Virus record (IMG/VR): IMGVR_UViG_3300024344_000021
Coordinates: 1 to 51,935 of that record
Direction: 5' to 3' (one strand)
Source: a virus
Taxonomy: Duplodnaviria; Caudoviricetes
DNA length: 51,935 nucleotides
Below the pieces are notes generated by a model that did no database searches, was not told the DNA's origin, and saw only the letters and a list, made by a program, of their open reading frames with translations. Both the position numbers and the translations under genes were made by a program. This document shows, piece by piece, positions 1 to 51,935 of the stretch; the stretch's first letter is position 1; each line of letters starts with the position of its first letter.

Positions 1-624
1 GAAACTGGTTAAGATTAGTGTTTAGACCGCCTTGACATGATAAACCAAATGCTTGCATAGTTAATCAAACCTAACTCTGTCATCAGAAATAAATGTTGGA
101 ACAGTCCCTATTAAATTTTCCCTCATACTTTTTAATCCTTTTCTATAATCTTCTAAGGCAAAAGCAGCCATTTGAGGGTTGTCTTTAAATTGATGTGTGT
201 AATATCTAGCTTTAGATAATATTACTGTTTTATATAAATCAGGAAAAACTATAGCATCACTATGTGCAGATAGTTGTGTAGGAAGGTCATAAGCAAAAAA
301 CCAAACCTTATAAACTTTATCGGGTATAGGACTTAATCCAAACTTTCTAGAATCTGGACTTCTAATAACAAGATTAGGTTCTCCTCCTACTGCTTGATCA
401 GCATCATCAGCATTTTCTCTAGCCCTTCTAAAGTCTTTCCATTTTTCTATAGTTACAAATCTTAAATTTTTAGAAACGTAAGGTGCTGATTGACCACTTA
501 CACCCACTGTAGTTAAATAAAAATTATCCCAATCTATAGAGCCATAGTCATTTATTATAGATGAACTAGCAGCTTTTAATTCATACCATCTTGTACCTGC
601 TACAGTATCTACTGATACATTACC
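1..624. repeat. Terminal overlap copy 1 (circular permutation/assembly overlap)
   Basis: 1-624 matches 51312-51935 with about 18 substitutions (manual count) and no indels. Confidence 0.95.
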
Positions 625-831
625 ATACATAGGATCGGTAGCACCGCTTTCACCTGTAGCTAAAAAAGGCCACTGAGGTTCTTCATTAACTATATCTAAG
701 TATGATCTATTAATACAATCTTTAGCGTGTGCTTGAATACCTACAGCACTAGAAAAAGTTGAGGAAGTTAATACTACTTCATTTAACTCCCTTAATAGTT
801 CATTTGTTAATTCTAAAAATGTAGTAGCCAT
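61..831 (-). CDS. Tail tubular protein A / head-tail adaptor
   Basis: 256 aa; N-terminal 'TFLELTNELLRELNE', 'EPQWPF'; located between capsid gene and (across the junction) the tail tubular B gene. Confidence 0.7.
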   Translation of the reverse strand: MATTFLELTNELLRELNEVVLTSSTFSSAVGIQAHAKDCINRSYLDIVNEEPQWPFLATGESGATDPMYGNVSVDTVAGTRWYELKAASSSIINDYGSIDWDNFYLTTVGVSGQSAPYVSKNLRFVTIEKWKDFRRARENADDADQAVGGEPNLVIRSPDSRKFGLSPIPDKVYKVWFFAYDLPTQLSAHSDAIVFPDLYKTVILSKARYYTHQFKDNPQMAAFALEDYRKGLKSMRENLIGTVPTFISDDRVRFD

Positions 832-833
832 AA

Positions 834-1004
834 TTATTTTTTAAGCTCTTTATGATTTACGGGATTATTAGGATTTCTAAAAACACGATCATAATTATCA
901 TCGTATTTCTTTTTATCCTCACCTTTCATATAGGCAGCACGAATTTTAACTTTACCATTAACATTAAATCGCACTGGATTTTTTTCACTTCCTATTTGTG
1001 GCAT
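834..1004 (-). CDS. Hypothetical protein, 56 aa (MPQIGSEKNPVRFNVNGK...YDDNYDRVF...)
   Basis: Manually translated; AAGGA RBS upstream; fills the gap between pqqA and the adaptor gene. Confidence 0.7.
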   Translation of the reverse strand: MPQIGSEKNPVRFNVNGKVKIRAAYMKGEDKKKYDDNYDRVFRNPNNPVNHKELKK

Positions 1005-1015
1005 ACTATATTTCC

Positions 1016-1087
1016 TTATCTATTGCTGTAATACATTGTGATTTCAAAACCAAGTCTAACATTTTCATAAGTAGGTTTAGTCCACAT
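1016..1087 (-). CDS. pqqA: Pyrroloquinoline quinone precursor peptide PqqA ([23 protein letters not shown])
   Basis: 23 aa with the PqqA signature W-x-K-P...R-L-G-F-E-x-T-x-Y (E-x3-Y core); GGAGGT RBS upstream; below the ORF-track length cutoff. Confidence 0.92.
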
Positions 1088-1104
1088 AATAATTACCTCC
1101 AATA

Positions 1105-1135
1105 AAATTAAAGGGGGCATATTTCAGCCCCCCGT
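1105..1135 (-). terminator. Intrinsic terminator after major capsid gene
   Basis: Minus strand GGGGGC-TGAAATAT-GCCCCC followed by TTTAATTTT. Confidence 0.75.
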
Positions 1136-1140
1136 AATAT

Positions 1141-2130
1141 TTAGTCAATGCCGTAGAACGCAGAAACTAATGCCTCTGGACGTAGTACTTTAGCTCCATA
1201 TACATGAAGACCTCGTACTATATCACCAAAGCTATCAGGATCACGAATTACTTCAGTACTAGTAATAGTCTGAGCAGTTGCCGTAGATGACATATGACCT
1301 GCAATACACTTACCTGCTGCATTAGAGGTAGAAGCAATATTGTTAGTCTTGTACATATCAAATCCACGCAACTTACCAGTTGATACTAGTCCGTTACGGA
1401 TTGAACCTTGACCTGCGTTGTAATCAACAGACAGAAGTTTTGAACTGCTTTGTACAAGCTGCTCATAAAACTCTGGGTTTGCTGCGAACCAACGACCTTC
1501 TTCTGGAACATTTTGCTCATCAAGAAGACGAGCCATGTGTGAAAGAACGTCAATAGGATCATGCTCACCAGAAGCAAAACCTATGTCTAGATTACCAGTA
1601 CCATCAAAAGTACCTGCTGCTAGATCAGTTGCGTTGTCAGAACCTAAAATGTGATTAGGGCTAGAAGCTGATACACCTGCAAACATTACTGCAAGTACAC
1701 CTTGATCAAACGCATCTTTAATTGAATAAGCTGCTGAAGATGCAGCAACGTCACGAAAGTTAACGTGTGACATATTAGTTTCAATATCATCTACGATAAA
1801 CTTAAATGCGTTTGCTGTATCAACAACCAAATTAACTTCTTGGTCTGTCAACTTAGTCGCAGTTACGTCTTGTCCCCTTTCATACTGATAAACAGTAATT
1901 TCAGGTTCTTTGATAATTCTTACAGAATCACCGTATGCCGCAATCTCTCCCGCATAATCTGTATTAGTAATTGCTTCTACTACAGATGATTTTCTAAAAA
2001 AGTTTAAAACAGTTTTAGAATAAATTGCAGGTAAGAAATACGAGTTTGTTTGACCCGATACGGAATTTGCAAAGTTTGCATTAGTATCCGTAGACGGTTC
2101 AAAATATTGGTCAGATTGATTATAAGCCAT
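1141..2130 (-). CDS. Major capsid protein (HK97 fold)
   Basis: 329 aa; 'FLPAIYSKTVL', 'ITNTDYAGEI', C-terminal 'RDPDSFGDIVRGLHVYGAKVLRPE'; downstream of scaffold, followed by terminator. Confidence 0.9.
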   Translation of the reverse strand: MAYNQSDQYFEPSTDTNANFANSVSGQTNSYFLPAIYSKTVLNFFRKSSVVEAITNTDYAGEIAAYGDSVRIIKEPEITVYQYERGQDVTATKLTDQEVNLVVDTANAFKFIVDDIETNMSHVNFRDVAASSAAYSIKDAFDQGVLAVMFAGVSASSPNHILGSDNATDLAAGTFDGTGNLDIGFASGEHDPIDVLSHMARLLDEQNVPEEGRWFAANPEFYEQLVQSSSKLLSVDYNAGQGSIRNGLVSTGKLRGFDMYKTNNIASTSNAAGKCIAGHMSSTATAQTITSTEVIRDPDSFGDIVRGLHVYGAKVLRPEALVSAFYGID

Positions 2131-2150
2131 TGTAATATCCTCTCAAAAAC

Positions 2151-3005
2151 TTATTTAGCTATTCTGCCTTCTGCCAACGCTTGTTTGATTTCGTCTTCAT
2201 ACTTATCAAACTGGTCAATAGACATCTTAGCAATTTCACTTTCTGTCCAAACTTTAGGAGCTTTCGCATCCACCGCTGTAGTTTTTGTAGACACCATATC
2301 GGCAGCAGACCTATTCTCCTGTTGCTTGGACTGCCTCTTTTGTGGTGGCTGATTTATTCCCTTTTCCATTTTGTAAAGGTCAATAGCGCGACTAGCTAAA
2401 GTAGCATCACTGTTATTAGCATAAACCCATTTTTGTATATCTTCAGGTTGTTCTTTAGCCCATTCGTGAAAAGCATCATCACCCCGTATATCTTCAAAAT
2501 CTGGATGACGTTCCCTAAGAACTGTTTCAGCTTCTCGTTTCATAATGTCAGCTTCCCGTTCTTGCAAAGCTGTAAGTTGCTGTCTTAGTTCTTCAGTTTG
2601 ATTTTCACTTTGTAAATGAGCTACAGTTTCAACTGTCTCATACAAGTCTGGATTTTTTGCTTTGAACTGCTCTAGTTCTTCTAAAGTTTTAGGAGCCTGA
2701 TACTTAGGTGCTTTTTCAGCAGCCTCCGCAAGAAGCTCTTGTTCCTTTTGTTTAAACTCAGCAATTCTATTGTCGTAATGTTTCTTTAGATCATCATACC
2801 TTTTCTTATAATTTACATCCTTAGAATTTTTAGCAGGGGGCGTTTCTGATTCCTCAGAAGGCGTAGCCTGTTCTTCTTTAGGTCGTGCATAGAATAATCC
2901 ATCGGCATCACCCATTGATGGTTTATCAGGAGTGTGCCAATCTTTCTTTGCATTATAAGGGTTAGGTGCTTTTTCCTCCACAGGATTAGTTTGTGTTTCA
3001 GCCAT
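2151..3005 (-). CDS. Capsid scaffolding protein
   Basis: 284 aa, coiled-coil, 'YKKRYDDLKKH', 'HPDF', C-terminal 'EIKQALAEGRI'; directly upstream of MCP. Confidence 0.8.
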   Translation of the reverse strand: MAETQTNPVEEKAPNPYNAKKDWHTPDKPSMGDADGLFYARPKEEQATPSEESETPPAKNSKDVNYKKRYDDLKKHYDNRIAEFKQKEQELLAEAAEKAPKYQAPKTLEELEQFKAKNPDLYETVETVAHLQSENQTEELRQQLTALQEREADIMKREAETVLRERHPDFEDIRGDDAFHEWAKEQPEDIQKWVYANNSDATLASRAIDLYKMEKGINQPPQKRQSKQQENRSAADMVSTKTTAVDAKAPKVWTESEIAKMSIDQFDKYEDEIKQALAEGRIAK

Positions 3006-3017
3006 AATACTTCCTCC

Positions 3018-3106
3018 ACGGGGCTTGTAAGTTTTAAAAGGTAGCCATTACAATAAATTATTTGTACGGATAATTTATAATGGTGCTTTTACTTCAAGGT
3101 AGCCGT
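3018..3106 (-). promoter_or_regulatory. Candidate symmetric cis-regulatory RNA in scaffold 5' leader
   Basis: ACGG-CTACCTT..AAGCA-CCATTATAAATTAT-loop-ATAATTTATTGTAATGG-CTACCTT..AAGCC-CCGT, directly followed by GGAGG RBS. Confidence 0.55.
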
Positions 3107-4227
3107 TATCGTTGTCTAACATTTAGGCTAGGCATTTGATTAGAAGACATCATTACTTTATTCATGTCATCTTCTAAATCAGTTTCCTCGCCCTTCCTCA
3201 TTAAACCACCATCATAAGCACGTTCAGCTTCATCCATCATACGTTGAAGTCTGTCTGCACCTATTTGATCAGTGGCCTTTCTAGTCATCACAAATTCACC
3301 GTCAGATAATCTGGCAGGTATTGAATCTGAGACTCCCGTTCCCGGCCCTTCAACTTCTCCAGAGCCAGTAAACTCAGAAGCCGTTCCTACAACTTTGTCA
3401 AATATCATACTGAGTTGAGGATCGCCTTCTAAAGCGTTCATTAAATATGTTTGTTCTTCAGGCTGTAAAGCTTCGTTTAATACATAATCAATAAACTCAT
3501 CTTCCATTTGTTCATCTGGAAGTTGTGAAGCTTCTACTGCTGCCATTTCTTCCGGTGGTATATTAGGGTAAGTATCTACTGGAACTTCACCACCCTCTTG
3601 AAATACATCACGGCCTTTAAGAATATCAGCCTGTGTTACTTTTCCATCACCTGTTAAGTCTGGAAACTTACCACCTTCTGCCATCTCTTCTCTATTTACA
3701 GGAAGATCAGCAGTATAAGTTCTACCTTCAAATTCAAAAGTATCTGCTCTTGCTTCTCTTGCTTGTCTAAAAGCATCTTGAAAAGCATTAGCAGAATCAG
3801 TACCTCTTTCATAGGTAGGAAAATCATCAGGGTTAATTCTTTCATCTGGATTTTTTATTTCTACATCTATCTCACCTGCATCAGCAGCTTCAATAATTGT
3901 TTGACCTTTATCAGAATTAGCAGCATATCCAAGTCCTCCTGCTACTACTACTGCTCCTGTCATGTCTTGTGCATAAGCAGCCTGTTTCCTAGTCATAGGT
4001 CTAGTAGCTCTTTGATCAGCAGATAAAGGTTTTAATATTTTTTTAAGAAGTTGAACTAAGGCTCCGGCAGCATAACCCTCTCTTTCAGGAGGAACCATCA
4101 TACCCCCACCCATTTTCTTTTCTTTATCAGGTGCGGATACTGCTACAGTTACAGCAACATCAGGAGCAGCTAGTAAGGCTTCTTTTCTTTTTCTACGTTG
4201 TCTATTTCTTTTAGATTTACTAGCCAT
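3106..4227 (-). CDS. Putative virion protein with xxxGG motifs, EF-hand-like loop and 'GPGTGVSDSIPARLSDGEFV' domain
   Basis: 373 aa; DLTGDGKVTQAD loop; SDSIPARLSDGEFV motif typical of phage tape-measure/internal proteins. Confidence 0.6.
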   Translation of the reverse strand: MASKSKRNRQRRKRKEALLAAPDVAVTVAVSAPDKEKKMGGGMMVPPEREGYAAGALVQLLKKILKPLSADQRATRPMTRKQAAYAQDMTGAVVVAGGLGYAANSDKGQTIIEAADAGEIDVEIKNPDERINPDDFPTYERGTDSANAFQDAFRQAREARADTFEFEGRTYTADLPVNREEMAEGGKFPDLTGDGKVTQADILKGRDVFQEGGEVPVDTYPNIPPEEMAAVEASQLPDEQMEDEFIDYVLNEALQPEEQTYLMNALEGDPQLSMIFDKVVGTASEFTGSGEVEGPGTGVSDSIPARLSDGEFVMTRKATDQIGADRLQRMMDEAERAYDGGLMRKGEETDLEDDMNKVMMSSNQMPSLNVRQR

Positions 4228-4377
4228 TTATTTCCCCTTATGAACTTTCTGCACATCAAAGCTTGCATTTAATGTAGCACCTTTATGTGGCTTAAACTTA
4301 CCAGTATGTTTCATAAGTTTATAGCCACCATTTTTTTGTTTCATCCAATGGTATCCTGCGGGAGCTTTAACTTTCAT
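4228..4377 (-). CDS. Small basic protein, 49 aa (MKVKAPAGYHWMKQ...)
   Basis: Manual translation; stop abuts next start codon. Confidence 0.7.
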   Translation of the reverse strand: MKVKAPAGYHWMKQKNGGYKLMKHTGKFKPHKGATLNASFDVQKVHKGK

Positions 4378-4594
4378 CTTTTGTAAAATCTCTTAGTTTT
4401 AATAAGTCAGTTGCAATTTTATACTTTTCTTCTACTGCTGCTACTTCTGCTATTAGTTTATCTACTTCACCTATTAAGTCAGGATGTTCTGGAACACCTG
4501 TAGCATTAGTTAGATAATTTTCTATATTAACAGCAAGTACTTCTAACTCTGCTGAGTACTTAGAAGCTAAAGCATTAAGTATTAAATCTTTCAT
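4367..4594 (-). CDS. Hypothetical phage protein ('GVPEHPDL' family)
   Basis: 75 aa ORF coupled with neighbours. Confidence 0.7.
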   Translation of the reverse strand: MKDLILNALASKYSAELEVLAVNIENYLTNATGVPEHPDLIGEVDKLIAEVAAVEEKYKIATDLLKLRDFTKDES

Positions 4595-4836
4595 TTTTTT
4601 CTATACTTCCTTGTTTTCTTTGCAATACGTTTGGGTTGTTTTGAGTGTTGCTTTCCTTTTGCAGTATCTTCTCTTTTCTTTCTTGTTGTAGCAGCGTACT
4701 CTTTAGCAGATAAAGACTTTATAGCTTTTTCTGGTAAATATCTTTCACCTGTTTTAGCACTAGGTTTCCCAGACTTAGTACGCCACTTTTGTTTAGTCCA
4801 AGATTTAAGACTTTTTTGTGATTTCTTTAATGCCAT
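4591..4836 (-). CDS. Basic protein, DUF5872-like C-terminal half
   Basis: 'SLKSWTKQKWRT...TGERYLP...KGKQ' motif. Confidence 0.6.
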   Translation of the reverse strand: MALKKSQKSLKSWTKQKWRTKSGKPSAKTGERYLPEKAIKSLSAKEYAATTRKKREDTAKGKQHSKQPKRIAKKTRKYRKK

Positions 4837-4838
4837 AA

Positions 4839-4994
4839 CTAATTAGGTTTAGCAACCTCACCACCCATTGAGTACTTCATTTTGCCACCACCCATCATTT
4901 TCTTTTTATTCATACCACCCATCATCATACCTTTTTTCTTTTTATTCATACCGCCCATCATTTTCTTTTTTCTATCACCATAGTGCTTTGGCAT
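4839..4994 (-). CDS. Lys/Met/Gly-rich peptide, 51 aa (MPKHYGDRKKKMMGGMNKKKKGMMMGGMNKKKMMGGGKMKYSMGGEVAKPN)
   Basis: Manual translation; GAGGA RBS; exactly fills the gap between adjacent genes. Confidence 0.75.
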   Translation of the reverse strand: MPKHYGDRKKKMMGGMNKKKKGMMMGGMNKKKMMGGGKMKYSMGGEVAKPN

Positions 4995-4996
4995 AG

Positions 4997-5299
4997 TTAT
5001 GTCCTCTTAGATTTAGATTTATGTTTATTGCGTAAAACTTCTTTACCTCTTTTAGCTATAGCAGCTTGTTGATTTTTTCCTGCTACTTTAGCTCTTTGTT
5101 CTAATACTGTTAATATTTGTATTTTTCTAGCAAAAGGTTTATTTATATTTTTAACTTTTTTAACAGTATCTCTTGCATCTTGAACTGTAGCATATTTTAT
5201 ACGAACAGTGTCTTTAGGATTTTCATCCGTGTATAAACGTCTTCCAGACCCTTTAGGTTTTTTACCTGTACCTACTTTGGGGTCTTTCTTCTTAGCCAT
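4997..5299 (-). CDS. Basic hypothetical protein ('RRLYTDENPKDT')
   Basis: 100 aa ORF in the late operon. Confidence 0.7.
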   Translation of the reverse strand: MAKKKDPKVGTGKKPKGSGRRLYTDENPKDTVRIKYATVQDARDTVKKVKNINKPFARKIQILTVLEQRAKVAGKNQQAAIAKRGKEVLRNKHKSKSKRT

Positions 5300-5499
5300 T
5301 ATTTATATCCACCGCCTTTTGCTTTGTACTCTTTAGCTAACATTTGAGCTTTTCGAGCACTCCATTGTCCGGGCTTACCACCCTTTGAACCTGCTTTAAT
5401 TCTATTAAATAAATTTTTACGCATTGTAGGTTTGGTATAATTACCTGCTTCATTTACTCTCGATGTTTTTTTCTTGGTTGACTTTTTCTTTGTTGCCAT
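5299..5499 (-). CDS. Basic protein, DUF5872-like N-terminal half
   Basis: 'KGGKPGQWSARKAQMLAKEYKAKGGGYK' motif. Confidence 0.65.
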   Translation of the reverse strand: MATKKKSTKKKTSRVNEAGNYTKPTMRKNLFNRIKAGSKGGKPGQWSARKAQMLAKEYKAKGGGYK

Positions 5500-5570
5500 T
5501 ATACCATTCCTCTTTTATCCATTCATTATAACATATAAATTTTCTTTGAGGATAAGACCAATACTTTCCT

Positions 5571-5804
5571 TCATAGCGAGGAGTCTCTTCCTCTAGCTTC
5601 ACTAATTTCATCCTTCAACTGCTCTAGGCGTTCCAGAGAATTGATCTTCCCCTGACTGCGGTACATTTCCAGTTCCGATGTTGCCCCCACCAGTACCCGT
5701 AACTCCAATGTCTTGAGGTTGTTCAGGTGTTGCTTCAGGGCTTCCCATAACTCCTTGTTGTTCGTTAGGAGTGAGAGGCGTTTCGCCAGTTGCTTGTCCA
5801 ACAT
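5571..5804 (-). CDS. Small post-portal protein, overprinted on the portal 3' end
   Basis: 77 aa helical ORF with 'EMYRSQGKINSLERLEQLKDE', resembling small proteins usually found after podovirus portals. Confidence 0.65.
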   Translation of the reverse strand: MLDKQLAKRLSLLTNNKELWEALKQHLNNLKTLELRVLVGATSELEMYRSQGKINSLERLEQLKDEISEARGRDSSL

Positions 5805-7797
5805 TATTTTGCATCCCTATAATTTGAGCCATAATAGCTGCTTCTTCTGGATCATTGAGTATTTCATCAGGATCAAGATCAAGCGAGTATGCAAGCTCTC
5901 CAATGAGTTTATTAATCTTAACAAACGGAGCAATAGCAGGATTCTGTACACTTTGAAGAAAAGTAGTAAGCCTCTGGCTTCGTACTTCCTTTTGCATAAG
6001 ACTTGCTGTACCAGTAGCCTTAACTTCTAAATCTCCTTCTACGCCCAACTTACTTTCTAAGAATTGCATATTCCATTGAAAGTACGCCTCACCTAACGGC
6101 TTTAAAAGAAAGTCATCAAGATTTTTAATAACAGTCTTTATGTTTAGTGAAGCTGCTCCAAGTAACATCGACATACCTGATGCTGTTCTTGTCATGCTTT
6201 GAACACCTGTTTGTCCATGAGAGTAACTAGGTATTCCTGTTTGTTCGTCTGCAAGTTGTCTAAACTTATCAAACATCATCATGTTTTCTGTAGATGTATT
6301 AGGAAACTTTAAACCATTTATAGCTGTACCCGGAACTCCTGCTTGTCTGCGAAATACTTTGCCCGGATATATTTCCATGCTTTGTCCACCTACAAGGGCA
6401 GTTTCATCTACATCAAATACTAGTGATCCTGATAGTGCTAGATTATCTATTGCCATACGAGCATGACCATTCATAATCTTTTGAGAGTCATCCATGTTTT
6501 CAGCAACACCAATACCAAAAAAACTATAAGGATTCTTTTCATAAGAAAAAGCATGGTAAGGAATACGGTGTGGCGTAAATGGATTTACAACTGCTCTTAG
6601 TACTTTACCATTTGAAATCCAAGCATTAATTTGAACTTCGTCTAAATCATCTACATCATCACTTAATTCCATACCTACTTCTCTAGCGTATTGAGCATCC
6701 ATAATGCCCCAATATTCTAGTACTTCATACTTAGCAGAACCCATGTCAGACATTCTATTATCGTCTTTTAGTTCATACTCATAATCTTTTTCTTCGTAGC
6801 TTGGCCCCATTTCAAGGCACATTCTTATTTGATCTTTATTAAAATAAGGAAGCTTAGATAAACTTCTAAATTGTGAACGATTAAGTTTATGTCTATGAAT
6901 TACATATTCACATTCATCTATGCTAGTTGCATTAGGGTCTGGAAAAAAATCCCATATACTTACAAACTCAATTCGAGGTACACGAACTTGAACAGGATTA
7001 TAAGTACGATCTCCATCTTCATTAGTCCATCTATTTAATGTTTTATTAAAATTAAATGGGCCTTTAACAATTCCTGTTCCAAATAAAGATGCTTCAAACA
7101 AAGAACTTCTTATTTCACTAGCACCATTAGATTCTTCTATTTGATCATGGATTAACTTTTCCATGCGTCTTGCTGCTTTTTGTGCAGGTTTTATTTCTGG
7201 AAGTTGTGGATTTGCAGAAGCTCCTTCAGTTAAGGAGTCTTGAGCTTTTTTATCTAAGTATCCTTCAAACTTACCAGAGCCATAAGTAGCTCCGGGTTTT
7301 AAAGTTTTACCATCTCCTTCATAACCTACATCATAAGGATTTTCTAATTCTTCATCACCTTCGTCACCCATGCTAGTTTCAATTCCCGGCACAGGATTAT
7401 TAGTATCTAGATGTGCAATTTCTGGAATACCTTCTGGTATTTTAGTTTCTGACACACCTATAGGAAACTTATTGCCTCCAAAGATAACATCTACTAATTG
7501 ACCAAAAGCTGCAAGAACTTTTGTTTTAGTAACTTTTACAAATACTCTAGATTTTTCTGATTCTCTAAACTTTACATTTTTAGGATATAGCCCACGATAA
7601 TTATGGTAGGCTGTCATCCATCTATTTTCATCAGCATCTCTAGCTAACTCAGCAGAAGTAAATCTGTCTTGTATAAGTCCAGCAAGTTTATTATTTAAAT
7701 CTTCTTCAAGATTTAAGTTCATACCTTCTTCATCATCTACTGATTCAAAGTAAAGACCATCAGCATTTTGTATTAAAGTATTTTCTTCTTCAGCCAT
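5608..7797 (-). CDS. Portal protein
   Basis: 729 aa; 'SRVFVKVTKTKVLAAFGQ', 'WDFFPDPNA', 'FFGIGVAENM', 'RTASGMSML'; downstream of terminase. Confidence 0.9.
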   Translation of the reverse strand: MAEEENTLIQNADGLYFESVDDEEGMNLNLEEDLNNKLAGLIQDRFTSAELARDADENRWMTAYHNYRGLYPKNVKFRESEKSRVFVKVTKTKVLAAFGQLVDVIFGGNKFPIGVSETKIPEGIPEIAHLDTNNPVPGIETSMGDEGDEELENPYDVGYEGDGKTLKPGATYGSGKFEGYLDKKAQDSLTEGASANPQLPEIKPAQKAARRMEKLIHDQIEESNGASEIRSSLFEASLFGTGIVKGPFNFNKTLNRWTNEDGDRTYNPVQVRVPRIEFVSIWDFFPDPNATSIDECEYVIHRHKLNRSQFRSLSKLPYFNKDQIRMCLEMGPSYEEKDYEYELKDDNRMSDMGSAKYEVLEYWGIMDAQYAREVGMELSDDVDDLDEVQINAWISNGKVLRAVVNPFTPHRIPYHAFSYEKNPYSFFGIGVAENMDDSQKIMNGHARMAIDNLALSGSLVFDVDETALVGGQSMEIYPGKVFRRQAGVPGTAINGLKFPNTSTENMMMFDKFRQLADEQTGIPSYSHGQTGVQSMTRTASGMSMLLGAASLNIKTVIKNLDDFLLKPLGEAYFQWNMQFLESKLGVEGDLEVKATGTASLMQKEVRSQRLTTFLQSVQNPAIAPFVKINKLIGELAYSLDLDPDEILNDPEEAAIMAQIIGMQNNVGQATGETPLTPNEQQGVMGSPEATPEQPQDIGVTGTGGGNIGTGNVPQSGEDQFSGTPRAVEG

Positions 7798-7812
7798 ATT
7801 AAAACCTTAAAC

Positions 7813-7847
7813 AACCACGAACGCCACCAAAGGCAGCGTCCATGATT
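7813..7847 (-). other. G-U-rich 16-bp RNA hairpin upstream of portal (processing site or terminator)
   Basis: AATCATGGACGCTGCC-TTT-GGTGGCGTTCGTGGTT pairs fully only on the minus strand, using 5 G-U pairs. Confidence 0.55.
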
Positions 7848-7860
7848 AAACAGTTATGAT

Positions 7861-8451
7861 CTATTGATCAGGTGTTGTACCCATGTGTAAGAACTGAACT
7901 AAGTAAGTCACAGTCGTTGCTGCCGTAGCAAGATCATTTGCTAATGGCGTAAGACGAGCATGAAGTGTTCTTGCACTAGCTGTATACAAAGTACCTGCTA
8001 TAACAATAGCTTCACTTGTAGCAGGGCCACCAACCACACCTGCTGTAGTAGATGTACTTACAAATTGGTTTGCTGCATGACCATGTGAGTTTTGAATAAT
8101 ATACAAAGGTGCATTAGCTGTCCAAGTTACTGCTGAACCACCATCATCTAAGATAGCTTTTTGATCAATAATTTGACCACCACCTGCTGAAGTACCTAAA
8201 TCAAAATCAACATCATCACCTGAAGCTCCTGCTGTAACAATGTTACCTGCCGGAATAGCAATAAGGTTACGAATAATTGTATCGGCAGGTTGTGTAAAAC
8301 TAACATCAGTATTTGTGTCAGCTGTAACTGCAATAGTTCCTGTAGTTACAGAAGTCCAAGAATGTACCATATTCTCAGCCATCTCTCTTACATCACCTGT
8401 TCTAGCAGAGTTTCTGCCTGTATCTCTAACATTATATACTGGATTTGCCAT
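7861..8451 (-). CDS. Putative capsid decoration/minor structural protein
   Basis: 196 aa Ala/Thr/Gly-rich beta-type sequence between terminase and portal. Confidence 0.5.
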   Translation of the reverse strand: MANPVYNVRDTGRNSARTGDVREMAENMVHSWTSVTTGTIAVTADTNTDVSFTQPADTIIRNLIAIPAGNIVTAGASGDDVDFDLGTSAGGGQIIDQKAILDDGGSAVTWTANAPLYIIQNSHGHAANQFVSTSTTAGVVGGPATSEAIVIAGTLYTASARTLHARLTPLANDLATAATTVTYLVQFLHMGTTPDQ

Positions 8452-8487
8452 TGGTTATTTCCTCGCTTGAGTTATAAAATTATTTTA

Positions 8488-10164
8488 CTAATAGCCAAAT
8501 TCGCTATCAGCCGGGGTATAAGCCTGTTCCAAATGTAGATTTCTTATTCTGCTAAAAGAATCTTGTATTCTTGGTCTAGACATTATTAAGTAGCGCAGAG
8601 CATCATAAGCGTGATCTGGCGCGTGAGTATCAACATCTTCTGGATTATTTTTATCCAGAGGAATACTTTGAAGTTCGCGTATCAGGTTAGGGCAAGTATT
8701 AAATATTTGTAGTCGTGGCCTTCCGCTTTGCTGCACTTTCAAGTATTCATGAATTTGTACTTTACCTTGAACCCTATTCTTGTCAGCCCTTCGTAGTTTA
8801 TGACCTGCACGAATTAAGGACTCCCCTACTGTTGGACCTGTAGTTCCTGTCCTAGCCCACGCTGCCGTGTCTAAAACTCCTTGAACCGAATAAGGATCAT
8901 TTAATTCCATTTGAGTAATCTTTTCTCCTAAGTCTACTCCTGTCAATCCTTTTTGATATAGCTCTCTATAAATTATAAGAGTACCATCTGAAGCGTCTAC
9001 TGCTCCCCATATACAAGCACTCTCAGAAGCATAACCATAGTCAATACCTTTAACACGTTCCCATGATATAGGAATTTCAAAAGGTGTAATAACGTGTACG
9101 TCTTGTTCAAACTCGGTAAAGGCTGCTCCTTCATTAACATCCCAATTACCTTCTAACAGTTGTTTCCTTTGAGTAGGTGGTAATGCTTGTAGCATTTCTT
9201 CATACCTACCATCTTCAGCTAAGTAAGGGTTATCATCTAACCTAGCCGGAATAAACTTTCTACTTAATCTATCTTCACCTACAAACGATTCATTAGGTGG
9301 ATGTGGATCAATATACCTTTTCTTTACCCATGTAGCTCCAACACCACCGGGGTTTGCTGTACACCGCATATAGGGTGTAATCTCAGGGTCGGTCGTTCTT
9401 AGGCGAGAAGCGAGATAGTTCCATCCAAACTCAGTAGGTAAGTGAGTAATCTCGTCAAAACCAATCCAAGAATAGGCTTGGCCTTGATACCGATAGACAT
9501 CGGCATCTCGCTCTAAGAAGCCGAACTCTACTTTGGCTCCGCTTGGGAAGTTCCAAAGTTTTTCAACCTCTTTGTACTTACACCCCGGAAATGCTTTGGG
9601 GTAAAGCTCCCTACTTTTATCTATAAGCTCTCGCAGTTCAGGCATAGACCTTCTAAGTATTAATGCCCTGTGTGCTGCCCTATGTGCAAAACGTAGTGGG
9701 TCAATAAGCATAGCATAAGACTTTCCACCACCTGCTGCACCACCATAAAGTACATCACGCTCTGGTGCTGCTAAGAAGTCTGTCTGTGGCCCATTGTTAG
9801 GCTTGAATATAACATTGTCATCGACTTCTTGCTTTAGAGCTTTAGGTACTTTATCTAGTAAATCTTCAGTAACAACCTTATTAGTTGTTTCTTTTTCTAG
9901 CTTCTTTAAAGTTTCTTTAGAAGCATTTAACGAATCTCGTTTAGCGTTTAATCTTTGTTTTAGTTGTTCTGCTTTCTTTTCTTTGGTTCGTATAGCTCGT
10001 CTTGCTTTAATCTTTGCCTTAGTCTCAGAGTGGTAGTTATACCCTCTACCTTTAGACCCTTTGGGCCTTCCGGTCTTTTTACGGGGAGTACCGTCCTTTT
10101 TAAGTATGAAGTTCCCGTCTTCATCAGTCAGGTAGTTCTGTGGGTTCTTTATCCAATCTTCCAT
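8488..10164 (-). CDS. terL: Terminase large subunit with N-terminal basic extension
   Basis: Walker A 'YGGAAGGGKS', Walker B 'IGFDE', 'TANPGG', nuclease 'GIDYG', 'DHAYDALRY'. Confidence 0.95.
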   Translation of the reverse strand: MEDWIKNPQNYLTDEDGNFILKKDGTPRKKTGRPKGSKGRGYNYHSETKAKIKARRAIRTKEKKAEQLKQRLNAKRDSLNASKETLKKLEKETTNKVVTEDLLDKVPKALKQEVDDNVIFKPNNGPQTDFLAAPERDVLYGGAAGGGKSYAMLIDPLRFAHRAAHRALILRRSMPELRELIDKSRELYPKAFPGCKYKEVEKLWNFPSGAKVEFGFLERDADVYRYQGQAYSWIGFDEITHLPTEFGWNYLASRLRTTDPEITPYMRCTANPGGVGATWVKKRYIDPHPPNESFVGEDRLSRKFIPARLDDNPYLAEDGRYEEMLQALPPTQRKQLLEGNWDVNEGAAFTEFEQDVHVITPFEIPISWERVKGIDYGYASESACIWGAVDASDGTLIIYRELYQKGLTGVDLGEKITQMELNDPYSVQGVLDTAAWARTGTTGPTVGESLIRAGHKLRRADKNRVQGKVQIHEYLKVQQSGRPRLQIFNTCPNLIRELQSIPLDKNNPEDVDTHAPDHAYDALRYLIMSRPRIQDSFSRIRNLHLEQAYTPADSEFGY

Positions 10165-10381
10165 TATCTATAATCTTCTTTAACCCAACGTGACTTAGTG
10201 ACCTTCCTGTCTTATAAGTAACCCATTCGCTACCTTCTCTAAGAGACAGGCCGTTATTCTTTATTAGTTCAGCTACAGTTTTTATAGCATCTATCTCATC
10301 TTGAACAGGCTTTAAAGTTCTGTTGTCTGAATCTAGCTCATACCCAAAAGGTATAGTGCTACTCGTCCTCTGCTTGTACAT
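10124..10381 (-). CDS. Small DNA-binding protein resembling an isolated serine-recombinase DNA-binding domain
   Basis: 'TIPFGYELD...L..V..E...I.......GLSLRE' pattern; no catalytic resolvase domain. Confidence 0.55.
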   Translation of the reverse strand: MYKQRTSSTIPFGYELDSDNRTLKPVQDEIDAIKTVAELIKNNGLSLREGSEWVTYKTGRSLSHVGLKKIIDNGRLDKEPTELPD

Positions 10382-10751
10382 CTATTACAATCTCTTCTTT
10401 GGCAGGAAGTATAAACAAACCTCCCTCTACCTTATGATTAACATCTAAACTTTCTTTTTTGCCAAGACCTGTTCGGTCTAGTATTGTCTGGGCTGCTTGC
10501 ATTCTAACATTAGCTTGTGGTATAGGATCATCAGAGTCCATAATGTTCACAAGCTTCATAGCAGCTTTCGGAGCAGACTGAGCTAAGATACCGGATGCCA
10601 TTTCGATGATCTCATGTTTGAGTGCTTTAGCGACTTGCCAATGCCCGTTCTCAGCATAACCAGAAAGCTCCGCAGCCTTCCTTAGATCACCCCCTGTAGT
10701 CATCAAGTTGTCCAGAAAGTTTTGTTGTTTAGTTGTTAATTCTTTTGCCAT
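10359..10751 (-). CDS. terS: Terminase small subunit
   Basis: Likely start MAKELTTKQQNF; HTH 'AAELSGYA', 'AAQTILDRTG'; upstream of terL. Confidence 0.75.
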   Translation of the reverse strand: MAKELTTKQQNFLDNLMTTGGDLRKAAELSGYAENGHWQVAKALKHEIIEMASGILAQSAPKAAMKLVNIMDSDDPIPQANVRMQAAQTILDRTGLGKKESLDVNHKVEGGLFILPAKEEIVIDVQAEDE

Positions 10752-10758
10752 TTTATAT

Positions 10759-10787
10759 ATTATACACCTGTTTGAGCAATCTGTCAA
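10759..10787 (-). promoter_or_regulatory. Consensus sigma70 promoter driving the late arm (probably leaderless terS mRNA)
   Basis: TTGACA-17-TATAAT; -10 lies 7 nt from the terS ATG. Confidence 0.8.
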
Positions 10788-10836
10788 GTAAAATCGTATT
10801 TAAATTGTAATAAATTGTAACGTAATACGAAAGTAC

Positions 10837-10865
10837 TTGACAAAATGGATTTCTAGGTGTATAAT
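10837..10865 (+). promoter_or_regulatory. Consensus sigma70 promoter
   Basis: TTGACA-17-TATAAT. Confidence 0.75.
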
Positions 10866-10919
10866 AGTATTATGTAGCCCACCGGGGTGCATATATATAT
10901 CTGTAACCTCCCTCCCCCT

Positions 10920-11180
10920 TAAAGTCTACCAGAGACTTTGTAGTTCCGCATCAAACTAGTTAACGACCAAACCCTCTGAAAATGTATATGATTTAGTATA
11001 TATAGGGGGTCTGGGGGGTGGCCTCCTGCCTAGCCCCTCTTACTTCAAAGACTTGTCAAGATTCCATCATCTTTTTTCATCAAAGACTCTGAAAACTTCA
11101 AAGACTTTTAAAGTGCAAGTCTAGTTTACAGAAAATTCCAAAGACTTTTGAAGTTATAGAGTAAACTTTAAAGACTTTGG
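10920..11180. repeat. AAAGACT(T) repeat cluster with G-tract; candidate terminus/pac or origin region
   Basis: AAAGACT at 11047, 11082, 11100, 11140, 11170; inverted pair at 10921-10939; GGGGGTCTGGGGGGTGG at ~11004. Confidence 0.6.
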
Positions 11181-11239
11181 AAATCTTTATAATTCAATCA
11201 CTTCAATAATTATACCTCCCATTTTTATTAGACTCTATA

Positions 11240-11499
11240 AGTATATAGTATTCTCAGAAATTGTCAAGTAAAAAATTTATTTTTTTTCGATTGACATTGT
11301 TGCGGATTTATGCTATTCGCGTATGTGTGTGTGCATATAAATGTATATTGATTTGTTGCATTCTGTTACAATTTAATTGTTGACAAATTCTGAGAATAGT
11401 TTATTATGGTTGACAGTTTCAAATGATTACTTAAAGGACAAACGAACTAAAAAATAATTTCAAAAACTTCTTGACAATAATTATTTCTTAGTATATTAT
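11240..11499. promoter_or_regulatory. Cluster of sigma70 early promoters, including a divergent pair
   Basis: Plus: TTGACA 11380/TATTAT 11402, TTGACA 11471/TATTAT 11494; minus: TTGACA 11267/TATACT 11245; further TTGACA at 11291, 11410, 11502. Confidence 0.7.
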
Positions 11500-11529
11500 G
11501 ATTGACACTTAAAACTTAAAGGTAACAAT

Positions 11530-11715
11530 ATGAATTTAGCACTTAAAAGGGTCTACAAAAAGCCCCAGTCAAGTAGCATCAAAAAAGACTGGTCTAAAAA
11601 ACATACACTAAGTACTGTAAAATTTCACAGTATTAGAAGTGAGAGAAGTCTGCCGAATCAGAGAGTACGCAGAAATGAATTCGGAGAATTCGAGATATAC
11701 GAAGTATACTCATAA
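11530..11715 (+). CDS. Early hypothetical protein
   Basis: 61 aa; AAGGT RBS; stop immediately before hammerhead 1. Confidence 0.65.
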   Translation: MNLALKRVYKKPQSSSIKKDWSKKHTLSTVKFHSIRSERSLPNQRVRRNEFGEFEIYEVYS

Positions 11716-11779
11716 TCCATACTGATGAGTGCCAGATGGTAACTGGCCGAAACCAAAAGGATTTGGTCTATGGAAACCA
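11716..11779 (+). ncRNA. Type I hammerhead ribozyme 1 (cleavage after GUC at 11768)
   Basis: Stem I UCCAUA/UAUGGA; core CUGAUGA; stem II GCCAG/CUGGC; GAAA; stem III CCAAA/UUUGG; UC cleavage site; loop II UGGU can pair with 3' ACCA. Confidence 0.92.
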
Positions 11780-11797
11780 ATAATATAGGTAAAATCT

Positions 11798-11974
11798 ATG
11801 GGTGCAAAATACGCCATAATTGGTAGAGATTTGGATGCGAGATATTTCGATACTTTTAGTGAAGCGCATTCGTTTTTCTTCAAAGAAATATTAGTGAAAA
11901 AACTAAGGAATGGTTATCCGATTAGAAATATTCATAAGGATATGAAAAATGAATATCCTATTATTAAATTATGA
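11798..11974 (+). CDS. Small early protein, 58 aa (MGAKYAIIGRDLDARYF...)
   Basis: Manual translation; AGGT RBS after ribozyme 1. Confidence 0.65.
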   Translation: MGAKYAIIGRDLDARYFDTFSEAHSFFFKEILVKKLRNGYPIRNIHKDMKNEYPIIKL

Positions 11975-11984
11975 GGTGAAGTCT

Positions 11985-12080
11985 ATGTATGCTCCAACAT
12001 GCAAGGTAGTGAATTACAATGGCAATTTGGTCTGGTATCGTAGGGATACTAAAACTGGTGGATGGACTCGTATATCATAA
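11985..12080 (+). CDS. Small early peptide, 31 aa (MYAPTCKVVNYNGNLVWYRRDTKTGGWTRIS)
   Basis: GAGGTG RBS; stop directly before hammerhead 2. Confidence 0.55.
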   Translation: MYAPTCKVVNYNGNLVWYRRDTKTGGWTRIS

Positions 12081-12082
12081 AA

Positions 12083-12144
12083 CCATACTGATGAGACTAG
12101 ATGGTCACTAGTCGAAACCAAACGGACTTGGTATATGGGAACCA
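12083..12144 (+). ncRNA. Type I hammerhead ribozyme 2 (cleavage after GUA at 12133)
   Basis: Stem I CCAUA/UAUGG; CUGAUGA; stem II GACUAG/CUAGUC; GAAA; stem III CCAA/UUGG; UA site; loop II UGGU/3' ACCA conserved. Confidence 0.92.
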
Positions 12145-12162
12145 ATAATACAGGTGAAGACT

Positions 12163-12351
12163 ATGTTTTTTCTAAAGATATTCTTAACCCATCTGGATTT
12201 TAGATGGAGACTAGCAGAGATACGCACTAATTATTTTAGTGGATCGCATGAGAAATATATTGATGTAGTTGATATTGCTAACAATAAAATTGGACTAAAG
12301 AAGAAAATTAGTCATGGTAAGTATACTAGAGTATGGGTAAAAAAAGTTTAA
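12163..12351 (+). CDS. Small early protein
   Basis: ATG after AGGTG RBS following ribozyme 2 (track ORF 12154-12351). Confidence 0.6.
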   Translation: MFFLKIFLTHLDFRWRLAEIRTNYFSGSHEKYIDVVDIANNKIGLKKKISHGKYTRVWVKKV

Positions 12352-12359
12352 GAAAGTAC

Positions 12360-12387
12360 TTGACAAATATTTTAAACGTGGTATTAT
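12360..12387 (+). promoter_or_regulatory. sigma70 promoter (extended -10)
   Basis: TTGACA-16-TATTAT, with TG at 12379-12380 forming a TGn extension. Confidence 0.6.
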
Positions 12388-12507
12388 ACTTACAAGTTTA
12401 AAGGTATAGGAATATGTGCAAACAAAAATTAATTAAACCGGCTGCCTGTTATACACGGCCATACAAACCCATAAAATTTGATATTAATAAATGGATAAGG
12501 AAACATA

Positions 12508-12729
12508 ATGAAAAAAATAACAATAGGTAAACAGCGTAAAGATGGTAAATTTCCAGTGACATACTGGTATCAAGGTGCTGAGAATATGTTTGGTGGTAGG
12601 GATCATCCAAGTGTATTCAGAAAGATACATAGTCTTGATAAGATTGTAGATCATAATCTATATCATGGTGATATTTTTGAGAATCATTCTGGATTACCAA
12701 ATAACTATTTTAATTTCAAGAGATCATAG
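12508..12729 (+). CDS. Early hypothetical protein
   Basis: 73 aa; AAGGA RBS. Confidence 0.65.
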   Translation: MKKITIGKQRKDGKFPVTYWYQGAENMFGGRDHPSVFRKIHSLDKIVDHNLYHGDIFENHSGLPNNYFNFKRS

Positions 12730-12730
12730 C

Positions 12731-13459
12731 ATGATTAAAATATCTAAGACAAGTAAACTCGGCTGCCATTCGTGGAGTTTACAAGCACTGACTACGTGTC
12801 CTGCTGCTAGGAAACAAGATGGTAGCTTAGTCGATGCCTGTAAAGGATGCTATGCTAGGGGTGGGAACTATAGATTCCCTAACGTAAAAGCACCACGAAT
12901 CCATAATCAAGAGGATTGGAAACGTGATGGATGGGTAGATGATATGGTATCTGAATTGGATAATCACAGATACTTTCGATGGTTTGATAGTGGTGATATG
13001 TATCATATCAAACTAGCAGAGAAAATCTATCAAGTGATGAAGCGTACTCAATGGGTTAAACATTGGTTACCTACTAGACAGTACAAGTTTAGTAAGTTTA
13101 AAGATGTAATTGAACGAATGAATCAACTAGACAATGTAGTGGTTAGACTGTCAAGTGATTCGGTTCAAGGTAAGAAAGTGAATTTCAGTACATGGAGATT
13201 GAATAGTATCAAGACTAGTAGCACAATACTACCAAAAGATACTGATCATGTATTCTCTAGTGATCATACTGGAGTTAAGGTAGATAAGAGTCATGTAGTA
13301 TGTAGGGCATATGAGAACGATGGTAAATGCGGATCATGTAGAGAATGTTGGAATAAAGATACGCACACTATAGCCTATGTAGCGCATGGTAAATCAATGG
13401 GTAAAGTCTTAAAGGATATAAACGAATTAGGCTATACAAGGTTAACTATGGTGGGATAA
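12731..13459 (+). CDS. GP88-like Cys-rich (radical-SAM-like/Fe-S) protein
   Basis: 'TCP...ACKGCYA', 'FRWFDSGD', 'HWLPTR', 'VVRLS', C-terminal 'C.A......CGSCRECW'. Confidence 0.75.
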   Translation: MIKISKTSKLGCHSWSLQALTTCPAARKQDGSLVDACKGCYARGGNYRFPNVKAPRIHNQEDWKRDGWVDDMVSELDNHRYFRWFDSGDMYHIKLAEKIYQVMKRTQWVKHWLPTRQYKFSKFKDVIERMNQLDNVVVRLSSDSVQGKKVNFSTWRLNSIKTSSTILPKDTDHVFSSDHTGVKVDKSHVVCRAYENDGKCGSCRECWNKDTHTIAYVAHGKSMGKVLKDINELGYTRLTMVG

Positions 13460-13614
13460 TGTTAGACGATTTAAAGTGTAGTGATTGTAAGAAAAATAAT
13501 ATAATAGTTTATAGAGAAGATAAGTATTACTGTGCAAAATGTTACACTAAATATTTAAAACAGTTACATCCGACAATTAAACAGACTATATTTAGAGGTG
13601 CTATGAATGGATGA
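13459..13614 (+). CDS. Small Cys4 zinc-ribbon protein, 51 aa
   Basis: Manual translation: CSDC...YCAKCY; coupled start (TAATG). Confidence 0.6.
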   Translation: MLDDLKCSDCKKNNIIVYREDKYYCAKCYTKYLKQLHPTIKQTIFRGAMNG

Positions 13615-13897
13615 TATTCGACAAACAATAAAATATAATCATGCTAACTGGTCTGGTGGTGAATCTCTTTTGACCGTAGGCACTGAGAAATTCTGGAGTG
13701 ATCACGGGTATAATGGGAGTTATAAACTTCTTAATGATGAGACTGCTACTGTCAAGGTGTTAGATGATGGTAGTGAGATAGCTGATTTACTAGTCTTTCA
13801 TGATGGTTCTGGATGGTATTGTTATGATGGTGGAGTAGCTAGACTAGCAGAGAATCCTATCGTAGCAGCACTACAAGTAATACATAATACATACTAA
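13607..13897 (+). CDS. Hypothetical protein
   Basis: 96 aa; GAGGTG RBS. Confidence 0.65.
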   Translation: MDDIRQTIKYNHANWSGGESLLTVGTEKFWSDHGYNGSYKLLNDETATVKVLDDGSEIADLLVFHDGSGWYCYDGGVARLAENPIVAALQVIHNTY

Positions 13898-13909
13898 GAG
13901 GGTAACACT

Positions 13910-14182
13910 ATGAGTAATGTAGTTGATATAAAAAAGGCTAAGAAAATCAAGAAGATAGCAGATGGTATAACTTCTGATGAGGCTCAAAGGTTATATGATG
14001 AAATGAAAGATGAAATTTTAACCATTGAATCTACCCTAGCAGAAACATTTGACAAATTAAATCCAAGCATGATAGGTGCTGCTGTAGCTATGCACATATT
14101 TACTAAGAGAATATGTGAGGTTTCAGGGTACTCAATGGAGTATATTCAAAAAGGATCAGAGTTTTATTATAAGAGTGAATGA
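13910..14182 (+). CDS. Hypothetical protein
   Basis: 90 aa; GAGGGT RBS. Confidence 0.65.
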   Translation: MSNVVDIKKAKKIKKIADGITSDEAQRLYDEMKDEILTIESTLAETFDKLNPSMIGAAVAMHIFTKRICEVSGYSMEYIQKGSEFYYKSE

Positions 14183-14201
14183 AACAAATTGTAACAAGTG
14201 C

Positions 14202-14230
14202 TTTACATTAATCGTAATCTATGCTACTAT
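14202..14230 (+). promoter_or_regulatory. sigma70-like promoter
   Basis: TTTACA-17-TACTAT, preceded by AAATTGTAAC motif. Confidence 0.5.
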
Positions 14231-14269
14231 AGATTATATAATCTTTTAAGTATTAACAAAGGTATTATT

Positions 14270-14476
14270 ATGAACATTGATTTAAATCCAACTAATGATA
14301 ATCAATTATTAGTTGAAGTTAAAAAGGTTTATGGAGTTGATAGAGTTTATCCTGCTTGTAGTAGGTCACTTGCACTATCGAAGTTGATAGGTAAAAAGAC
14401 TTTCAGTAAGCAAGAAGTCAACATTATCAGGGAAGAACTGGGTTACATTCTTAAACATAAAACCTATGAGGTGTAA
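14270..14476 (+). CDS. Hypothetical protein ('VKKVYGVDRVYPAC')
   Basis: Likely start MNIDLN after AAGGT. Confidence 0.65.
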   Translation: MNIDLNPTNDNQLLVEVKKVYGVDRVYPACSRSLALSKLIGKKTFSKQEVNIIREELGYILKHKTYEV

Positions 14477-14477
14477 G

Positions 14478-14657
14478 ATGAAAACAATCTACCGAGTTAG
14501 ATCAATCAAGAACCGTAATGGTATCTCCAATGGTCCTGTTTTTATGGGGTTTCATATGGGTAAGCGATCATTCTATATTCAAAAGCTTAATGCTACTCGC
14601 AAGATGAATGTATCTATCAGTGATAAGTGGGGTAATAGTGTTGTCTCAGCCCGATAA
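14478..14657 (+). CDS. Hypothetical protein
   Basis: GAGGTG RBS before MKTIYR. Confidence 0.55.
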   Translation: MKTIYRVRSIKNRNGISNGPVFMGFHMGKRSFYIQKLNATRKMNVSISDKWGNSVVSAR

Positions 14658-14805
14658 GATTTGTTGTGTGTCAGGCTGCGATAACAGGGGTACAATAGCA
14701 GTTGGCCCAGTTAAGATGTACTGCGCTAACTGTTATACCTTTGTTTTCTCAAGACTTTTAATAAGAGGTAAAGGACATGGACATTCTAAAAGAGTGGTCA
14801 GATAA
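14608..14805 (+). CDS. Small Cys4 zinc-ribbon protein
   Basis: 'CCVSGC...YCANCY'; start uncertain. Confidence 0.5.
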   Translation: MYLSVISGVIVLSQPDKICCVSGCDNRGTIAVGPVKMYCANCYTFVFSRLLIRGKGHGHSKRVVR

Positions 14806-15079
14806 TAAGAAGCGTTACTATCTAACCATAGATCAGATGTGGACTGTTTTCTGGCATAACAATCATGTGTCTCCACCCAAAGATCACATTAAAGACAAGT
14901 TTATAAAGTACATTGATAGTGCATTAGGTATTAATAGTAATACAACTGATGAGCGATTCATTAAGATGATAGAAAAGAAATATCCGCATGAAGATACCTA
15001 TCATTATTTTGAAGATATGATTTGCCATATTGTTGTCATGTTTATAAATAATAATATAAAGGGTAATGATGATGAGTGA
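14777..15079 (+). CDS. Hypothetical protein
   Basis: 100 aa ORF with RBS. Confidence 0.6.
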   Translation: MDILKEWSDNKKRYYLTIDQMWTVFWHNNHVSPPKDHIKDKFIKYIDSALGINSNTTDERFIKMIEKKYPHEDTYHYFEDMICHIVVMFINNNIKGNDDE

Positions 15080-15287
15080 AGTAAAAAAGAGTGGTGACTA
15101 TAGAGTATTATACTATGGTGAGTGGAGGATAATTGGTTCTAAAAAGGTAGGCTATGAATGTCATATGCCTCCATTAAATATGGCAGCCCAGTTTCGTAAG
15201 GCTAGGGATAATGGTAAGCCTTTATGGGCGCCCACCATAGACACGGTGCTAAGTACGATAGATGAGATAGAGGGCAGTGATGTTTAG
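15066..15287 (+). CDS. Hypothetical protein
   Basis: 73 aa coupled ORF. Confidence 0.6.
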   Translation: MMMSEVKKSGDYRVLYYGEWRIIGSKKVGYECHMPPLNMAAQFRKARDNGKPLWAPTIDTVLSTIDEIEGSDV

Positions 15288-15453
15288 AGATACACCATAC
15301 AAGTTCAAGAATTTAAAATCAGCCTATGAATCTATGAAGTTAGGGTTCGATTCAAAGTATGAGTATGATATAATCACTGATGAAGACGGTGATATAATTG
15401 TAAAGGTAACTGATTCAGAAAATAAATTGTTAGGATATTTAGAGGACTATTAA
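15280..15453 (+). CDS. Hypothetical protein, 57 aa (MFRDTPYKF...)
   Basis: Manual translation; GAGGG RBS; ends just before the tRNA. Confidence 0.55.
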   Translation: MFRDTPYKFKNLKSAYESMKLGFDSKYEYDIITDEDGDIIVKVTDSENKLLGYLEDY

Positions 15454-15454
15454 A

Positions 15455-15528
15455 GGGTAAGTGACAGAGTGGTTATGTGATGGACTGCAACCCCATTTAT
15501 GTTGGTTCGATTCCAATCTTACCCTCCA
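15455..15528 (+). tRNA. tRNA-Cys (GCA)
   Basis: Acceptor GGGTAAG/CTTACCC, D-loop GG, anticodon loop CTGCAAC, T-arm GTTGG-TTCGATT-CCAAT, U73 discriminator, encoded CCA. Confidence 0.92.
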
Positions 15529-15534
15529 ATTTTA

Positions 15535-15609
15535 TGTGAGTATGGCTTGCAGTAATGCGTAGCCTCCACCGGATGCTTGGAATATGCAATCCCTATTACC
15601 CTACTCACA
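15535..15609 (+). ncRNA. Unidentified structured RNA (multi-stem junction, GNRA tetraloop)
   Basis: P1 (U)GUGAGUA/UACUCAC(A); P2 GGCU-UGCA-GUAA-UGCG-U-AGCC; P3 GGAUGC/GC-A-AUCC; possible UCCA/UGGA pseudoknot. Confidence 0.55.
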
Positions 15610-15634
15610 CCAGTTTTATTTTAAGGAGCGTGAT

Positions 15635-16555
15635 ATGTTACATTCAATGTTTAAAAACTCGATACATATTAATAACTTACGAGCATCGGGGTATGGTGAG
15701 GCTGACTTTCCTATAGAAGTTAAGCCTGTCTATATGCCGATTAGTGAGAATGAATGGTCGTTCTCTACCTCTGATCGTTACAAGGAATTAGAGGGTCGGG
15801 TCGTATCTATTAGACCTGACACTGGTGATGTACTAGGTTATCACAGTAAGAACTATAAGATAACTGAACACAAACCAGTGATAGAATCTATTCGGTCAGC
15901 CGTTGAGAGGGCATCAGTGAATGCTACTAACGTCAGAGAAAAGATTACAGTAGCTCATAGGGGTGCTAGGATGATCTATCAACTAGAGTTACCTGAACAC
16001 GTTATAAAAACTCCTGATGGTGATACTGCTACGCTATCCTTTTTAGGTGTCAATAGTTTTGATGGATCGTTCCCACTACTACTAAGTGTAGGTGCTAAAC
16101 AATGGGCGTGTCATAATATGCAGACATTTACTGATGATGCACTAGCTGTCTATAAATCTAGACATACTAAGGGTCTTGACATTGAGCAGGGTTCTAGGAT
16201 TATAAGCAAGGGCATGGAAGTCTTAGAAAAAGAGGCAGAGCTATGGCATTACTGGGCCAAACAAAAAGTCACTGACCATAGGAAAGTGATAGCCAATATG
16301 CTTGGTATTGAAACTGATTTGGATGGCACTAGAACTATAGTGAATACTAAAAGCACTATGTATAATTACATACTCAGTAAGTATTGCTTGCACTATGCTA
16401 AATCTATGGGTACAAATTACTGGGCGTTGTATAATGCTGTCACTGATTGGTGTACTCATGCACCATCTAAAGGTGATAAAGGTAATGTATTCTTGATGAG
16501 AAAAAAGAAAGTTAGTAAGATGTTGAATATATTTCCTAAGAGAGTAGCAGCATGA
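15635..16555 (+). CDS. DUF932/DUF945-family protein
   Basis: 'NSFDGS', 'ACHNMQ', 'RHT', 'WALYNAVTDWCTH'; start after AAGGAG. Confidence 0.75.
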   Translation: MLHSMFKNSIHINNLRASGYGEADFPIEVKPVYMPISENEWSFSTSDRYKELEGRVVSIRPDTGDVLGYHSKNYKITEHKPVIESIRSAVERASVNATNVREKITVAHRGARMIYQLELPEHVIKTPDGDTATLSFLGVNSFDGSFPLLLSVGAKQWACHNMQTFTDDALAVYKSRHTKGLDIEQGSRIISKGMEVLEKEAELWHYWAKQKVTDHRKVIANMLGIETDLDGTRTIVNTKSTMYNYILSKYCLHYAKSMGTNYWALYNAVTDWCTHAPSKGDKGNVFLMRKKKVSKMLNIFPKRVAA

Positions 16556-17334
16556 TACTAGCTAACACTTATCAAGACTTAAAACTTTTACTGGATACTC
16601 TAGATGGGTTACCTTTTGAAAAAGAAAAAGATATAGAGTTTAGAGAGGCAGTAAGAACTGTGATAGAATACTACGAGGAAAATAATAATGAACATTAACG
16701 AAGCACTAAAGGTAATGCTAAACTATTCAGACTATAACCCTGACGATATAGAATGGCAGAAAGCTTTTAATGATATTACTGAGGCTCTTGGTGTATACTA
16801 TGATAAGAGATCAGGTAACTTTGTAACTAAAGATACAGGTAATGTGATATGAATGTATATATGTTAGCGACCGTACAGGCATCAAACTTTATAGCTGACA
16901 GCCATAAGATGTGTTATATAAATAAAAAAAATGCTGAGTATATTCAAAAGCTTATGAAAGATAAACATGATACTGACTTTAAATTGTTAGAGATAGAGAT
17001 CATGGATACTGGTAATTTGGAAATGCAAACAAATATAAATATTAACGATGATAAATACGAGTGGGGTAGCCTATGCTCACAGGTTACATAATGTTTTTAG
17101 TTATATTACTAGTAGATTTTTTCTTGTACGGTATGATTACCGCTTACTTTGATGGAACTCTAGAGAGGTTAGAGAATAAATTTTATGAGAAGATTACCAC
17201 CAAATCAACTAAGGAATAAAAACTTGGTAGCTAAACACGCACATAAATTCAATAAGAATCAAGTACATAAAGATAAGCTAAAAGAAAATAAAAAAGGTTA
17301 TAAAAAACATAAAAAAATAGTTGACACAGACTAA
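16552..17334 (+). other. Run of coupled small hypothetical ORFs (e.g. 16552-16698, 16688-16852, 16849-17091)
   Basis: Overlapping start/stop codons; only 16849-17091 is in the track. Confidence 0.5.
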
Positions 17335-17349
17335 ATAGTATTGTATAAT
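17321..17349 (+). promoter_or_regulatory. Consensus sigma70 promoter for the replication operon
   Basis: TTGACA-17-TATAAT with A-rich UP-like element. Confidence 0.8.
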
Positions 17350-17379
17350 TTACATAGTTTTTAATAAATGGAGGTAAGT

Positions 17380-17817
17380 ATGGCAGTAATAAATGGTGAA
17401 GCCCACTGGGCGAACATCCTAACGCCTAACACTAAGTTCCCCGATCACTATTGGGGTGTAGAATTAGTAGTAGATAGAGATGTGGCAGAGGATTTTGCTA
17501 GTCGTGGGTTCAAGATAAAAGAACTTGAGGCAGGTCCGGCTCTTACTATTAAGAGAAAAGTAAACTGGACTGACAAGTCTGGTACTGTACACACCCGTCA
17601 GGCTCCTAGCCTTTACGACAGTAAGAAGCAATTCATAGACTGTCAGGTTGGTAACGGCTCTAAGGTTAGGGTTCAGTATAAAGAATGGCATAGCGGTCAA
17701 TGGCAGGGACTAGACCTAATAGCTATGCAGGTCATTGATCTTGTAGAGTATAACAATTCTACAGCAGGTTCAGAGTTCGAGGTTGAGGACACTGGTGGAG
17801 AGGAGGATGAACTATGA
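17380..17817 (+). CDS. ssb: Single-stranded DNA-binding protein (T7 gp2.5-like)
   Basis: 'GEAHWA', 'VGNGSKVRV', 'AMQVIDLVEY', acidic C-terminal tail; GGAGGT RBS. Confidence 0.85.
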   Translation: MAVINGEAHWANILTPNTKFPDHYWGVELVVDRDVAEDFASRGFKIKELEAGPALTIKRKVNWTDKSGTVHTRQAPSLYDSKKQFIDCQVGNGSKVRVQYKEWHSGQWQGLDLIAMQVIDLVEYNNSTAGSEFEVEDTGGEEDEL

Positions 17818-18131
17818 GTACAGAGTCCATGACTCCAAAGTTTAGAACAGATGAGGGAGACTATGATGTCACCCTTTTCTCTGATGAAGGTAAACTTAAA
17901 TTTAAGTTAGCTCAGAAAGCTATTACTGAACTAGCTGACTTGAGTGATAGAGTTATGATTCAGAGAGAAGCATTACAATCATTACGCCAAAGCATTATGG
18001 ACGATGAATGTAATGATGATACACTTATCAAACCTGAAAGAGCGAGGACTGCTACAGGACAATACAAAGCTGACGATCCTTCTACACCGGATGTAAACGA
18101 AGCATACGTTCAGCCTGACAAAGAGGACTAG
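17814..18131 (+). CDS. Hypothetical protein with C-terminal 'RAR...G..KADDPSTPDVNEAY' motif
   Basis: 105 aa coupled ORF. Confidence 0.65.
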   Translation: MSTESMTPKFRTDEGDYDVTLFSDEGKLKFKLAQKAITELADLSDRVMIQREALQSLRQSIMDDECNDDTLIKPERARTATGQYKADDPSTPDVNEAYVQPDKED

Positions 18132-18133
18132 CA

Positions 18134-19795
18134 ATGTCTTTTGCTAAATATCATTTACCCTGCCCTAGCTGTGGTGGGAGTGATCCTGTTGCCTTGAATG
18201 AAGATGGTTCGGCTTGGTGTTTTAGTTGTGACACTAGGTTTCCTAATTATGACAAGGCTGTCGAAGGTGTGGATGTTGCACCTAAAACTAGTGATATACA
18301 AACATACCGGAACAATGCTATGAATGATATTGAGGGAAGTTTTGTTGCTCTTGATGACAGAAGTATATCAGTAGACACAGCTAAGAAGTATGGTGTTAAG
18401 GCTGTAAAGAATACAAGCTCTAACGTAATCATGCGTCATTACTATCCTTACTATGTAGCAAACGAGATCACAGGATACAAGGTGCGTGAACCAAATAAAA
18501 TGTTTTCTTGGAGAGGGAACCCACAGGGAAGTGGACTTTTTGGTGAGCAGTTGTTTCAGTCTGGAGGTAAGTACATCACCATAACAGAGGGTGAATGTGA
18601 TGCCATGTCAGCCTATGAATTACTAGGTTCTAAGTGGCCTGTCGTTTCAATTAAGAATGGTGCGTCTGGTGCTGTGAGAGATATTAGAAACTCACTTGAG
18701 TTTATAGAATCTTTCGATAACGTAATCATTAATTTTGATAATGACAAGCAGGGTAGGGATGCTGCTGTTAAGGTAGCTAGACTACTCAGTCCTGCTAAAG
18801 CTAAGATACTTACCCTGCCTACTGACTTCAAAGATGCTAACGATATGCTGCGTCAGGGTAGACACAGGAGTTATGTTAGTGAGTGGTGGGCAGCAAAAAC
18901 TTACACACCTTCTGGTGTACTTAATGTAACAGATAACAAAGAGAAGTTTGATAACAGGGAACGTAAAGAATCTGTACCTTACCCGTGGGAAGGACTCAAT
19001 GATAAGCTATACGGACTTAGACAGGGAGAGCTTGTAACTCTGACGGGTGGTACAGGTCTTGGTAAATCTTCTATCACCAGAGAACTAGAACACTGGCTGA
19101 TAACACAGACCAAAGATAACGTGGGTGTCATAGCATTAGAGGAAGATTGGAAACGAACAGTAGATGGTATCATGTCTATTGAATCTAATGCTAGACTTTA
19201 TGTGGATCAGGTCAGAGAAGAGTTTACTAAACAGCAGTTAGACGATACATTTAACAGGATGTTTGATGGTGATAATAAAGATAGGGTGTGGATACACGCT
19301 CACTTTGGAGCCACTGATCTAGATGAAATCTTTTCTAAGATTAGGTTTATGATCGTAGGTTGTAACTGTAAGTGGGTAGTAGTTGATCACTTACATATGC
19401 TAGTATCCTCTGCTACTGAGGGAGATGAGAGGCGTACTATCGACAGCATTATGACTAAGCTACGATCTATAGTTGAGGAGACAGGGGCAGGGATGATACT
19501 AGTCTCTCACCTACGAAGGGTCGAGGGTAACAGAGGACATGAGAATGGTGTGACAGTAGGACTCAATCACCTTAGAGGTTCTCAGTCTATCGCTCAGTTA
19601 TCTGACTGTGTAATAGCACTTGAAAGGAATCAACAGTCGGACGATCAGATAGAGTCTAACACTACACACCTTAGAATACTGAAGTCTAGATACACCGGAG
19701 ATGTTGGTATGGCTACACATCTATTGTATGATAGGGAGACAGGCAGACTATCTGAGGTTGATGCGGAGGAGTCAGATGAACTCGCTAGTATTTGA
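18134..19795 (+). CDS. DNA primase/helicase (T7 gp4-like)
   Basis: Zn finger CPSC...CFSC, TOPRIM 'TEGECDA', 'FDND', Walker A 'GGTGLGKS', 'VVDHL', 'LRGSQSIAQLSD'. Confidence 0.95.
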   Translation: MSFAKYHLPCPSCGGSDPVALNEDGSAWCFSCDTRFPNYDKAVEGVDVAPKTSDIQTYRNNAMNDIEGSFVALDDRSISVDTAKKYGVKAVKNTSSNVIMRHYYPYYVANEITGYKVREPNKMFSWRGNPQGSGLFGEQLFQSGGKYITITEGECDAMSAYELLGSKWPVVSIKNGASGAVRDIRNSLEFIESFDNVIINFDNDKQGRDAAVKVARLLSPAKAKILTLPTDFKDANDMLRQGRHRSYVSEWWAAKTYTPSGVLNVTDNKEKFDNRERKESVPYPWEGLNDKLYGLRQGELVTLTGGTGLGKSSITRELEHWLITQTKDNVGVIALEEDWKRTVDGIMSIESNARLYVDQVREEFTKQQLDDTFNRMFDGDNKDRVWIHAHFGATDLDEIFSKIRFMIVGCNCKWVVVDHLHMLVSSATEGDERRTIDSIMTKLRSIVEETGAGMILVSHLRRVEGNRGHENGVTVGLNHLRGSQSIAQLSDCVIALERNQQSDDQIESNTTHLRILKSRYTGDVGMATHLLYDRETGRLSEVDAEESDELASI

Positions 19796-21602
19796 CATAG
19801 AGACAGACGATATAGATGCAACTAAAATATGGTGCATGAGTATCTGTGATGTAGAGACTGAACACGTTTCTTCTTATTGGGGTGATAAACTTGATGAGGG
19901 ATTAGAGAAACTAAACAAGGCTAAGAAAGTAATAGGTCACAACATCATAGGTTTTGATATACCTGTTCTCAATAGGCTACATCCTGAAACATCTTCTATC
20001 TTTAAAGATACTGCTATCGTAGATACACTGGCTATATCTAGGCTACTTAACCCTGTCAGGGAGGGAGGTCATTCTTTACAGGCATGGGGTAGTAAGTTAG
20101 GATTACCTAAGATAGAGTTTGATGACTATGATAATTTCTCTATTGATATGGTTAAGTATTGTGAACGTGATGTACTGCTTAACAAAAGAGTTTACGACAT
20201 ACTCAGGAGAGAGGCCAAAGGATTTGGTGCTGAGTCTATTAAACTAGAACAAGAGACTGCTCGTATCATAGCAGACCAACGGAAACACGGGTTCTTGTTT
20301 GACCAGAAAGCAGCATCTCTTTTAAATGCTGAGTTGAATGAGAAGCTTACTGATGTAGTAAAAGAAGTACATAAAGAATTTAAACCGCACACCACCTATC
20401 ATATACTTAGACCATCATACAAGAAGGATGGTTCTATTTCTAGGATGGGAGAGTTTCGTAACGAGAAGAATAAATCCGGTACAGTTAGAAAGTCTAGACT
20501 ATCAGATGAAGAGTTTGAAACCATGCAGTCTGATGGGGAGGTGGTAAGATCAGAGGTCATTCCCTTTAACTTAGGTTCTAGAAAACAGATAGGTGAGTAC
20601 TTACAAGAGTTTGGTTGGAAGCCTAGTAAGTTCACACCAACTGGTCAACCTATTGTAGATGAGGGTACTTTAAAAACCATAAAGGATATACCTCAAGCTC
20701 AGTTGATAGCTGATTATCTTTTATATCAGAAGCGTATAGCACAGATTGATTCTTGGTTTGATAAGGTACAGGATGACGGCAGAGTACATGGGTTTGTTAT
20801 TTCCAACGGTACTATAACTGGACGTATGACCCACCGTGATCCTAATATGGCTCAAGTACCTAGCATTTATTCTCCTTTTGGTAAGGAGTGTAGGTCTTGT
20901 TGGATTGTACCTGATGGATACAAACTGGTAGGCATAGACGCTTCAGGACTAGAACTTAGAATGTTAGCACACTATATGAATGATGAGGATTACATAAATG
21001 AAATCATCCACGGAGACATACACACCACTAATCAAAAGCTTGCAGGACTTGAATCTAGAACTCAGGCGAAGACTTTCATCTATGCCCTCATATACGGAGC
21101 CGGAGATGCAAAGCTTGGGACAGTGGTTGGAGGAAACAAAAAAGATGGTGCAGAACTTAAACAACGCTTCCTTAATAATCTCCCATCACTTAAATCTCTT
21201 AGAGACAGAGTTTCGAGAGCGGCAGGAAAGGGTTCGATTAAGTCATTAGATGGTCGAAAACTATTTGTTAGATCACAGCACAGCGCACTTAACACTTTGT
21301 TACAGGGTGGAGGTGCTGTTGTTATGAAGAGAGCCTTAGTTATTTTAAACAACTCAATACAGACTATGATGCAACATTCAAAAAGTCTGATGAAAAAAAG
21401 TTATGGAGAATATAGGATAATGGATGCACACTTTGTTGCTAACATTCACGATGAATGGCAATTAGAGGTTGACGAGGAACGTGCTGATATGGTAGGATGT
21501 CTTGGTGTAGATGCAATAAAACAAACAGCAGAATACTATAACCTTAATTGTCCTCTTGATGGGGAATACAAGGTGGGGAGTAACTGGAGTGAAACACACT
21601 AG
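19776..21602 (+). CDS. DNA polymerase family A (T7 gp5-like) with 3'-5' exonuclease
   Basis: 'FDIET', 'HNIIGFD', 'DASGLELR', motif B 'AKTFIYALIYG', 'HDEWQ'. Confidence 0.95.
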   Translation: MNSLVFDIETDDIDATKIWCMSICDVETEHVSSYWGDKLDEGLEKLNKAKKVIGHNIIGFDIPVLNRLHPETSSIFKDTAIVDTLAISRLLNPVREGGHSLQAWGSKLGLPKIEFDDYDNFSIDMVKYCERDVLLNKRVYDILRREAKGFGAESIKLEQETARIIADQRKHGFLFDQKAASLLNAELNEKLTDVVKEVHKEFKPHTTYHILRPSYKKDGSISRMGEFRNEKNKSGTVRKSRLSDEEFETMQSDGEVVRSEVIPFNLGSRKQIGEYLQEFGWKPSKFTPTGQPIVDEGTLKTIKDIPQAQLIADYLLYQKRIAQIDSWFDKVQDDGRVHGFVISNGTITGRMTHRDPNMAQVPSIYSPFGKECRSCWIVPDGYKLVGIDASGLELRMLAHYMNDEDYINEIIHGDIHTTNQKLAGLESRTQAKTFIYALIYGAGDAKLGTVVGGNKKDGAELKQRFLNNLPSLKSLRDRVSRAAGKGSIKSLDGRKLFVRSQHSALNTLLQGGGAVVMKRALVILNNSIQTMMQHSKSLMKKSYGEYRIMDAHFVANIHDEWQLEVDEERADMVGCLGVDAIKQTAEYYNLNCPLDGEYKVGSNWSETH

Positions 21603-21885
21603 TAGTAGGGCCGGAGATTTATCAGAGTACTATGCGGTAACTTGGTTGTGGGATCAAGGTTATGAAGTCTTTCCAAATGCAGGTAGTCAAGGCATGGTTG
21701 ACATGATAGCGTGGAATCCTGAGACTCAACAAACAATATTAATAGATGTAAAAACAGAAGGCGATAGATCAAAGGGACATGGTAATCATGTTAGAACTAA
21801 ACGACAAAAATCTAAGAACGTAAGAATACTTCTTTACAATAGAGAAACTCGTAAGCTTAGATTCATGGAGCACAAAGATGCCTAA
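21589..21885 (+). CDS. PD-(D/E)xK endonuclease
   Basis: 'GDLSEYY...GYEVF...VDMIA...IDVKT'. Confidence 0.7.
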   Translation: MKHTSSRAGDLSEYYAVTWLWDQGYEVFPNAGSQGMVDMIAWNPETQQTILIDVKTEGDRSKGHGNHVRTKRQKSKNVRILLYNRETRKLRFMEHKDA

Positions 21886-22729
21886 CATAGTAGATGATAT
21901 ATATGAAGCACTAATGCCTTTAACCAAAGGTAAACACTTAGATATATCAGATCAAGATATAGAACAGTTTGGGGAACGCATGAAGTCTGCGTTAAACGCT
22001 TGGGCTAGACCGCCTAGAAGAGATTCTTCATTCTCTCTTAGGATGTCAAACATAGGTAAGCCTGTCCGTAGGTTATGGTTTGACAAGAACAATCAAGTAA
22101 AAGAAGACAAGCCCCACCCTAAAACATTTATAAAGTTTTTGTACGGTCATCTACTTGAAGAAGTATTACTCATGTTATCTAGACTAACAGATAATGAAGT
22201 AGGTTCTGAACAGAAAGAAGTCGTAGTGGATGGTGTGTGTGGTCACATGGACTGTAAAATAAATGGTGAGGTTGTCGATATAAAGACAGCATCAGGCTTT
22301 GCATTTAGAAAATTTAAAGATGGGTCACTAAGAGAGGATGATCCCTTTGGATATATCAGTCAACTAACAGGTTATGAAGAAGCAGAGGGAACCGAAAATG
22401 GTGGTTTCTTAGTAATAAATAAAGAGAACGGAGAGTTATGTTTCTTTTCACCTGACGATTTAGATAAGCCTGTTATCAGGAGACAAATATCTAGTGTAAT
22501 AAAAGCTATAAATAAAACTAAACCACCTGAAGAACTTTGTTATGAACCTGTTGATGATGGTAAAAAAGGTAATAAAAAATTACACAAGAACTGTACATTT
22601 TGCCCTCACAAGTTTGAATGTTTTAAAGATTCTAATGATGGTGAAGGTCTAAGAACTTTTAAATATAACAGAGGGTTAACTTACTTTACTAAAGTAGTTT
22701 CGACACCAAGAGTTGAGGAAGTTTTATGA
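21878..22729 (+). CDS. PD-(D/E)xK exonuclease (Cas4/RecB-like)
   Basis: 'LRMSNIG', 'FLYGHLLE', 'GHMDC...VDIKT', 'YISQL..Y', C-terminal 'CTFCPHK..C'. Confidence 0.8.
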   Translation: MPNIVDDIYEALMPLTKGKHLDISDQDIEQFGERMKSALNAWARPPRRDSSFSLRMSNIGKPVRRLWFDKNNQVKEDKPHPKTFIKFLYGHLLEEVLLMLSRLTDNEVGSEQKEVVVDGVCGHMDCKINGEVVDIKTASGFAFRKFKDGSLREDDPFGYISQLTGYEEAEGTENGGFLVINKENGELCFFSPDDLDKPVIRRQISSVIKAINKTKPPEELCYEPVDDGKKGNKKLHKNCTFCPHKFECFKDSNDGEGLRTFKYNRGLTYFTKVVSTPRVEEVL

Positions 22730-23001
22730 ATAGGAGAACAAGTAAAAAAATTAATCGTAGAGCAAAAGAACTTTTGTTAGGGTGGATGCAATCTTTAGTT
22801 GACAAAGAGTCAGCAAAGAAGTATAATATGAATAACGTCCTTTCATTCACACCAAAACAAACCCACCTATATTATAATGATGGTACTTATCATGTAAGTG
22901 CTTATACATATAAGTGGTTTATCAATCAAATTAAAAAATTATATTCTCATAAAGAACTACAATCAATTACTCTTGCTGATTGTAAGGAAGTTGCTTCTTG
23001 A
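22726..23001 (+). CDS. Hypothetical protein
   Basis: 91 aa coupled ORF. Confidence 0.65.
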   Translation: MNRRTSKKINRRAKELLLGWMQSLVDKESAKKYNMNNVLSFTPKQTHLYYNDGTYHVSAYTYKWFINQIKKLYSHKELQSITLADCKEVAS

Positions 23002-23441
23002 AAATAAGAAAAGGATACAGAAAACGTAGGGTTATAAGACCTGTAGAAAAAGATGTACCTGCTACTTATGATTCCAAGTGGGAGTATTCTTTACATCAAG
23101 GAACTTTAAAGAACTGGAAACATCATAGTGATACAGTTGAGTACACTATTGAACATAAGTATCATCCTGATTTTATAAGGGTGATGGGTAAGAAAACAAT
23201 TTTACTAGAAGCTAAAGGTAGGTTCTGGGATTACCAAGAGTATAATAAATATACATGGGTAAGAAAAGCTTTACCTAAAAACACTGAACTAGTGTTCTTG
23301 TTCTCTGATCCTTATGCTCCTATGCCTCAAGCTAAAAAGAGAAAAGATGGATCAAAACGTAGTCATGCTGAGTGGGCTGAAACAAATGGTTTCACTTGGT
23401 ACAGTGAAGAAACACTACCTGATGATTGGACGGAGAAGTAA
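22998..23441 (+). CDS. Endonuclease I (T7 gp3-like Holliday junction resolvase)
   Basis: 'YDSKWE', 'YHPDF', 'LEAKGRF', 'WAETNGF'. Confidence 0.85.
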   Translation: MKIRKGYRKRRVIRPVEKDVPATYDSKWEYSLHQGTLKNWKHHSDTVEYTIEHKYHPDFIRVMGKKTILLEAKGRFWDYQEYNKYTWVRKALPKNTELVFLFSDPYAPMPQAKKRKDGSKRSHAEWAETNGFTWYSEETLPDDWTEK

Positions 23442-23780
23442 ATGAGTATTGATAATGCAACACCTAAAGAGTGGGATGATGTAAACAACGAACTACAAAA
23501 AGATGAAAGTACTTGGTCAACTAAAGTAATAGCTGATGTTGTTAATGAAACATTTAAAGATATAAATAACCCTAGTCACTACAATAGTGGAGATGTAGAA
23601 TGTATTGATGGGATAAAGGCATCACTTTCTAAAGAAGAGTTTGAAGGTTACTTGCATGGTAACATTATAAAATATGTATGGAGATTTAGATACAAAGGCG
23701 GTATCAAAGATTTACGGAAAGCAGAATGGTACTTAAAAAAACTAATAGAAGAGATTGATAATGTGGGATCGAAAAGCTGA
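23442..23780 (+). CDS. DUF3310 protein (T7 gp1.7-like nucleotide kinase)
   Basis: 'NNPSHY...ECID...GNIIKY.WR...K...DL.KA.WYL'. Confidence 0.85.
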   Translation: MSIDNATPKEWDDVNNELQKDESTWSTKVIADVVNETFKDINNPSHYNSGDVECIDGIKASLSKEEFEGYLHGNIIKYVWRFRYKGGIKDLRKAEWYLKKLIEEIDNVGSKS

Positions 23781-23857
23781 ACGTATAGCTAAGTATAATA
23801 GAAAGAAACAAAACACTTCCTACAAAAAAACTAGTAAAGGAAATAAAATTAAACACG

Positions 23858-25690
23858 ATGAATCAGAGCAAGATAGGCGAACAAGATTATTTAGGAATTA
23901 AAATAAACTATGATCTAGAAGATTATCTAGATTCTTTTACTCTATCTACAATAAAAGATAGGTATCTTTGGGAGAATGAAACTCATGCTCAAGAGGCTTT
24001 TGCTCGCGCCAGTATATTTGGTTCTACTTTTAAGGGACATACTGATTACGATCTTGCACAAAGACTTTATTCATACGCTAGTGTTCACTGGTTCATGTTT
24101 AGCACTCCTATCCTTAGTAACGGGGGTACTAGCCGTGGCCTACCTATCAGTTGCTTTCTTAATTTTGTTCCTGATTCCCGCAATGGGTTATCTACTCATT
24201 ATGATGAGAACATATGGCTCGCAAGTGGAGGTGGAGGCATCGGTGGATGTTGGAGTAGTGTGCGGAGTAATGGCGTGGACACTTCTAACGGTTCTAAGTC
24301 TACTGGTTCCATCCCTTTCATGCACGTTGTAGACTCTCAGATGTTAGCCTTTAATCAAGGCGTTACAAGGCGAGGAAGTTATGCAGCATATATGGATGTG
24401 TCTCACCCTGAGATAGAAGAGTTTATAAACATGAGGAAAACTACAGGTGGAGACTTAAATAGGAAATGTTTGAATCTTCATAATGCAGTTAGTATATCCA
24501 ATGAGTTTTTAGAGGCTGTTAAGTTAGATAAAGATTGGAGATTGATTGATCCTAAAACTAACACAGCAGTTAAGACCATCTCTTCCCGTGATCTATGGTT
24601 TCAGATAATACAAACAAGAATGGAGACAGGAGAGCCTTACATTGTTAATCTTGATATATGTAACGAGGCTCTACCAGAAGAACAAAAGAAACTAGGATTA
24701 GAGATTAAACAAAGTAACTTATGTTCTGAAATAACTTTACCTACCAATGAAGAGAGGACAGCAGTTTGTTGTTTGTCTAGCGTAAACTTAGAACACTTTG
24801 ATGATTGGTCTAAAGATGATCAGTTCATTCCTGATCTAATTACTATGTTAGATAATGTTCTTCAAAACTTTGTTGATAGTGTTCAAGGTAAAGGAGGTTA
24901 CGATAAAGCTGCTTACTCTGCTATGCGTGAGAGGTCTATAGGTTTAGGTGCTATGGGTTTTCATAGTTATCTTCAAAGAAACAACATAGCTTTTGAAAGT
25001 ATGTACGCTTCTTCTTTTAACAACAAGGCTTTCTCTTACATAAAAGACAGAGCATCTGCGACCACTCGTAAGCTTGCAGAAGAAAGAGGAGAAGCTCCTG
25101 ACATGAAGGGTAGTGGTAAACGTAACGCACACCTTCTTGCTATAGCTCCTAATGCTTCTAGCTCTATCATATGTGGTGGTACTAGCCCATCTATAGAACC
25201 TATCAGAGCTAATGTTTATACACACAAAACTTTAACTGGGAGTTTTAAAGTTAAGAACAAGTACTTGGATGATCTTCTACTTGAACTTGTTCCTACTAAA
25301 AAGAAACGTGATGAAATATGGAAAGACATAGCAGCGCATGAAGGATCAGTGCAGCACTTAGATATACTGTCAGATTCACAGAAAGAAATATTTAAAACTG
25401 CTCCTGAGATAAATCAAATATGGATAATAGAACACGCTGACATGAGACAAAATTATGTTTGTCAAAGTCAGAGTGTAAATTTATTTTTTAAACCACCCCA
25501 TTACGAGGCTGATCAAGAAACACACGATGAGTTTCTACAGTACGTCAATGATGTACATTGGGCGGGAGCAACTAAATTAAAATCACTTTACTATTTAAGG
25601 TCTGACTCTGCTAGGTCTACAGAAAATGTTAATATAAAAATACCTAGAATAAAGTTAGATGAAGAGGGGTGTCTAAGTTGTGAAGGGTAA
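23858..25690 (+). CDS. nrdA: Ribonucleotide reductase class Ia alpha subunit (short, no evident ATP cone)
   Basis: 'STPILSN', 'LPISCF', 'SNLCSEI', 'IAPNASSS', 'KSLYY', C-terminal 'CLSCEG'. Confidence 0.95.
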   Translation: MNQSKIGEQDYLGIKINYDLEDYLDSFTLSTIKDRYLWENETHAQEAFARASIFGSTFKGHTDYDLAQRLYSYASVHWFMFSTPILSNGGTSRGLPISCFLNFVPDSRNGLSTHYDENIWLASGGGGIGGCWSSVRSNGVDTSNGSKSTGSIPFMHVVDSQMLAFNQGVTRRGSYAAYMDVSHPEIEEFINMRKTTGGDLNRKCLNLHNAVSISNEFLEAVKLDKDWRLIDPKTNTAVKTISSRDLWFQIIQTRMETGEPYIVNLDICNEALPEEQKKLGLEIKQSNLCSEITLPTNEERTAVCCLSSVNLEHFDDWSKDDQFIPDLITMLDNVLQNFVDSVQGKGGYDKAAYSAMRERSIGLGAMGFHSYLQRNNIAFESMYASSFNNKAFSYIKDRASATTRKLAEERGEAPDMKGSGKRNAHLLAIAPNASSSIICGGTSPSIEPIRANVYTHKTLTGSFKVKNKYLDDLLLELVPTKKKRDEIWKDIAAHEGSVQHLDILSDSQKEIFKTAPEINQIWIIEHADMRQNYVCQSQSVNLFFKPPHYEADQETHDEFLQYVNDVHWAGATKLKSLYYLRSDSARSTENVNIKIPRIKLDEEGCLSCEG

Positions 25691-25946
25691 AGTCATAGAG
25701 GTAAAATGGGATGATGCTTGGATTGATACTGAAGATGTGCTAATATCTGAGGCGAGAAAATTAAAAGCGGTATCCCGTTCTACCGTAGGTTGGTTAGTAT
25801 CTGATAATGAAAATGAACTTATACTTGCTACCGATATGTATCACAATGATAAAGACAAAGAATATGTTAATGCAATTATGGTTATACCAAAAGGTATGAT
25901 AATAGATTATTGGGAGTATGAAGTAGATGAGCCTATTAGGAACTAG
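25680..25946 (+). CDS. Hypothetical protein ('V.WDDA...TVGW...IPKG')
   Basis: 88 aa ORF between nrdA and nrdB. Confidence 0.65.
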   Translation: MKGKVIEVKWDDAWIDTEDVLISEARKLKAVSRSTVGWLVSDNENELILATDMYHNDKDKEYVNAIMVIPKGMIIDYWEYEVDEPIRN

Positions 25947-26895
25947 AGATTATTACAAACCGTTTGATTATCCGTGGATGTTTAACTACTACGTCCAACA
26001 GAATCAAATGATGTGGTTGCCAGAAGATGTACCACTTCACAATGATGTTAAGGATTGGCAGGACATGACATCACATGAAAAGAATTTACTAACTCAGATA
26101 TTTAGATTGTTTACACAGTCAGATGTAGACGTAGCCTCTGGTTACATAGACAAGTACATGAGAGTTTTTAAAAAGCCAGAAGCTAGGATGATGATGTCTT
26201 CATTTGCTAACATGGAGTCTATACATCAACACGCTTACAGTCTACTATTAGATACTGTAGGAATGCCAGAGATGGAGTACAAGGCGTTTGCTGAGTACGA
26301 GGCTATGGCTGATAAGCATGAGTATTTAAGTGGCTCTACGCTCAAGATAAACAACAAAGAATCTATAGCTAGAAACTTAGCAATCTACTCAGGGTTTACA
26401 GAGGGCTTGCAATTATTCAGTAGTTTTGTTATACTATTAAACTTTCCTAGATTCGGAAAGATGAAAGGGATGGGGCAGATAGTTACTTACAGTATACGAG
26501 ATGAGTCACTACACGTTGAAGCTATGACTCAACTCTTTAGAGAGTTTATAAAAGAGAACGTAGATATTTGGACAGATGATTTTAAAAAAGAAATCTACTC
26601 TGTGTGCAGAGAGATGGTTAAACTAGAGGATAAGTTTCTTGATTTAGTATTTGAAATGGGAGACATACAAGGATTGACTAAGACTGAGATGAAAGAATAT
26701 ATTAGATATATAGCAGACAGACGGTTACTACAGCTAGGATTAAAACCTAACTATGGTATTAAAGATAATCCTCTTGATTGGCTTGATGATGTACTAGGTG
26801 TCGAACACCAAAACTTTTTTGAAGGTAGGGCTACTACTTACATGAAAGCAGGGTTGAAAGGTAATGTAGAAAATATAAGTTTTGCAAGTGTATAG
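25927..26895 (+). CDS. nrdB: Ribonucleotide reductase class Ia beta subunit
   Basis: Di-metal ligands and radical Tyr: 'FTQSD', 'ESIHQHAY', 'EGLQL', 'DESLH', 'NFFE'. Confidence 0.95.
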   Translation: MSLLGTRDYYKPFDYPWMFNYYVQQNQMMWLPEDVPLHNDVKDWQDMTSHEKNLLTQIFRLFTQSDVDVASGYIDKYMRVFKKPEARMMMSSFANMESIHQHAYSLLLDTVGMPEMEYKAFAEYEAMADKHEYLSGSTLKINNKESIARNLAIYSGFTEGLQLFSSFVILLNFPRFGKMKGMGQIVTYSIRDESLHVEAMTQLFREFIKENVDIWTDDFKKEIYSVCREMVKLEDKFLDLVFEMGDIQGLTKTEMKEYIRYIADRRLLQLGLKPNYGIKDNPLDWLDDVLGVEHQNFFEGRATTYMKAGLKGNVENISFASV

Positions 26896-26898
26896 TAT

Positions 26899-27115
26899 TA
26901 TGGACAATAACCAAGAAGCAAACTTAGTATCTTTCAAAGTAGTACTCACAAGGGACGGTACAATTATGACTGAGTTTAGTCATCTTCCTTTAGGTCATGC
27001 TGAGAAAATATTTCACAAAGAAGACTTTGATGTTATATCTAGGATTATATCTGAGGGTAGAAAAAAACTAGAACCTATGCACGAATACATTGAAAAAGAA
27101 ATACAATCTATTTAG
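26899..27115 (+). CDS. Hypothetical protein (last gene of plus arm)
   Basis: Track ORF 26882-27115; likely start near MDNNQ (approximate). Confidence 0.55.
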
Positions 27116-27437
27116 TAGCTTTGTGGTGCATAAATGCGGTAGCTCCCATGTATGTACCTACAATACCGCACATAGAAAAATAAAAAAGCCCCAACAAATC
27201 TGACAGAGCATTCACTCTACTATCAGATATGAGGGGCGTAAATAAAACTACCGTAGTTACTACCATGATAATGATAGCTAACCAAGCCATCATCTTTTGA
27301 GCCTCAGACTTTTCTTCTCTTAGTTCTAAGTCTACCATTTCTTTAGCTCGATCTAGTTCTTCATCACTGATGATGCCATCATTGTTTAGATCAAACTTCT
27401 CGTACTTAGACTGTAGTTCTAGTTTCTTTGGAGACAT
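27108..27437 (-). CDS. EF-hand-containing two-TM membrane protein (holin-like)
   Basis: 'DLNNDGIISDEE' loop plus two hydrophobic helices. Confidence 0.6.
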   Translation of the reverse strand: MSPKKLELQSKYEKFDLNNDGIISDEELDRAKEMVDLELREEKSEAQKMMAWLAIIIMVVTTVVLFTPLISDSRVNALSDLLGLFYFSMCGIVGTYMGATAFMHHKATK

Positions 27438-27438
27438 C

Positions 27439-27618
27439 TTAGTGCGTGTTTCCCTCACCATTAAATATTTTATGAGGCTCTGACATAGCTACAAATTGAG
27501 TCTCAAATAGTTCTCTGTAGGTTTCAAAGTCTACTATGTCTAGCCCTCTAGCAGCGTGTGTTCTAGCATATATTTGATACGCTGCCCCTAGTTGATCTTC
27601 CGTGTATAGTGCTAACAT
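27439..27618 (-). CDS. Hypothetical protein, 59 aa (MLALYTEDQL...)
   Basis: Manual translation; GGAG RBS; fills the gap. Confidence 0.65.
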   Translation of the reverse strand: MLALYTEDQLGAAYQIYARTHAARGLDIVDFETYRELFETQFVAMSEPHKIFNGEGNTH

Positions 27619-27619
27619 A

Positions 27620-28096
27620 TTATTCTCCTACTCCCATTACGATGTTAACTATAAATCCTAGAAATCCTATTCCTATTAAAACTACAGAACCTATTAGTAA
27701 CATATCTAAAAGAAATTTTTTATGTTCTGCTTGTCGCCTAGCTACGGCTAGTCTTCTTTGTCTTTCTTTTTGTCTAGCTCTCATCATAGATTTATAAACA
27801 TCTCCCTGACCAGAATAGACAAATAGTTCTCTTAATTGTTTTTCTAACTCTTTAGCTTTATGTTCTGCTAGTGCTACCTCAAGTGCATGAGCCTCTACAG
27901 ACTGAGCATCAAACATTTTTTTCCCTATGGGAGTATGATCTGAATCTGCTTTAGCTTTATCTATTTTGTCTTTTGCATCAAAGAATTGTGCAAACTGAGA
28001 TGATAACTCTTGGGTGTCCTTACCTAATGCAAGACCTTTTTTTATTACTGTAATTGCTTTTGAGGCAGCAGCAATGGCTACTGTTACTTCTATCAT
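27620..28096 (-). CDS. Coiled-coil protein with C-terminal TM helix
   Basis: 158 aa; hydrophobic C-terminus. Confidence 0.65.
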   Translation of the reverse strand: MIEVTVAIAAASKAITVIKKGLALGKDTQELSSQFAQFFDAKDKIDKAKADSDHTPIGKKMFDAQSVEAHALEVALAEHKAKELEKQLRELFVYSGQGDVYKSMMRARQKERQRRLAVARRQAEHKKFLLDMLLIGSVVLIGIGFLGFIVNIVMGVGE

Positions 28097-28113
28097 TACT
28101 GCCCCCTTTAAAT

Positions 28114-28296
28114 TTAGTATCTTCTAAATAAATCTTCAGCAGCACAGTGATCCATAGCTCTGCAAATCCTTACGTTTTGCATATATAATTGTTGATCTAT
28201 ATAGTTCCATTCAGGATACTCTGACATCTGCATACTGACTTTGCTTAACGAACATCCTGTAAGTGATAGTAAAATTATTATTAATAGTCTACTCAT
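28114..28296 (-). CDS. Small lipoprotein
   Basis: Signal peptide with lipobox LTGC. Confidence 0.6.
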   Translation of the reverse strand: MSRLLIIILLSLTGCSLSKVSMQMSEYPEWNYIDQQLYMQNVRICRAMDHCAAEDLFRRY

Positions 28297-29579
28297 TGTC
28301 CTGCTATCATTCTCCTGTTTTCTCTTTCAGTTAAAATTTCTTGGTAGCCTTTTTCATCAAGATGGGTTACTGCTATCCAAGCATGAGTCATTTCATCTCC
28401 TGTTCTGCTGCCTCCATACACCCACTGATCTGCATCAGGGTTGTTAGGATTATCTTCAGTGTTGTCATACCACTGTTTAAGAACTAGTACTGCTCCTGTT
28501 GGTATCAGAGGTGCAAAGTCTGGATCGTATATGTGGCTATGATGCCAAGTTGCACTCCAGTTAGATACCTGACTAATCTGTTCTGTCACCCCAGTATCAG
28601 GGTAAAAGATTTCAAAGCTTGCTGCATTCATTCTAAGGTGTCCGTGAGGTTGCCATGAATCAATGCGAACAGGGTGATCAAAGGAGTGGAATCCTTGAGT
28701 CATGTGATAACCATGAGGAGGAATAACAATATCATCTTGATCGCTTATCCTGTAAAGCTTGAGGTCTTGAGCATATGTAAGTTCTTTAGATTCCTCTGGC
28801 GAGTATAGCCACAGTCCTATCTCTACAACATTATCTTCAATAATAGTTCCGGGTGCTATAGCTCCTAAACCACCGGGGAACATATGAATGTCCCAAGCTA
28901 TCTCAGAGTTAGCAGGTATAGTACGACAGACACCTTCCGGTACTATCTCGCCCCACTTACCCATAGCATACTCTGTCAGCATCCCATACCTCTCACCATC
29001 AACATTAACGGAGCTATTGGCATGATGCACTACACTCTTAGCATCACCTCTTGGTTTAACTTGAATAGCTTTAATACATCTATCCTCTGTCAATCCACTA
29101 GCTACGTTATGTTTATGCCATAGATCATTACCACTGGCAGGTATATCTATAGGAATAGAAGGGATAACCATAGTAGGCTCTCCAAAGTCTTCGTAGAAGT
29201 TCCACTGGTTAGGGTCTGAGAGATTAGCAGAGGGGGCTATAACGTCAGTATCGCCATACTCTGACCCAGTGTTTACCCATTCTACTATCGTGGCTATATC
29301 GGCCTCTGAGAGCCTCCAATCACCATGTAATTCCTGTATCCCTATACCCTGATCGTAAGCATATGGAGGCATCTCTCTGTTAGCTACCTTCATCTGTATC
29401 AAAGGACTCCACGGTCTAACTTGTTCATAGGTTTCAAACTGCATTGGGCCTATACCACCATCACGATGACAGACTACACAGTTGTTATTGATTATTTCAG
29501 CAACATCATCTACATAAGTAGGCACTCCATGAGCCATAGAACTTAGTAGTAATGTTCCGCTTAGTAGTAAATTTTTCAT
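28293..29579 (-). CDS. Secreted cytochrome c + type II copper monooxygenase (PHM/DBH-like) protein
   Basis: Signal peptide; CxxCH 'CVVCH' with 'MPP' axial Met; 'VVHH' and 'WDIH' (CuH-like); 'PHGH' and 'DEM' (CuM-like). Confidence 0.8.
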   Translation of the reverse strand: MKNLLLSGTLLLSSMAHGVPTYVDDVAEIINNNCVVCHRDGGIGPMQFETYEQVRPWSPLIQMKVANREMPPYAYDQGIGIQELHGDWRLSEADIATIVEWVNTGSEYGDTDVIAPSANLSDPNQWNFYEDFGEPTMVIPSIPIDIPASGNDLWHKHNVASGLTEDRCIKAIQVKPRGDAKSVVHHANSSVNVDGERYGMLTEYAMGKWGEIVPEGVCRTIPANSEIAWDIHMFPGGLGAIAPGTIIEDNVVEIGLWLYSPEESKELTYAQDLKLYRISDQDDIVIPPHGYHMTQGFHSFDHPVRIDSWQPHGHLRMNAASFEIFYPDTGVTEQISQVSNWSATWHHSHIYDPDFAPLIPTGAVLVLKQWYDNTEDNPNNPDADQWVYGGSRTGDEMTHAWIAVTHLDEKGYQEILTERENRRMIAGQ

Positions 29580-29580
29580 A

Positions 29581-29949
29581 TTAGTAACTCCATACTGTCG
29601 GCCTCGGCCTTTCTGGTGAATTTTCTATATCATCTAAATGTATAAATCTACCGCTACTACCTTTCTGATTTATTCCTATACCCGTAAACCCTGCTTCCGT
29701 AGCAGCGTCTAAAAGCATATGAGCCTTCTCTCCACGCACACCTATATCTATTGCGTGTCCTGTAGAGTGTGCTCCTGCCTTACTCTTACGAGCTTCTATG
29801 GGGTGATCTGGACAACGGTAAGCACTGTTCACAGGGAAAGGGAACCCCAACTGTTCTCTGAGTGCTTCTATCCTAGCCATAAAGTTTGGGTCCATACCAC
29901 TCTTACCACAGTGAGAGCATTTCAGTTCATCTTCTGTGAAGTATTTCAT
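29581..29949 (-). CDS. Endolysin, peptidase M15A family
   Basis: 'YFTEDELKC', 'SAYRC', 'H..GHAIDI', 'FIHLD'. Confidence 0.88.
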   Translation of the reverse strand: MKYFTEDELKCSHCGKSGMDPNFMARIEALREQLGFPFPVNSAYRCPDHPIEARKSKAGAHSTGHAIDIGVRGEKAHMLLDAATEAGFTGIGINQKGSSGRFIHLDDIENSPERPRPTVWSY

Positions 29950-32552
29950 CTCTCTTCTTTCCTCATAATATCATATGGATTAAGAATTACATCTCTACCA
30001 AATATTAATCTTTCTCCACGTTGTAATTTATCTTGAGTTCTTTGTACAGCTTTGGCTAACTCCATATCAAACTCTGTTCTACTTAAACCTTTTGATCTTT
30101 GAATAATACCAAATTGATTATTATAAGCATCTTTAGCCTGTGTTCTCCAATCTCTACCCTGTAAGGCTTCTTTAGTTCCTTGATAAAGTTCTTTAAGTTG
30201 ACCACCTACAGCAGCTACAGGATTACTTCCAGTTTCATAACCAAATAAAGAATGATTAACTGTATCAAATAATTCTTCGTTTCCTGATAATCCTATTTGA
30301 TCTCGATTAGATTTTAAATTTCTAAGTTGATCCGTAGTAATAGGTTTACCTTGGTGCATCCAAGTAACTTCTCTGTTAGGGTCTATTTGTTTAGTTAAGT
30401 CTGTTGCGTCTGCTGATATTCTTAATTGTTTTTCATCATCAAATCCTAATAACTTAGCACCTTTTTTTATACCTCTTTCAATAGCTCCTAATACACCACC
30501 TTCAGCCCTACGAGTTCTTCCAAGACTTCGTAGTACTCTGCCTCCGGTTGCATAGGGGTATAAAGATCTATCAGCATAAGTAGCTTTCTTAGCCAGTACT
30601 AGTGGCCCCACCTGTATTACTTCTTCTGCTGTAGCTACTGGCTGTCCTGTAACCCTGTCGTAAAAGAATGAATGCCTTCTAGGATCAAAGCCTACCTGTA
30701 TCCACTCGTCACTATCTAGGGCTTCAACCGCAGCATCATAGTTTTGTTTAGCATTTCTATCAATATATTTACCCATCATCTGAGCAAAAGGAGATTTTGG
30801 TTTACCTTCCATAACTCCTTGAGCCAACTCAGCAGTTGAGTATTTTTTTGAAACACTCTTCGTAAAATCAACATCTCTTATTGCAGCAGTAGATTGATGT
30901 CCCTTCGGTTTTCCATTAACGTGTATTGTAGGAACCCATGCAGAGTTTTCTTTTCTTAAATATGCAGGAATGTCCAATCTCAGCCCTACTTCTTGCCCTT
31001 CCTCAAATGGAGTGTTAAGATTTTTTCGTTTAGGTTCAGCCAATGCGGTAAACATTGCTTCATCTGTTTCTGGAATAGGTACATTCTCGTATGGATAAAC
31101 AGTATTGTTTACTATCTTATCATATTCATCAGATGTAATAGTACCTGCTTTTAAATCGTCATACGCTTTTTGTACTTCAGGAATAGTTTCTTTTAATGTT
31201 CTTGGTTGTCTCATAAAAGGGGCATCAGCAGCTTGTCTAGGGGCAGGAACAAAGTCAGTAGCAAACTGATCTTCTTTGAAAAGTATATAAGAGTTACCAC
31301 CCGCCTGACGTTCAGAAACTCTTGTAAGCTCTCCTAGATTCCTGTACTGAATACTATCAAACCCCAAGTCCTCTAGCATATTTCTAGTTACTATGTTAAT
31401 GTTGTGATCGTAAGCAGCATTCAAAAGCTTTCCTGAGTTCATATCCTTCTTACGAATAATAGAATCTATTTGTGCAGAAGCATCATCTACTATCTGAGTA
31501 AACTGTGCGTCAGGTAATTTTACTTGTTTGTTCAAAGCATCTACAAAAGTCTGTGCTTGTTCTGCTAGTTTAAGATTACCAGAAGGATCAGAACCACCAA
31601 GAAACTTAGCAGGGTTCCAGTTAATCATATCAGTATCTAACACTAAAGGATTCTTTACGTTTATAAATCCCTGCTGTAATGAAGGCTCTACACCTATAGG
31701 AACGCTTTCGTTTAACTCCTTAACAATGAAATCCATAACTTCATCAGGGACTCCTTCTTCTACTACAGCTACCCTTGCCTGTGATTCAGTCATTCCATCA
31801 TCCATATACTTAGCAATAGCTACTCGCTCTATCATGTTTTCAGCAGTAGGGTGTGTGCCTCGCATTAAGATAGTTTCAGACTGACCTTTAGTACCTATGT
31901 GCATACCTAACTCTCTTGGTATACGGGCCGACAAAGGATTATCATATCTAGTCTCTGAAAAAAACCTACCATTATATTGTGGCTTCTGCTCTACAGAGCC
32001 TTGTAAAAATTCTTCTTTGCTTACACTTGATGGCACTGGAGGTCTATCAGAAACTTTAGGAATATCGTCAACGTATCTTTGAACTAAGTCTAGGTCATCT
32101 TCAGGTATCGCATTAAACTCATCGTCTAATTCTTTTGCTAGTCTATCTTCTGCTGACCTTCTAGCCTCAAAGTATCTGTTGTCTGGTTGTTGATACTCAA
32201 TATTATTATCTGCATTATCTTTACTAACTCTAGTAACACTATAGTCAGGAGAGTTAGGGTCTACAAAATTTTCTGGCTCTCTGTATCTAAAGTCTCTAAG
32301 AGTTTCCCTAGTTCCATCGTCTGCATTAAACCTTGTAGTAGGTCTAGTGTCCTCAACAATATCATCTACACCCCTTGATAGCCTTTTGATAATAGCAATC
32401 AAACCTCCGGCTGCAAAACCAAACCTGTCCTCTTCATCTATAAAGGCTTCTCCGGCCTGTACATCGTAAGGCATACCTGTCATCTTGTCTATGCGCTCGT
32501 CTGGTTCTTCAGGAGCCTTCGGTACATTAACCTGTTCGTAATACTCTTTCAC
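29946..32552 (-). CDS. Multidomain (polyvalent) internal virion protein with ART-like domain
   Basis: 'GMHIGT', 'INVKNPL', 'GFDSIQYRN', 'SYILF..DQ'; second domain 'GLRLDIPAY...GFDPRRHSFFYD'; C-terminal 'NH...DAYNNQFG'. Confidence 0.6.
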   Translation of the reverse strand: MKEYYEQVNVPKAPEEPDERIDKMTGMPYDVQAGEAFIDEEDRFGFAAGGLIAIIKRLSRGVDDIVEDTRPTTRFNADDGTRETLRDFRYREPENFVDPNSPDYSVTRVSKDNADNNIEYQQPDNRYFEARRSAEDRLAKELDDEFNAIPEDDLDLVQRYVDDIPKVSDRPPVPSSVSKEEFLQGSVEQKPQYNGRFFSETRYDNPLSARIPRELGMHIGTKGQSETILMRGTHPTAENMIERVAIAKYMDDGMTESQARVAVVEEGVPDEVMDFIVKELNESVPIGVEPSLQQGFINVKNPLVLDTDMINWNPAKFLGGSDPSGNLKLAEQAQTFVDALNKQVKLPDAQFTQIVDDASAQIDSIIRKKDMNSGKLLNAAYDHNINIVTRNMLEDLGFDSIQYRNLGELTRVSERQAGGNSYILFKEDQFATDFVPAPRQAADAPFMRQPRTLKETIPEVQKAYDDLKAGTITSDEYDKIVNNTVYPYENVPIPETDEAMFTALAEPKRKNLNTPFEEGQEVGLRLDIPAYLRKENSAWVPTIHVNGKPKGHQSTAAIRDVDFTKSVSKKYSTAELAQGVMEGKPKSPFAQMMGKYIDRNAKQNYDAAVEALDSDEWIQVGFDPRRHSFFYDRVTGQPVATAEEVIQVGPLVLAKKATYADRSLYPYATGGRVLRSLGRTRRAEGGVLGAIERGIKKGAKLLGFDDEKQLRISADATDLTKQIDPNREVTWMHQGKPITTDQLRNLKSNRDQIGLSGNEELFDTVNHSLFGYETGSNPVAAVGGQLKELYQGTKEALQGRDWRTQAKDAYNNQFGIIQRSKGLSRTEFDMELAKAVQRTQDKLQRGERLIFGRDVILNPYDIMRKEER

Positions 32553-35500
32553 TAGTCTTCCTCATCAGGTGTGTTTAGTAATGTCCTACTCATGTCAGAA
32601 TAAATTTTTTCAAGTTCTCTTTCTATTGCATCATATTCTTTAATAGTTCCTTTTTTTGGAGTATCGCCTACTTCAGAAGCAATCTCTCGTAAGAATGGAA
32701 TATTAATATCTTCAGGAATAAATCTACCTTTTAATAATTCTCTGGAGTCATCTCTACTTATTCCTAAATCTTGTAATTGATTTAATATTTCTCTATCACT
32801 TCTAAAATACTGAGAAGCTTGTAGATTACGATATAATTCTTTTTGAATTTCATATCTTGATCGTTGTCTATCTTTATACTGTTGCGTAAGAGTTCCAAAA
32901 CTTTCTCTGTAGTTTGGTTCTGTTTCTGTAAGACTAGACATTTTATTTCTGTAATCAATTATTTTAAAATTAAGTTGTTGTTCTGGATCAAACTCTGTCC
33001 ATCTAACTCCTGTTGCTAAAGCTTTAACTTCATTACCTAAATCATAAAGAGGTTTTCCAGTATACGGATTACGTTCTTCATCTGCTGCAAGTATCATTCT
33101 TTCAGCACTCTCAAGTGTTCCCGGCAAAAGATTATCTAACAAATGATAACCTACATCTCCTACTTTATCTAAGCTAGTAGCATTAGGAGAAAACAAAACT
33201 TTTCCATCTGGAGTTCTACCATTAGGATTATTTACAGCAAAGTATATATCAGTTACAGTTTTAGTAAAAATTTCTTCTGACACAAAAGGAGCAAGTAAAG
33301 GTTTTGCTCCTTCTACTATCATATTAAATCCTGTTTCAATTACATCTTTATCTTCCATTCTTCCTTTTTGTAATTCTCGATAAGCAGAAATTATAGGTTC
33401 TTTTACTGTGTTATAAGCATCTAAATACTTTGTATCAGTTACATAAATTTTTCCTGTATCTTCATCTTGCCTCCATAACCTTACATTCTCAGAGCCACTC
33501 CACGGAGTTTCTGAAAGAACTGTAGCTGATTTACGTTGATCATCTGACCAACCTAATGAAGATGCCGTTATTTCCCCTGCTGCATCAAAGCCTATTGCGG
33601 TAGCAGATAAACCTATGCCGCGCATAACTCCTCTTCCTGCTAAAACTTTATTACCTGATCCAATTTCTTTAGCAGTTTGTCTAAATATATTATATGTAGT
33701 TCTTAGTATTTCGGCAGGAAAAGAAACAAACGAACCTATAGGTAAGTTTCTCAAAGCTTTAATGCCCGGAGGAACTCTGTCATAGTTTGGCATAGTGTTT
33801 TTTACTATGTCGGCTGCTTCTAATTCTAAAGATTCTAATTTTCTGCTGCTACCATACGCTCTCTTTAACCAATTTAATTCGCTATTAAAAGAATTAATTT
33901 TAAAAAGATCATCAGTGCCTATATAAAGTTTTTCAGCACCTCTAGAAACTTTATTAGAAAATCCTGCCATAAAATTATCTACACTAGTAGCATCAATACC
34001 TTCATTTATTAATGCTCTAAAATCACCTACTCTAACATTAGTATTTATTATTCCAAGATTTAAATACTTTTCATGCAACTCATTTAATGCTTTATCACCA
34101 CTTAATTTTGCTTCTTGACCTAAAACTCTTAAATTATTTATAGCACTTTTTTCTGACATAACCCCTAAAGAAAAAGGATTCAAACCATTTGCTAAACCAA
34201 ACTGCACTCCACCTAAAAAGTTTCTCATGTGGGTTGTCCAGTTAAAAACTGTAGCTGCTCTATTTGCAAAAGATTTAATAGATAAGAAATTTTTATAAAA
34301 ACTATTAGCTACATCAGGATCACCAAACATAGAAATTTCTTTTTCCATAATAACTTTTTCCATGTTCTCAGTAGTCCACTTACCATCTAATTTTTTACTA
34401 CCTGTATTTTTTAGTTGAACTAACCCATCCATACCTTCAGGTATATCTTTAAAAAGCCAACCTTGTTTATTTCCTATTTTATTCATGTCATCTAAAAATC
34501 TAGCTCTTTCATAAAACTTAGACATTTTATCTACAGAAATAATAAGAGCATCTTCAGGACTTTTAACTTCTCCTAATAGTTCTCTTATGGGTTGTCCTAT
34601 ATCTTTTCTTTGTCTAAATATTTTAGATTGTATACCCTTTACTACATCAAATTTCTTTTGAGCCATAATACTTCTAACAATAGAAGCTGCTCTATCATCT
34701 AAATTTGTTTTTACTTTATAAGTTTTACCTTTCTTTAACGCTTCATCAAGACGAAATGCTTCATTTTCTTGAAGTATTTTTAACATATGTTGTTCTGCTT
34801 TAGCTATAACTTGAGCAGTAGGAATAAATTCTTTGTCTTCAAATTGCCTGTAAGACCTTCTTAAATAATTATTTAAGTTATTATCTATTGTGTCTTTAAT
34901 TTTTTTATTAGGAGCAAATTGTCTTAGCTCTAAACTTAATTCATCTACTAAGTTTCGTGCTTCTACTACACTTTCAGCAACTTCAGTATTTAATTTAAAA
35001 TTAGATGTTAGATAATTAGTAAGTTCCTCACCTTCTAAATTTTTAAAAGCATTTTTATTAGCTTCACTAGTAGAAGTTAAAGCATCATAAACTCTATCTA
35101 TTGTATTTGTATCATCTGTATTTTTTACAGCATTATTTATAGCTTGTTGAAGTCTACCTGAAATATGTTGAGAACGATTCCTATACTTACGAGCAGCCTG
35201 TTGACTTTGTTCAAAAGCATCTTGACCTGCATAAGTATTAAAACCTCTAGACTGAGTAAACTTTTGCCATAGTCCTTTAATAGTACCTTCTTGATTAAAC
35301 ACCTGTGCTTGTTCAGTAGCATCATCTACAACTTTAGAACTTGATAGTGTTGTTGTACCTGTAGGAGTTTCAGCTTTAGTTCGTTTTAAACCTTCTACTG
35401 CTTTGTCTACTATTTCTTCTTTAGATAACTCATCTATATTTTTACCAAGACTTCCTGAAATTACTCCACCAAGACCACCTAAAACTATTTCAAGTGGTAA

Positions 35501-36283
35501 ATTACCAATCAACATTTTAAGTCTTTTTTCTGCATCACTATCATCTTCTTCAGGAGCTTGTAAGTATTCTCCTATTCCTAACAATGCAGAATCAGGTATG
35601 TCTGGAAACAAAGAAGAAATAATACTCCCTTCATTTGGGTTACTAATCCATTGATCAGTGGCTACTCCAGTAGCTATACCTGCTGCTGTATCCGCAGATA
35701 TTTTATATTTTCTAGTTAATTCTCTAAATGCTCTAGGAGAACTAGTAGCTAATCTACGCATCCCATTTAAAATACCTATGCCTCCTGCTACATAACTACT
35801 AAGATTTAATATAGCTCCTCCTGTAGTTTCTGTTCTTGTAGCATAACCATCTCTATCAACTATAGTACTCAACTCTTCTGTTGTAGGATTTACTAAAGAA
35901 CCTATAGCAGAATCATCAGCAGCTTTAGCTCTAGCTGTTCTTACTCTCCCCATACGTTCTCCTATGCTTAAATCATAGAAGTCATCCCCGTATAAATCTT
36001 CGGCTGTTTTATTTATATTTAAAGCGGCATTTGCAGGAACAACTGCTTCAAGAAAATCAGAAGCTTGTCCCACTGTACTTCTGTACACTCTTTTAACATC
36101 TCTCCCAAAACCACCATACTCTTCTGGCTTTTTAGGTTCAACACGATCTTCAAAAACAGTAGGAGGTAATCTATTTGGAGAGTTCATATATTCTTCATAC
36201 TCTTCAAAAGTTCTTATATCAATAGGAACATTATCTCTAGTTTCACCATTTTCAAATGTAACTGTTCTTGTTGGTAAAGGCAT
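32552..36283 (-). CDS. Large internal virion (ejection) protein
   Basis: 1243 aa helical protein in the podovirus internal-protein position. Confidence 0.6.
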   Translation of the reverse strand: MPLPTRTVTFENGETRDNVPIDIRTFEEYEEYMNSPNRLPPTVFEDRVEPKKPEEYGGFGRDVKRVYRSTVGQASDFLEAVVPANAALNINKTAEDLYGDDFYDLSIGERMGRVRTARAKAADDSAIGSLVNPTTEELSTIVDRDGYATRTETTGGAILNLSSYVAGGIGILNGMRRLATSSPRAFRELTRKYKISADTAAGIATGVATDQWISNPNEGSIISSLFPDIPDSALLGIGEYLQAPEEDDSDAEKRLKMLIGNLPLEIVLGGLGGVISGSLGKNIDELSKEEIVDKAVEGLKRTKAETPTGTTTLSSSKVVDDATEQAQVFNQEGTIKGLWQKFTQSRGFNTYAGQDAFEQSQQAARKYRNRSQHISGRLQQAINNAVKNTDDTNTIDRVYDALTSTSEANKNAFKNLEGEELTNYLTSNFKLNTEVAESVVEARNLVDELSLELRQFAPNKKIKDTIDNNLNNYLRRSYRQFEDKEFIPTAQVIAKAEQHMLKILQENEAFRLDEALKKGKTYKVKTNLDDRAASIVRSIMAQKKFDVVKGIQSKIFRQRKDIGQPIRELLGEVKSPEDALIISVDKMSKFYERARFLDDMNKIGNKQGWLFKDIPEGMDGLVQLKNTGSKKLDGKWTTENMEKVIMEKEISMFGDPDVANSFYKNFLSIKSFANRAATVFNWTTHMRNFLGGVQFGLANGLNPFSLGVMSEKSAINNLRVLGQEAKLSGDKALNELHEKYLNLGIINTNVRVGDFRALINEGIDATSVDNFMAGFSNKVSRGAEKLYIGTDDLFKINSFNSELNWLKRAYGSSRKLESLELEAADIVKNTMPNYDRVPPGIKALRNLPIGSFVSFPAEILRTTYNIFRQTAKEIGSGNKVLAGRGVMRGIGLSATAIGFDAAGEITASSLGWSDDQRKSATVLSETPWSGSENVRLWRQDEDTGKIYVTDTKYLDAYNTVKEPIISAYRELQKGRMEDKDVIETGFNMIVEGAKPLLAPFVSEEIFTKTVTDIYFAVNNPNGRTPDGKVLFSPNATSLDKVGDVGYHLLDNLLPGTLESAERMILAADEERNPYTGKPLYDLGNEVKALATGVRWTEFDPEQQLNFKIIDYRNKMSSLTETEPNYRESFGTLTQQYKDRQRSRYEIQKELYRNLQASQYFRSDREILNQLQDLGISRDDSRELLKGRFIPEDINIPFLREIASEVGDTPKKGTIKEYDAIERELEKIYSDMSRTLLNTPDEED

Positions 36284-36284
36284 A

Positions 36285-37793
36285 TTATTGTCCTACTTGT
36301 CCTAATGTCTCAAGTCGAAAACGTCCAAAATTAATAAAGCCATCATACATTAGTTTATAATCAAGAGCTTTTTCTGCTAAATCTCTATATGCAAGATAGT
36401 CTTTAGGTTTTTCTAGTTCATCTACAAGTGATGGATCAATAGCTATTCTTTCTACATACTCAGCAGTCGCTTGATATTCTGGTCTACCTATATATTGATC
36501 TATTCCTAATTTTTCTAATTCATCTCTTGCATTAGTTAAGTCTCTACTTTCTCTAGCCAGAGACCTTCCGATTAGTACCCATTCTCTTTGCATCGCTGCC
36601 ATTTCAGGATCAATAATTTTATCTGTATTCTCACCTATCCAATCATTCCATTTTGATAAAACTATATTATACTCTGTTAAATTTTGTACATCACTAGGAA
36701 GAATCCTAGAGCCATCAGCTCTTTTTTGTGTTAGTTTAGGTAAAAACTCTGTAGCAAATACTTTAGCACCTACCATACGCCCACCATCTGTAACAACATT
36801 AAACCCTGCTCTTGCTGAAGCTAACTCTGCTCTTTTTTCAGCAGGAGACATTTGTGGCCCTAACCCCGGAATACCCATAGACTCAGACTTAAATTCGTAT
36901 TCTCCTTTTGTTCCGTCTTCATTAATATCTCTTGTAAGCCTTACTAATTTAACAGAACCGTCTGGTCTATTCACCATCCGTACATCTTCTTCTACATCTA
37001 TTCTTCTAGGAACATACTCATCTATTTCTTTTGCCATGTTTCCATATTCTAGAGCATCTCTAATACTTCTTGAGTTTTCGTACTCTTTATTAAAAGCACT
37101 AAGGGCTGTTGCACTTGTAGAAAAATGATGGTTACGAATATCGTTAAGGGCCATATTTTGTCTTTCTTCTGTAGATGTACCCCCAAACATAGTATTTATT
37201 TTCCTACCTATAGCATCTACTATAGTGGTAGGCGTAGAGTCTTTTAGTTTGTTAGCCATCATAGAATCAAACTGCTCAGAGCTTACTATACTTTCAGCAG
37301 CCGATAAAGATTCTCTATAACCTTTAGCTCTTTCTTCAGCAAGTTCGGTAGCTGCTCCCTTTATAGAACCTATTAATGATTGATTAAGGTTCTCACCCGT
37401 TTGCATATTTCTACCTAATAAATTTATTCCTTCTTCTTGTTGTCTTGCTCTAGCAGCATCCATCATTTCAGACTCAACTGTACCATACACTTGATCATAA
37501 AAATATTCTTCAGGAGATTGACTAGCAGCAGCTATAGCATCTCTTGTTGCAAAAATACTATTAGCTTCACGTACTGCTTTAGAGTGTTGACGCTTTAAAT
37601 TTAAAACTTCTTCTTGATTAAAGAAGTCTTGAGCCTTCTGTTGCAGGTTATCTTCAATAATCCTACCTGCTACTGGCACAGCTATCTGAGCTATAGCAGC
37701 CCTAGTTTGGAATCTCTCTTGTCTCTTACGTTGACGATCCCTTCTTCTTCTACCTTCTCTGACAAGTCGAGTGCCTAGTTCATCAATACTCAT
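36285..37793 (-). CDS. Putative internal virion protein
   Basis: 502 aa helical ORF in the late operon. Confidence 0.5.
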   Translation of the reverse strand: MSIDELGTRLVREGRRRRDRQRKRQERFQTRAAIAQIAVPVAGRIIEDNLQQKAQDFFNQEEVLNLKRQHSKAVREANSIFATRDAIAAASQSPEEYFYDQVYGTVESEMMDAARARQQEEGINLLGRNMQTGENLNQSLIGSIKGAATELAEERAKGYRESLSAAESIVSSEQFDSMMANKLKDSTPTTIVDAIGRKINTMFGGTSTEERQNMALNDIRNHHFSTSATALSAFNKEYENSRSIRDALEYGNMAKEIDEYVPRRIDVEEDVRMVNRPDGSVKLVRLTRDINEDGTKGEYEFKSESMGIPGLGPQMSPAEKRAELASARAGFNVVTDGGRMVGAKVFATEFLPKLTQKRADGSRILPSDVQNLTEYNIVLSKWNDWIGENTDKIIDPEMAAMQREWVLIGRSLARESRDLTNARDELEKLGIDQYIGRPEYQATAEYVERIAIDPSLVDELEKPKDYLAYRDLAEKALDYKLMYDGFINFGRFRLETLGQVGQ

Positions 37794-37795
37794 AT

Positions 37796-38380
37796 CTATG
37801 TCCTTCCTAGTAAGCTGTCTGTTGGTTTCTCTTCTTCGGGTTTAGATAACAAACCAGAAGTAGGAAGCTCCTCAATCTGTTGTTCTATGTCTTGGGGTAT
37901 CATACCCTTTGGTATGTCTTTAGCACCAGACACACTTTGTAACTCTTTTAGTTTCTGCTTATCAACTTCAACATTAAACAATGTAGCTTCATCGTCATCG
38001 TCTTCTTCCTCGCCTCTGTAGACTTTGAAGTCTATGTCGGCTCTCTCAGCTAAAGCCATAAGCATATAGGCAGTAGGTTCTGCAAGAAGCATCATTAGGT
38101 CTGGATTCCATTTACCTTCTGTAAATCCTTTAAACAATATTCCTTGAGTAACATCCATCAAAGGAGTGCCGTCATCTATTACATTCATAATAGAAGTATA
38201 GGCTTCAGGCTCTATCAAACGCCCAAACACATACTGTATACCTTCCTCTAGGTTTGTATACACTGGAGGCTTTTCCCACGGCCACGGGCTATCAGGATCG
38301 CTAGTAAGCCCTTGTCCGGGTATTGGTCTGTTTAATGTAATTGTAGAAGCTACAGGATTATCTATCGTATCTATTGACAT
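37796..38380 (-). CDS. Conserved-looking acidic hypothetical protein ('PIPGQGLT...WEKPP')
   Basis: 194 aa; GGAG RBS. Confidence 0.6.
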   Translation of the reverse strand: MSIDTIDNPVASTITLNRPIPGQGLTSDPDSPWPWEKPPVYTNLEEGIQYVFGRLIEPEAYTSIMNVIDDGTPLMDVTQGILFKGFTEGKWNPDLMMLLAEPTAYMLMALAERADIDFKVYRGEEEDDDDEATLFNVEVDKQKLKELQSVSGAKDIPKGMIPQDIEQQIEELPTSGLLSKPEEEKPTDSLLGRT

Positions 38381-38390
38381 TGTTAGCTCC

Positions 38391-39536
38391 TTATGTTAAA
38401 CCCATTGCATTCATGTACTGCATATAAGTATTGTTGTTACCTACTCCATAGCCATATGAACCTTGAGGATCACGATAACCCATGTAAGGATCGGCTGCTG
38501 CTTGCATAAAGTCTTGCTGTGGTGTTGCAGGAGATACTGGAGCAAATCCTGCGTCTACTAATTGACCATAACCCATTTCAGGAGGATCACCTGCTAAAGC
38601 TCCCATAGCTGCCTGAGAAGCTACATTAACTCCTACCTGTGTAGCTGCTGAACCCAAGCTAGGCATACTTAATAAGCTACCGCCACCTGTGTCTGTTCCT
38701 ATAGTATCTACTGCACTTTCAGGTAATTTAAAAGGAACCTCTACAGTTGGTTTAGGTACTATCTTTTCTCCAGTTAATAAATTAGTATCAGGGTCTAATA
38801 AAGAAGGAGTCTGAGGTTGAGTCATTGTTGCTGTTGACTTTAAAGGACTAACTCCAAACACTTGAGAAACATTATCAGGGTCTAAGTTTATAGCCTTACC
38901 ACTAATGTCATCCCAGTTTTGTATTTGAGGATTTAATTGTTTTATTTCATCTACTGGTTTAAAAGTACTATCAGATAAAGTATCTAAAGTAGCACCGGAA
39001 TCTGCTACTACACTTTTTCTAAATGGATCAAGAATCTTATTAGCATTGTCAGTAATGTTTGTAGTTACTTTATTCCAAGCATCTCCAAAGGTTTGATCTT
39101 TACCAGACTTAACCCAAGTATCAAAACTACCATCTGCTGACCAACCAAATTTAGTAGGATCAAAACCCATCTTGTTAAGAGCAGTCTTAGTAAACTCACC
39201 TGCAAAAGTTTTAACACCTTGAGTAATAGTTCTAAAAGTATTCTTTACTCCACCTGCAAACGCACTAGCTTTACCTATGACAAACTTTGCTCCACTAAGT
39301 ATAGCATTACCTACAGTACCCATACTACCCAGTGCTGTAGCAGCTACGCCCCCTAATCCTTTGAGCATCCCCGACAGCATCGGCCCTATCCCCGGAACAA
39401 ACATAAGAGCAATTTGACCTGCAACACCAATCTTATTCATGAATTTTCCAATGCCTTTAAAAACACCTTTGATACCTTTACCAATCTTTTTAAAGACTTT
39501 TTTAACACCCTTGAATATTTTACTAAAAAATCCCAT
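38391..39536 (-). CDS. Putative DNA pilot/ejection protein with N-terminal amphipathic helix
   Basis: 'MGFFSKIFKGVKKVFKKIGKGIKGVFKGIGK' followed by a Gly/Ala-rich hydrophobic segment. Confidence 0.6.
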   Translation of the reverse strand: MGFFSKIFKGVKKVFKKIGKGIKGVFKGIGKFMNKIGVAGQIALMFVPGIGPMLSGMLKGLGGVAATALGSMGTVGNAILSGAKFVIGKASAFAGGVKNTFRTITQGVKTFAGEFTKTALNKMGFDPTKFGWSADGSFDTWVKSGKDQTFGDAWNKVTTNITDNANKILDPFRKSVVADSGATLDTLSDSTFKPVDEIKQLNPQIQNWDDISGKAINLDPDNVSQVFGVSPLKSTATMTQPQTPSLLDPDTNLLTGEKIVPKPTVEVPFKLPESAVDTIGTDTGGGSLLSMPSLGSAATQVGVNVASQAAMGALAGDPPEMGYGQLVDAGFAPVSPATPQQDFMQAAADPYMGYRDPQGSYGYGVGNNNTYMQYMNAMGLT

Positions 39537-39545
39537 TGCTTTCTC

Positions 39546-42500
39546 CTAGTCTATAATTCCGTCTACAATATCTACTATGGGTTGAATACCAACTGCACCT
39601 GTATCAATGTCATTAGAAATAGCTGTTGCATATAAAGTAGTTTTACGTTGCTCATTATTTTCATAAGCCTGTCTTAAATAAGCAGCTTCATCTCTTAATG
39701 TTTGCCATATAAAGTTTTGATCGGCTGCTGAAATCTGAAAAGACTTAGCTGCGTTTTCTTGATTAGCTGCATTCTGAGCAGCAGTATCTATAGTGTTAGC
39801 TTGTCTTCTCCACTGTATATTAGATTGTTCTACAGCTTGAGCATTAGCAGCATTCCACTGTTCTCTCTGTAAATCCATAGATTCATTAAACTGTTTTAGT
39901 TGTGTTGTTAGTTGATTGTTAAACTTTGCAGCATCTATAGCGTTACCTGCATTTATAGCTGCTACTCTGTTTGCTTCAGTAGCGTTAAACTGAGCCATCG
40001 CATTTGATTGGCTTGTATTAAACTGTTCAATTTGTGTAGCTAAACTTTCATTAAACTGATTAACTTGATTATCTGATGTAGCATTAAATTGTCTAGACGC
40101 ATTTTGAGATGCTTGATTAGATAGTAGTCTTTGTTGTTCTACTTGTGTATCTAATATTAAAGACTGTTGTTCATTACTTAAATCAGCCATATCTCTACTT
40201 AAAAAGTTTTGAGCTTGACTAATAGCTAGTCTAGTTCTTTGATCTGCTGTAGCTGCATCTAACCCTGCAAGTGCTGTAGCATTTTGCATAACAGCCTGTT
40301 GTCTTGCATTAAAGTCTGTAATAGTAGCTGTCTGCATAAAACGACTATTAGCTAACTCTACTTGTTGAGCATCATTAAACTTAGTTAAGTCCATCCTAGC
40401 TACTGTAGTAGCATTTTGAACAGCACGTTGTTGGTCTGCACTAAGTAAAGCTACGCCCATTGTTTGAGCTATACGTCCTTGAGCAATATTAGTTTGCATC
40501 CTAGCATTTAAATTAGCTAGTTCAGTCTGTTGTGCTGCTGTTAAGTTTTGTGATCCTGCTTGATTCTGTGCAGTTAGATTAGCTAGTCTTGTTTGTTGAT
40601 CAGCACTAAGATTAGCAATCTCCATCTGTTGTGCGAACCCTGCATTTCTAGACAAGAAGTCTGCTGCTACTTGCATTTCAGCAAGACGCTCTTGATTCTC
40701 AGCAGTCATGTTCTGCTGTTCTGTTTGATTCTTTATCTGTAAATTAGCAAGTTCTATTTGTTGTTCATTACCTAAGTTCTGTGATTTAGATGCAGCTTCA
40801 TTCTGTGCATTAAGTTCAGCAGTTCTCTGTTGGTTCTGAAGATTCTGTAGTCTAACCTGTTGTTGCTGTTGAGCAGATAAAGTATCTCTTTCTTGATTAA
40901 ACTGACTTTGAAGAACATTTAAGTTCTGTGCAAACTGCGCTGACTGTGACTCTGCTGTCTGACGATTTGCTAAGTTATTCATTCTTCTAGTAGCATCTAG
41001 CTGTGATCTTTGTAGATTAGCCTGTTGCTCATTAGAAAGATTTTGTGCTGCTCTAGTCTGTAAAGCCTGTGCATTACTTTGAGCTATAGGTATAGCACTT
41101 TGTATAATAGCATTAAATAAAGCATCTCGTCCTACAGTAGAAGCATCTATACCTCGTTGAGTCATGTTTTGATTAACAGCATCATAAGCAGGTCTAGCCC
41201 ATGTAGGTATATTACCAGACTCCATACCTGCTAAAAGTGTTTCCATCTGTGAAGATACTAAAGCTTCTTGAGGTAACGCTGCTACTGCTGCAATAACTTC
41301 AGGAGCTTCATTATCTATCTGTGCTTCTACTTTAGCAGGGTCTTCTACTATAGTCCTTGCTAAGTTAGCAGGTATATTAGCTGTCTCTGCTGTAAACTGA
41401 ACTGCTGCATCTTTAGCTGCAACTCCCGTAACTTCTCTACGTTTATAAGATTCATAGTCTATAGTGTCTGTAATTCTAGCAGCATCACCTGTAGCTGATG
41501 TACCTGTTATAGCTTCTCTAGTTTGCTTTTCAGCTTCTTTAGTTGGTGATAAAGTTATTTGATCTCTTGGTTCTACTTTTTCTACGAACGCAGTATCAGA
41601 TAAAGTAACGTCTGTTGTCCTTCTACCTAGTCCAGTTTTTAATTGTTCTGCACTAAACTGTGCTGCCTGTGCTCGTTCAGTTAGTGCGTTAATTTCATCT
41701 ACTGTAATAGGAGGTCTGTTTCTATTTTGTGCAAACTGTGGACTGTTTAAAACATCTACTAAAGCTGCGTTATAGTTTGCAGGGGTTACTGTACCTGCTT
41801 CGGCTGCTTGATCTACATTAGCCTTTGCTACTGTAAAAGCTGACTTAGATACTCCTGTAGGTGGCTGTACATCTGTATACTTAGATACTGCCTCTATATC
41901 TGCCTTTGCAGTTATACCTGTACTTGGATCAATAGTAGTTGCTATTCTATCATCAACTAATAAATTAGGATTAACTCTTTGATAATCAGATATAAAAGCT
42001 CCTGTTGCTGCTGTACCATCTGCCTTAGTTGCAGTATCAATAGCAGCCATTTGTGCTTGAGTTGCTTTATCTAATAGTTGAGTTCTAGTAGCTGCTTGAA
42101 CTCCTCCTACTCCCCCTACTGTTGGGAATGGATCAGGTGTAGTAACAGTTTGTCCTGCTGCCTGTTGATTTTGCCTAGCTAGTTCTGCTTCTATTTGTGC
42201 TACAGTAGCTCCAAATTGATCAGCAACTTGATCTGAAGTTATTGTTCCTGCATTAAGAGCATCAACTACTTGTTGTGTTTCAGCCTGAGTATATTTACCA
42301 TCGGCAGGTATATCAGCTATTTGATTGGCAGATTGTATGTTAGAAGTAATTTGAGCAGCAGGTATACCATATCTTTGTTCTAGTTGACTAGCATCTACTT
42401 TTCCTGCATTAAACGCAGCAACAACATCATTCATTTCTTGAGCAGTATAATTACCGTCATCTCTTTTAGGTGCTAAACCTTCAAAGGGATCAGGAGCAGG

Positions 42501-42671
42501 ATCAACAGTATCTCCACCACCAATCACCCTAACCGGGCCTCCAATGACACCTATTCCAGTATCAGGCTCAAAATTTTGTCTATCTTCATCAGTCATACCA
42601 CCAATTTGATAAGAAACTCTACCACCCTTACGATAGTCTACTCTTTTCTTGTATGCTCTTTTTCTAGCCAT
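39546..42671 (-). CDS. Gln/Asn/Ala-rich coiled-coil internal virion protein
   Basis: 1041 aa; 'NLSNEQQ' and 'QFN' repeats. Confidence 0.65.
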   Translation of the reverse strand: MARKRAYKKRVDYRKGGRVSYQIGGMTDEDRQNFEPDTGIGVIGGPVRVIGGGDTVDPAPDPFEGLAPKRDDGNYTAQEMNDVVAAFNAGKVDASQLEQRYGIPAAQITSNIQSANQIADIPADGKYTQAETQQVVDALNAGTITSDQVADQFGATVAQIEAELARQNQQAAGQTVTTPDPFPTVGGVGGVQAATRTQLLDKATQAQMAAIDTATKADGTAATGAFISDYQRVNPNLLVDDRIATTIDPSTGITAKADIEAVSKYTDVQPPTGVSKSAFTVAKANVDQAAEAGTVTPANYNAALVDVLNSPQFAQNRNRPPITVDEINALTERAQAAQFSAEQLKTGLGRRTTDVTLSDTAFVEKVEPRDQITLSPTKEAEKQTREAITGTSATGDAARITDTIDYESYKRREVTGVAAKDAAVQFTAETANIPANLARTIVEDPAKVEAQIDNEAPEVIAAVAALPQEALVSSQMETLLAGMESGNIPTWARPAYDAVNQNMTQRGIDASTVGRDALFNAIIQSAIPIAQSNAQALQTRAAQNLSNEQQANLQRSQLDATRRMNNLANRQTAESQSAQFAQNLNVLQSQFNQERDTLSAQQQQQVRLQNLQNQQRTAELNAQNEAASKSQNLGNEQQIELANLQIKNQTEQQNMTAENQERLAEMQVAADFLSRNAGFAQQMEIANLSADQQTRLANLTAQNQAGSQNLTAAQQTELANLNARMQTNIAQGRIAQTMGVALLSADQQRAVQNATTVARMDLTKFNDAQQVELANSRFMQTATITDFNARQQAVMQNATALAGLDAATADQRTRLAISQAQNFLSRDMADLSNEQQSLILDTQVEQQRLLSNQASQNASRQFNATSDNQVNQFNESLATQIEQFNTSQSNAMAQFNATEANRVAAINAGNAIDAAKFNNQLTTQLKQFNESMDLQREQWNAANAQAVEQSNIQWRRQANTIDTAAQNAANQENAAKSFQISAADQNFIWQTLRDEAAYLRQAYENNEQRKTTLYATAISNDIDTGAVGIQPIVDIVDGIID

Positions 42672-42673
42672 AA

Positions 42674-43081
42674 TTATTTCTCTCTTTGAACACCTTTAAC
42701 CTTTTCAAAAGTTCTTAGTCCACCTAGACCAAGCATACCTAAAAGAACAGGCATCATAGTTTGTAAATCAATTAATGGTATAACTATATCTGTGTCAGCT
42801 AACGCTAATGCAAAGTTAGCAAATGGGATTATAAGAAAGTTACCGACCATACCTAAACAACAAGACCATCCTATAGCGGGTCGCCACCCTGCCACAAATA
42901 AACTGTTATGTGCTGCTTCAGTTTTATTTATTTCTAATTGAGCTTGTATAGTTTCTTGAGCGTGTCGTTCGCTCATAGTTGCTATTTCATGTGCCAACAA
43001 TGAACGCTGATCTTTATCTTCTACAAATTTATCTAAGATACTTGATACAGGCCCAATTAATTTATCTACAAGTCCAATCAT
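42674..43081 (-). CDS. Holin, 3-TM (GTA holin-like)
   Basis: 'FVAGWRPAIGW', 'LLGMLGLGGLRTFEKVKGV'. Confidence 0.85.
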   Translation of the reverse strand: MIGLVDKLIGPVSSILDKFVEDKDQRSLLAHEIATMSERHAQETIQAQLEINKTEAAHNSLFVAGWRPAIGWSCCLGMVGNFLIIPFANFALALADTDIVIPLIDLQTMMPVLLGMLGLGGLRTFEKVKGVQREK

Positions 43082-43094
43082 AATTTATGTCCTT

Positions 43095-43250
43095 TTAAAT
43101 TGCTAATGCGATTCCAAGAAGTATAACGACTACAACACCTGCATAGACTAATACTCTATTATCTAAATTAGATGGCGAGTCTAGTTTATCTTTAGTGCGT
43201 GTTAAAAATCCTTGAAGTTTTTCTAGTAATGCGTTTAGTGCTGTCAACAT
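43095..43250 (-). CDS. Small membrane protein, 51 aa
   Basis: Manual translation; C-terminal TM 'VLVYAGVVVVILLGIALAI'. Confidence 0.6.
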   Translation of the reverse strand: MLTALNALLEKLQGFLTRTKDKLDSPSNLDNRVLVYAGVVVVILLGIALAI

Positions 43251-43252
43251 AG

Positions 43253-43492
43253 TTATTCTCCCCATCCCATGTAAATACCAACCGCTAGTGCAGTCAGTAA
43301 CGCTGTTGTTATCATTCTAGCTATAGTCTGTCCTACTGTAGTTTTAGTAGCTCTCCAAGAGTCTAGTAAACTTCTAAGTTCTTTAACATCGTCATAGGCT
43401 TCTTCATCAGACAAGCCTACTTCTTTAAGAGCTTGTTTAGCTCCCTCTTGGGCTGCTTTATGTATAAGTGCTTCTAATTCCTGTTCAGTCAT
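43253..43492 (-). CDS. Small membrane protein (DUF6127-like)
   Basis: 'AAQEGAKQAL..GL.D..A..D..ELR.LL..WR' plus TM. Confidence 0.6.
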   Translation of the reverse strand: MTEQELEALIHKAAQEGAKQALKEVGLSDEEAYDDVKELRSLLDSWRATKTTVGQTIARMITTALLTALAVGIYMGWGE

Positions 43493-43494
43493 GA

Positions 43495-43788
43495 TTAACA
43501 CTTCCACCTTTTTCTAGCCTGACGTAACCTAGAATTAGGATCTTTAGCAGCTTTGGGAAACTTTTTCATCTGCCCCGCAGAACGAGCACAAAAAGACTTA
43601 CGCCTCTTTGCATCCTTGCTGCCTTTCTTGACCTTGCCCGTAACTGCTGTTTGCAACTTAGAGCCGGGATTGTCCCTACGATATTTAGCTACACCCTTCT
43701 TGGTCATACCTGCGCCAGATTTAGTCGGACGCTTATGACCACCTTTAATGGTGTGGCCTTTCATAGTCCCCTTTTTCTTAGTTGCCAT
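43495..43788 (-). CDS. Basic protein (DUF6321-like)
   Basis: 'NPGSKLQTAVT', 'RRKSFCARS', 'SRLRQARKRWKC'. Confidence 0.65.
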   Translation of the reverse strand: MATKKKGTMKGHTIKGGHKRPTKSGAGMTKKGVAKYRRDNPGSKLQTAVTGKVKKGSKDAKRRKSFCARSAGQMKKFPKAAKDPNSRLRQARKRWKC

Positions 43789-43789
43789 A

Positions 43790-43978
43790 CTACTTATCCT
43801 CACTAAATGATAAAAGTTCAAGAGTTATATTAGTTTTATAAACATCTAAAAGACCTATGATAGCTTCAAGAGGTACACCTCTATCTGCTTGAGTAACAAG
43901 ATAATCTACTAGTTCTTTAGTGGCAGTTTCAATTAATTTATCTTTATTTTTAGGATTTAAATAAACAATGTTTTCCAT
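43790..43978 (-). CDS. Hypothetical protein
   Basis: Likely start MENIV. Confidence 0.55.
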   Translation of the reverse strand: MENIVYLNPKNKDKLIETATKELVDYLVTQADRGVPLEAIIGLLDVYKTNITLELLSFSEDK

Positions 43979-43979
43979 A

Positions 43980-44177
43980 CTATTTGTACCACCTTGAGTC
44001 TTCATCAACATTAATATGCTGACAATGAGCTTTAATGTCTGGATACTCTGGCTGATTACTTAACCTTTGAGCAAAGTACAAACATCTATTTATATCTTGA
44101 AAGCAAAGAGCTTGCTCACAAGTTTGATCTACTCTTTGACCGCCTATAGTAACTATTAGAATAAATAAAACTTTCAT
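43980..44177 (-). CDS. Small Cys-containing secreted/membrane protein
   Basis: 65 aa; hydrophobic N-terminus, 4 Cys. Confidence 0.55.
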   Translation of the reverse strand: MKVLFILIVTIGGQRVDQTCEQALCFQDINRCLYFAQRLSNQPEYPDIKAHCQHINVDEDSRWYK

Positions 44178-44179
44178 AG

Positions 44180-44689
44180 TTACTCAGGCTTTTCAGGCCA
44201 ATCATCTTCTGTTAAGTTATGTGGAAAATTACTGTGTGTAGTTATATCTCTTAATGCTTGCCTATAAGTAGCCCAATCAGAAGACATTGTAACATCCGAC
44301 AACCCCATCCAATCTGTTTCAGCAAGCAATCCATCACGCTTAGTTCTTACTGCCGCAGCAGCTTCAGCATCTAACTTAGCCTGATAGGCTGCCTCATGTT
44401 CTGCTTTAATCGTAGTCACACCATCAACAGTCGTATCAACAAACATATCTTGTTCAACCCAAGCCTGTACCCACTGGTCATTGTCGTTTTGTTCAACACC
44501 ATTGCGTACATAGTGCTTGTAAGCCTCAGAACTTGTAGGCTTTGGGGTTTCAAAAACTATGTCAACTCCTAAAAATTCATATACTTCATCATTCCAAACT
44601 TTAGGAAAAGAAGTATTAGCATTAGCAGCTATTAGTTCTTCCTTAGTTTTAATTTCTCCATTTGATTGTAACCTGTATTCATTTGCCAT
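44180..44689 (-). CDS. Tail fibre assembly chaperone
   Basis: C-terminal 'R..RD.LL..TDW...D....WATYRQALRDI...FP......WP.KP'. Confidence 0.85.
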   Translation of the reverse strand: MANEYRLQSNGEIKTKEELIAANANTSFPKVWNDEVYEFLGVDIVFETPKPTSSEAYKHYVRNGVEQNDNDQWVQAWVEQDMFVDTTVDGVTTIKAEHEAAYQAKLDAEAAAAVRTKRDGLLAETDWMGLSDVTMSSDWATYRQALRDITTHSNFPHNLTEDDWPEKPE

Positions 44690-44698
44690 TGTTATCTC

Positions 44699-46729
44699 CT
44701 ACGCAAAAGCTAAATATATATATTTGCCACCACTAGCGTTTAAAGCAGCAGGAGCAGAAGAAGTTATTGTAAAACCTGACGAATGAGGGTCTATATAATC
44801 TGTGTTTGTAACTTCAGCAGCGGTGCTATTCCATAAAATATAAGGATCATTTCCTGATACAATTCCGCTTGTTGTATCAAAAACATACCAACCACCTGCA
44901 CCAGCAACGCCATCATCTGCTCTTTTAATTAACACAAATCTTGCAGCAGCACCTAAATCTGTTAGATTTATGTCATTACCTGTCCCAGTGTATGATCCAA
45001 CATGAGAAATACCAGATAAACTTGCAAAACCCAACCAAAGATAAGACCCACTTGAATTATTAACCATATCATTTGTGCCAACTTTAAAAACTGAAGCAGT
45101 TGGAGTAGCACGAAAAATAGTTGTGCTTCCAAAAACACCAACGGAACCATCTGCTAAAAACAAATATTGACCATTGAAGCTGCCAGTAAAAGGAACATCT
45201 TTATGATACACGCCCCAATCCCCACTAGAACTAGAGTCTAATCGCTTAATTATTTGCATTTCAGGAACAACTTTTAAATTGTGAGTAACATCAAGGTTGC
45301 TGCCTGTTCCTGAGTAGACTACTACATCAAATACTTTTGGATATCTTCTAAACGAATAGTAAGCTCTTGGTGAGCTTGTACCGTCAAAATTTCCTGTAAC
45401 TTCTATAACATCTTGTTTGTGTCCGAAATCAAAAAGCGGCCCTGCTGCTGCATCATTAGCATGAGTATAAAGATTCTTACCACCTAATAATCTGGTTATA
45501 AGATAATTACTGTAATTTGAATCTCTCCATGAACCAAATTGTATGTCAGCTGGAAATCCAGTAGCAGGTAATTCTGTTCCATTTTGTAAATTGGTTGTAT
45601 TTTCTGCTATATGCAATACATCAGTACCCGCAGAAGGTTCTTTCATAGGGCCACGACGGATTGCCATGTAAACATATGTTGAGCCAGAATTACTTACATT
45701 TGAATCATTTACAATAAAACCTGTGCTTGTTAATTTACCTCTGTATGAATTTAAATCTTCATCTTCAGATGAGTTCCAAAATAAAGTAGCTTGATCATTG
45801 CCTGTTGCTGTATAACCCCTCATGTTGTCAAAGATCATCCAAGAATTTGCCTGAGAATTTCCTGTATCATTACCAGTACTTCTTTTTATCATTAACCATT
45901 GTGGTTCAAATCCAACATCTACCGTTACATCTGTTGAGCCATTTCCATTATAATAACCACACTTTATAATAGCTTCATCGCCATCATCACCAAAAATTTG
46001 ACTATCTGAGTCACCTTGACCCGCAAATAAATACGCAATATAGGTTGCCCCATTTTGATTTGTATCATCAACCCGACTTCCCTGACCTAAAGTAAAATTA
46101 CTAGCGTTCCCATTTGCATCGTAAAATGCTGAATTATCACCACCAGTGTTAGTAAAAGCTGCGTCAGTGTTTAGAACACCGTAGCTATAACTAAGTTGAC
46201 TATATCTGTGCCAAACTCTCCAATCAGCACTAGAATCTGTTCGCTTTACCATAATCATTCCGGGTTTACACCCAAGATTGTGATTTACCGTTCTAGCTGA
46301 AGTACCATCACCAGTGTAAGTGACAACATCAAAAAATCCTTCTTGTTTTCGGAATGTCCAAGAAGTGTATATATAATTATCATTATTTGTTATTCCAGTT
46401 GCAGTGTTTAAATCAAATCCAGTTGAAGTAAAAGCATTTGATGTATCATTTTTTAAAGGAGTGTAGTTATCTTGTGCAGCATTTGAGCTTGAATGAATAA
46501 CATTGTTAGAATTTCGTTCCGTATCATATAAAGCGTGGTCAGCAGCATCTTCTCTAGATTTAATCCAAACAAGACCACCTTCTCCCGCAAGATCAATACC
46601 ATTGTTAATGGATTGTGAACCAGAATTTCCATTATAAAGATGCGTAGAAAATACATCTTCAACATAAACTTTATCACCACTAGCAGAACCCGCAGCAGCG
46701 TGTAATAATTTTTTGGCTGATCCTGACAT
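44699..46729 (-). CDS. Tail fibre/receptor-binding protein with repeated beta domains
   Basis: Internal repeats 'FDVV.Y.G.G', 'IKR', 'Y.Y.A'; follows tail fibre and precedes chaperone. Confidence 0.7.
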   Translation of the reverse strand: MSGSAKKLLHAAAGSASGDKVYVEDVFSTHLYNGNSGSQSINNGIDLAGEGGLVWIKSREDAADHALYDTERNSNNVIHSSSNAAQDNYTPLKNDTSNAFTSTGFDLNTATGITNNDNYIYTSWTFRKQEGFFDVVTYTGDGTSARTVNHNLGCKPGMIMVKRTDSSADWRVWHRYSQLSYSYGVLNTDAAFTNTGGDNSAFYDANGNASNFTLGQGSRVDDTNQNGATYIAYLFAGQGDSDSQIFGDDGDEAIIKCGYYNGNGSTDVTVDVGFEPQWLMIKRSTGNDTGNSQANSWMIFDNMRGYTATGNDQATLFWNSSEDEDLNSYRGKLTSTGFIVNDSNVSNSGSTYVYMAIRRGPMKEPSAGTDVLHIAENTTNLQNGTELPATGFPADIQFGSWRDSNYSNYLITRLLGGKNLYTHANDAAAGPLFDFGHKQDVIEVTGNFDGTSSPRAYYSFRRYPKVFDVVVYSGTGSNLDVTHNLKVVPEMQIIKRLDSSSSGDWGVYHKDVPFTGSFNGQYLFLADGSVGVFGSTTIFRATPTASVFKVGTNDMVNNSSGSYLWLGFASLSGISHVGSYTGTGNDINLTDLGAAARFVLIKRADDGVAGAGGWYVFDTTSGIVSGNDPYILWNSTAAEVTNTDYIDPHSSGFTITSSAPAALNASGGKYIYLAFA

Positions 46730-46735
46730 ACTATT

Positions 46736-49700
46736 TTATCCCATTGCTTGTCCGGCAGTAAAGCCGTACCAAATTGTACCACCATCATTAGTTAAAAATA
46801 CAAATACGTCAACTCCTGCATTTGATGAAGTTAATGTAGGTGCAGTTGCAGCCGGCCAATCAACTGTGTTGGGCCAAGTAATCGTTCTAGCTGAAGAATC
46901 TTGAACTATTTTTAATGTCCATATACACGCTTCAGTAGGAGGATTACTAAATGTAAAAGTAGTATTTTCAGTAAGAGTGTGTAAAAAATTTGTACCATCT
47001 CTTAAATTTACAGTAGTTGCATTAGAGGAAGAGGTTACAGTTACAGCTTCTTCATGTATACCACCTGTAAATCTTACAACATTATTAGCATCTGCTGATA
47101 CAACCTTAGAAGCTGCTGTGCTTCCTAGTGTTGCTAAATCTAAATAGTTTAGCTCTGCTGTAGTTGCTGTAACCCCATCAAGGATATTAAGTTCAGCAGC
47201 AGTTGATGTTACCCCATCTAATATATTAAGTTCTGCTGTAGTACTTGTAACACCATCAAGGATATTAAGTTCAGTAGCAGTACTTGTAACACCATCAAGA
47301 ATGTTAAGTTCAGCAGCAGTACTAGTTACATTAGTTCCTCCAATGTCTAAAGTAGTTACAGAAATTTCTCCTGCTACAGTAGCTATACCATCAGCTAATG
47401 TTATTAAATCAGTATCATCTGTGTGTCCTATAGTTGTACCATTAACAATAACATTATCAACTGTTAAAGTTGTTAAAGTTCCTAAACTAGTAATATTAGA
47501 TTGTGCTGCTCCTGTAACTGTAGCTGCTGTGCCTGATACATTACCTGTAACATCTCCTGTTAATGGCCCTGCAAAAGCATCTGCTGTGACTGTTCCATCA
47601 AAAAAAGCATCTTTAAATTCATTATCAGATTTACCAAGATCAATAATATTATCAGAACCGGGATACAATGCACCGTCTTCTAAAATTAATTGTTTTTCAT
47701 TTCCTGCATAAAAGTTAATTTTATCAGCATCTTCAAAATCTATTTTTGTTTGATCGTCTTCACCAATCTTTATATCAGTTGCAAGTAATGAAGTGATTCC
47801 TGTTTGTGCTGCGTCTACTGTAAAAGTTAAATCATACGGATCACCATCTGTACCATTATCCGTATCTGTCCAGTTTGTAGTTATTCCTGAACCAATAAAT
47901 TTTACTTCTTTAGCATTAGAAACAGTAACTTCTGTACCATCATCATCTTCAAGAACAAACTCTGTACTGTCAACCTGAGAGTCTACATAAGCTTTAATAG
48001 ATTGTTGTGTGGCTAATTTAGTTGCTGAATCAGAAGCCATGTTATCTTCATCAAGAACTGCTGAACCACTTACTCCAGTATTTAAAACAGGACTTGTTAG
48101 TGTTTTATTTGTAAGAGTATCAGTAGTTGCTTTACCTACTAAAGTGTCTGTAGATGGAGGTAGAGTTAGTGTTACGTTACCACTATAATCACTATGCGCT
48201 GCTGATTGTAGTTGTGTATAGTGAGCATTAGAAGATTCACAATAAAACTTAACATTAGATACTGAACCTGCATTTTTTAATACAATTTCTCCAGATTGAA
48301 TATCTACATTACCATCTAATCTAACTACACCTGTTCCATTTGGAGTTAAAGCAATATTACCATTTGATGTAGAAGTTAAAGCATTTCCATTAACATCTAA
48401 GTCACCACCTAGTTGTGGTGTAGAATCATCTGCTACATTTGAAATAGCTCCTGATGAAGCTAGTCCTGAAACCAATGTGCTTCTTGCAATTTTCTTTAAT
48501 CCACCACCAGAAGTATCTACTGCAAGTAATACATCATCATTAGCTACTGTAGATATTTCTGACAAATCTCCTACTGCTGTAGGATTAAAATTAGTACCGT
48601 CTGCTATTAGTAAATGTCCAGATGTATTAGTACCCATCGTAAGATCATCACCACTAATAGTAAGATCACCAGAAAGAGTAAGATTTCTTATACCTGTATA
48701 ATCTTTATTAGAATCTAATACAACTGCTTTAGAAGCTACGGCTGTTCCTACTGCGGTGCTGCCTAAGTCTAAATAATTTAATTCTCCTACAACTGCGGTA
48801 ACACCATCTAAAGTGTTAAGCTCTGCTGCTGTACTCGTTACTCCATCAAGAATATTAAGTTCTGCTGCGGTGCTTGTAACACCATCAAGTATATTAAGTT
48901 CTGCTGTGGTAGCTGTTACACCATCAAGAAGATTTAATTCTGCTGTAGTACTAGTTACACCATCTAAAATGTTTAGCTCGGCTGTGCTTGAAGTAACCCC
49001 ATCAAGTATATTTAATTCTGCTGCCGTTGAAGTAACTCCATCCATAATGTTAAGTTCTGCTGTAGTTGCAGTAACTCCATCCATTATGTTAAGTTCTGAA
49101 GCTGTAGCAGTTACTCCATCTAATATATTTATTTCTGCTGCTGTTGCACTAATAGCTGTGCCATTAAAATTTATAGCATCTAAATACGCTGTACCATCAA
49201 TATATAAATCACGCCATTCTTGACTAGAAGAACCTAAATCATAAGCACTATCTGTATTAGGAATAATATTACTGTTTACATCTGCACCAAATACAACATT
49301 GTCATCTGCTGCATCTCCTAAAGTAAGAGTACCTCCATTAAAAGTTGTAGTGCCTGTTACCGTAAGATTCCCACCAACAGATACATTACCTGTAGTTGTA
49401 ATACTATCTATATAAGCATCTTTAAAATATTTACTTGATGTTCCTAAATCTAAGTCACTATCAGCATTGGGTACTAACGCTCCATCTTGTAATACCATTT
49501 GTTTTGCAGCAGCACTAGAAACTTCTACATAGAACTCCCAAGTATTACTAGTAGTAAGAATTTTATTTAAAAAATCTTGATCACCAATAGTATGTATATT
49601 GCCGCCTTCCCCGGCAGTACCATCGTGTTGATGACCTGTAGTACTACTAGAAGCATATGAAAAAGCAGTTAGTAGTCTATTAAATTCATCATTAAATAAA

Positions 49701-49759
49701 GCGGCAGTTATAGTATCTCCATCTGCCATTGAGCTTTGTCTTACATAACTTGTACCCAT
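46736..49759 (-). CDS. Long tail fibre protein
   Basis: 1007 aa; N-terminal 'GHQHDGTAGEG', 'TPQLGGDLD', 'ATQQSIKAYVD'; TAAELNILDGVT repeats. Confidence 0.85.
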   Translation of the reverse strand: MGTSYVRQSSMADGDTITAALFNDEFNRLLTAFSYASSSTTGHQHDGTAGEGGNIHTIGDQDFLNKILTTSNTWEFYVEVSSAAAKQMVLQDGALVPNADSDLDLGTSSKYFKDAYIDSITTTGNVSVGGNLTVTGTTTFNGGTLTLGDAADDNVVFGADVNSNIIPNTDSAYDLGSSSQEWRDLYIDGTAYLDAINFNGTAISATAAEINILDGVTATASELNIMDGVTATTAELNIMDGVTSTAAELNILDGVTSSTAELNILDGVTSTTAELNLLDGVTATTAELNILDGVTSTAAELNILDGVTSTAAELNTLDGVTAVVGELNYLDLGSTAVGTAVASKAVVLDSNKDYTGIRNLTLSGDLTISGDDLTMGTNTSGHLLIADGTNFNPTAVGDLSEISTVANDDVLLAVDTSGGGLKKIARSTLVSGLASSGAISNVADDSTPQLGGDLDVNGNALTSTSNGNIALTPNGTGVVRLDGNVDIQSGEIVLKNAGSVSNVKFYCESSNAHYTQLQSAAHSDYSGNVTLTLPPSTDTLVGKATTDTLTNKTLTSPVLNTGVSGSAVLDEDNMASDSATKLATQQSIKAYVDSQVDSTEFVLEDDDGTEVTVSNAKEVKFIGSGITTNWTDTDNGTDGDPYDLTFTVDAAQTGITSLLATDIKIGEDDQTKIDFEDADKINFYAGNEKQLILEDGALYPGSDNIIDLGKSDNEFKDAFFDGTVTADAFAGPLTGDVTGNVSGTAATVTGAAQSNITSLGTLTTLTVDNVIVNGTTIGHTDDTDLITLADGIATVAGEISVTTLDIGGTNVTSTAAELNILDGVTSTATELNILDGVTSTTAELNILDGVTSTAAELNILDGVTATTAELNYLDLATLGSTAASKVVSADANNVVRFTGGIHEEAVTVTSSSNATTVNLRDGTNFLHTLTENTTFTFSNPPTEACIWTLKIVQDSSARTITWPNTVDWPAATAPTLTSSNAGVDVFVFLTNDGGTIWYGFTAGQAMG
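47150..47330 (-). repeat. 39-bp/13-aa tandem repeat block 2 (STAAELNILDGVT)
   Basis: About 5 units in the tail fibre gene. Confidence 0.85.
48775..49150 (-). repeat. 39-bp/13-aa tandem repeat block 1 (TAAELNILDGVT)
   Basis: About 9-10 degenerate units. Confidence 0.85.
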
Positions 49760-49761
49760 TA

Positions 49762-51369
49762 TTATCTCCTACCGGAAGGTCTATAGTCTACATAGAAACC
49801 ATTTATTGAATAAGGTGCATTAGTATCCTGACTAAATATTTTAAAGGCTATATTATGTCCACTTCCTTGTACTGCCTGTCTTGCCATAGGATCACTTGAA
49901 GCTCCAAATACTGCTGTATTAAAAGTTGAATCTCCAAAAACTGCCGGAGTTGGTATTGAATCTAAAGTATAGTTTAGAGGCTGTGGTCTATTAGTATCAT
50001 CAAAATCATATGTTATCTTTAATGTAGGCTGTACTGTTCCTTCAGGTGTAAAAGATATTTTTGTATAATGTAGTGTTTTTAATGTTCCTGCATCTCCAAA
50101 ATCTAAATTAGGTGTCTTATATCTTGCATCTATATTTGTTTCTGTTCCTGCTGGATTAAAAGAATTACCTGTATTATGGTTATAAACATAGCCATCTTTA
50201 TCACCATGATAAATTTGTTCTACACTATCATTATCAAAACCTGATGTAAAACCATGAGCTTGTATTCCTATTGTTTCAGACCACTCAAAACCTTGTGGTG
50301 TTATTGTTCCTATGATTCCTTTTGCTGTAGTAGTAGAGGCTGAACTTGCACTATAAAATAATCTATATTGAGACTTACTTCTTAATACTGCACTAGATAT
50401 AACTAAAGAACCTATGTTAGAAGCTAAAGAAGCTACAATAGATTGTATTTGTCTTGATACTGAACTTAACTCTACGTCACCAATACGAGCCGTACCTGCA
50501 ACTAAACGAAATCCATCAGGACTTAAAAATATAAGATCGCCACCAATTTCTTGAATACTATTACCGTCTAAACAACCTACGTTTTTAGTTATAGGTGTAA
50601 TAGCTATAGAATTTGAATCATTTATATTTACTAATTTATAAATACTGTTTTTACAAAATATAATTAAATCGCCACGGAAACTTTTTAGTCCTACTACTTG
50701 ATCATCTAATGCAATACTTCCAGAACCCGTTGAAGTAAAATCATTTATATCACTTGTGCCACTATAGAATATAGTATTAGGTGCTGTAGCTGCTCCTGCA
50801 ACTACTAAGTGTTTATCATGTATAGTACAAAACTTTGGATAGTGTGTACCGCTTACTGTAATTTCTTCATAAAAATAAGTTCTATCTGACAAGTTACCTG
50901 TGCCTGTCATTTTAAATAAAGCAGGTTTTACACCAGAACCTATATCAGTTATTACTACTTCACCATAAGTAGTATTTCCTTCAAATAATGTAAAGTTTGC
51001 ATACGATTGACTTGTTCTAGCTGCTGTGCTTCTTCCTGTAAATGTAGAGTAATTATCTCCTGACCCACTTACACTAGAACGATTTATTTGTAGCCAACTT
51101 GTACCATCTAAACTAAAATAAAGATTAGTACCTGATGCTGCAATAACACCATCGGCATAAACAAAAAGTCCTAATATTGCATTAGAACTATTAGGTCTTG
51201 CTGCACTACTACCACCATAAAGTGTATAACCATTTATTCTTCTGTAACCGCCATCAGGATCAACTTCAAAGTTTTGTAGCTCTGTAGCAAATCCCGGTTG
51301 CTGTAACATTTGAAACTGGTTAAGATTAGTGTTTAGACCGCCTTGACATGATAAACCAAATGCTTGCAT
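49762..51369 (-). CDS. Tail tubular protein B / nozzle (beta-propeller)
   Basis: 535 aa; 'GGLNTN', 'NFEVD..GGYRRING', 'VGC....SIQE.GGDLIFL.PDG.R'. Confidence 0.75.
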   Translation of the reverse strand: MQAFGLSCQGGLNTNLNQFQMLQQPGFATELQNFEVDPDGGYRRINGYTLYGGSSAARPNSSNAILGLFVYADGVIAASGTNLYFSLDGTSWLQINRSSVSGSGDNYSTFTGRSTAARTSQSYANFTLFEGNTTYGEVVITDIGSGVKPALFKMTGTGNLSDRTYFYEEITVSGTHYPKFCTIHDKHLVVAGAATAPNTIFYSGTSDINDFTSTGSGSIALDDQVVGLKSFRGDLIIFCKNSIYKLVNINDSNSIAITPITKNVGCLDGNSIQEIGGDLIFLSPDGFRLVAGTARIGDVELSSVSRQIQSIVASLASNIGSLVISSAVLRSKSQYRLFYSASSASTTTAKGIIGTITPQGFEWSETIGIQAHGFTSGFDNDSVEQIYHGDKDGYVYNHNTGNSFNPAGTETNIDARYKTPNLDFGDAGTLKTLHYTKISFTPEGTVQPTLKITYDFDDTNRPQPLNYTLDSIPTPAVFGDSTFNTAVFGASSDPMARQAVQGSGHNIAFKIFSQDTNAPYSINGFYVDYRPSGRR

Positions 51370-51935
51370 AGTTAATCAAACCTAACTCTGTCATCAGAAA
51401 TAAATGTTGGCACAGTCCCTATTAAGTTTTCCCTCATGCTTTTTAATCCTTTTCTATAATCTTCTAAGGCAAAAGCAGCCATTTGAGGGTTATCTTTAAA
51501 TTGATGTGTATAATATCTAGCTTTAGCTAATATTACTGTTTTATATAAATCAGGAAAAACTATAGCATCGCTATGTGCAGATAGTTGTGTAGGGAGATCA
51601 AAAGCAAAAAACCAAACCTTATAAACTTTATCGGGTATAGGACTTAATCCAAACTTTCTAGAATCTGGACTTCTAATAACAATATTAGGTTCTCCTCCTA
51701 CTGCTTGATCAGCATCATCAGCATTTTCTCTAGCCCTTCTAAAGTCTTTCCATTTTTCTATAGTTACAAATCTTAAATTTTTAGAAACGTAAGGAGCTGA
51801 TTCACCACTTACACTTACTGTAGTTAAATAAAAGTTATCCCAATCTATAGAGCCATAGTCATTTATTATAGATGAACTAGCTGCTTTTAACTCATACCAT
51901 CTTGTACCTGCTACAGTATCTACTGATACATTACC
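51312..51935. repeat. Terminal overlap copy 2
   Basis: Matches 1-624; contains a variant allele of the 3' part of the adaptor gene. Confidence 0.95.

Follow-up and report, generated by a model that had tools for sequence, protein, structure and literature searches.

The window analysed here, the whole of an IMG/VR virus record of 51,935 bases rated 99% complete by CheckV, carries on its minus strand an open reading frame (ORF) at 1016..1087 that matches two curated models of PqqA, the peptide precursor of the cofactor PQQ. The ORF has 23 codons and a TAA stop, and direct reading of the sequence places its ATG at 1087-1085 and its TAA at 1018-1016. The equivalog model TIGR02107 scored 44.2 bits against a cut-off of 20 (E 1.1e-11, profile positions 1-21 of 21), and PF08042 scored 39.4 bits against a cut-off of 21.1 (E 5.4e-10, profile positions 1-19 of 19). 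At about twice their cut-offs, both scores indicate more than a chance match. The 23-residue peptide contains the expected cross-link pair, Glu15-Ile-Thr-Met-Tyr19 (E-x3-Y), which is also kept in both phage alleles described below and in the bacterial relatives. When the conserved residues were written as a degenerate in-frame pattern, the window gave one match and 100 shuffles gave none, and the ORF is the only PqqA match in the whole record (n=1). We regard it as almost certainly a genuine pqqA.

The surroundings of the ORF are those of a small, separately translated gene placed between two late genes. Its upstream neighbour is the major capsid protein gene (1141..2130, minus strand, 329 aa), which is followed by a terminator-like hairpin of the intrinsic type with a T-rich tail (1102..1133, minus strand). 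The hairpin lies between the capsid stop codon (1141) and the pqqA ORF; its stem spans 1133..1112 with seven pairs, six of them G-C, a loop of 8 and the tail TTAATTTTAT. A similar hairpin was present in 16 of the 16 relatives with displayed sequence, whether pqqA was present or absent. A ribosome-binding site, GGAGGT (1095..1100, minus strand), was read directly 7 nt upstream of the ATG; it is identical in the relative L003, and copies of the second allele have GGAGAA at the same place. A longer, 34-aa reading of the ORF was rejected, as its start falls within the terminator hairpin and lacks a ribosome-binding site. The downstream neighbour is a small conserved ORF of 56 aa beginning MPQIGSE (834..1004, minus strand), whose ribosome-binding site overlaps the pqqA stop codon in the window. 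Homologues of this ORF follow the capsid terminator in most relatives, and a PHROG family search with it gave no match. Beyond it, a tail protein gene of 256 aa (61..831, minus strand; phrog_10775, E 5.2e-70) forms the far border of what proved to be a variable slot.

The first-pass annotation of this DNA had named a PqqA ORF with a GGAGGT site directly behind the capsid gene terminator, and on re-reading the sequence all of these were correct, with the hairpin at 1133..1112 followed by GGAGGT and then ATG. It had also suggested a search with PqqA profile models, which gave the two scores above (44.2 and 39.4 bits, both over the cut-off), and had held that loss of the Glu and Tyr in relatives would speak against the identification; the pair is kept in both phage alleles. 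Its description of a highly expressed late locus is doubtful, since pqqA sits behind a strong-looking terminator and would be reached only by read-through from the capsid gene, unless an unrecognised promoter exists.

The record as a whole is that of a tailed phage. GC content ranges from 0.31 to 0.42 across 2-kb windows. The minus strand carries the small and large terminase, portal, a conserved phrog_13678 protein, the capsid and the tail protein, and the plus strand carries a primase-helicase, DNA polymerase A, endonuclease I and both ribonucleotide reductase subunits. There is one tRNA-Cys in the record, and a tRNA was the only match in an Rfam search of the window. The capsid shares 59.7% identity with its counterpart in Pelagibacter phage HTVC115P, against 37-49% for Puniceispirillum phage HMO-2011, Roseobacter CRP phages and other listed phages; by these identities the phage can be placed as a podovirus related to the HMO-2011-type group. 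Viral genes flank pqqA on both sides, the capsid gene on one and the tail protein gene on the other. None of pqqB, pqqC, pqqD and pqqE was found in searches of the window, in line with the first-pass remark that no PQQ enzyme genes were visible; for pqqB and pqqC, three bacterial genomes served as positive controls and both genes were recovered there. Such orphan status is expected for a viral pqqA copy, for which the enzymes would have to be the host's. No viral dehydrogenase gene was found among the window ORFs scanned.

Comparison with close relatives showed that pqqA occupies a place where gene content varies. A capsid search of IMG/VR matched at least 600 stretches, of which we kept the best 80, with capsids 86-97% identical to that of the window. 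Of these 80, 72 had the capsid stop as well as a homologue of the 256-aa tail protein, and so a whole slot, and the distance from the capsid stop to the tail protein gene ranged from 217 to 972 nt. Six-frame scans detected a PqqA-like ORF in six of the 72. Two alleles were distinguished. Allele A is the window peptide, identical in L003. Allele B has 24 residues, MKWSKPTYQK[I/L]RLGFEVTMYFKQV, scores 38.6 bits with TIGR02107, above the cut-off, and occurs in L004, L006, L022, L055 and L064. The two alleles share one position, with the T-tail of the terminator on one side and the 56-aa ORF's ribosome-binding site on the other, and in empty slots, such as that of L025, the terminator is joined directly to that ribosome-binding site. 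A synteny comparison, as proposed in the first-pass annotation, found the same slot in L003 and five allele B loci.

A cruder classification of all 80 loci, based on regular expressions, scored the slot as empty in 51, as holding pqqA in six, a Cys-rich mini-ORF (MCECK[N/H]CTCK or a 16-residue form) in three and another mini-ORF in one; in 16 loci the expression missed the start of the small ORF, and three slots were too short. In a capsid DNA tree (FastTree, midpoint root, with clades read from topology alone), the window and L003 formed one small clade adjoining the three loci with the Cys-rich mini-ORF. The allele B loci fell elsewhere, in another clade, where they made up two groups intermixed with loci whose slot is empty. 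This pattern implies that the gene was gained two or more times, or once, with several losses and a replacement afterwards. Together, the loci indicate that pqqA is accessory and that the stretch from the capsid terminator to the next late gene is a swap-in slot. The gene is dispensable, as only 6 of 72 close relatives carry it, and its benefit to the phage may be small or conditional.

Codon-level comparisons were consistent with conservation of the peptide. Between the window and L003 there were two synonymous and no non-synonymous differences, and among allele B copies up to four synonymous and one non-synonymous, a conservative I/L change. Relative to bacterial copies, the window differed by two synonymous and one non-synonymous change from L220, four and one from L227, seven and two from L211, and eight and one from L222. 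Within each allele the changes are thus almost all synonymous, in counts that are small and point in one direction.

The closest bacterial counterparts of the window pqqA are chromosomal genes of marine Gammaproteobacteria that are uncultured and carry a Pseudohongiella label. The pattern W-T-K-P-x-Y-E-x-[I/V]-R-L-G-F-E-[I/V]-T-M-Y, written for the window type and run against bacterial contigs with one genome per species, matched 24 stretches, nearly all labelled Gammaproteobacteria, Pseudomonadales, Pseudohongiella or Pseudohongiellaceae, and in most of them pqqA is followed by an ORF of PqqB size. The peptides of L220, L222 and L227 are identical to that of the window at 22 of 23 residues, and nucleotide identity to the window pqqA is 65/69 for L220, 63/69 for L227 and 58/69 for L222. 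L220 is a single-cell genome labelled uncultured Pseudohongiella, with a locus GC of 0.43. In these three bacteria pqqA is the first gene of a pqq operon; pqqB lies 190 nt further downstream and the contig also holds pqqC, whereas the phage copy stands alone and has Tyr20 instead of Phe20. A BLAST search of window positions 1-20000 against Pseudohongiella-labelled genomes gave 95% identity over 1015-1090 (76 nt, in the genome of L220) and no match in the flanks of that segment. The match is confined to the ORF, so phage and bacterium share exactly the gene, and part of this DNA likeness may reflect similar base composition.

In three Pseudohongiella-labelled genomes (2.0-2.5 Mb), pqqB and pqqC lie on the same contig as pqqA, and the PQQ alcohol dehydrogenase family matched 35-52 stretches per genome, of which 2-4 per genome pass the curated cut-off. 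On account of pqqB, pqqC and the many matches to the dehydrogenase family, a genome with this label resembles the likely host. The first-pass annotation had proposed a PQQ-producing proteobacterium as host, and the 95% DNA match together with pqqB and pqqC in the candidate genome makes this very probable. We infer the more specific candidate, a Pseudohongiella-labelled gammaproteobacterium, from the one 76-nt match. In 251 genomes of the candidate host family, the capsid had only distant relatives (29-48% identity over matched pieces, in three genomes), and thus no prophage or co-sorted phage was seen to back the host link. At the DNA level, the whole window had no other close match in five candidate genomes; weaker matches were to the tRNA-Cys region (75-78%) and a monooxygenase gene (65-72%), and short matches of 69-81% were seen in one of the five. 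The nearest cultured phage relatives infect SAR11. In the HMO-2011-type phage paper, as far as its text was available, the host of subgroup X is left open and its G+C content is given as 34.4-39.0% (PMC9038755).

For allele B the resemblance is to a second bacterial type, MWTKP[S/T]YQKIRLGFEVTMYFK[A/S/T]V, which was found in Halieaceae-, Gammaproteobacteria- and Alteromonadaceae-labelled records and in one labelled Pseudohongiella, with DNA identity to allele B of only 51-54 of 69 nt. As a control for whether peptide type follows taxon, the commonest viral type, ...EMRFGFEVTMYV..., was searched in bacteria. It matched at least 120 bacterial stretches; among the 80 listed, 63 had Methylophilaceae-type names and none had a Pseudohongiella or Halieaceae name. 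Peptide type therefore appears to track host taxon.

Orphan pqqA genes are common in viral contigs. The in-frame pattern occurred in at least 120 IMG/VR contigs, and a control pattern shifted by one extra N matched only two. The pattern itself fixes nine residues, so conservation at these nine is not independent evidence. The 120 viral ORFs listed all have 23-25 codons, start with Met and end 4-5 codons past the Tyr; they comprise 63 distinct peptides, and 10 of the 120 are of the window type. In the first 50 of the at least 120 pqqA-bearing IMG/VR records, neither PqqC nor PqqE scored above the cut-off (0 each). A tblastn search of the window peptide against 50,697 GenBank phage records matched 12 records, and we inspected seven. 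PqqA scored above the cut-off in Venkman, MEP402, P19250A, MEP301, Melnitz and MW202481 (6/6), five of which are records of cultured methylophages. Two further matches, both named 'Acinetobacter phage MD-2021a', were rejected as evidence of phage pqqA after inspection of one of them, H37, a 144-kb contig with a full pqqBCDE operon, a polyphosphate kinase and other cellular genes.

The methylophages (Venkman, MEP401/402, MEP301, P19250A and Melnitz) resemble the window phage in having an orphan pqqA of 23-24 codons with its own ribosome-binding site, and their peptides pass TIGR02107 with 34-41 bits. They differ in sequence and in placement. Their peptides are about 52-57% identical to that of the window and are of Methylophilaceae type, unlike the window peptide, and their pqqA genes lie in early or recombination regions or beside tRNAs, whereas the window pqqA follows the capsid gene in a late structural run. 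Phage pqqA is absent from the main text of the Melnitz paper (PMC9004378) and of the OM43/MEP phage paper (PMC10580990). The main text of the HMO-2011-type paper, as available, has no mention of PQQ, cytochrome or monooxygenase (PMC9038755), and our literature search returned no paper joining 'HMO-2011' and 'pyrroloquinoline'.

A virus-encoded PqqA has been described from Lake Baikal in the viral population VP_266 (Coutinho et al. 2020, Microbiome; PMC7678222), and the available text of a 2026 reservoir study lists pqqA among viral genes (PMC13188868). The caution in the first-pass annotation that phage pqqA may already have been published was thus well placed. Like the window gene, that of VP_266 is a stand-alone viral pqqA, and it was proposed to be auxiliary and to boost PQQ for host dehydrogenases; according to the same account, VP_266 is from freshwater, has a predicted methylotroph host and also encodes a methanol dehydrogenase (PMC7678222). 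The window phage, by comparison, is a marine HMO-2011-related podovirus with a peptide of gammaproteobacterial type. Phage pqqA is therefore already published and very common in viral contigs, and its kind is not new. What is new about this case is the different phage group, the likely non-methylotroph gammaproteobacterial host and the swap-in slot with two alleles.

The same phage carries a second host-like gene of possible relevance to periplasmic oxidation, a predicted cytochrome c-copper monooxygenase of 428 aa, predicted to be exported (28293-29579, minus strand). It has 65-72% DNA identity to between one and six paralogues in each of five bacterial genomes. The protein has a signal-peptide-like N-terminus, a CVVCH haem-c motif and weak cytochrome c matches. 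Residues C34, C37, H38, M70, H185, H186, H232, H312, H314 and M397 are invariant in 36 diverse relatives, of which 14 match Cu2_monoox_C and 21 match a cytochrome c family. A first structure model, built from 29 close sequences, was too poor for use (pLDDT 46.9); the model from the 36-relative alignment reached pLDDT 88.5 and pTM 0.85, and its best PDB matches were dopamine beta-hydroxylase and peptidylglycine alpha-hydroxylating monooxygenase (E ~5e-13, probability 1.00). The family numbers 2,557 proteins at E <= 1e-10 in one search and 8,584 cluster representatives at E <= 0.001 in another.

Orthologues of this monooxygenase matched 219 IMG/VR stretches, and no match was found in GenBank phage records. 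In 14 of the 80 IMG/VR orthologue loci kept, a paralogue with 26-27% identity comes after the orthologue and precedes a gammaproteobacterial-type pqqA, which lies within ~1.2-1.4 kb and on the same strand. L091 has the same orthologue-paralogue-pqqA arrangement. In G005:C57, a contig with phage-like neighbours by eye from a metagenome-assembled genome labelled Neomarinimicrobiota, the orthologue precedes two small lipoprotein-like ORFs, with pqqA after these. The flanks of two such contigs gave strong PHROG matches, including tail-fibre and baseplate families.

Periplasmic dehydrogenases for methanol, other alcohols and sugars depend on PQQ as their cofactor. We consider it probable that the window pqqA is a functional, host-derived accessory (auxiliary metabolic) gene of a lytic-type marine podovirus and feeds host PQQ synthesis, and its most likely function would be to supply the consumed substrate peptide to host PqqD and PqqE during infection. 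One PqqA is destroyed for each PQQ made and the enzymes are reused, so the phage would be supplying the one consumable part of the pathway. The 23-residue peptide would be translated in the infected cell, the host chaperone PqqD would bind the N-terminal part of phage PqqA, and host PqqE would cross-link Glu15 to Tyr19. Host PqqB, PqqC and a protease would then complete PQQ, which would be loaded onto periplasmic quinoprotein dehydrogenases. Should host gene expression fail in the infected cell, PqqA would be the first component to be exhausted, and the outcome of supplying it would be PQQ-dependent energy generation sustained until lysis. We infer translation, processing into PQQ and a benefit to the phage, and a rise in PQQ or in respiration may accompany them. 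As a counterpoint, with late expression a cofactor pathway of several steps has little time in which to be of use.

A familiar likeness is cyanophage psbA, in which a fast-consumed part of a host energy system is carried on the phage and the rest comes from the host. The protein and pathway are unrelated, and the function of psbA during infection was shown experimentally, whereas that of phage pqqA is deduced. Biochemical and genetic work on bacterial PqqA is compatible with a supply role. The N-terminal leader of PqqA binds PqqD with a Kd of 0.39 uM, and PqqE acts on the Glu and Tyr (PMC10906245). Overexpression of pqqA alone gave more PQQ in Gluconobacter, as cited in PMC7936290. Several pqqA copies, expressed at different levels, are found in methylotrophs, and one strain has five, of which three stand alone (PMC9851590). 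These extra copies resemble the phage gene in lying away from pqqB-E and in adding to substrate supply (PMC9851590); they differ in being chromosomal and host-regulated, whereas the window copy is viral and lies in a late structural gene run.

Several other explanations of the locus were weighed against substrate supply. That the ORF arose by chance, or is an untranslated part of the terminator or leader region, is scarcely credible. It is very short, and automatic gene callers miss it, but its HMM E-values are 1e-10 to 1e-11, the pattern was found in 0/100 shuffles, a strong ribosome-binding site lies at the correct spacing and the reading frame is kept while its changes are synonymous; so far as sequence evidence goes, this explanation is already refuted. 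The gene might instead be a near-neutral passenger, a piece of host DNA held in a recombination-prone slot with no benefit to the phage. Its presence in just 6/72 relatives would fit, as would a slot that is otherwise empty (51) or holds the Cys-rich mini-ORF (3) or another mini-ORF (1), and morons behind capsid terminators are common. A passenger would not be expected, however, to consist of exactly the ORF and its own ribosome-binding site without flanking host DNA, to occur as two alleles in the same slot in different capsid clades, or to change almost only at synonymous positions, and orphan pqqA is kept by many unrelated phage lineages. We think a passenger origin without function unlikely.

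As a decoy or inhibitor, an idea also raised in the first-pass annotation, the phage peptide would occupy PqqD or PqqE without yielding PQQ and so stop cofactor synthesis. A stand-alone precursor without enzymes could in principle compete in this way, and the sole difference from the closest bacterial peptide, Tyr20 for Phe20, adjoins the cross-linked Tyr19. Near-identity to the peptide of the candidate host (22/23 residues, with Glu15 and Tyr19 kept) nevertheless makes a decoy very unlikely; the equivalog score matches those of the tested bacterial and methylophage peptides (34.0-48.6 bits), and nothing suggests that a lowered host energy supply would help a lytic phage. The presence of the monooxygenase raises another reading, in which pqqA is kept mainly for a viral periplasmic redox module running from PQQ dehydrogenase through haem c to the copper oxygenase, and not for general respiration. 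The window does encode the enzyme (28293-29579), pqqA lies near the orthologue in 14/80 IMG/VR loci kept, and the linkage is repeated in L091 and G005:C57. The two genes are 27 kb apart in the window, however, and auxiliary genes often cluster for non-functional reasons. Moreover, by eye, homologues are not consistently beside PQQ dehydrogenase genes in the three candidate host genomes, and methylophage pqqA lacks such a neighbour, which only 1 of 120 pqqA loci listed has. A dedicated module of this kind seems quite unlikely.

With substrate supply to host PQQ synthesis as the preferred function, a broader and more tentative reading can be drawn, in which host-matched swapping of pqqA alleles, alleles that reveal the host and a viral PQQ-linked periplasmic programme belong together; taken as a whole, we find this combination rather doubtful. 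If it were true, closely related ocean podoviruses would exchange host-matched pqqA alleles behind the capsid terminator, and a subgroup without a cultured host would infect Pseudohongiella- or Halieaceae-like Gammaproteobacteria, hosts with small genomes and many matches to the PQQ-dehydrogenase family. The pqqA gene and the exported monooxygenase, which form one cassette in other phages, would then act as a viral programme that, during infection and well beyond methylotrophs, rewires how dissolved organic matter undergoes PQQ-linked oxidation in the periplasm. Viral control of PQQ supply would connect infection with the marine turnover of small organic compounds.

The findings extend phage pqqA from methylotroph phages to a very abundant group of marine podoviruses with likely gammaproteobacterial hosts. 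The alleles resemble different bacterial lineages, so the 69-nt pqqA could serve as a cheap host marker for uncultured phages. Phage annotation systematically overlooks genes of 23 codons: in GenBank, all six phage pqqA copies, including those in all five cultured methylophage records inspected, are either not annotated or covered by a CDS on the wrong strand.

The window encodes a predicted cytochrome c-copper monooxygenase of 428 amino acids (28293–29579, minus strand), which we assigned from the sequence and a structure model and which is predicted to be exported. This protein consists of a cytochrome c domain (CVVCH, Met70) fused to a two-copper monooxygenase resembling PHM and DBH, with H185, H186, H232, H312, H314, and M397 as predicted copper ligands. 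The structure model was confident (pLDDT 88.5), and its top matches in the PDB were dopamine beta-hydroxylase and PHM (E ~5e-13). Relatives of the monooxygenase were encoded in 219 IMG/VR stretches, and none were found in GenBank phage records. The candidate host genomes each hold 1–6 paralogues of the gene, at 65–72% DNA identity.

In some other viruses, the monooxygenase gene is part of a cassette with pqqA. The gene order is conserved, running from the monooxygenase orthologue to a paralogue of 26–27% identity and then to a pqqA of gammaproteobacterial type. Of the 80 IMG/VR loci kept that bear the monooxygenase, 14 have the cassette with pqqA (L421–L424, L427–L429, L432, L433, L440, L442–L444, and L454), and it also occurs in the viral locus L091. 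The gene that comes next after the cassette in L421–L423 is a homologue of window ORF 27620–28096, which indicates that some cassette phages hold pqqA at that site, not behind the capsid gene.

The position behind the capsid gene was also variable in content among close relatives of the window. In three of these (L010, L018, and L024), which form a single capsid clade adjoining the window, the exact position of pqqA (window slot 1016–1100) is occupied by a mini-ORF rich in Cys, which has its own ribosome-binding site and encodes MCECKNCTCK, MCECKHCTCK, or a 16-residue form, MSCTNKSCECKHCTCK. Directly 3' of the capsid terminator, most relatives carry a conserved 56-amino-acid ORF (MPQIGSEKNPVRF...; window 834–1004, minus strand), for which a PHROG family search returned no match.

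Phage-type pqqA and its cassette also occurred in assemblies labelled as bacterial. A 335-kb contig (G005:C57; loci L258 and L259) from a MAG labelled Neomarinimicrobiota carries an orphan pqqA, with the cassette at L258:16632–18352 and two small lipoprotein-like ORFs in place of the paralogue. The surrounding genes are phage-like, including a clamp loader, ThyX, ferredoxin, and PhoH, all recognised by eye only. Since a search of the G005 genome for PqqC gave no match, this contig probably represents phage sequence that was placed in a bacterial bin. Additionally, a 5-kb contig (L215) from a Verrucomicrobiales-labelled MAG carries a phage-type pqqA ending in FKQV.

Among the GenBank phage records examined, six contained an unannotated pqqA scoring above the TIGR02107 cut-off (MT375522, OP830907, KX815270, MW452941, MZ577097, and MW202481; L229–L234). 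Five of these phages are cultured methylophages, and the sixth is an uncultured podovirus. The annotations of Melnitz and MW202481 place a hypothetical CDS over pqqA on the opposite strand. A further 144-kb record in the phage collection, "Acinetobacter phage MD-2021a" (CAKLQF020000010; L235), carries pqqA and pqqBCDE in a cellular operon, together with genes for polyphosphate kinase and a 5'-nucleotidase, and appears to be bacterial sequence deposited as a phage.

Three candidate host genomes (G001, G002, and G003, the genomes of L220, L227, and L211) are labelled as one uncultured Pseudohongiella and two Gammaproteobacteria. Each contained 35–52 stretches matching the PQQ alcohol dehydrogenase family within 2.0–2.5 Mb, and this quinoprotein gene load appears unusually high for the genome size. 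The sole tRNA of the window, a tRNA-Cys (GCA; 15455–15528, plus strand), showed only 75–78% identity to stretches, presumably tRNA genes, in three of the candidate host genomes and carries no host signal.

Follow-up and report, generated by a model that had tools for sequence, protein, structure and literature searches.

Two predicted type I hammerhead ribozymes between the small genes of a marine podovirus and their probable role in self-processing of a polycistronic message

What do two hammerhead-like sequences do when they stand between the small genes of a phage operon? The question was raised by a stretch of viral DNA of 51,935 nucleotides (hereafter the window), the IMG/VR virus record IMGVR_UViG_3300024344_000021, which is 99% complete and has a G+C content of about 37%. 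The phage carries a T7-like replication module, a ribonucleotide reductase and an SU10-type portal and adaptor, and its capsid protein best matches that of Pelagibacter phage HTVC115P (59.7% amino acid identity), followed by those of other HMO-2011-type podoviruses. It is a lytic-type marine podovirus of a group related to the pelagiphages. An earlier interpretation made from the letters of the DNA (the sequence-only reading) had placed tandem hammerheads in its early operon and proposed that they excise a two-gene RNA, by protein-free processing of the message to stabilised 5'-OH mRNAs or to a circular mRNA for host-takeover peptides.

The operon comprises four small ORFs on the plus strand, preceded by two sigma-70-like promoters, TTGACA-16-TATTAT at 11380..11407 and TTGACA-17-TATTAT at 11471..11499. 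Both agree with the consensus at 11 of 12 positions. The first was assigned by consensus match only; the second lies about 30 nt before ORF1 and is kept in the related contigs L002, L008, and L079. ORF1 (61 aa, 11530..11715) ends with a TAA at 11713-11715 and is followed by a 58-aa ORF (11798..11974, with the SD AGGU 8 nt upstream), a 31-aa ORF (11985..12080, with the SD GAGGUGA and the stop codon TAA at 12078-12080), and ORF4 (62 aa, 12163..12351). The next sigma-70-like promoter, again a consensus match, is found at 12360..12387. No terminator-like site was detected in the interval 10700-13000, including the stretch between the operon and the promoter at 12360.

Comparison with L008 revealed 14 synonymous and 3 non-synonymous codon differences in ORF1, 7 and 1 in ORF4, and 3 and 0 in the 31-aa ORF, the protein product of which is the same in both contigs. 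As the differences are mostly synonymous, ORF1, the 31-aa ORF, and ORF4 are taken to be real genes. Homologues of ORF1 are also present in L001, L079, and L082. The 58-aa ORF is an orphan; the only copies detected are that of the near-identical contig L002 and, among 5.8 billion proteins, a single cluster of 98% identity. PHROGs and Pfam assigned no family to any of the four small ORFs, and the operon region gave no match by blastn against 50,697 GenBank phage records. This hammerhead-bearing run of small ORFs can reasonably be regarded as an early operon. A host-takeover role of the encoded peptides is without basis, given the orphan 58-aa ORF and the lack of PHROGs or Pfam matches for all four.

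The first candidate ribozyme, HH1 (11716..11779, plus strand), starts without a gap after the TAA of ORF1. Its stem I consists of 6 bp (11716-11721 with 11769-11774) and its core elements are CUGAUGA at 11722-11728 and GAAA at 11749-11752. Stem II opens with the pair G11729-C11748 and a bulged U11730, continues as GCCAG/CUGGC, and is closed by the loop AUGGUAA; the bulged U follows pair 10.1-11.1, where an additional nucleotide is present in many members of the family. CCAAA/UUUGG forms stem III; the last base of the GUC site is 11768, and the cut is predicted between C11768 and U11769. The pseudoknot partner ACCA is located at 11776-11779, and the ATG of the 58-aa ORF at 11798 leaves a leader of 29 nt behind the predicted cut.

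The second candidate, HH2 (12083..12144, plus strand), begins two bases past the TAA of the 31-aa ORF. It has a 5-bp stem I (12083-12087 with 12134-12138), the core elements CUGAUGA (12088-12094) and GAAA, a stem II of GACUAG/CUAGUC with the loop AUGGUCA, and a stem III of CCAA/UUGG. The site GUA ends at 12133, the cut is predicted between A12133 and U12134, and ACCA follows at 12141-12144. The ATG of ORF4 at 12163 again leaves a 29-nt leader. In both copies ACCA stands 2-3 nt behind stem I, and the two predicted cuts bound the interval 11769-12133, i.e., 365 nt that hold the 58-aa and 31-aa ORFs.

Both copies contain all the core residues of the hammerhead class, C3 U4 G5 A6 N7 G8 A9, G12 A13 A14, the pair A15.1-U16.1, and H17, as listed in the accessible part of Perreault et al. 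2011 (PMC3088659). The core-adjacent pairs 1.1-2.1, 10.1-11.1, and 15.1-16.1 are U-A, G-C, and A-U in both, and stem I is open while stems II and III are closed by loops, as in type I topology, according to the sequence and to the alignment with the covariance model R1 described below. Stem II stays paired across the two copies through compensatory changes. The sequence-only reading is thus borne out in its description of the locus: two intergenic type I hammerheads with complete cores, three stems, and GUC and GUA sites, stems II that differ and still pair (GCCAG/CUGGC versus GACUAG/CUAGUC), a start 0-2 nt past a stop codon and ahead of a ribosome-binding site, and predicted cuts after 11768 and 12133 that enclose the 365-nt interval with its two ORFs.

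Thermodynamic folding gave a mixed picture. The minimum-energy fold of HH2 is the hammerhead fold (-13.6 kcal/mol), while for HH1 folded on its own it has stems II and III mispaired (-17.3 kcal/mol), in both cases with an energy model that ignores the pseudoknot and the core. When HH2 was folded with 100 nt of context, its cleavage-site strand paired with the end of the upstream 31-aa ORF in an 11-bp helix. The folding z-scores were weak (-1.0 to -2.2), and folding is a poor guide for a pseudoknotted ribozyme.

Rfam hammerhead models had been suggested as a check of the two copies. At gathering thresholds, Rfam found no ribozyme in the window and nothing but a tRNA. The best sub-threshold matches were to the RAGATH-1 hammerhead RF03152 at 24.3 and 24.2 bits, compared to a cut-off of 56.3, and a scan with the clan CL00010 / RF00163 at E-values up to 10 kept HH9 as the sole clan member, at 13.9 bits versus 52. 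RF00163 and RF03152 represent the same ribozyme class as the window copies, but these fall below both gathering thresholds. As the Rfam standard does not call HH1 and HH2, independent evidence was built from a family alignment and from R1.

The search pattern for the family fixed only the core and the loop-II sequence AUGGU. It was found in 72 viral contigs, giving 75 matches with those of the window, 72 of which could be closed into a hammerhead with a simple parser. After L040 and L067 had been dropped as spurious and duplicates removed, the alignment A1 held 50 sequences (the two window copies and 48 distinct homologues; 49 distinct rows); it leaves out L039, which has a very long stem III, and L002, which is identical to the window. 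Over the 49 distinct rows, 94.6% of the cells pair, whereas shifting the 3' partner by 1-3 columns lowers this share to 29-41%. Both sides have changed in 12 of the 16 pairs, and the covariation score of 0.626 (0.167 for shuffled alignments) was reached in none of 500 shuffles. Pairing of stems I and III is partly built in, because both stems helped to select the sequences of the alignment. Stem II, which played no role in the selection, is 99% paired, with three of its four pairs changed on both sides.

The covariance model R1, built from the 50 homologues of A1, gave 120 matches in 68 of the 72 viral contigs, among them loop-II variants outside the original pattern. Where the loop is not UGGU, tails that match it were found, as in UAGU/ACUA, UAGC/GCUA, GGAU/AUCC, and GAAU/AUUC. 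Eighteen such loops form a helix of 3.9 bp on average with their own tails, compared to 2.6 bp with UGGU-type tails, and when tails were shuffled among the 78 distinct loop-tail pairs the observed mean was reached in 0 of 500 trials. As the tails follow the loops and shuffles never match them, we take UGGU/ACCA, which the sequence-only reading had noticed in both copies, to be a real covarying tertiary pairing. Covariation thus supports all three predicted stems and the predicted pseudoknot. In other hammerheads, such a pseudoknot pairing is critical for fast cleavage according to the accessible text of Perreault et al. 2011 (PMC3088659).

In the window, R1 scored HH1 at 75.6 bits (E-value 3e-20) and HH2 at 71.4 bits (E-value 6e-19), and the next match reached 18.1 bits. 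That match, at 13967-14029, is inside an ORF, has broken stems II and III, and was dismissed as a chance hit. The bare motif CTGATGA-N(10-35)-GAAAC occurs three times in the window compared to 0.28 expected, a number reached in none of 100 shuffles; its third occurrence, at 48451, is without stems and was likewise attributed to chance. Judging by these results, the window holds exactly two hammerheads.

In 13 tested loci, Rfam passed only one of 37 R1 matches, namely L046:1140-1199, which scored 36.7 bits with RF00163 at a cut-off of 34. Curated Rfam models under-detect this phage hammerhead group, and since their thresholds pass one match in 37, phage annotation pipelines will overlook such elements. 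In bacterial genomes, the bare pattern is mostly due to chance, with R1 matches in 7 of the 80 fetched loci that contain it, versus 68 of 72 in the viral collection.

The unmet Rfam thresholds and this mostly accidental occurrence in bacterial genomes, with R1 matches in so few of the loci, might suggest that the two copies are chance motifs or dead relics without activity, and damaged copies do exist in relatives: L079 has a swapped 15.1-16.1 pair and L008 a 5-nt insertion in stem III. However, every core residue and all three stems are present in both window copies, their R1 scores are high, the compensatory changes keep stem II paired between them, and R1 confirms nearly all of the pattern-matching viral loci. 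We regard the probability of chance or decay as negligible, and conclude from the sequence evidence that HH1 and HH2 are real type I hammerhead ribozymes with a pseudoknot that are predicted to cleave themselves.

The position of these elements relative to genes was assessed in 89 distinct contexts. An SD-led start codon of an ORF of at least 25 codons lies 10-90 nt past the predicted cut in 81 of them, compared to 19 in the opposite-strand control, and the distance from cut to start has a median of 31 nt (IQR 29-36). Upstream, a frame of at least 40 codons ends between -6 and +4 nt of stem I in 47 contexts, compared to two of 89 in the control. In 27 of the 68 loci, some of which are near-duplicates, arrays of 2-6 copies were found on one strand at a spacing of 102-3660 nt; with its distance of 365 nt, the pair in the window is typical of the small arrays. 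Other self-cleaving classes also occur in such operons: L039 has a Pistol ribozyme, and L020 a hammerhead of type II. By sequence and arrangement, HH1 and HH2 belong to a widespread class of phage hammerheads.

The close fit between stop codon and stem I could mean that the ribozyme is gated by translation: a ribosome terminating on the upstream gene would cover stem I and the core, and upstream translation would tune cleavage and the release of the downstream leader. The 47 contexts with an upstream frame ending at stem I, and the 11-bp helix between the end of the 31-aa ORF and the cleavage-site strand of HH2, which a translating ribosome would melt, are consistent with such a switch. However, the alternative helix is absent for HH1, and the tight spacing may reflect nothing but genome compaction. 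In the literature examined, we met no experimental precedent for a translation-gated hammerhead switch, and we consider it hardly probable that the module works in this way.

How far the arrangement extends among relatives was examined in 80 kin loci gathered via the downstream GP88-like protein. R1 matches were confined to the closest kin, and 72 of the 80 loci, some with little upstream DNA, had none. L077 (the same contig as L002, identical to the window) carries two hammerheads and the ORF1-ORF4 content of the window. One hammerhead is present in each of L078 (= L008), where ORF1 and ORF4 are separated by the hammerhead and, directly behind it, the 31-aa ORF; L079, where the hammerhead and two other ORFs stand between ORF1 and ORF4; and L080 (= L001), where an HH2-like copy precedes a different ORF of 51 aa. 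L082, whose marker protein is 94% identical, has no hammerhead, and its ORF1 homologue is followed directly by the ORF4 homologue. L096, L097, and L104 gave weak R1 matches only, and HTVC115P, the closest isolate, gave none in bases 1-50000 of 54,819. Five copies (both of the window and those of L001, L008, and L079) share a conserved module that extends from stem I to the AUG, while the ORF behind it differs among the window, L001, L008, and L079. With zero, one, or two copies and differing gene content in the kin, the ribozymes are accessory in this lineage and associated with a variable cassette region.

These observations bear on the idea that the hammerhead, the 29-nt leader, and the SD form a portable cassette boundary that travels with small orphan genes. 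It would allow context-free expression of acquired genes and perhaps provide homology for exchange, so that cleavage would be the means and gene turnover the selected effect. The differing content between ORF1 and ORF4 in L082, L008, L079, and the window, the different 51-aa ORF behind the hammerhead of L001, the orphan nature of the 58-aa ORF, the conserved module, and the closer similarity of HH2 to the L001 copy than to HH1 all fit this idea. On the other hand, the comparison consists of five related loci without mapped recombination breakpoints, and conserved intergenic sequence beside variable genes is common in phages that have no ribozymes there. Moreover, this explanation adds a layer to RNA processing and does not compete with it. 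As the principal account of the module, we regard it as unlikely.

A further possibility concerns the fate of the excised piece. The 365-nt RNA could close on itself, by the reverse hammerhead reaction or with a host RtcB-type ligase, to give a nuclease-resistant circular mRNA for the 58-aa and 31-aa proteins; if true, a DNA phage would possess a circular messenger made by ribozymes. The geometry allows it. HH1 and HH2 have CCAUA/UAUGG of stem I and the ACCA tail in common, so that the two ends of the excised RNA could together form a hammerhead again. Computed through the identical copy L002, the 5' end left by HH1 docks into HH2 with 5 bp and the 4-bp pseudoknot, the same as the substrate strand of HH2 itself, and the ends of the window pair would thus be able to restore the active site. 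The 5'-OH and 2',3'-cyclic phosphate ends are also of the kind that RtcB joins. Of 37 neighbouring pairs in other arrays, 22 are compatible, with 5 bp or more when G-U pairs are counted, versus 17% between loci, but such an excess is also expected from paralogues that arose by duplication. The other 15 pairs have incompatible ends with at most 3 bp, which argues that end compatibility is not a conserved requirement.

The relatives point in the same direction. A single hammerhead cannot make a circle, and the close kin have one or none. Neither the paired arrangement nor the end compatibility is conserved among relatives. A scan of 46 ORFs, which partly covers the ORFs below about 90 aa elsewhere in the genome, revealed no family of RNA ligases, RtcB, or kinases. 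Circular or spliced products of tandem prophage hammerheads were sought by Perreault et al. 2011 (PMC3088659) and, according to the accessible part of that paper, none were detected ("data not shown"). We regard self-closure of the 365-nt RNA, whether through reverse cleavage or host RtcB, as improbable, and translation of the two tiny orphan proteins from the resulting circle as quite improbable.

Taken together, the arrangement is best explained by protein-free self-processing of the mRNA between cistrons and insulation of these cistrons from one another, an explanation that we consider probable. This part of the sequence-only reading stands, with co-directional hammerheads between cistrons and just before ribosome-binding sites, but the circle is unsupported. 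What has been observed directly are the sequence features, the covariation in the family, the fixed geometry, and the conservation of the module despite changing genes.

According to this processing model, the host-type promoters would drive an early message of about 870 nt that encodes four small proteins and includes both ribozymes. Each ribozyme would fold right behind the upstream stop codon, be locked by the 4-bp pseudoknot between UGGU of loop II and the ACCA tail just 3' of stem I, and then cut itself. Because of the type I topology, the whole ribozyme body would stay on the upstream fragment, providing it with a structured 3' end that carries a 2',3'-cyclic phosphate. The downstream mRNA would begin with a 5'-OH and the 29-nt SD-bearing leader, which retains the 3' strand of stem I and the tail and is about as long as the 30S footprint. 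The products, formed without the help of proteins, would be ORF1, the two-gene RNA, and ORF4 plus whatever follows. As each piece would receive a defined end, the stability and translation of the fragments would be independent of their neighbours, and the module would act as a natural insulator. We infer that cleavage takes place in vivo and that it influences stability and translation. Whether a 5'-OH end stabilises or destabilises the mRNA depends on the RNases of the host; the 5'-OH product of glmS, for example, is degraded by RNase J1.

In this near-complete genome of a marine podovirus, the locus offers a clean minimal case, in which consensus promoters are followed by four small genes and two ribozymes. 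As the geometry is fixed in 89 contexts, processing becomes a testable design rule, in which the upstream mRNA would be capped at its 3' end by the ribozyme body, while the downstream one would start with a minimal leader of approximately the ribosome footprint.

The arrangement and the processing hypothesis have been in print since 2011, and the known picture of such elements is unchanged. Perreault et al. 2011 (PMC3088659), in the part of the paper available, report hammerheads by the hundreds in bacteria, many located close to integrase genes of prophages, and pseudoknots in about 40% of all the hammerhead representatives examined. Cleavage by the tandem hammerheads of prophages was observed in vitro as well as in E. 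coli, and it was proposed that long phage transcripts are processed by them into single-gene mRNAs. [quoted passage not shown] Unlike the prophage hammerheads of that study, which lie next to integrases, they are located in a promoter-proximal operon of small genes in a lytic-type marine podovirus. Later papers, as far as their accessible text goes, name bacteria and phages as the typical setting of type I hammerheads (PMC7761336 among them), and a 2019 review still calls the purpose of phage hammerheads undefined. In the literature searched, we found no description of the geometry of stop codon, ribozyme, leader of about 31 nt, and AUG, although the illustrations and supplementary material of Perreault et al. 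2011, outside the search, may show it, and in the same incomplete literature no paper on hammerheads in this phage group was found.

Among other known systems, the RNase III sites of the T7 early transcript are a close functional parallel, as there too cuts between cistrons divide a polycistronic early phage RNA into separate mRNAs, which is what we propose here. In T7, a host protein enzyme cuts a double-stranded RNA hairpin and leaves 5'-phosphate and 3'-OH ends, whereas the RNA of the window would cut itself and leave a 5'-OH and a 2',3'-cyclic phosphate. RiboJ, a synthetic insulator made of a satellite-RNA hammerhead and a hairpin, is used behind promoters. Like RiboJ, the window module would remove variable upstream RNA by means of a hammerhead just before the ribosome-binding site, so that expression becomes free of context; unlike RiboJ, it is natural, of type I, locked by a pseudoknot, and situated between cistrons. 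Finally, in viroid-like RNAs and retrozymes, as described in the accessible part of PMC7761336, paired hammerheads are mostly of type III, the RNAs replicate or retrotranspose, and circles have been demonstrated. As in these RNAs, two like-oriented hammerheads in the window bracket a unit-length RNA whose ends can rebuild the ribozyme (PMC7761336, same part), but they do so in the operon of a DNA phage, belong to type I, and occur as a pair that is not conserved.

The upstream ORF ends in UCAUAA in four of the five related modules, that is, before both window hammerheads (11707-11715 for HH1 and 12072-12080 for HH2) and in the close relatives L001 and L008. Because this ending is common to most of the modules, the conserved hammerhead unit may start a few bases within the upstream gene.

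At HH2, the 3'-terminal codons of the 31-aa reading frame (12067-12077) could form 11 base pairs, three of them G-U, with the strand carrying the HH2 cleavage site (12129-12139). When the 101-nt HH2 context was folded, the minimum-energy structure contained this helix, and on this folding model it is possible that it represents a translation-sensitive alternative structure. No counterpart of the helix was seen by energy folding at HH1.

Two of the hammerheads in the close relatives deviate from the usual form. In the L079 copy (2481-2550, + strand), a U-A pair replaces the normally invariant A15.1-U16.1 pair (GAAU ... GAC site). The change is a compensated double change of the core and, judged from the sequence, the ribozyme may be a weakened variant or one of altered specificity. 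In the HH1 homologue of L008 (14467-14541, - strand), five extra nucleotides, GCUGU, are inserted into the 5' strand of stem III immediately 3' of C15.2. R1, the covariance model built from 50 homologues, nonetheless gives this copy 64.5 bits.

Elsewhere in the window, the stretch that separates the small-terminase operon from the small-gene operon carries two divergent sigma-70 consensus promoters (10759-10865), which face away from each other and each match the consensus perfectly, at 12/12 positions. A tRNA-Cys (GCA) gene (15455-15528, + strand) is located among early or middle genes and was also found in L008.

A Clostridia MAG contig, L216, contains six R1 matches on a single strand (1350-5232, +), forming an array within 3.9 kb that is presumably located in a prophage. 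On the viral contig L039, a Pistol ribozyme (2234-2301, + strand; 62.6 bits, Rfam gathering) was detected shortly upstream of three type I hammerheads, and on another, L020, the type I copy is preceded at a distance of 2 kb by a type II hammerhead (1084-1147, + strand; 41.9 bits). By these sequence matches, different predicted self-cleaving classes occur together in these operons.
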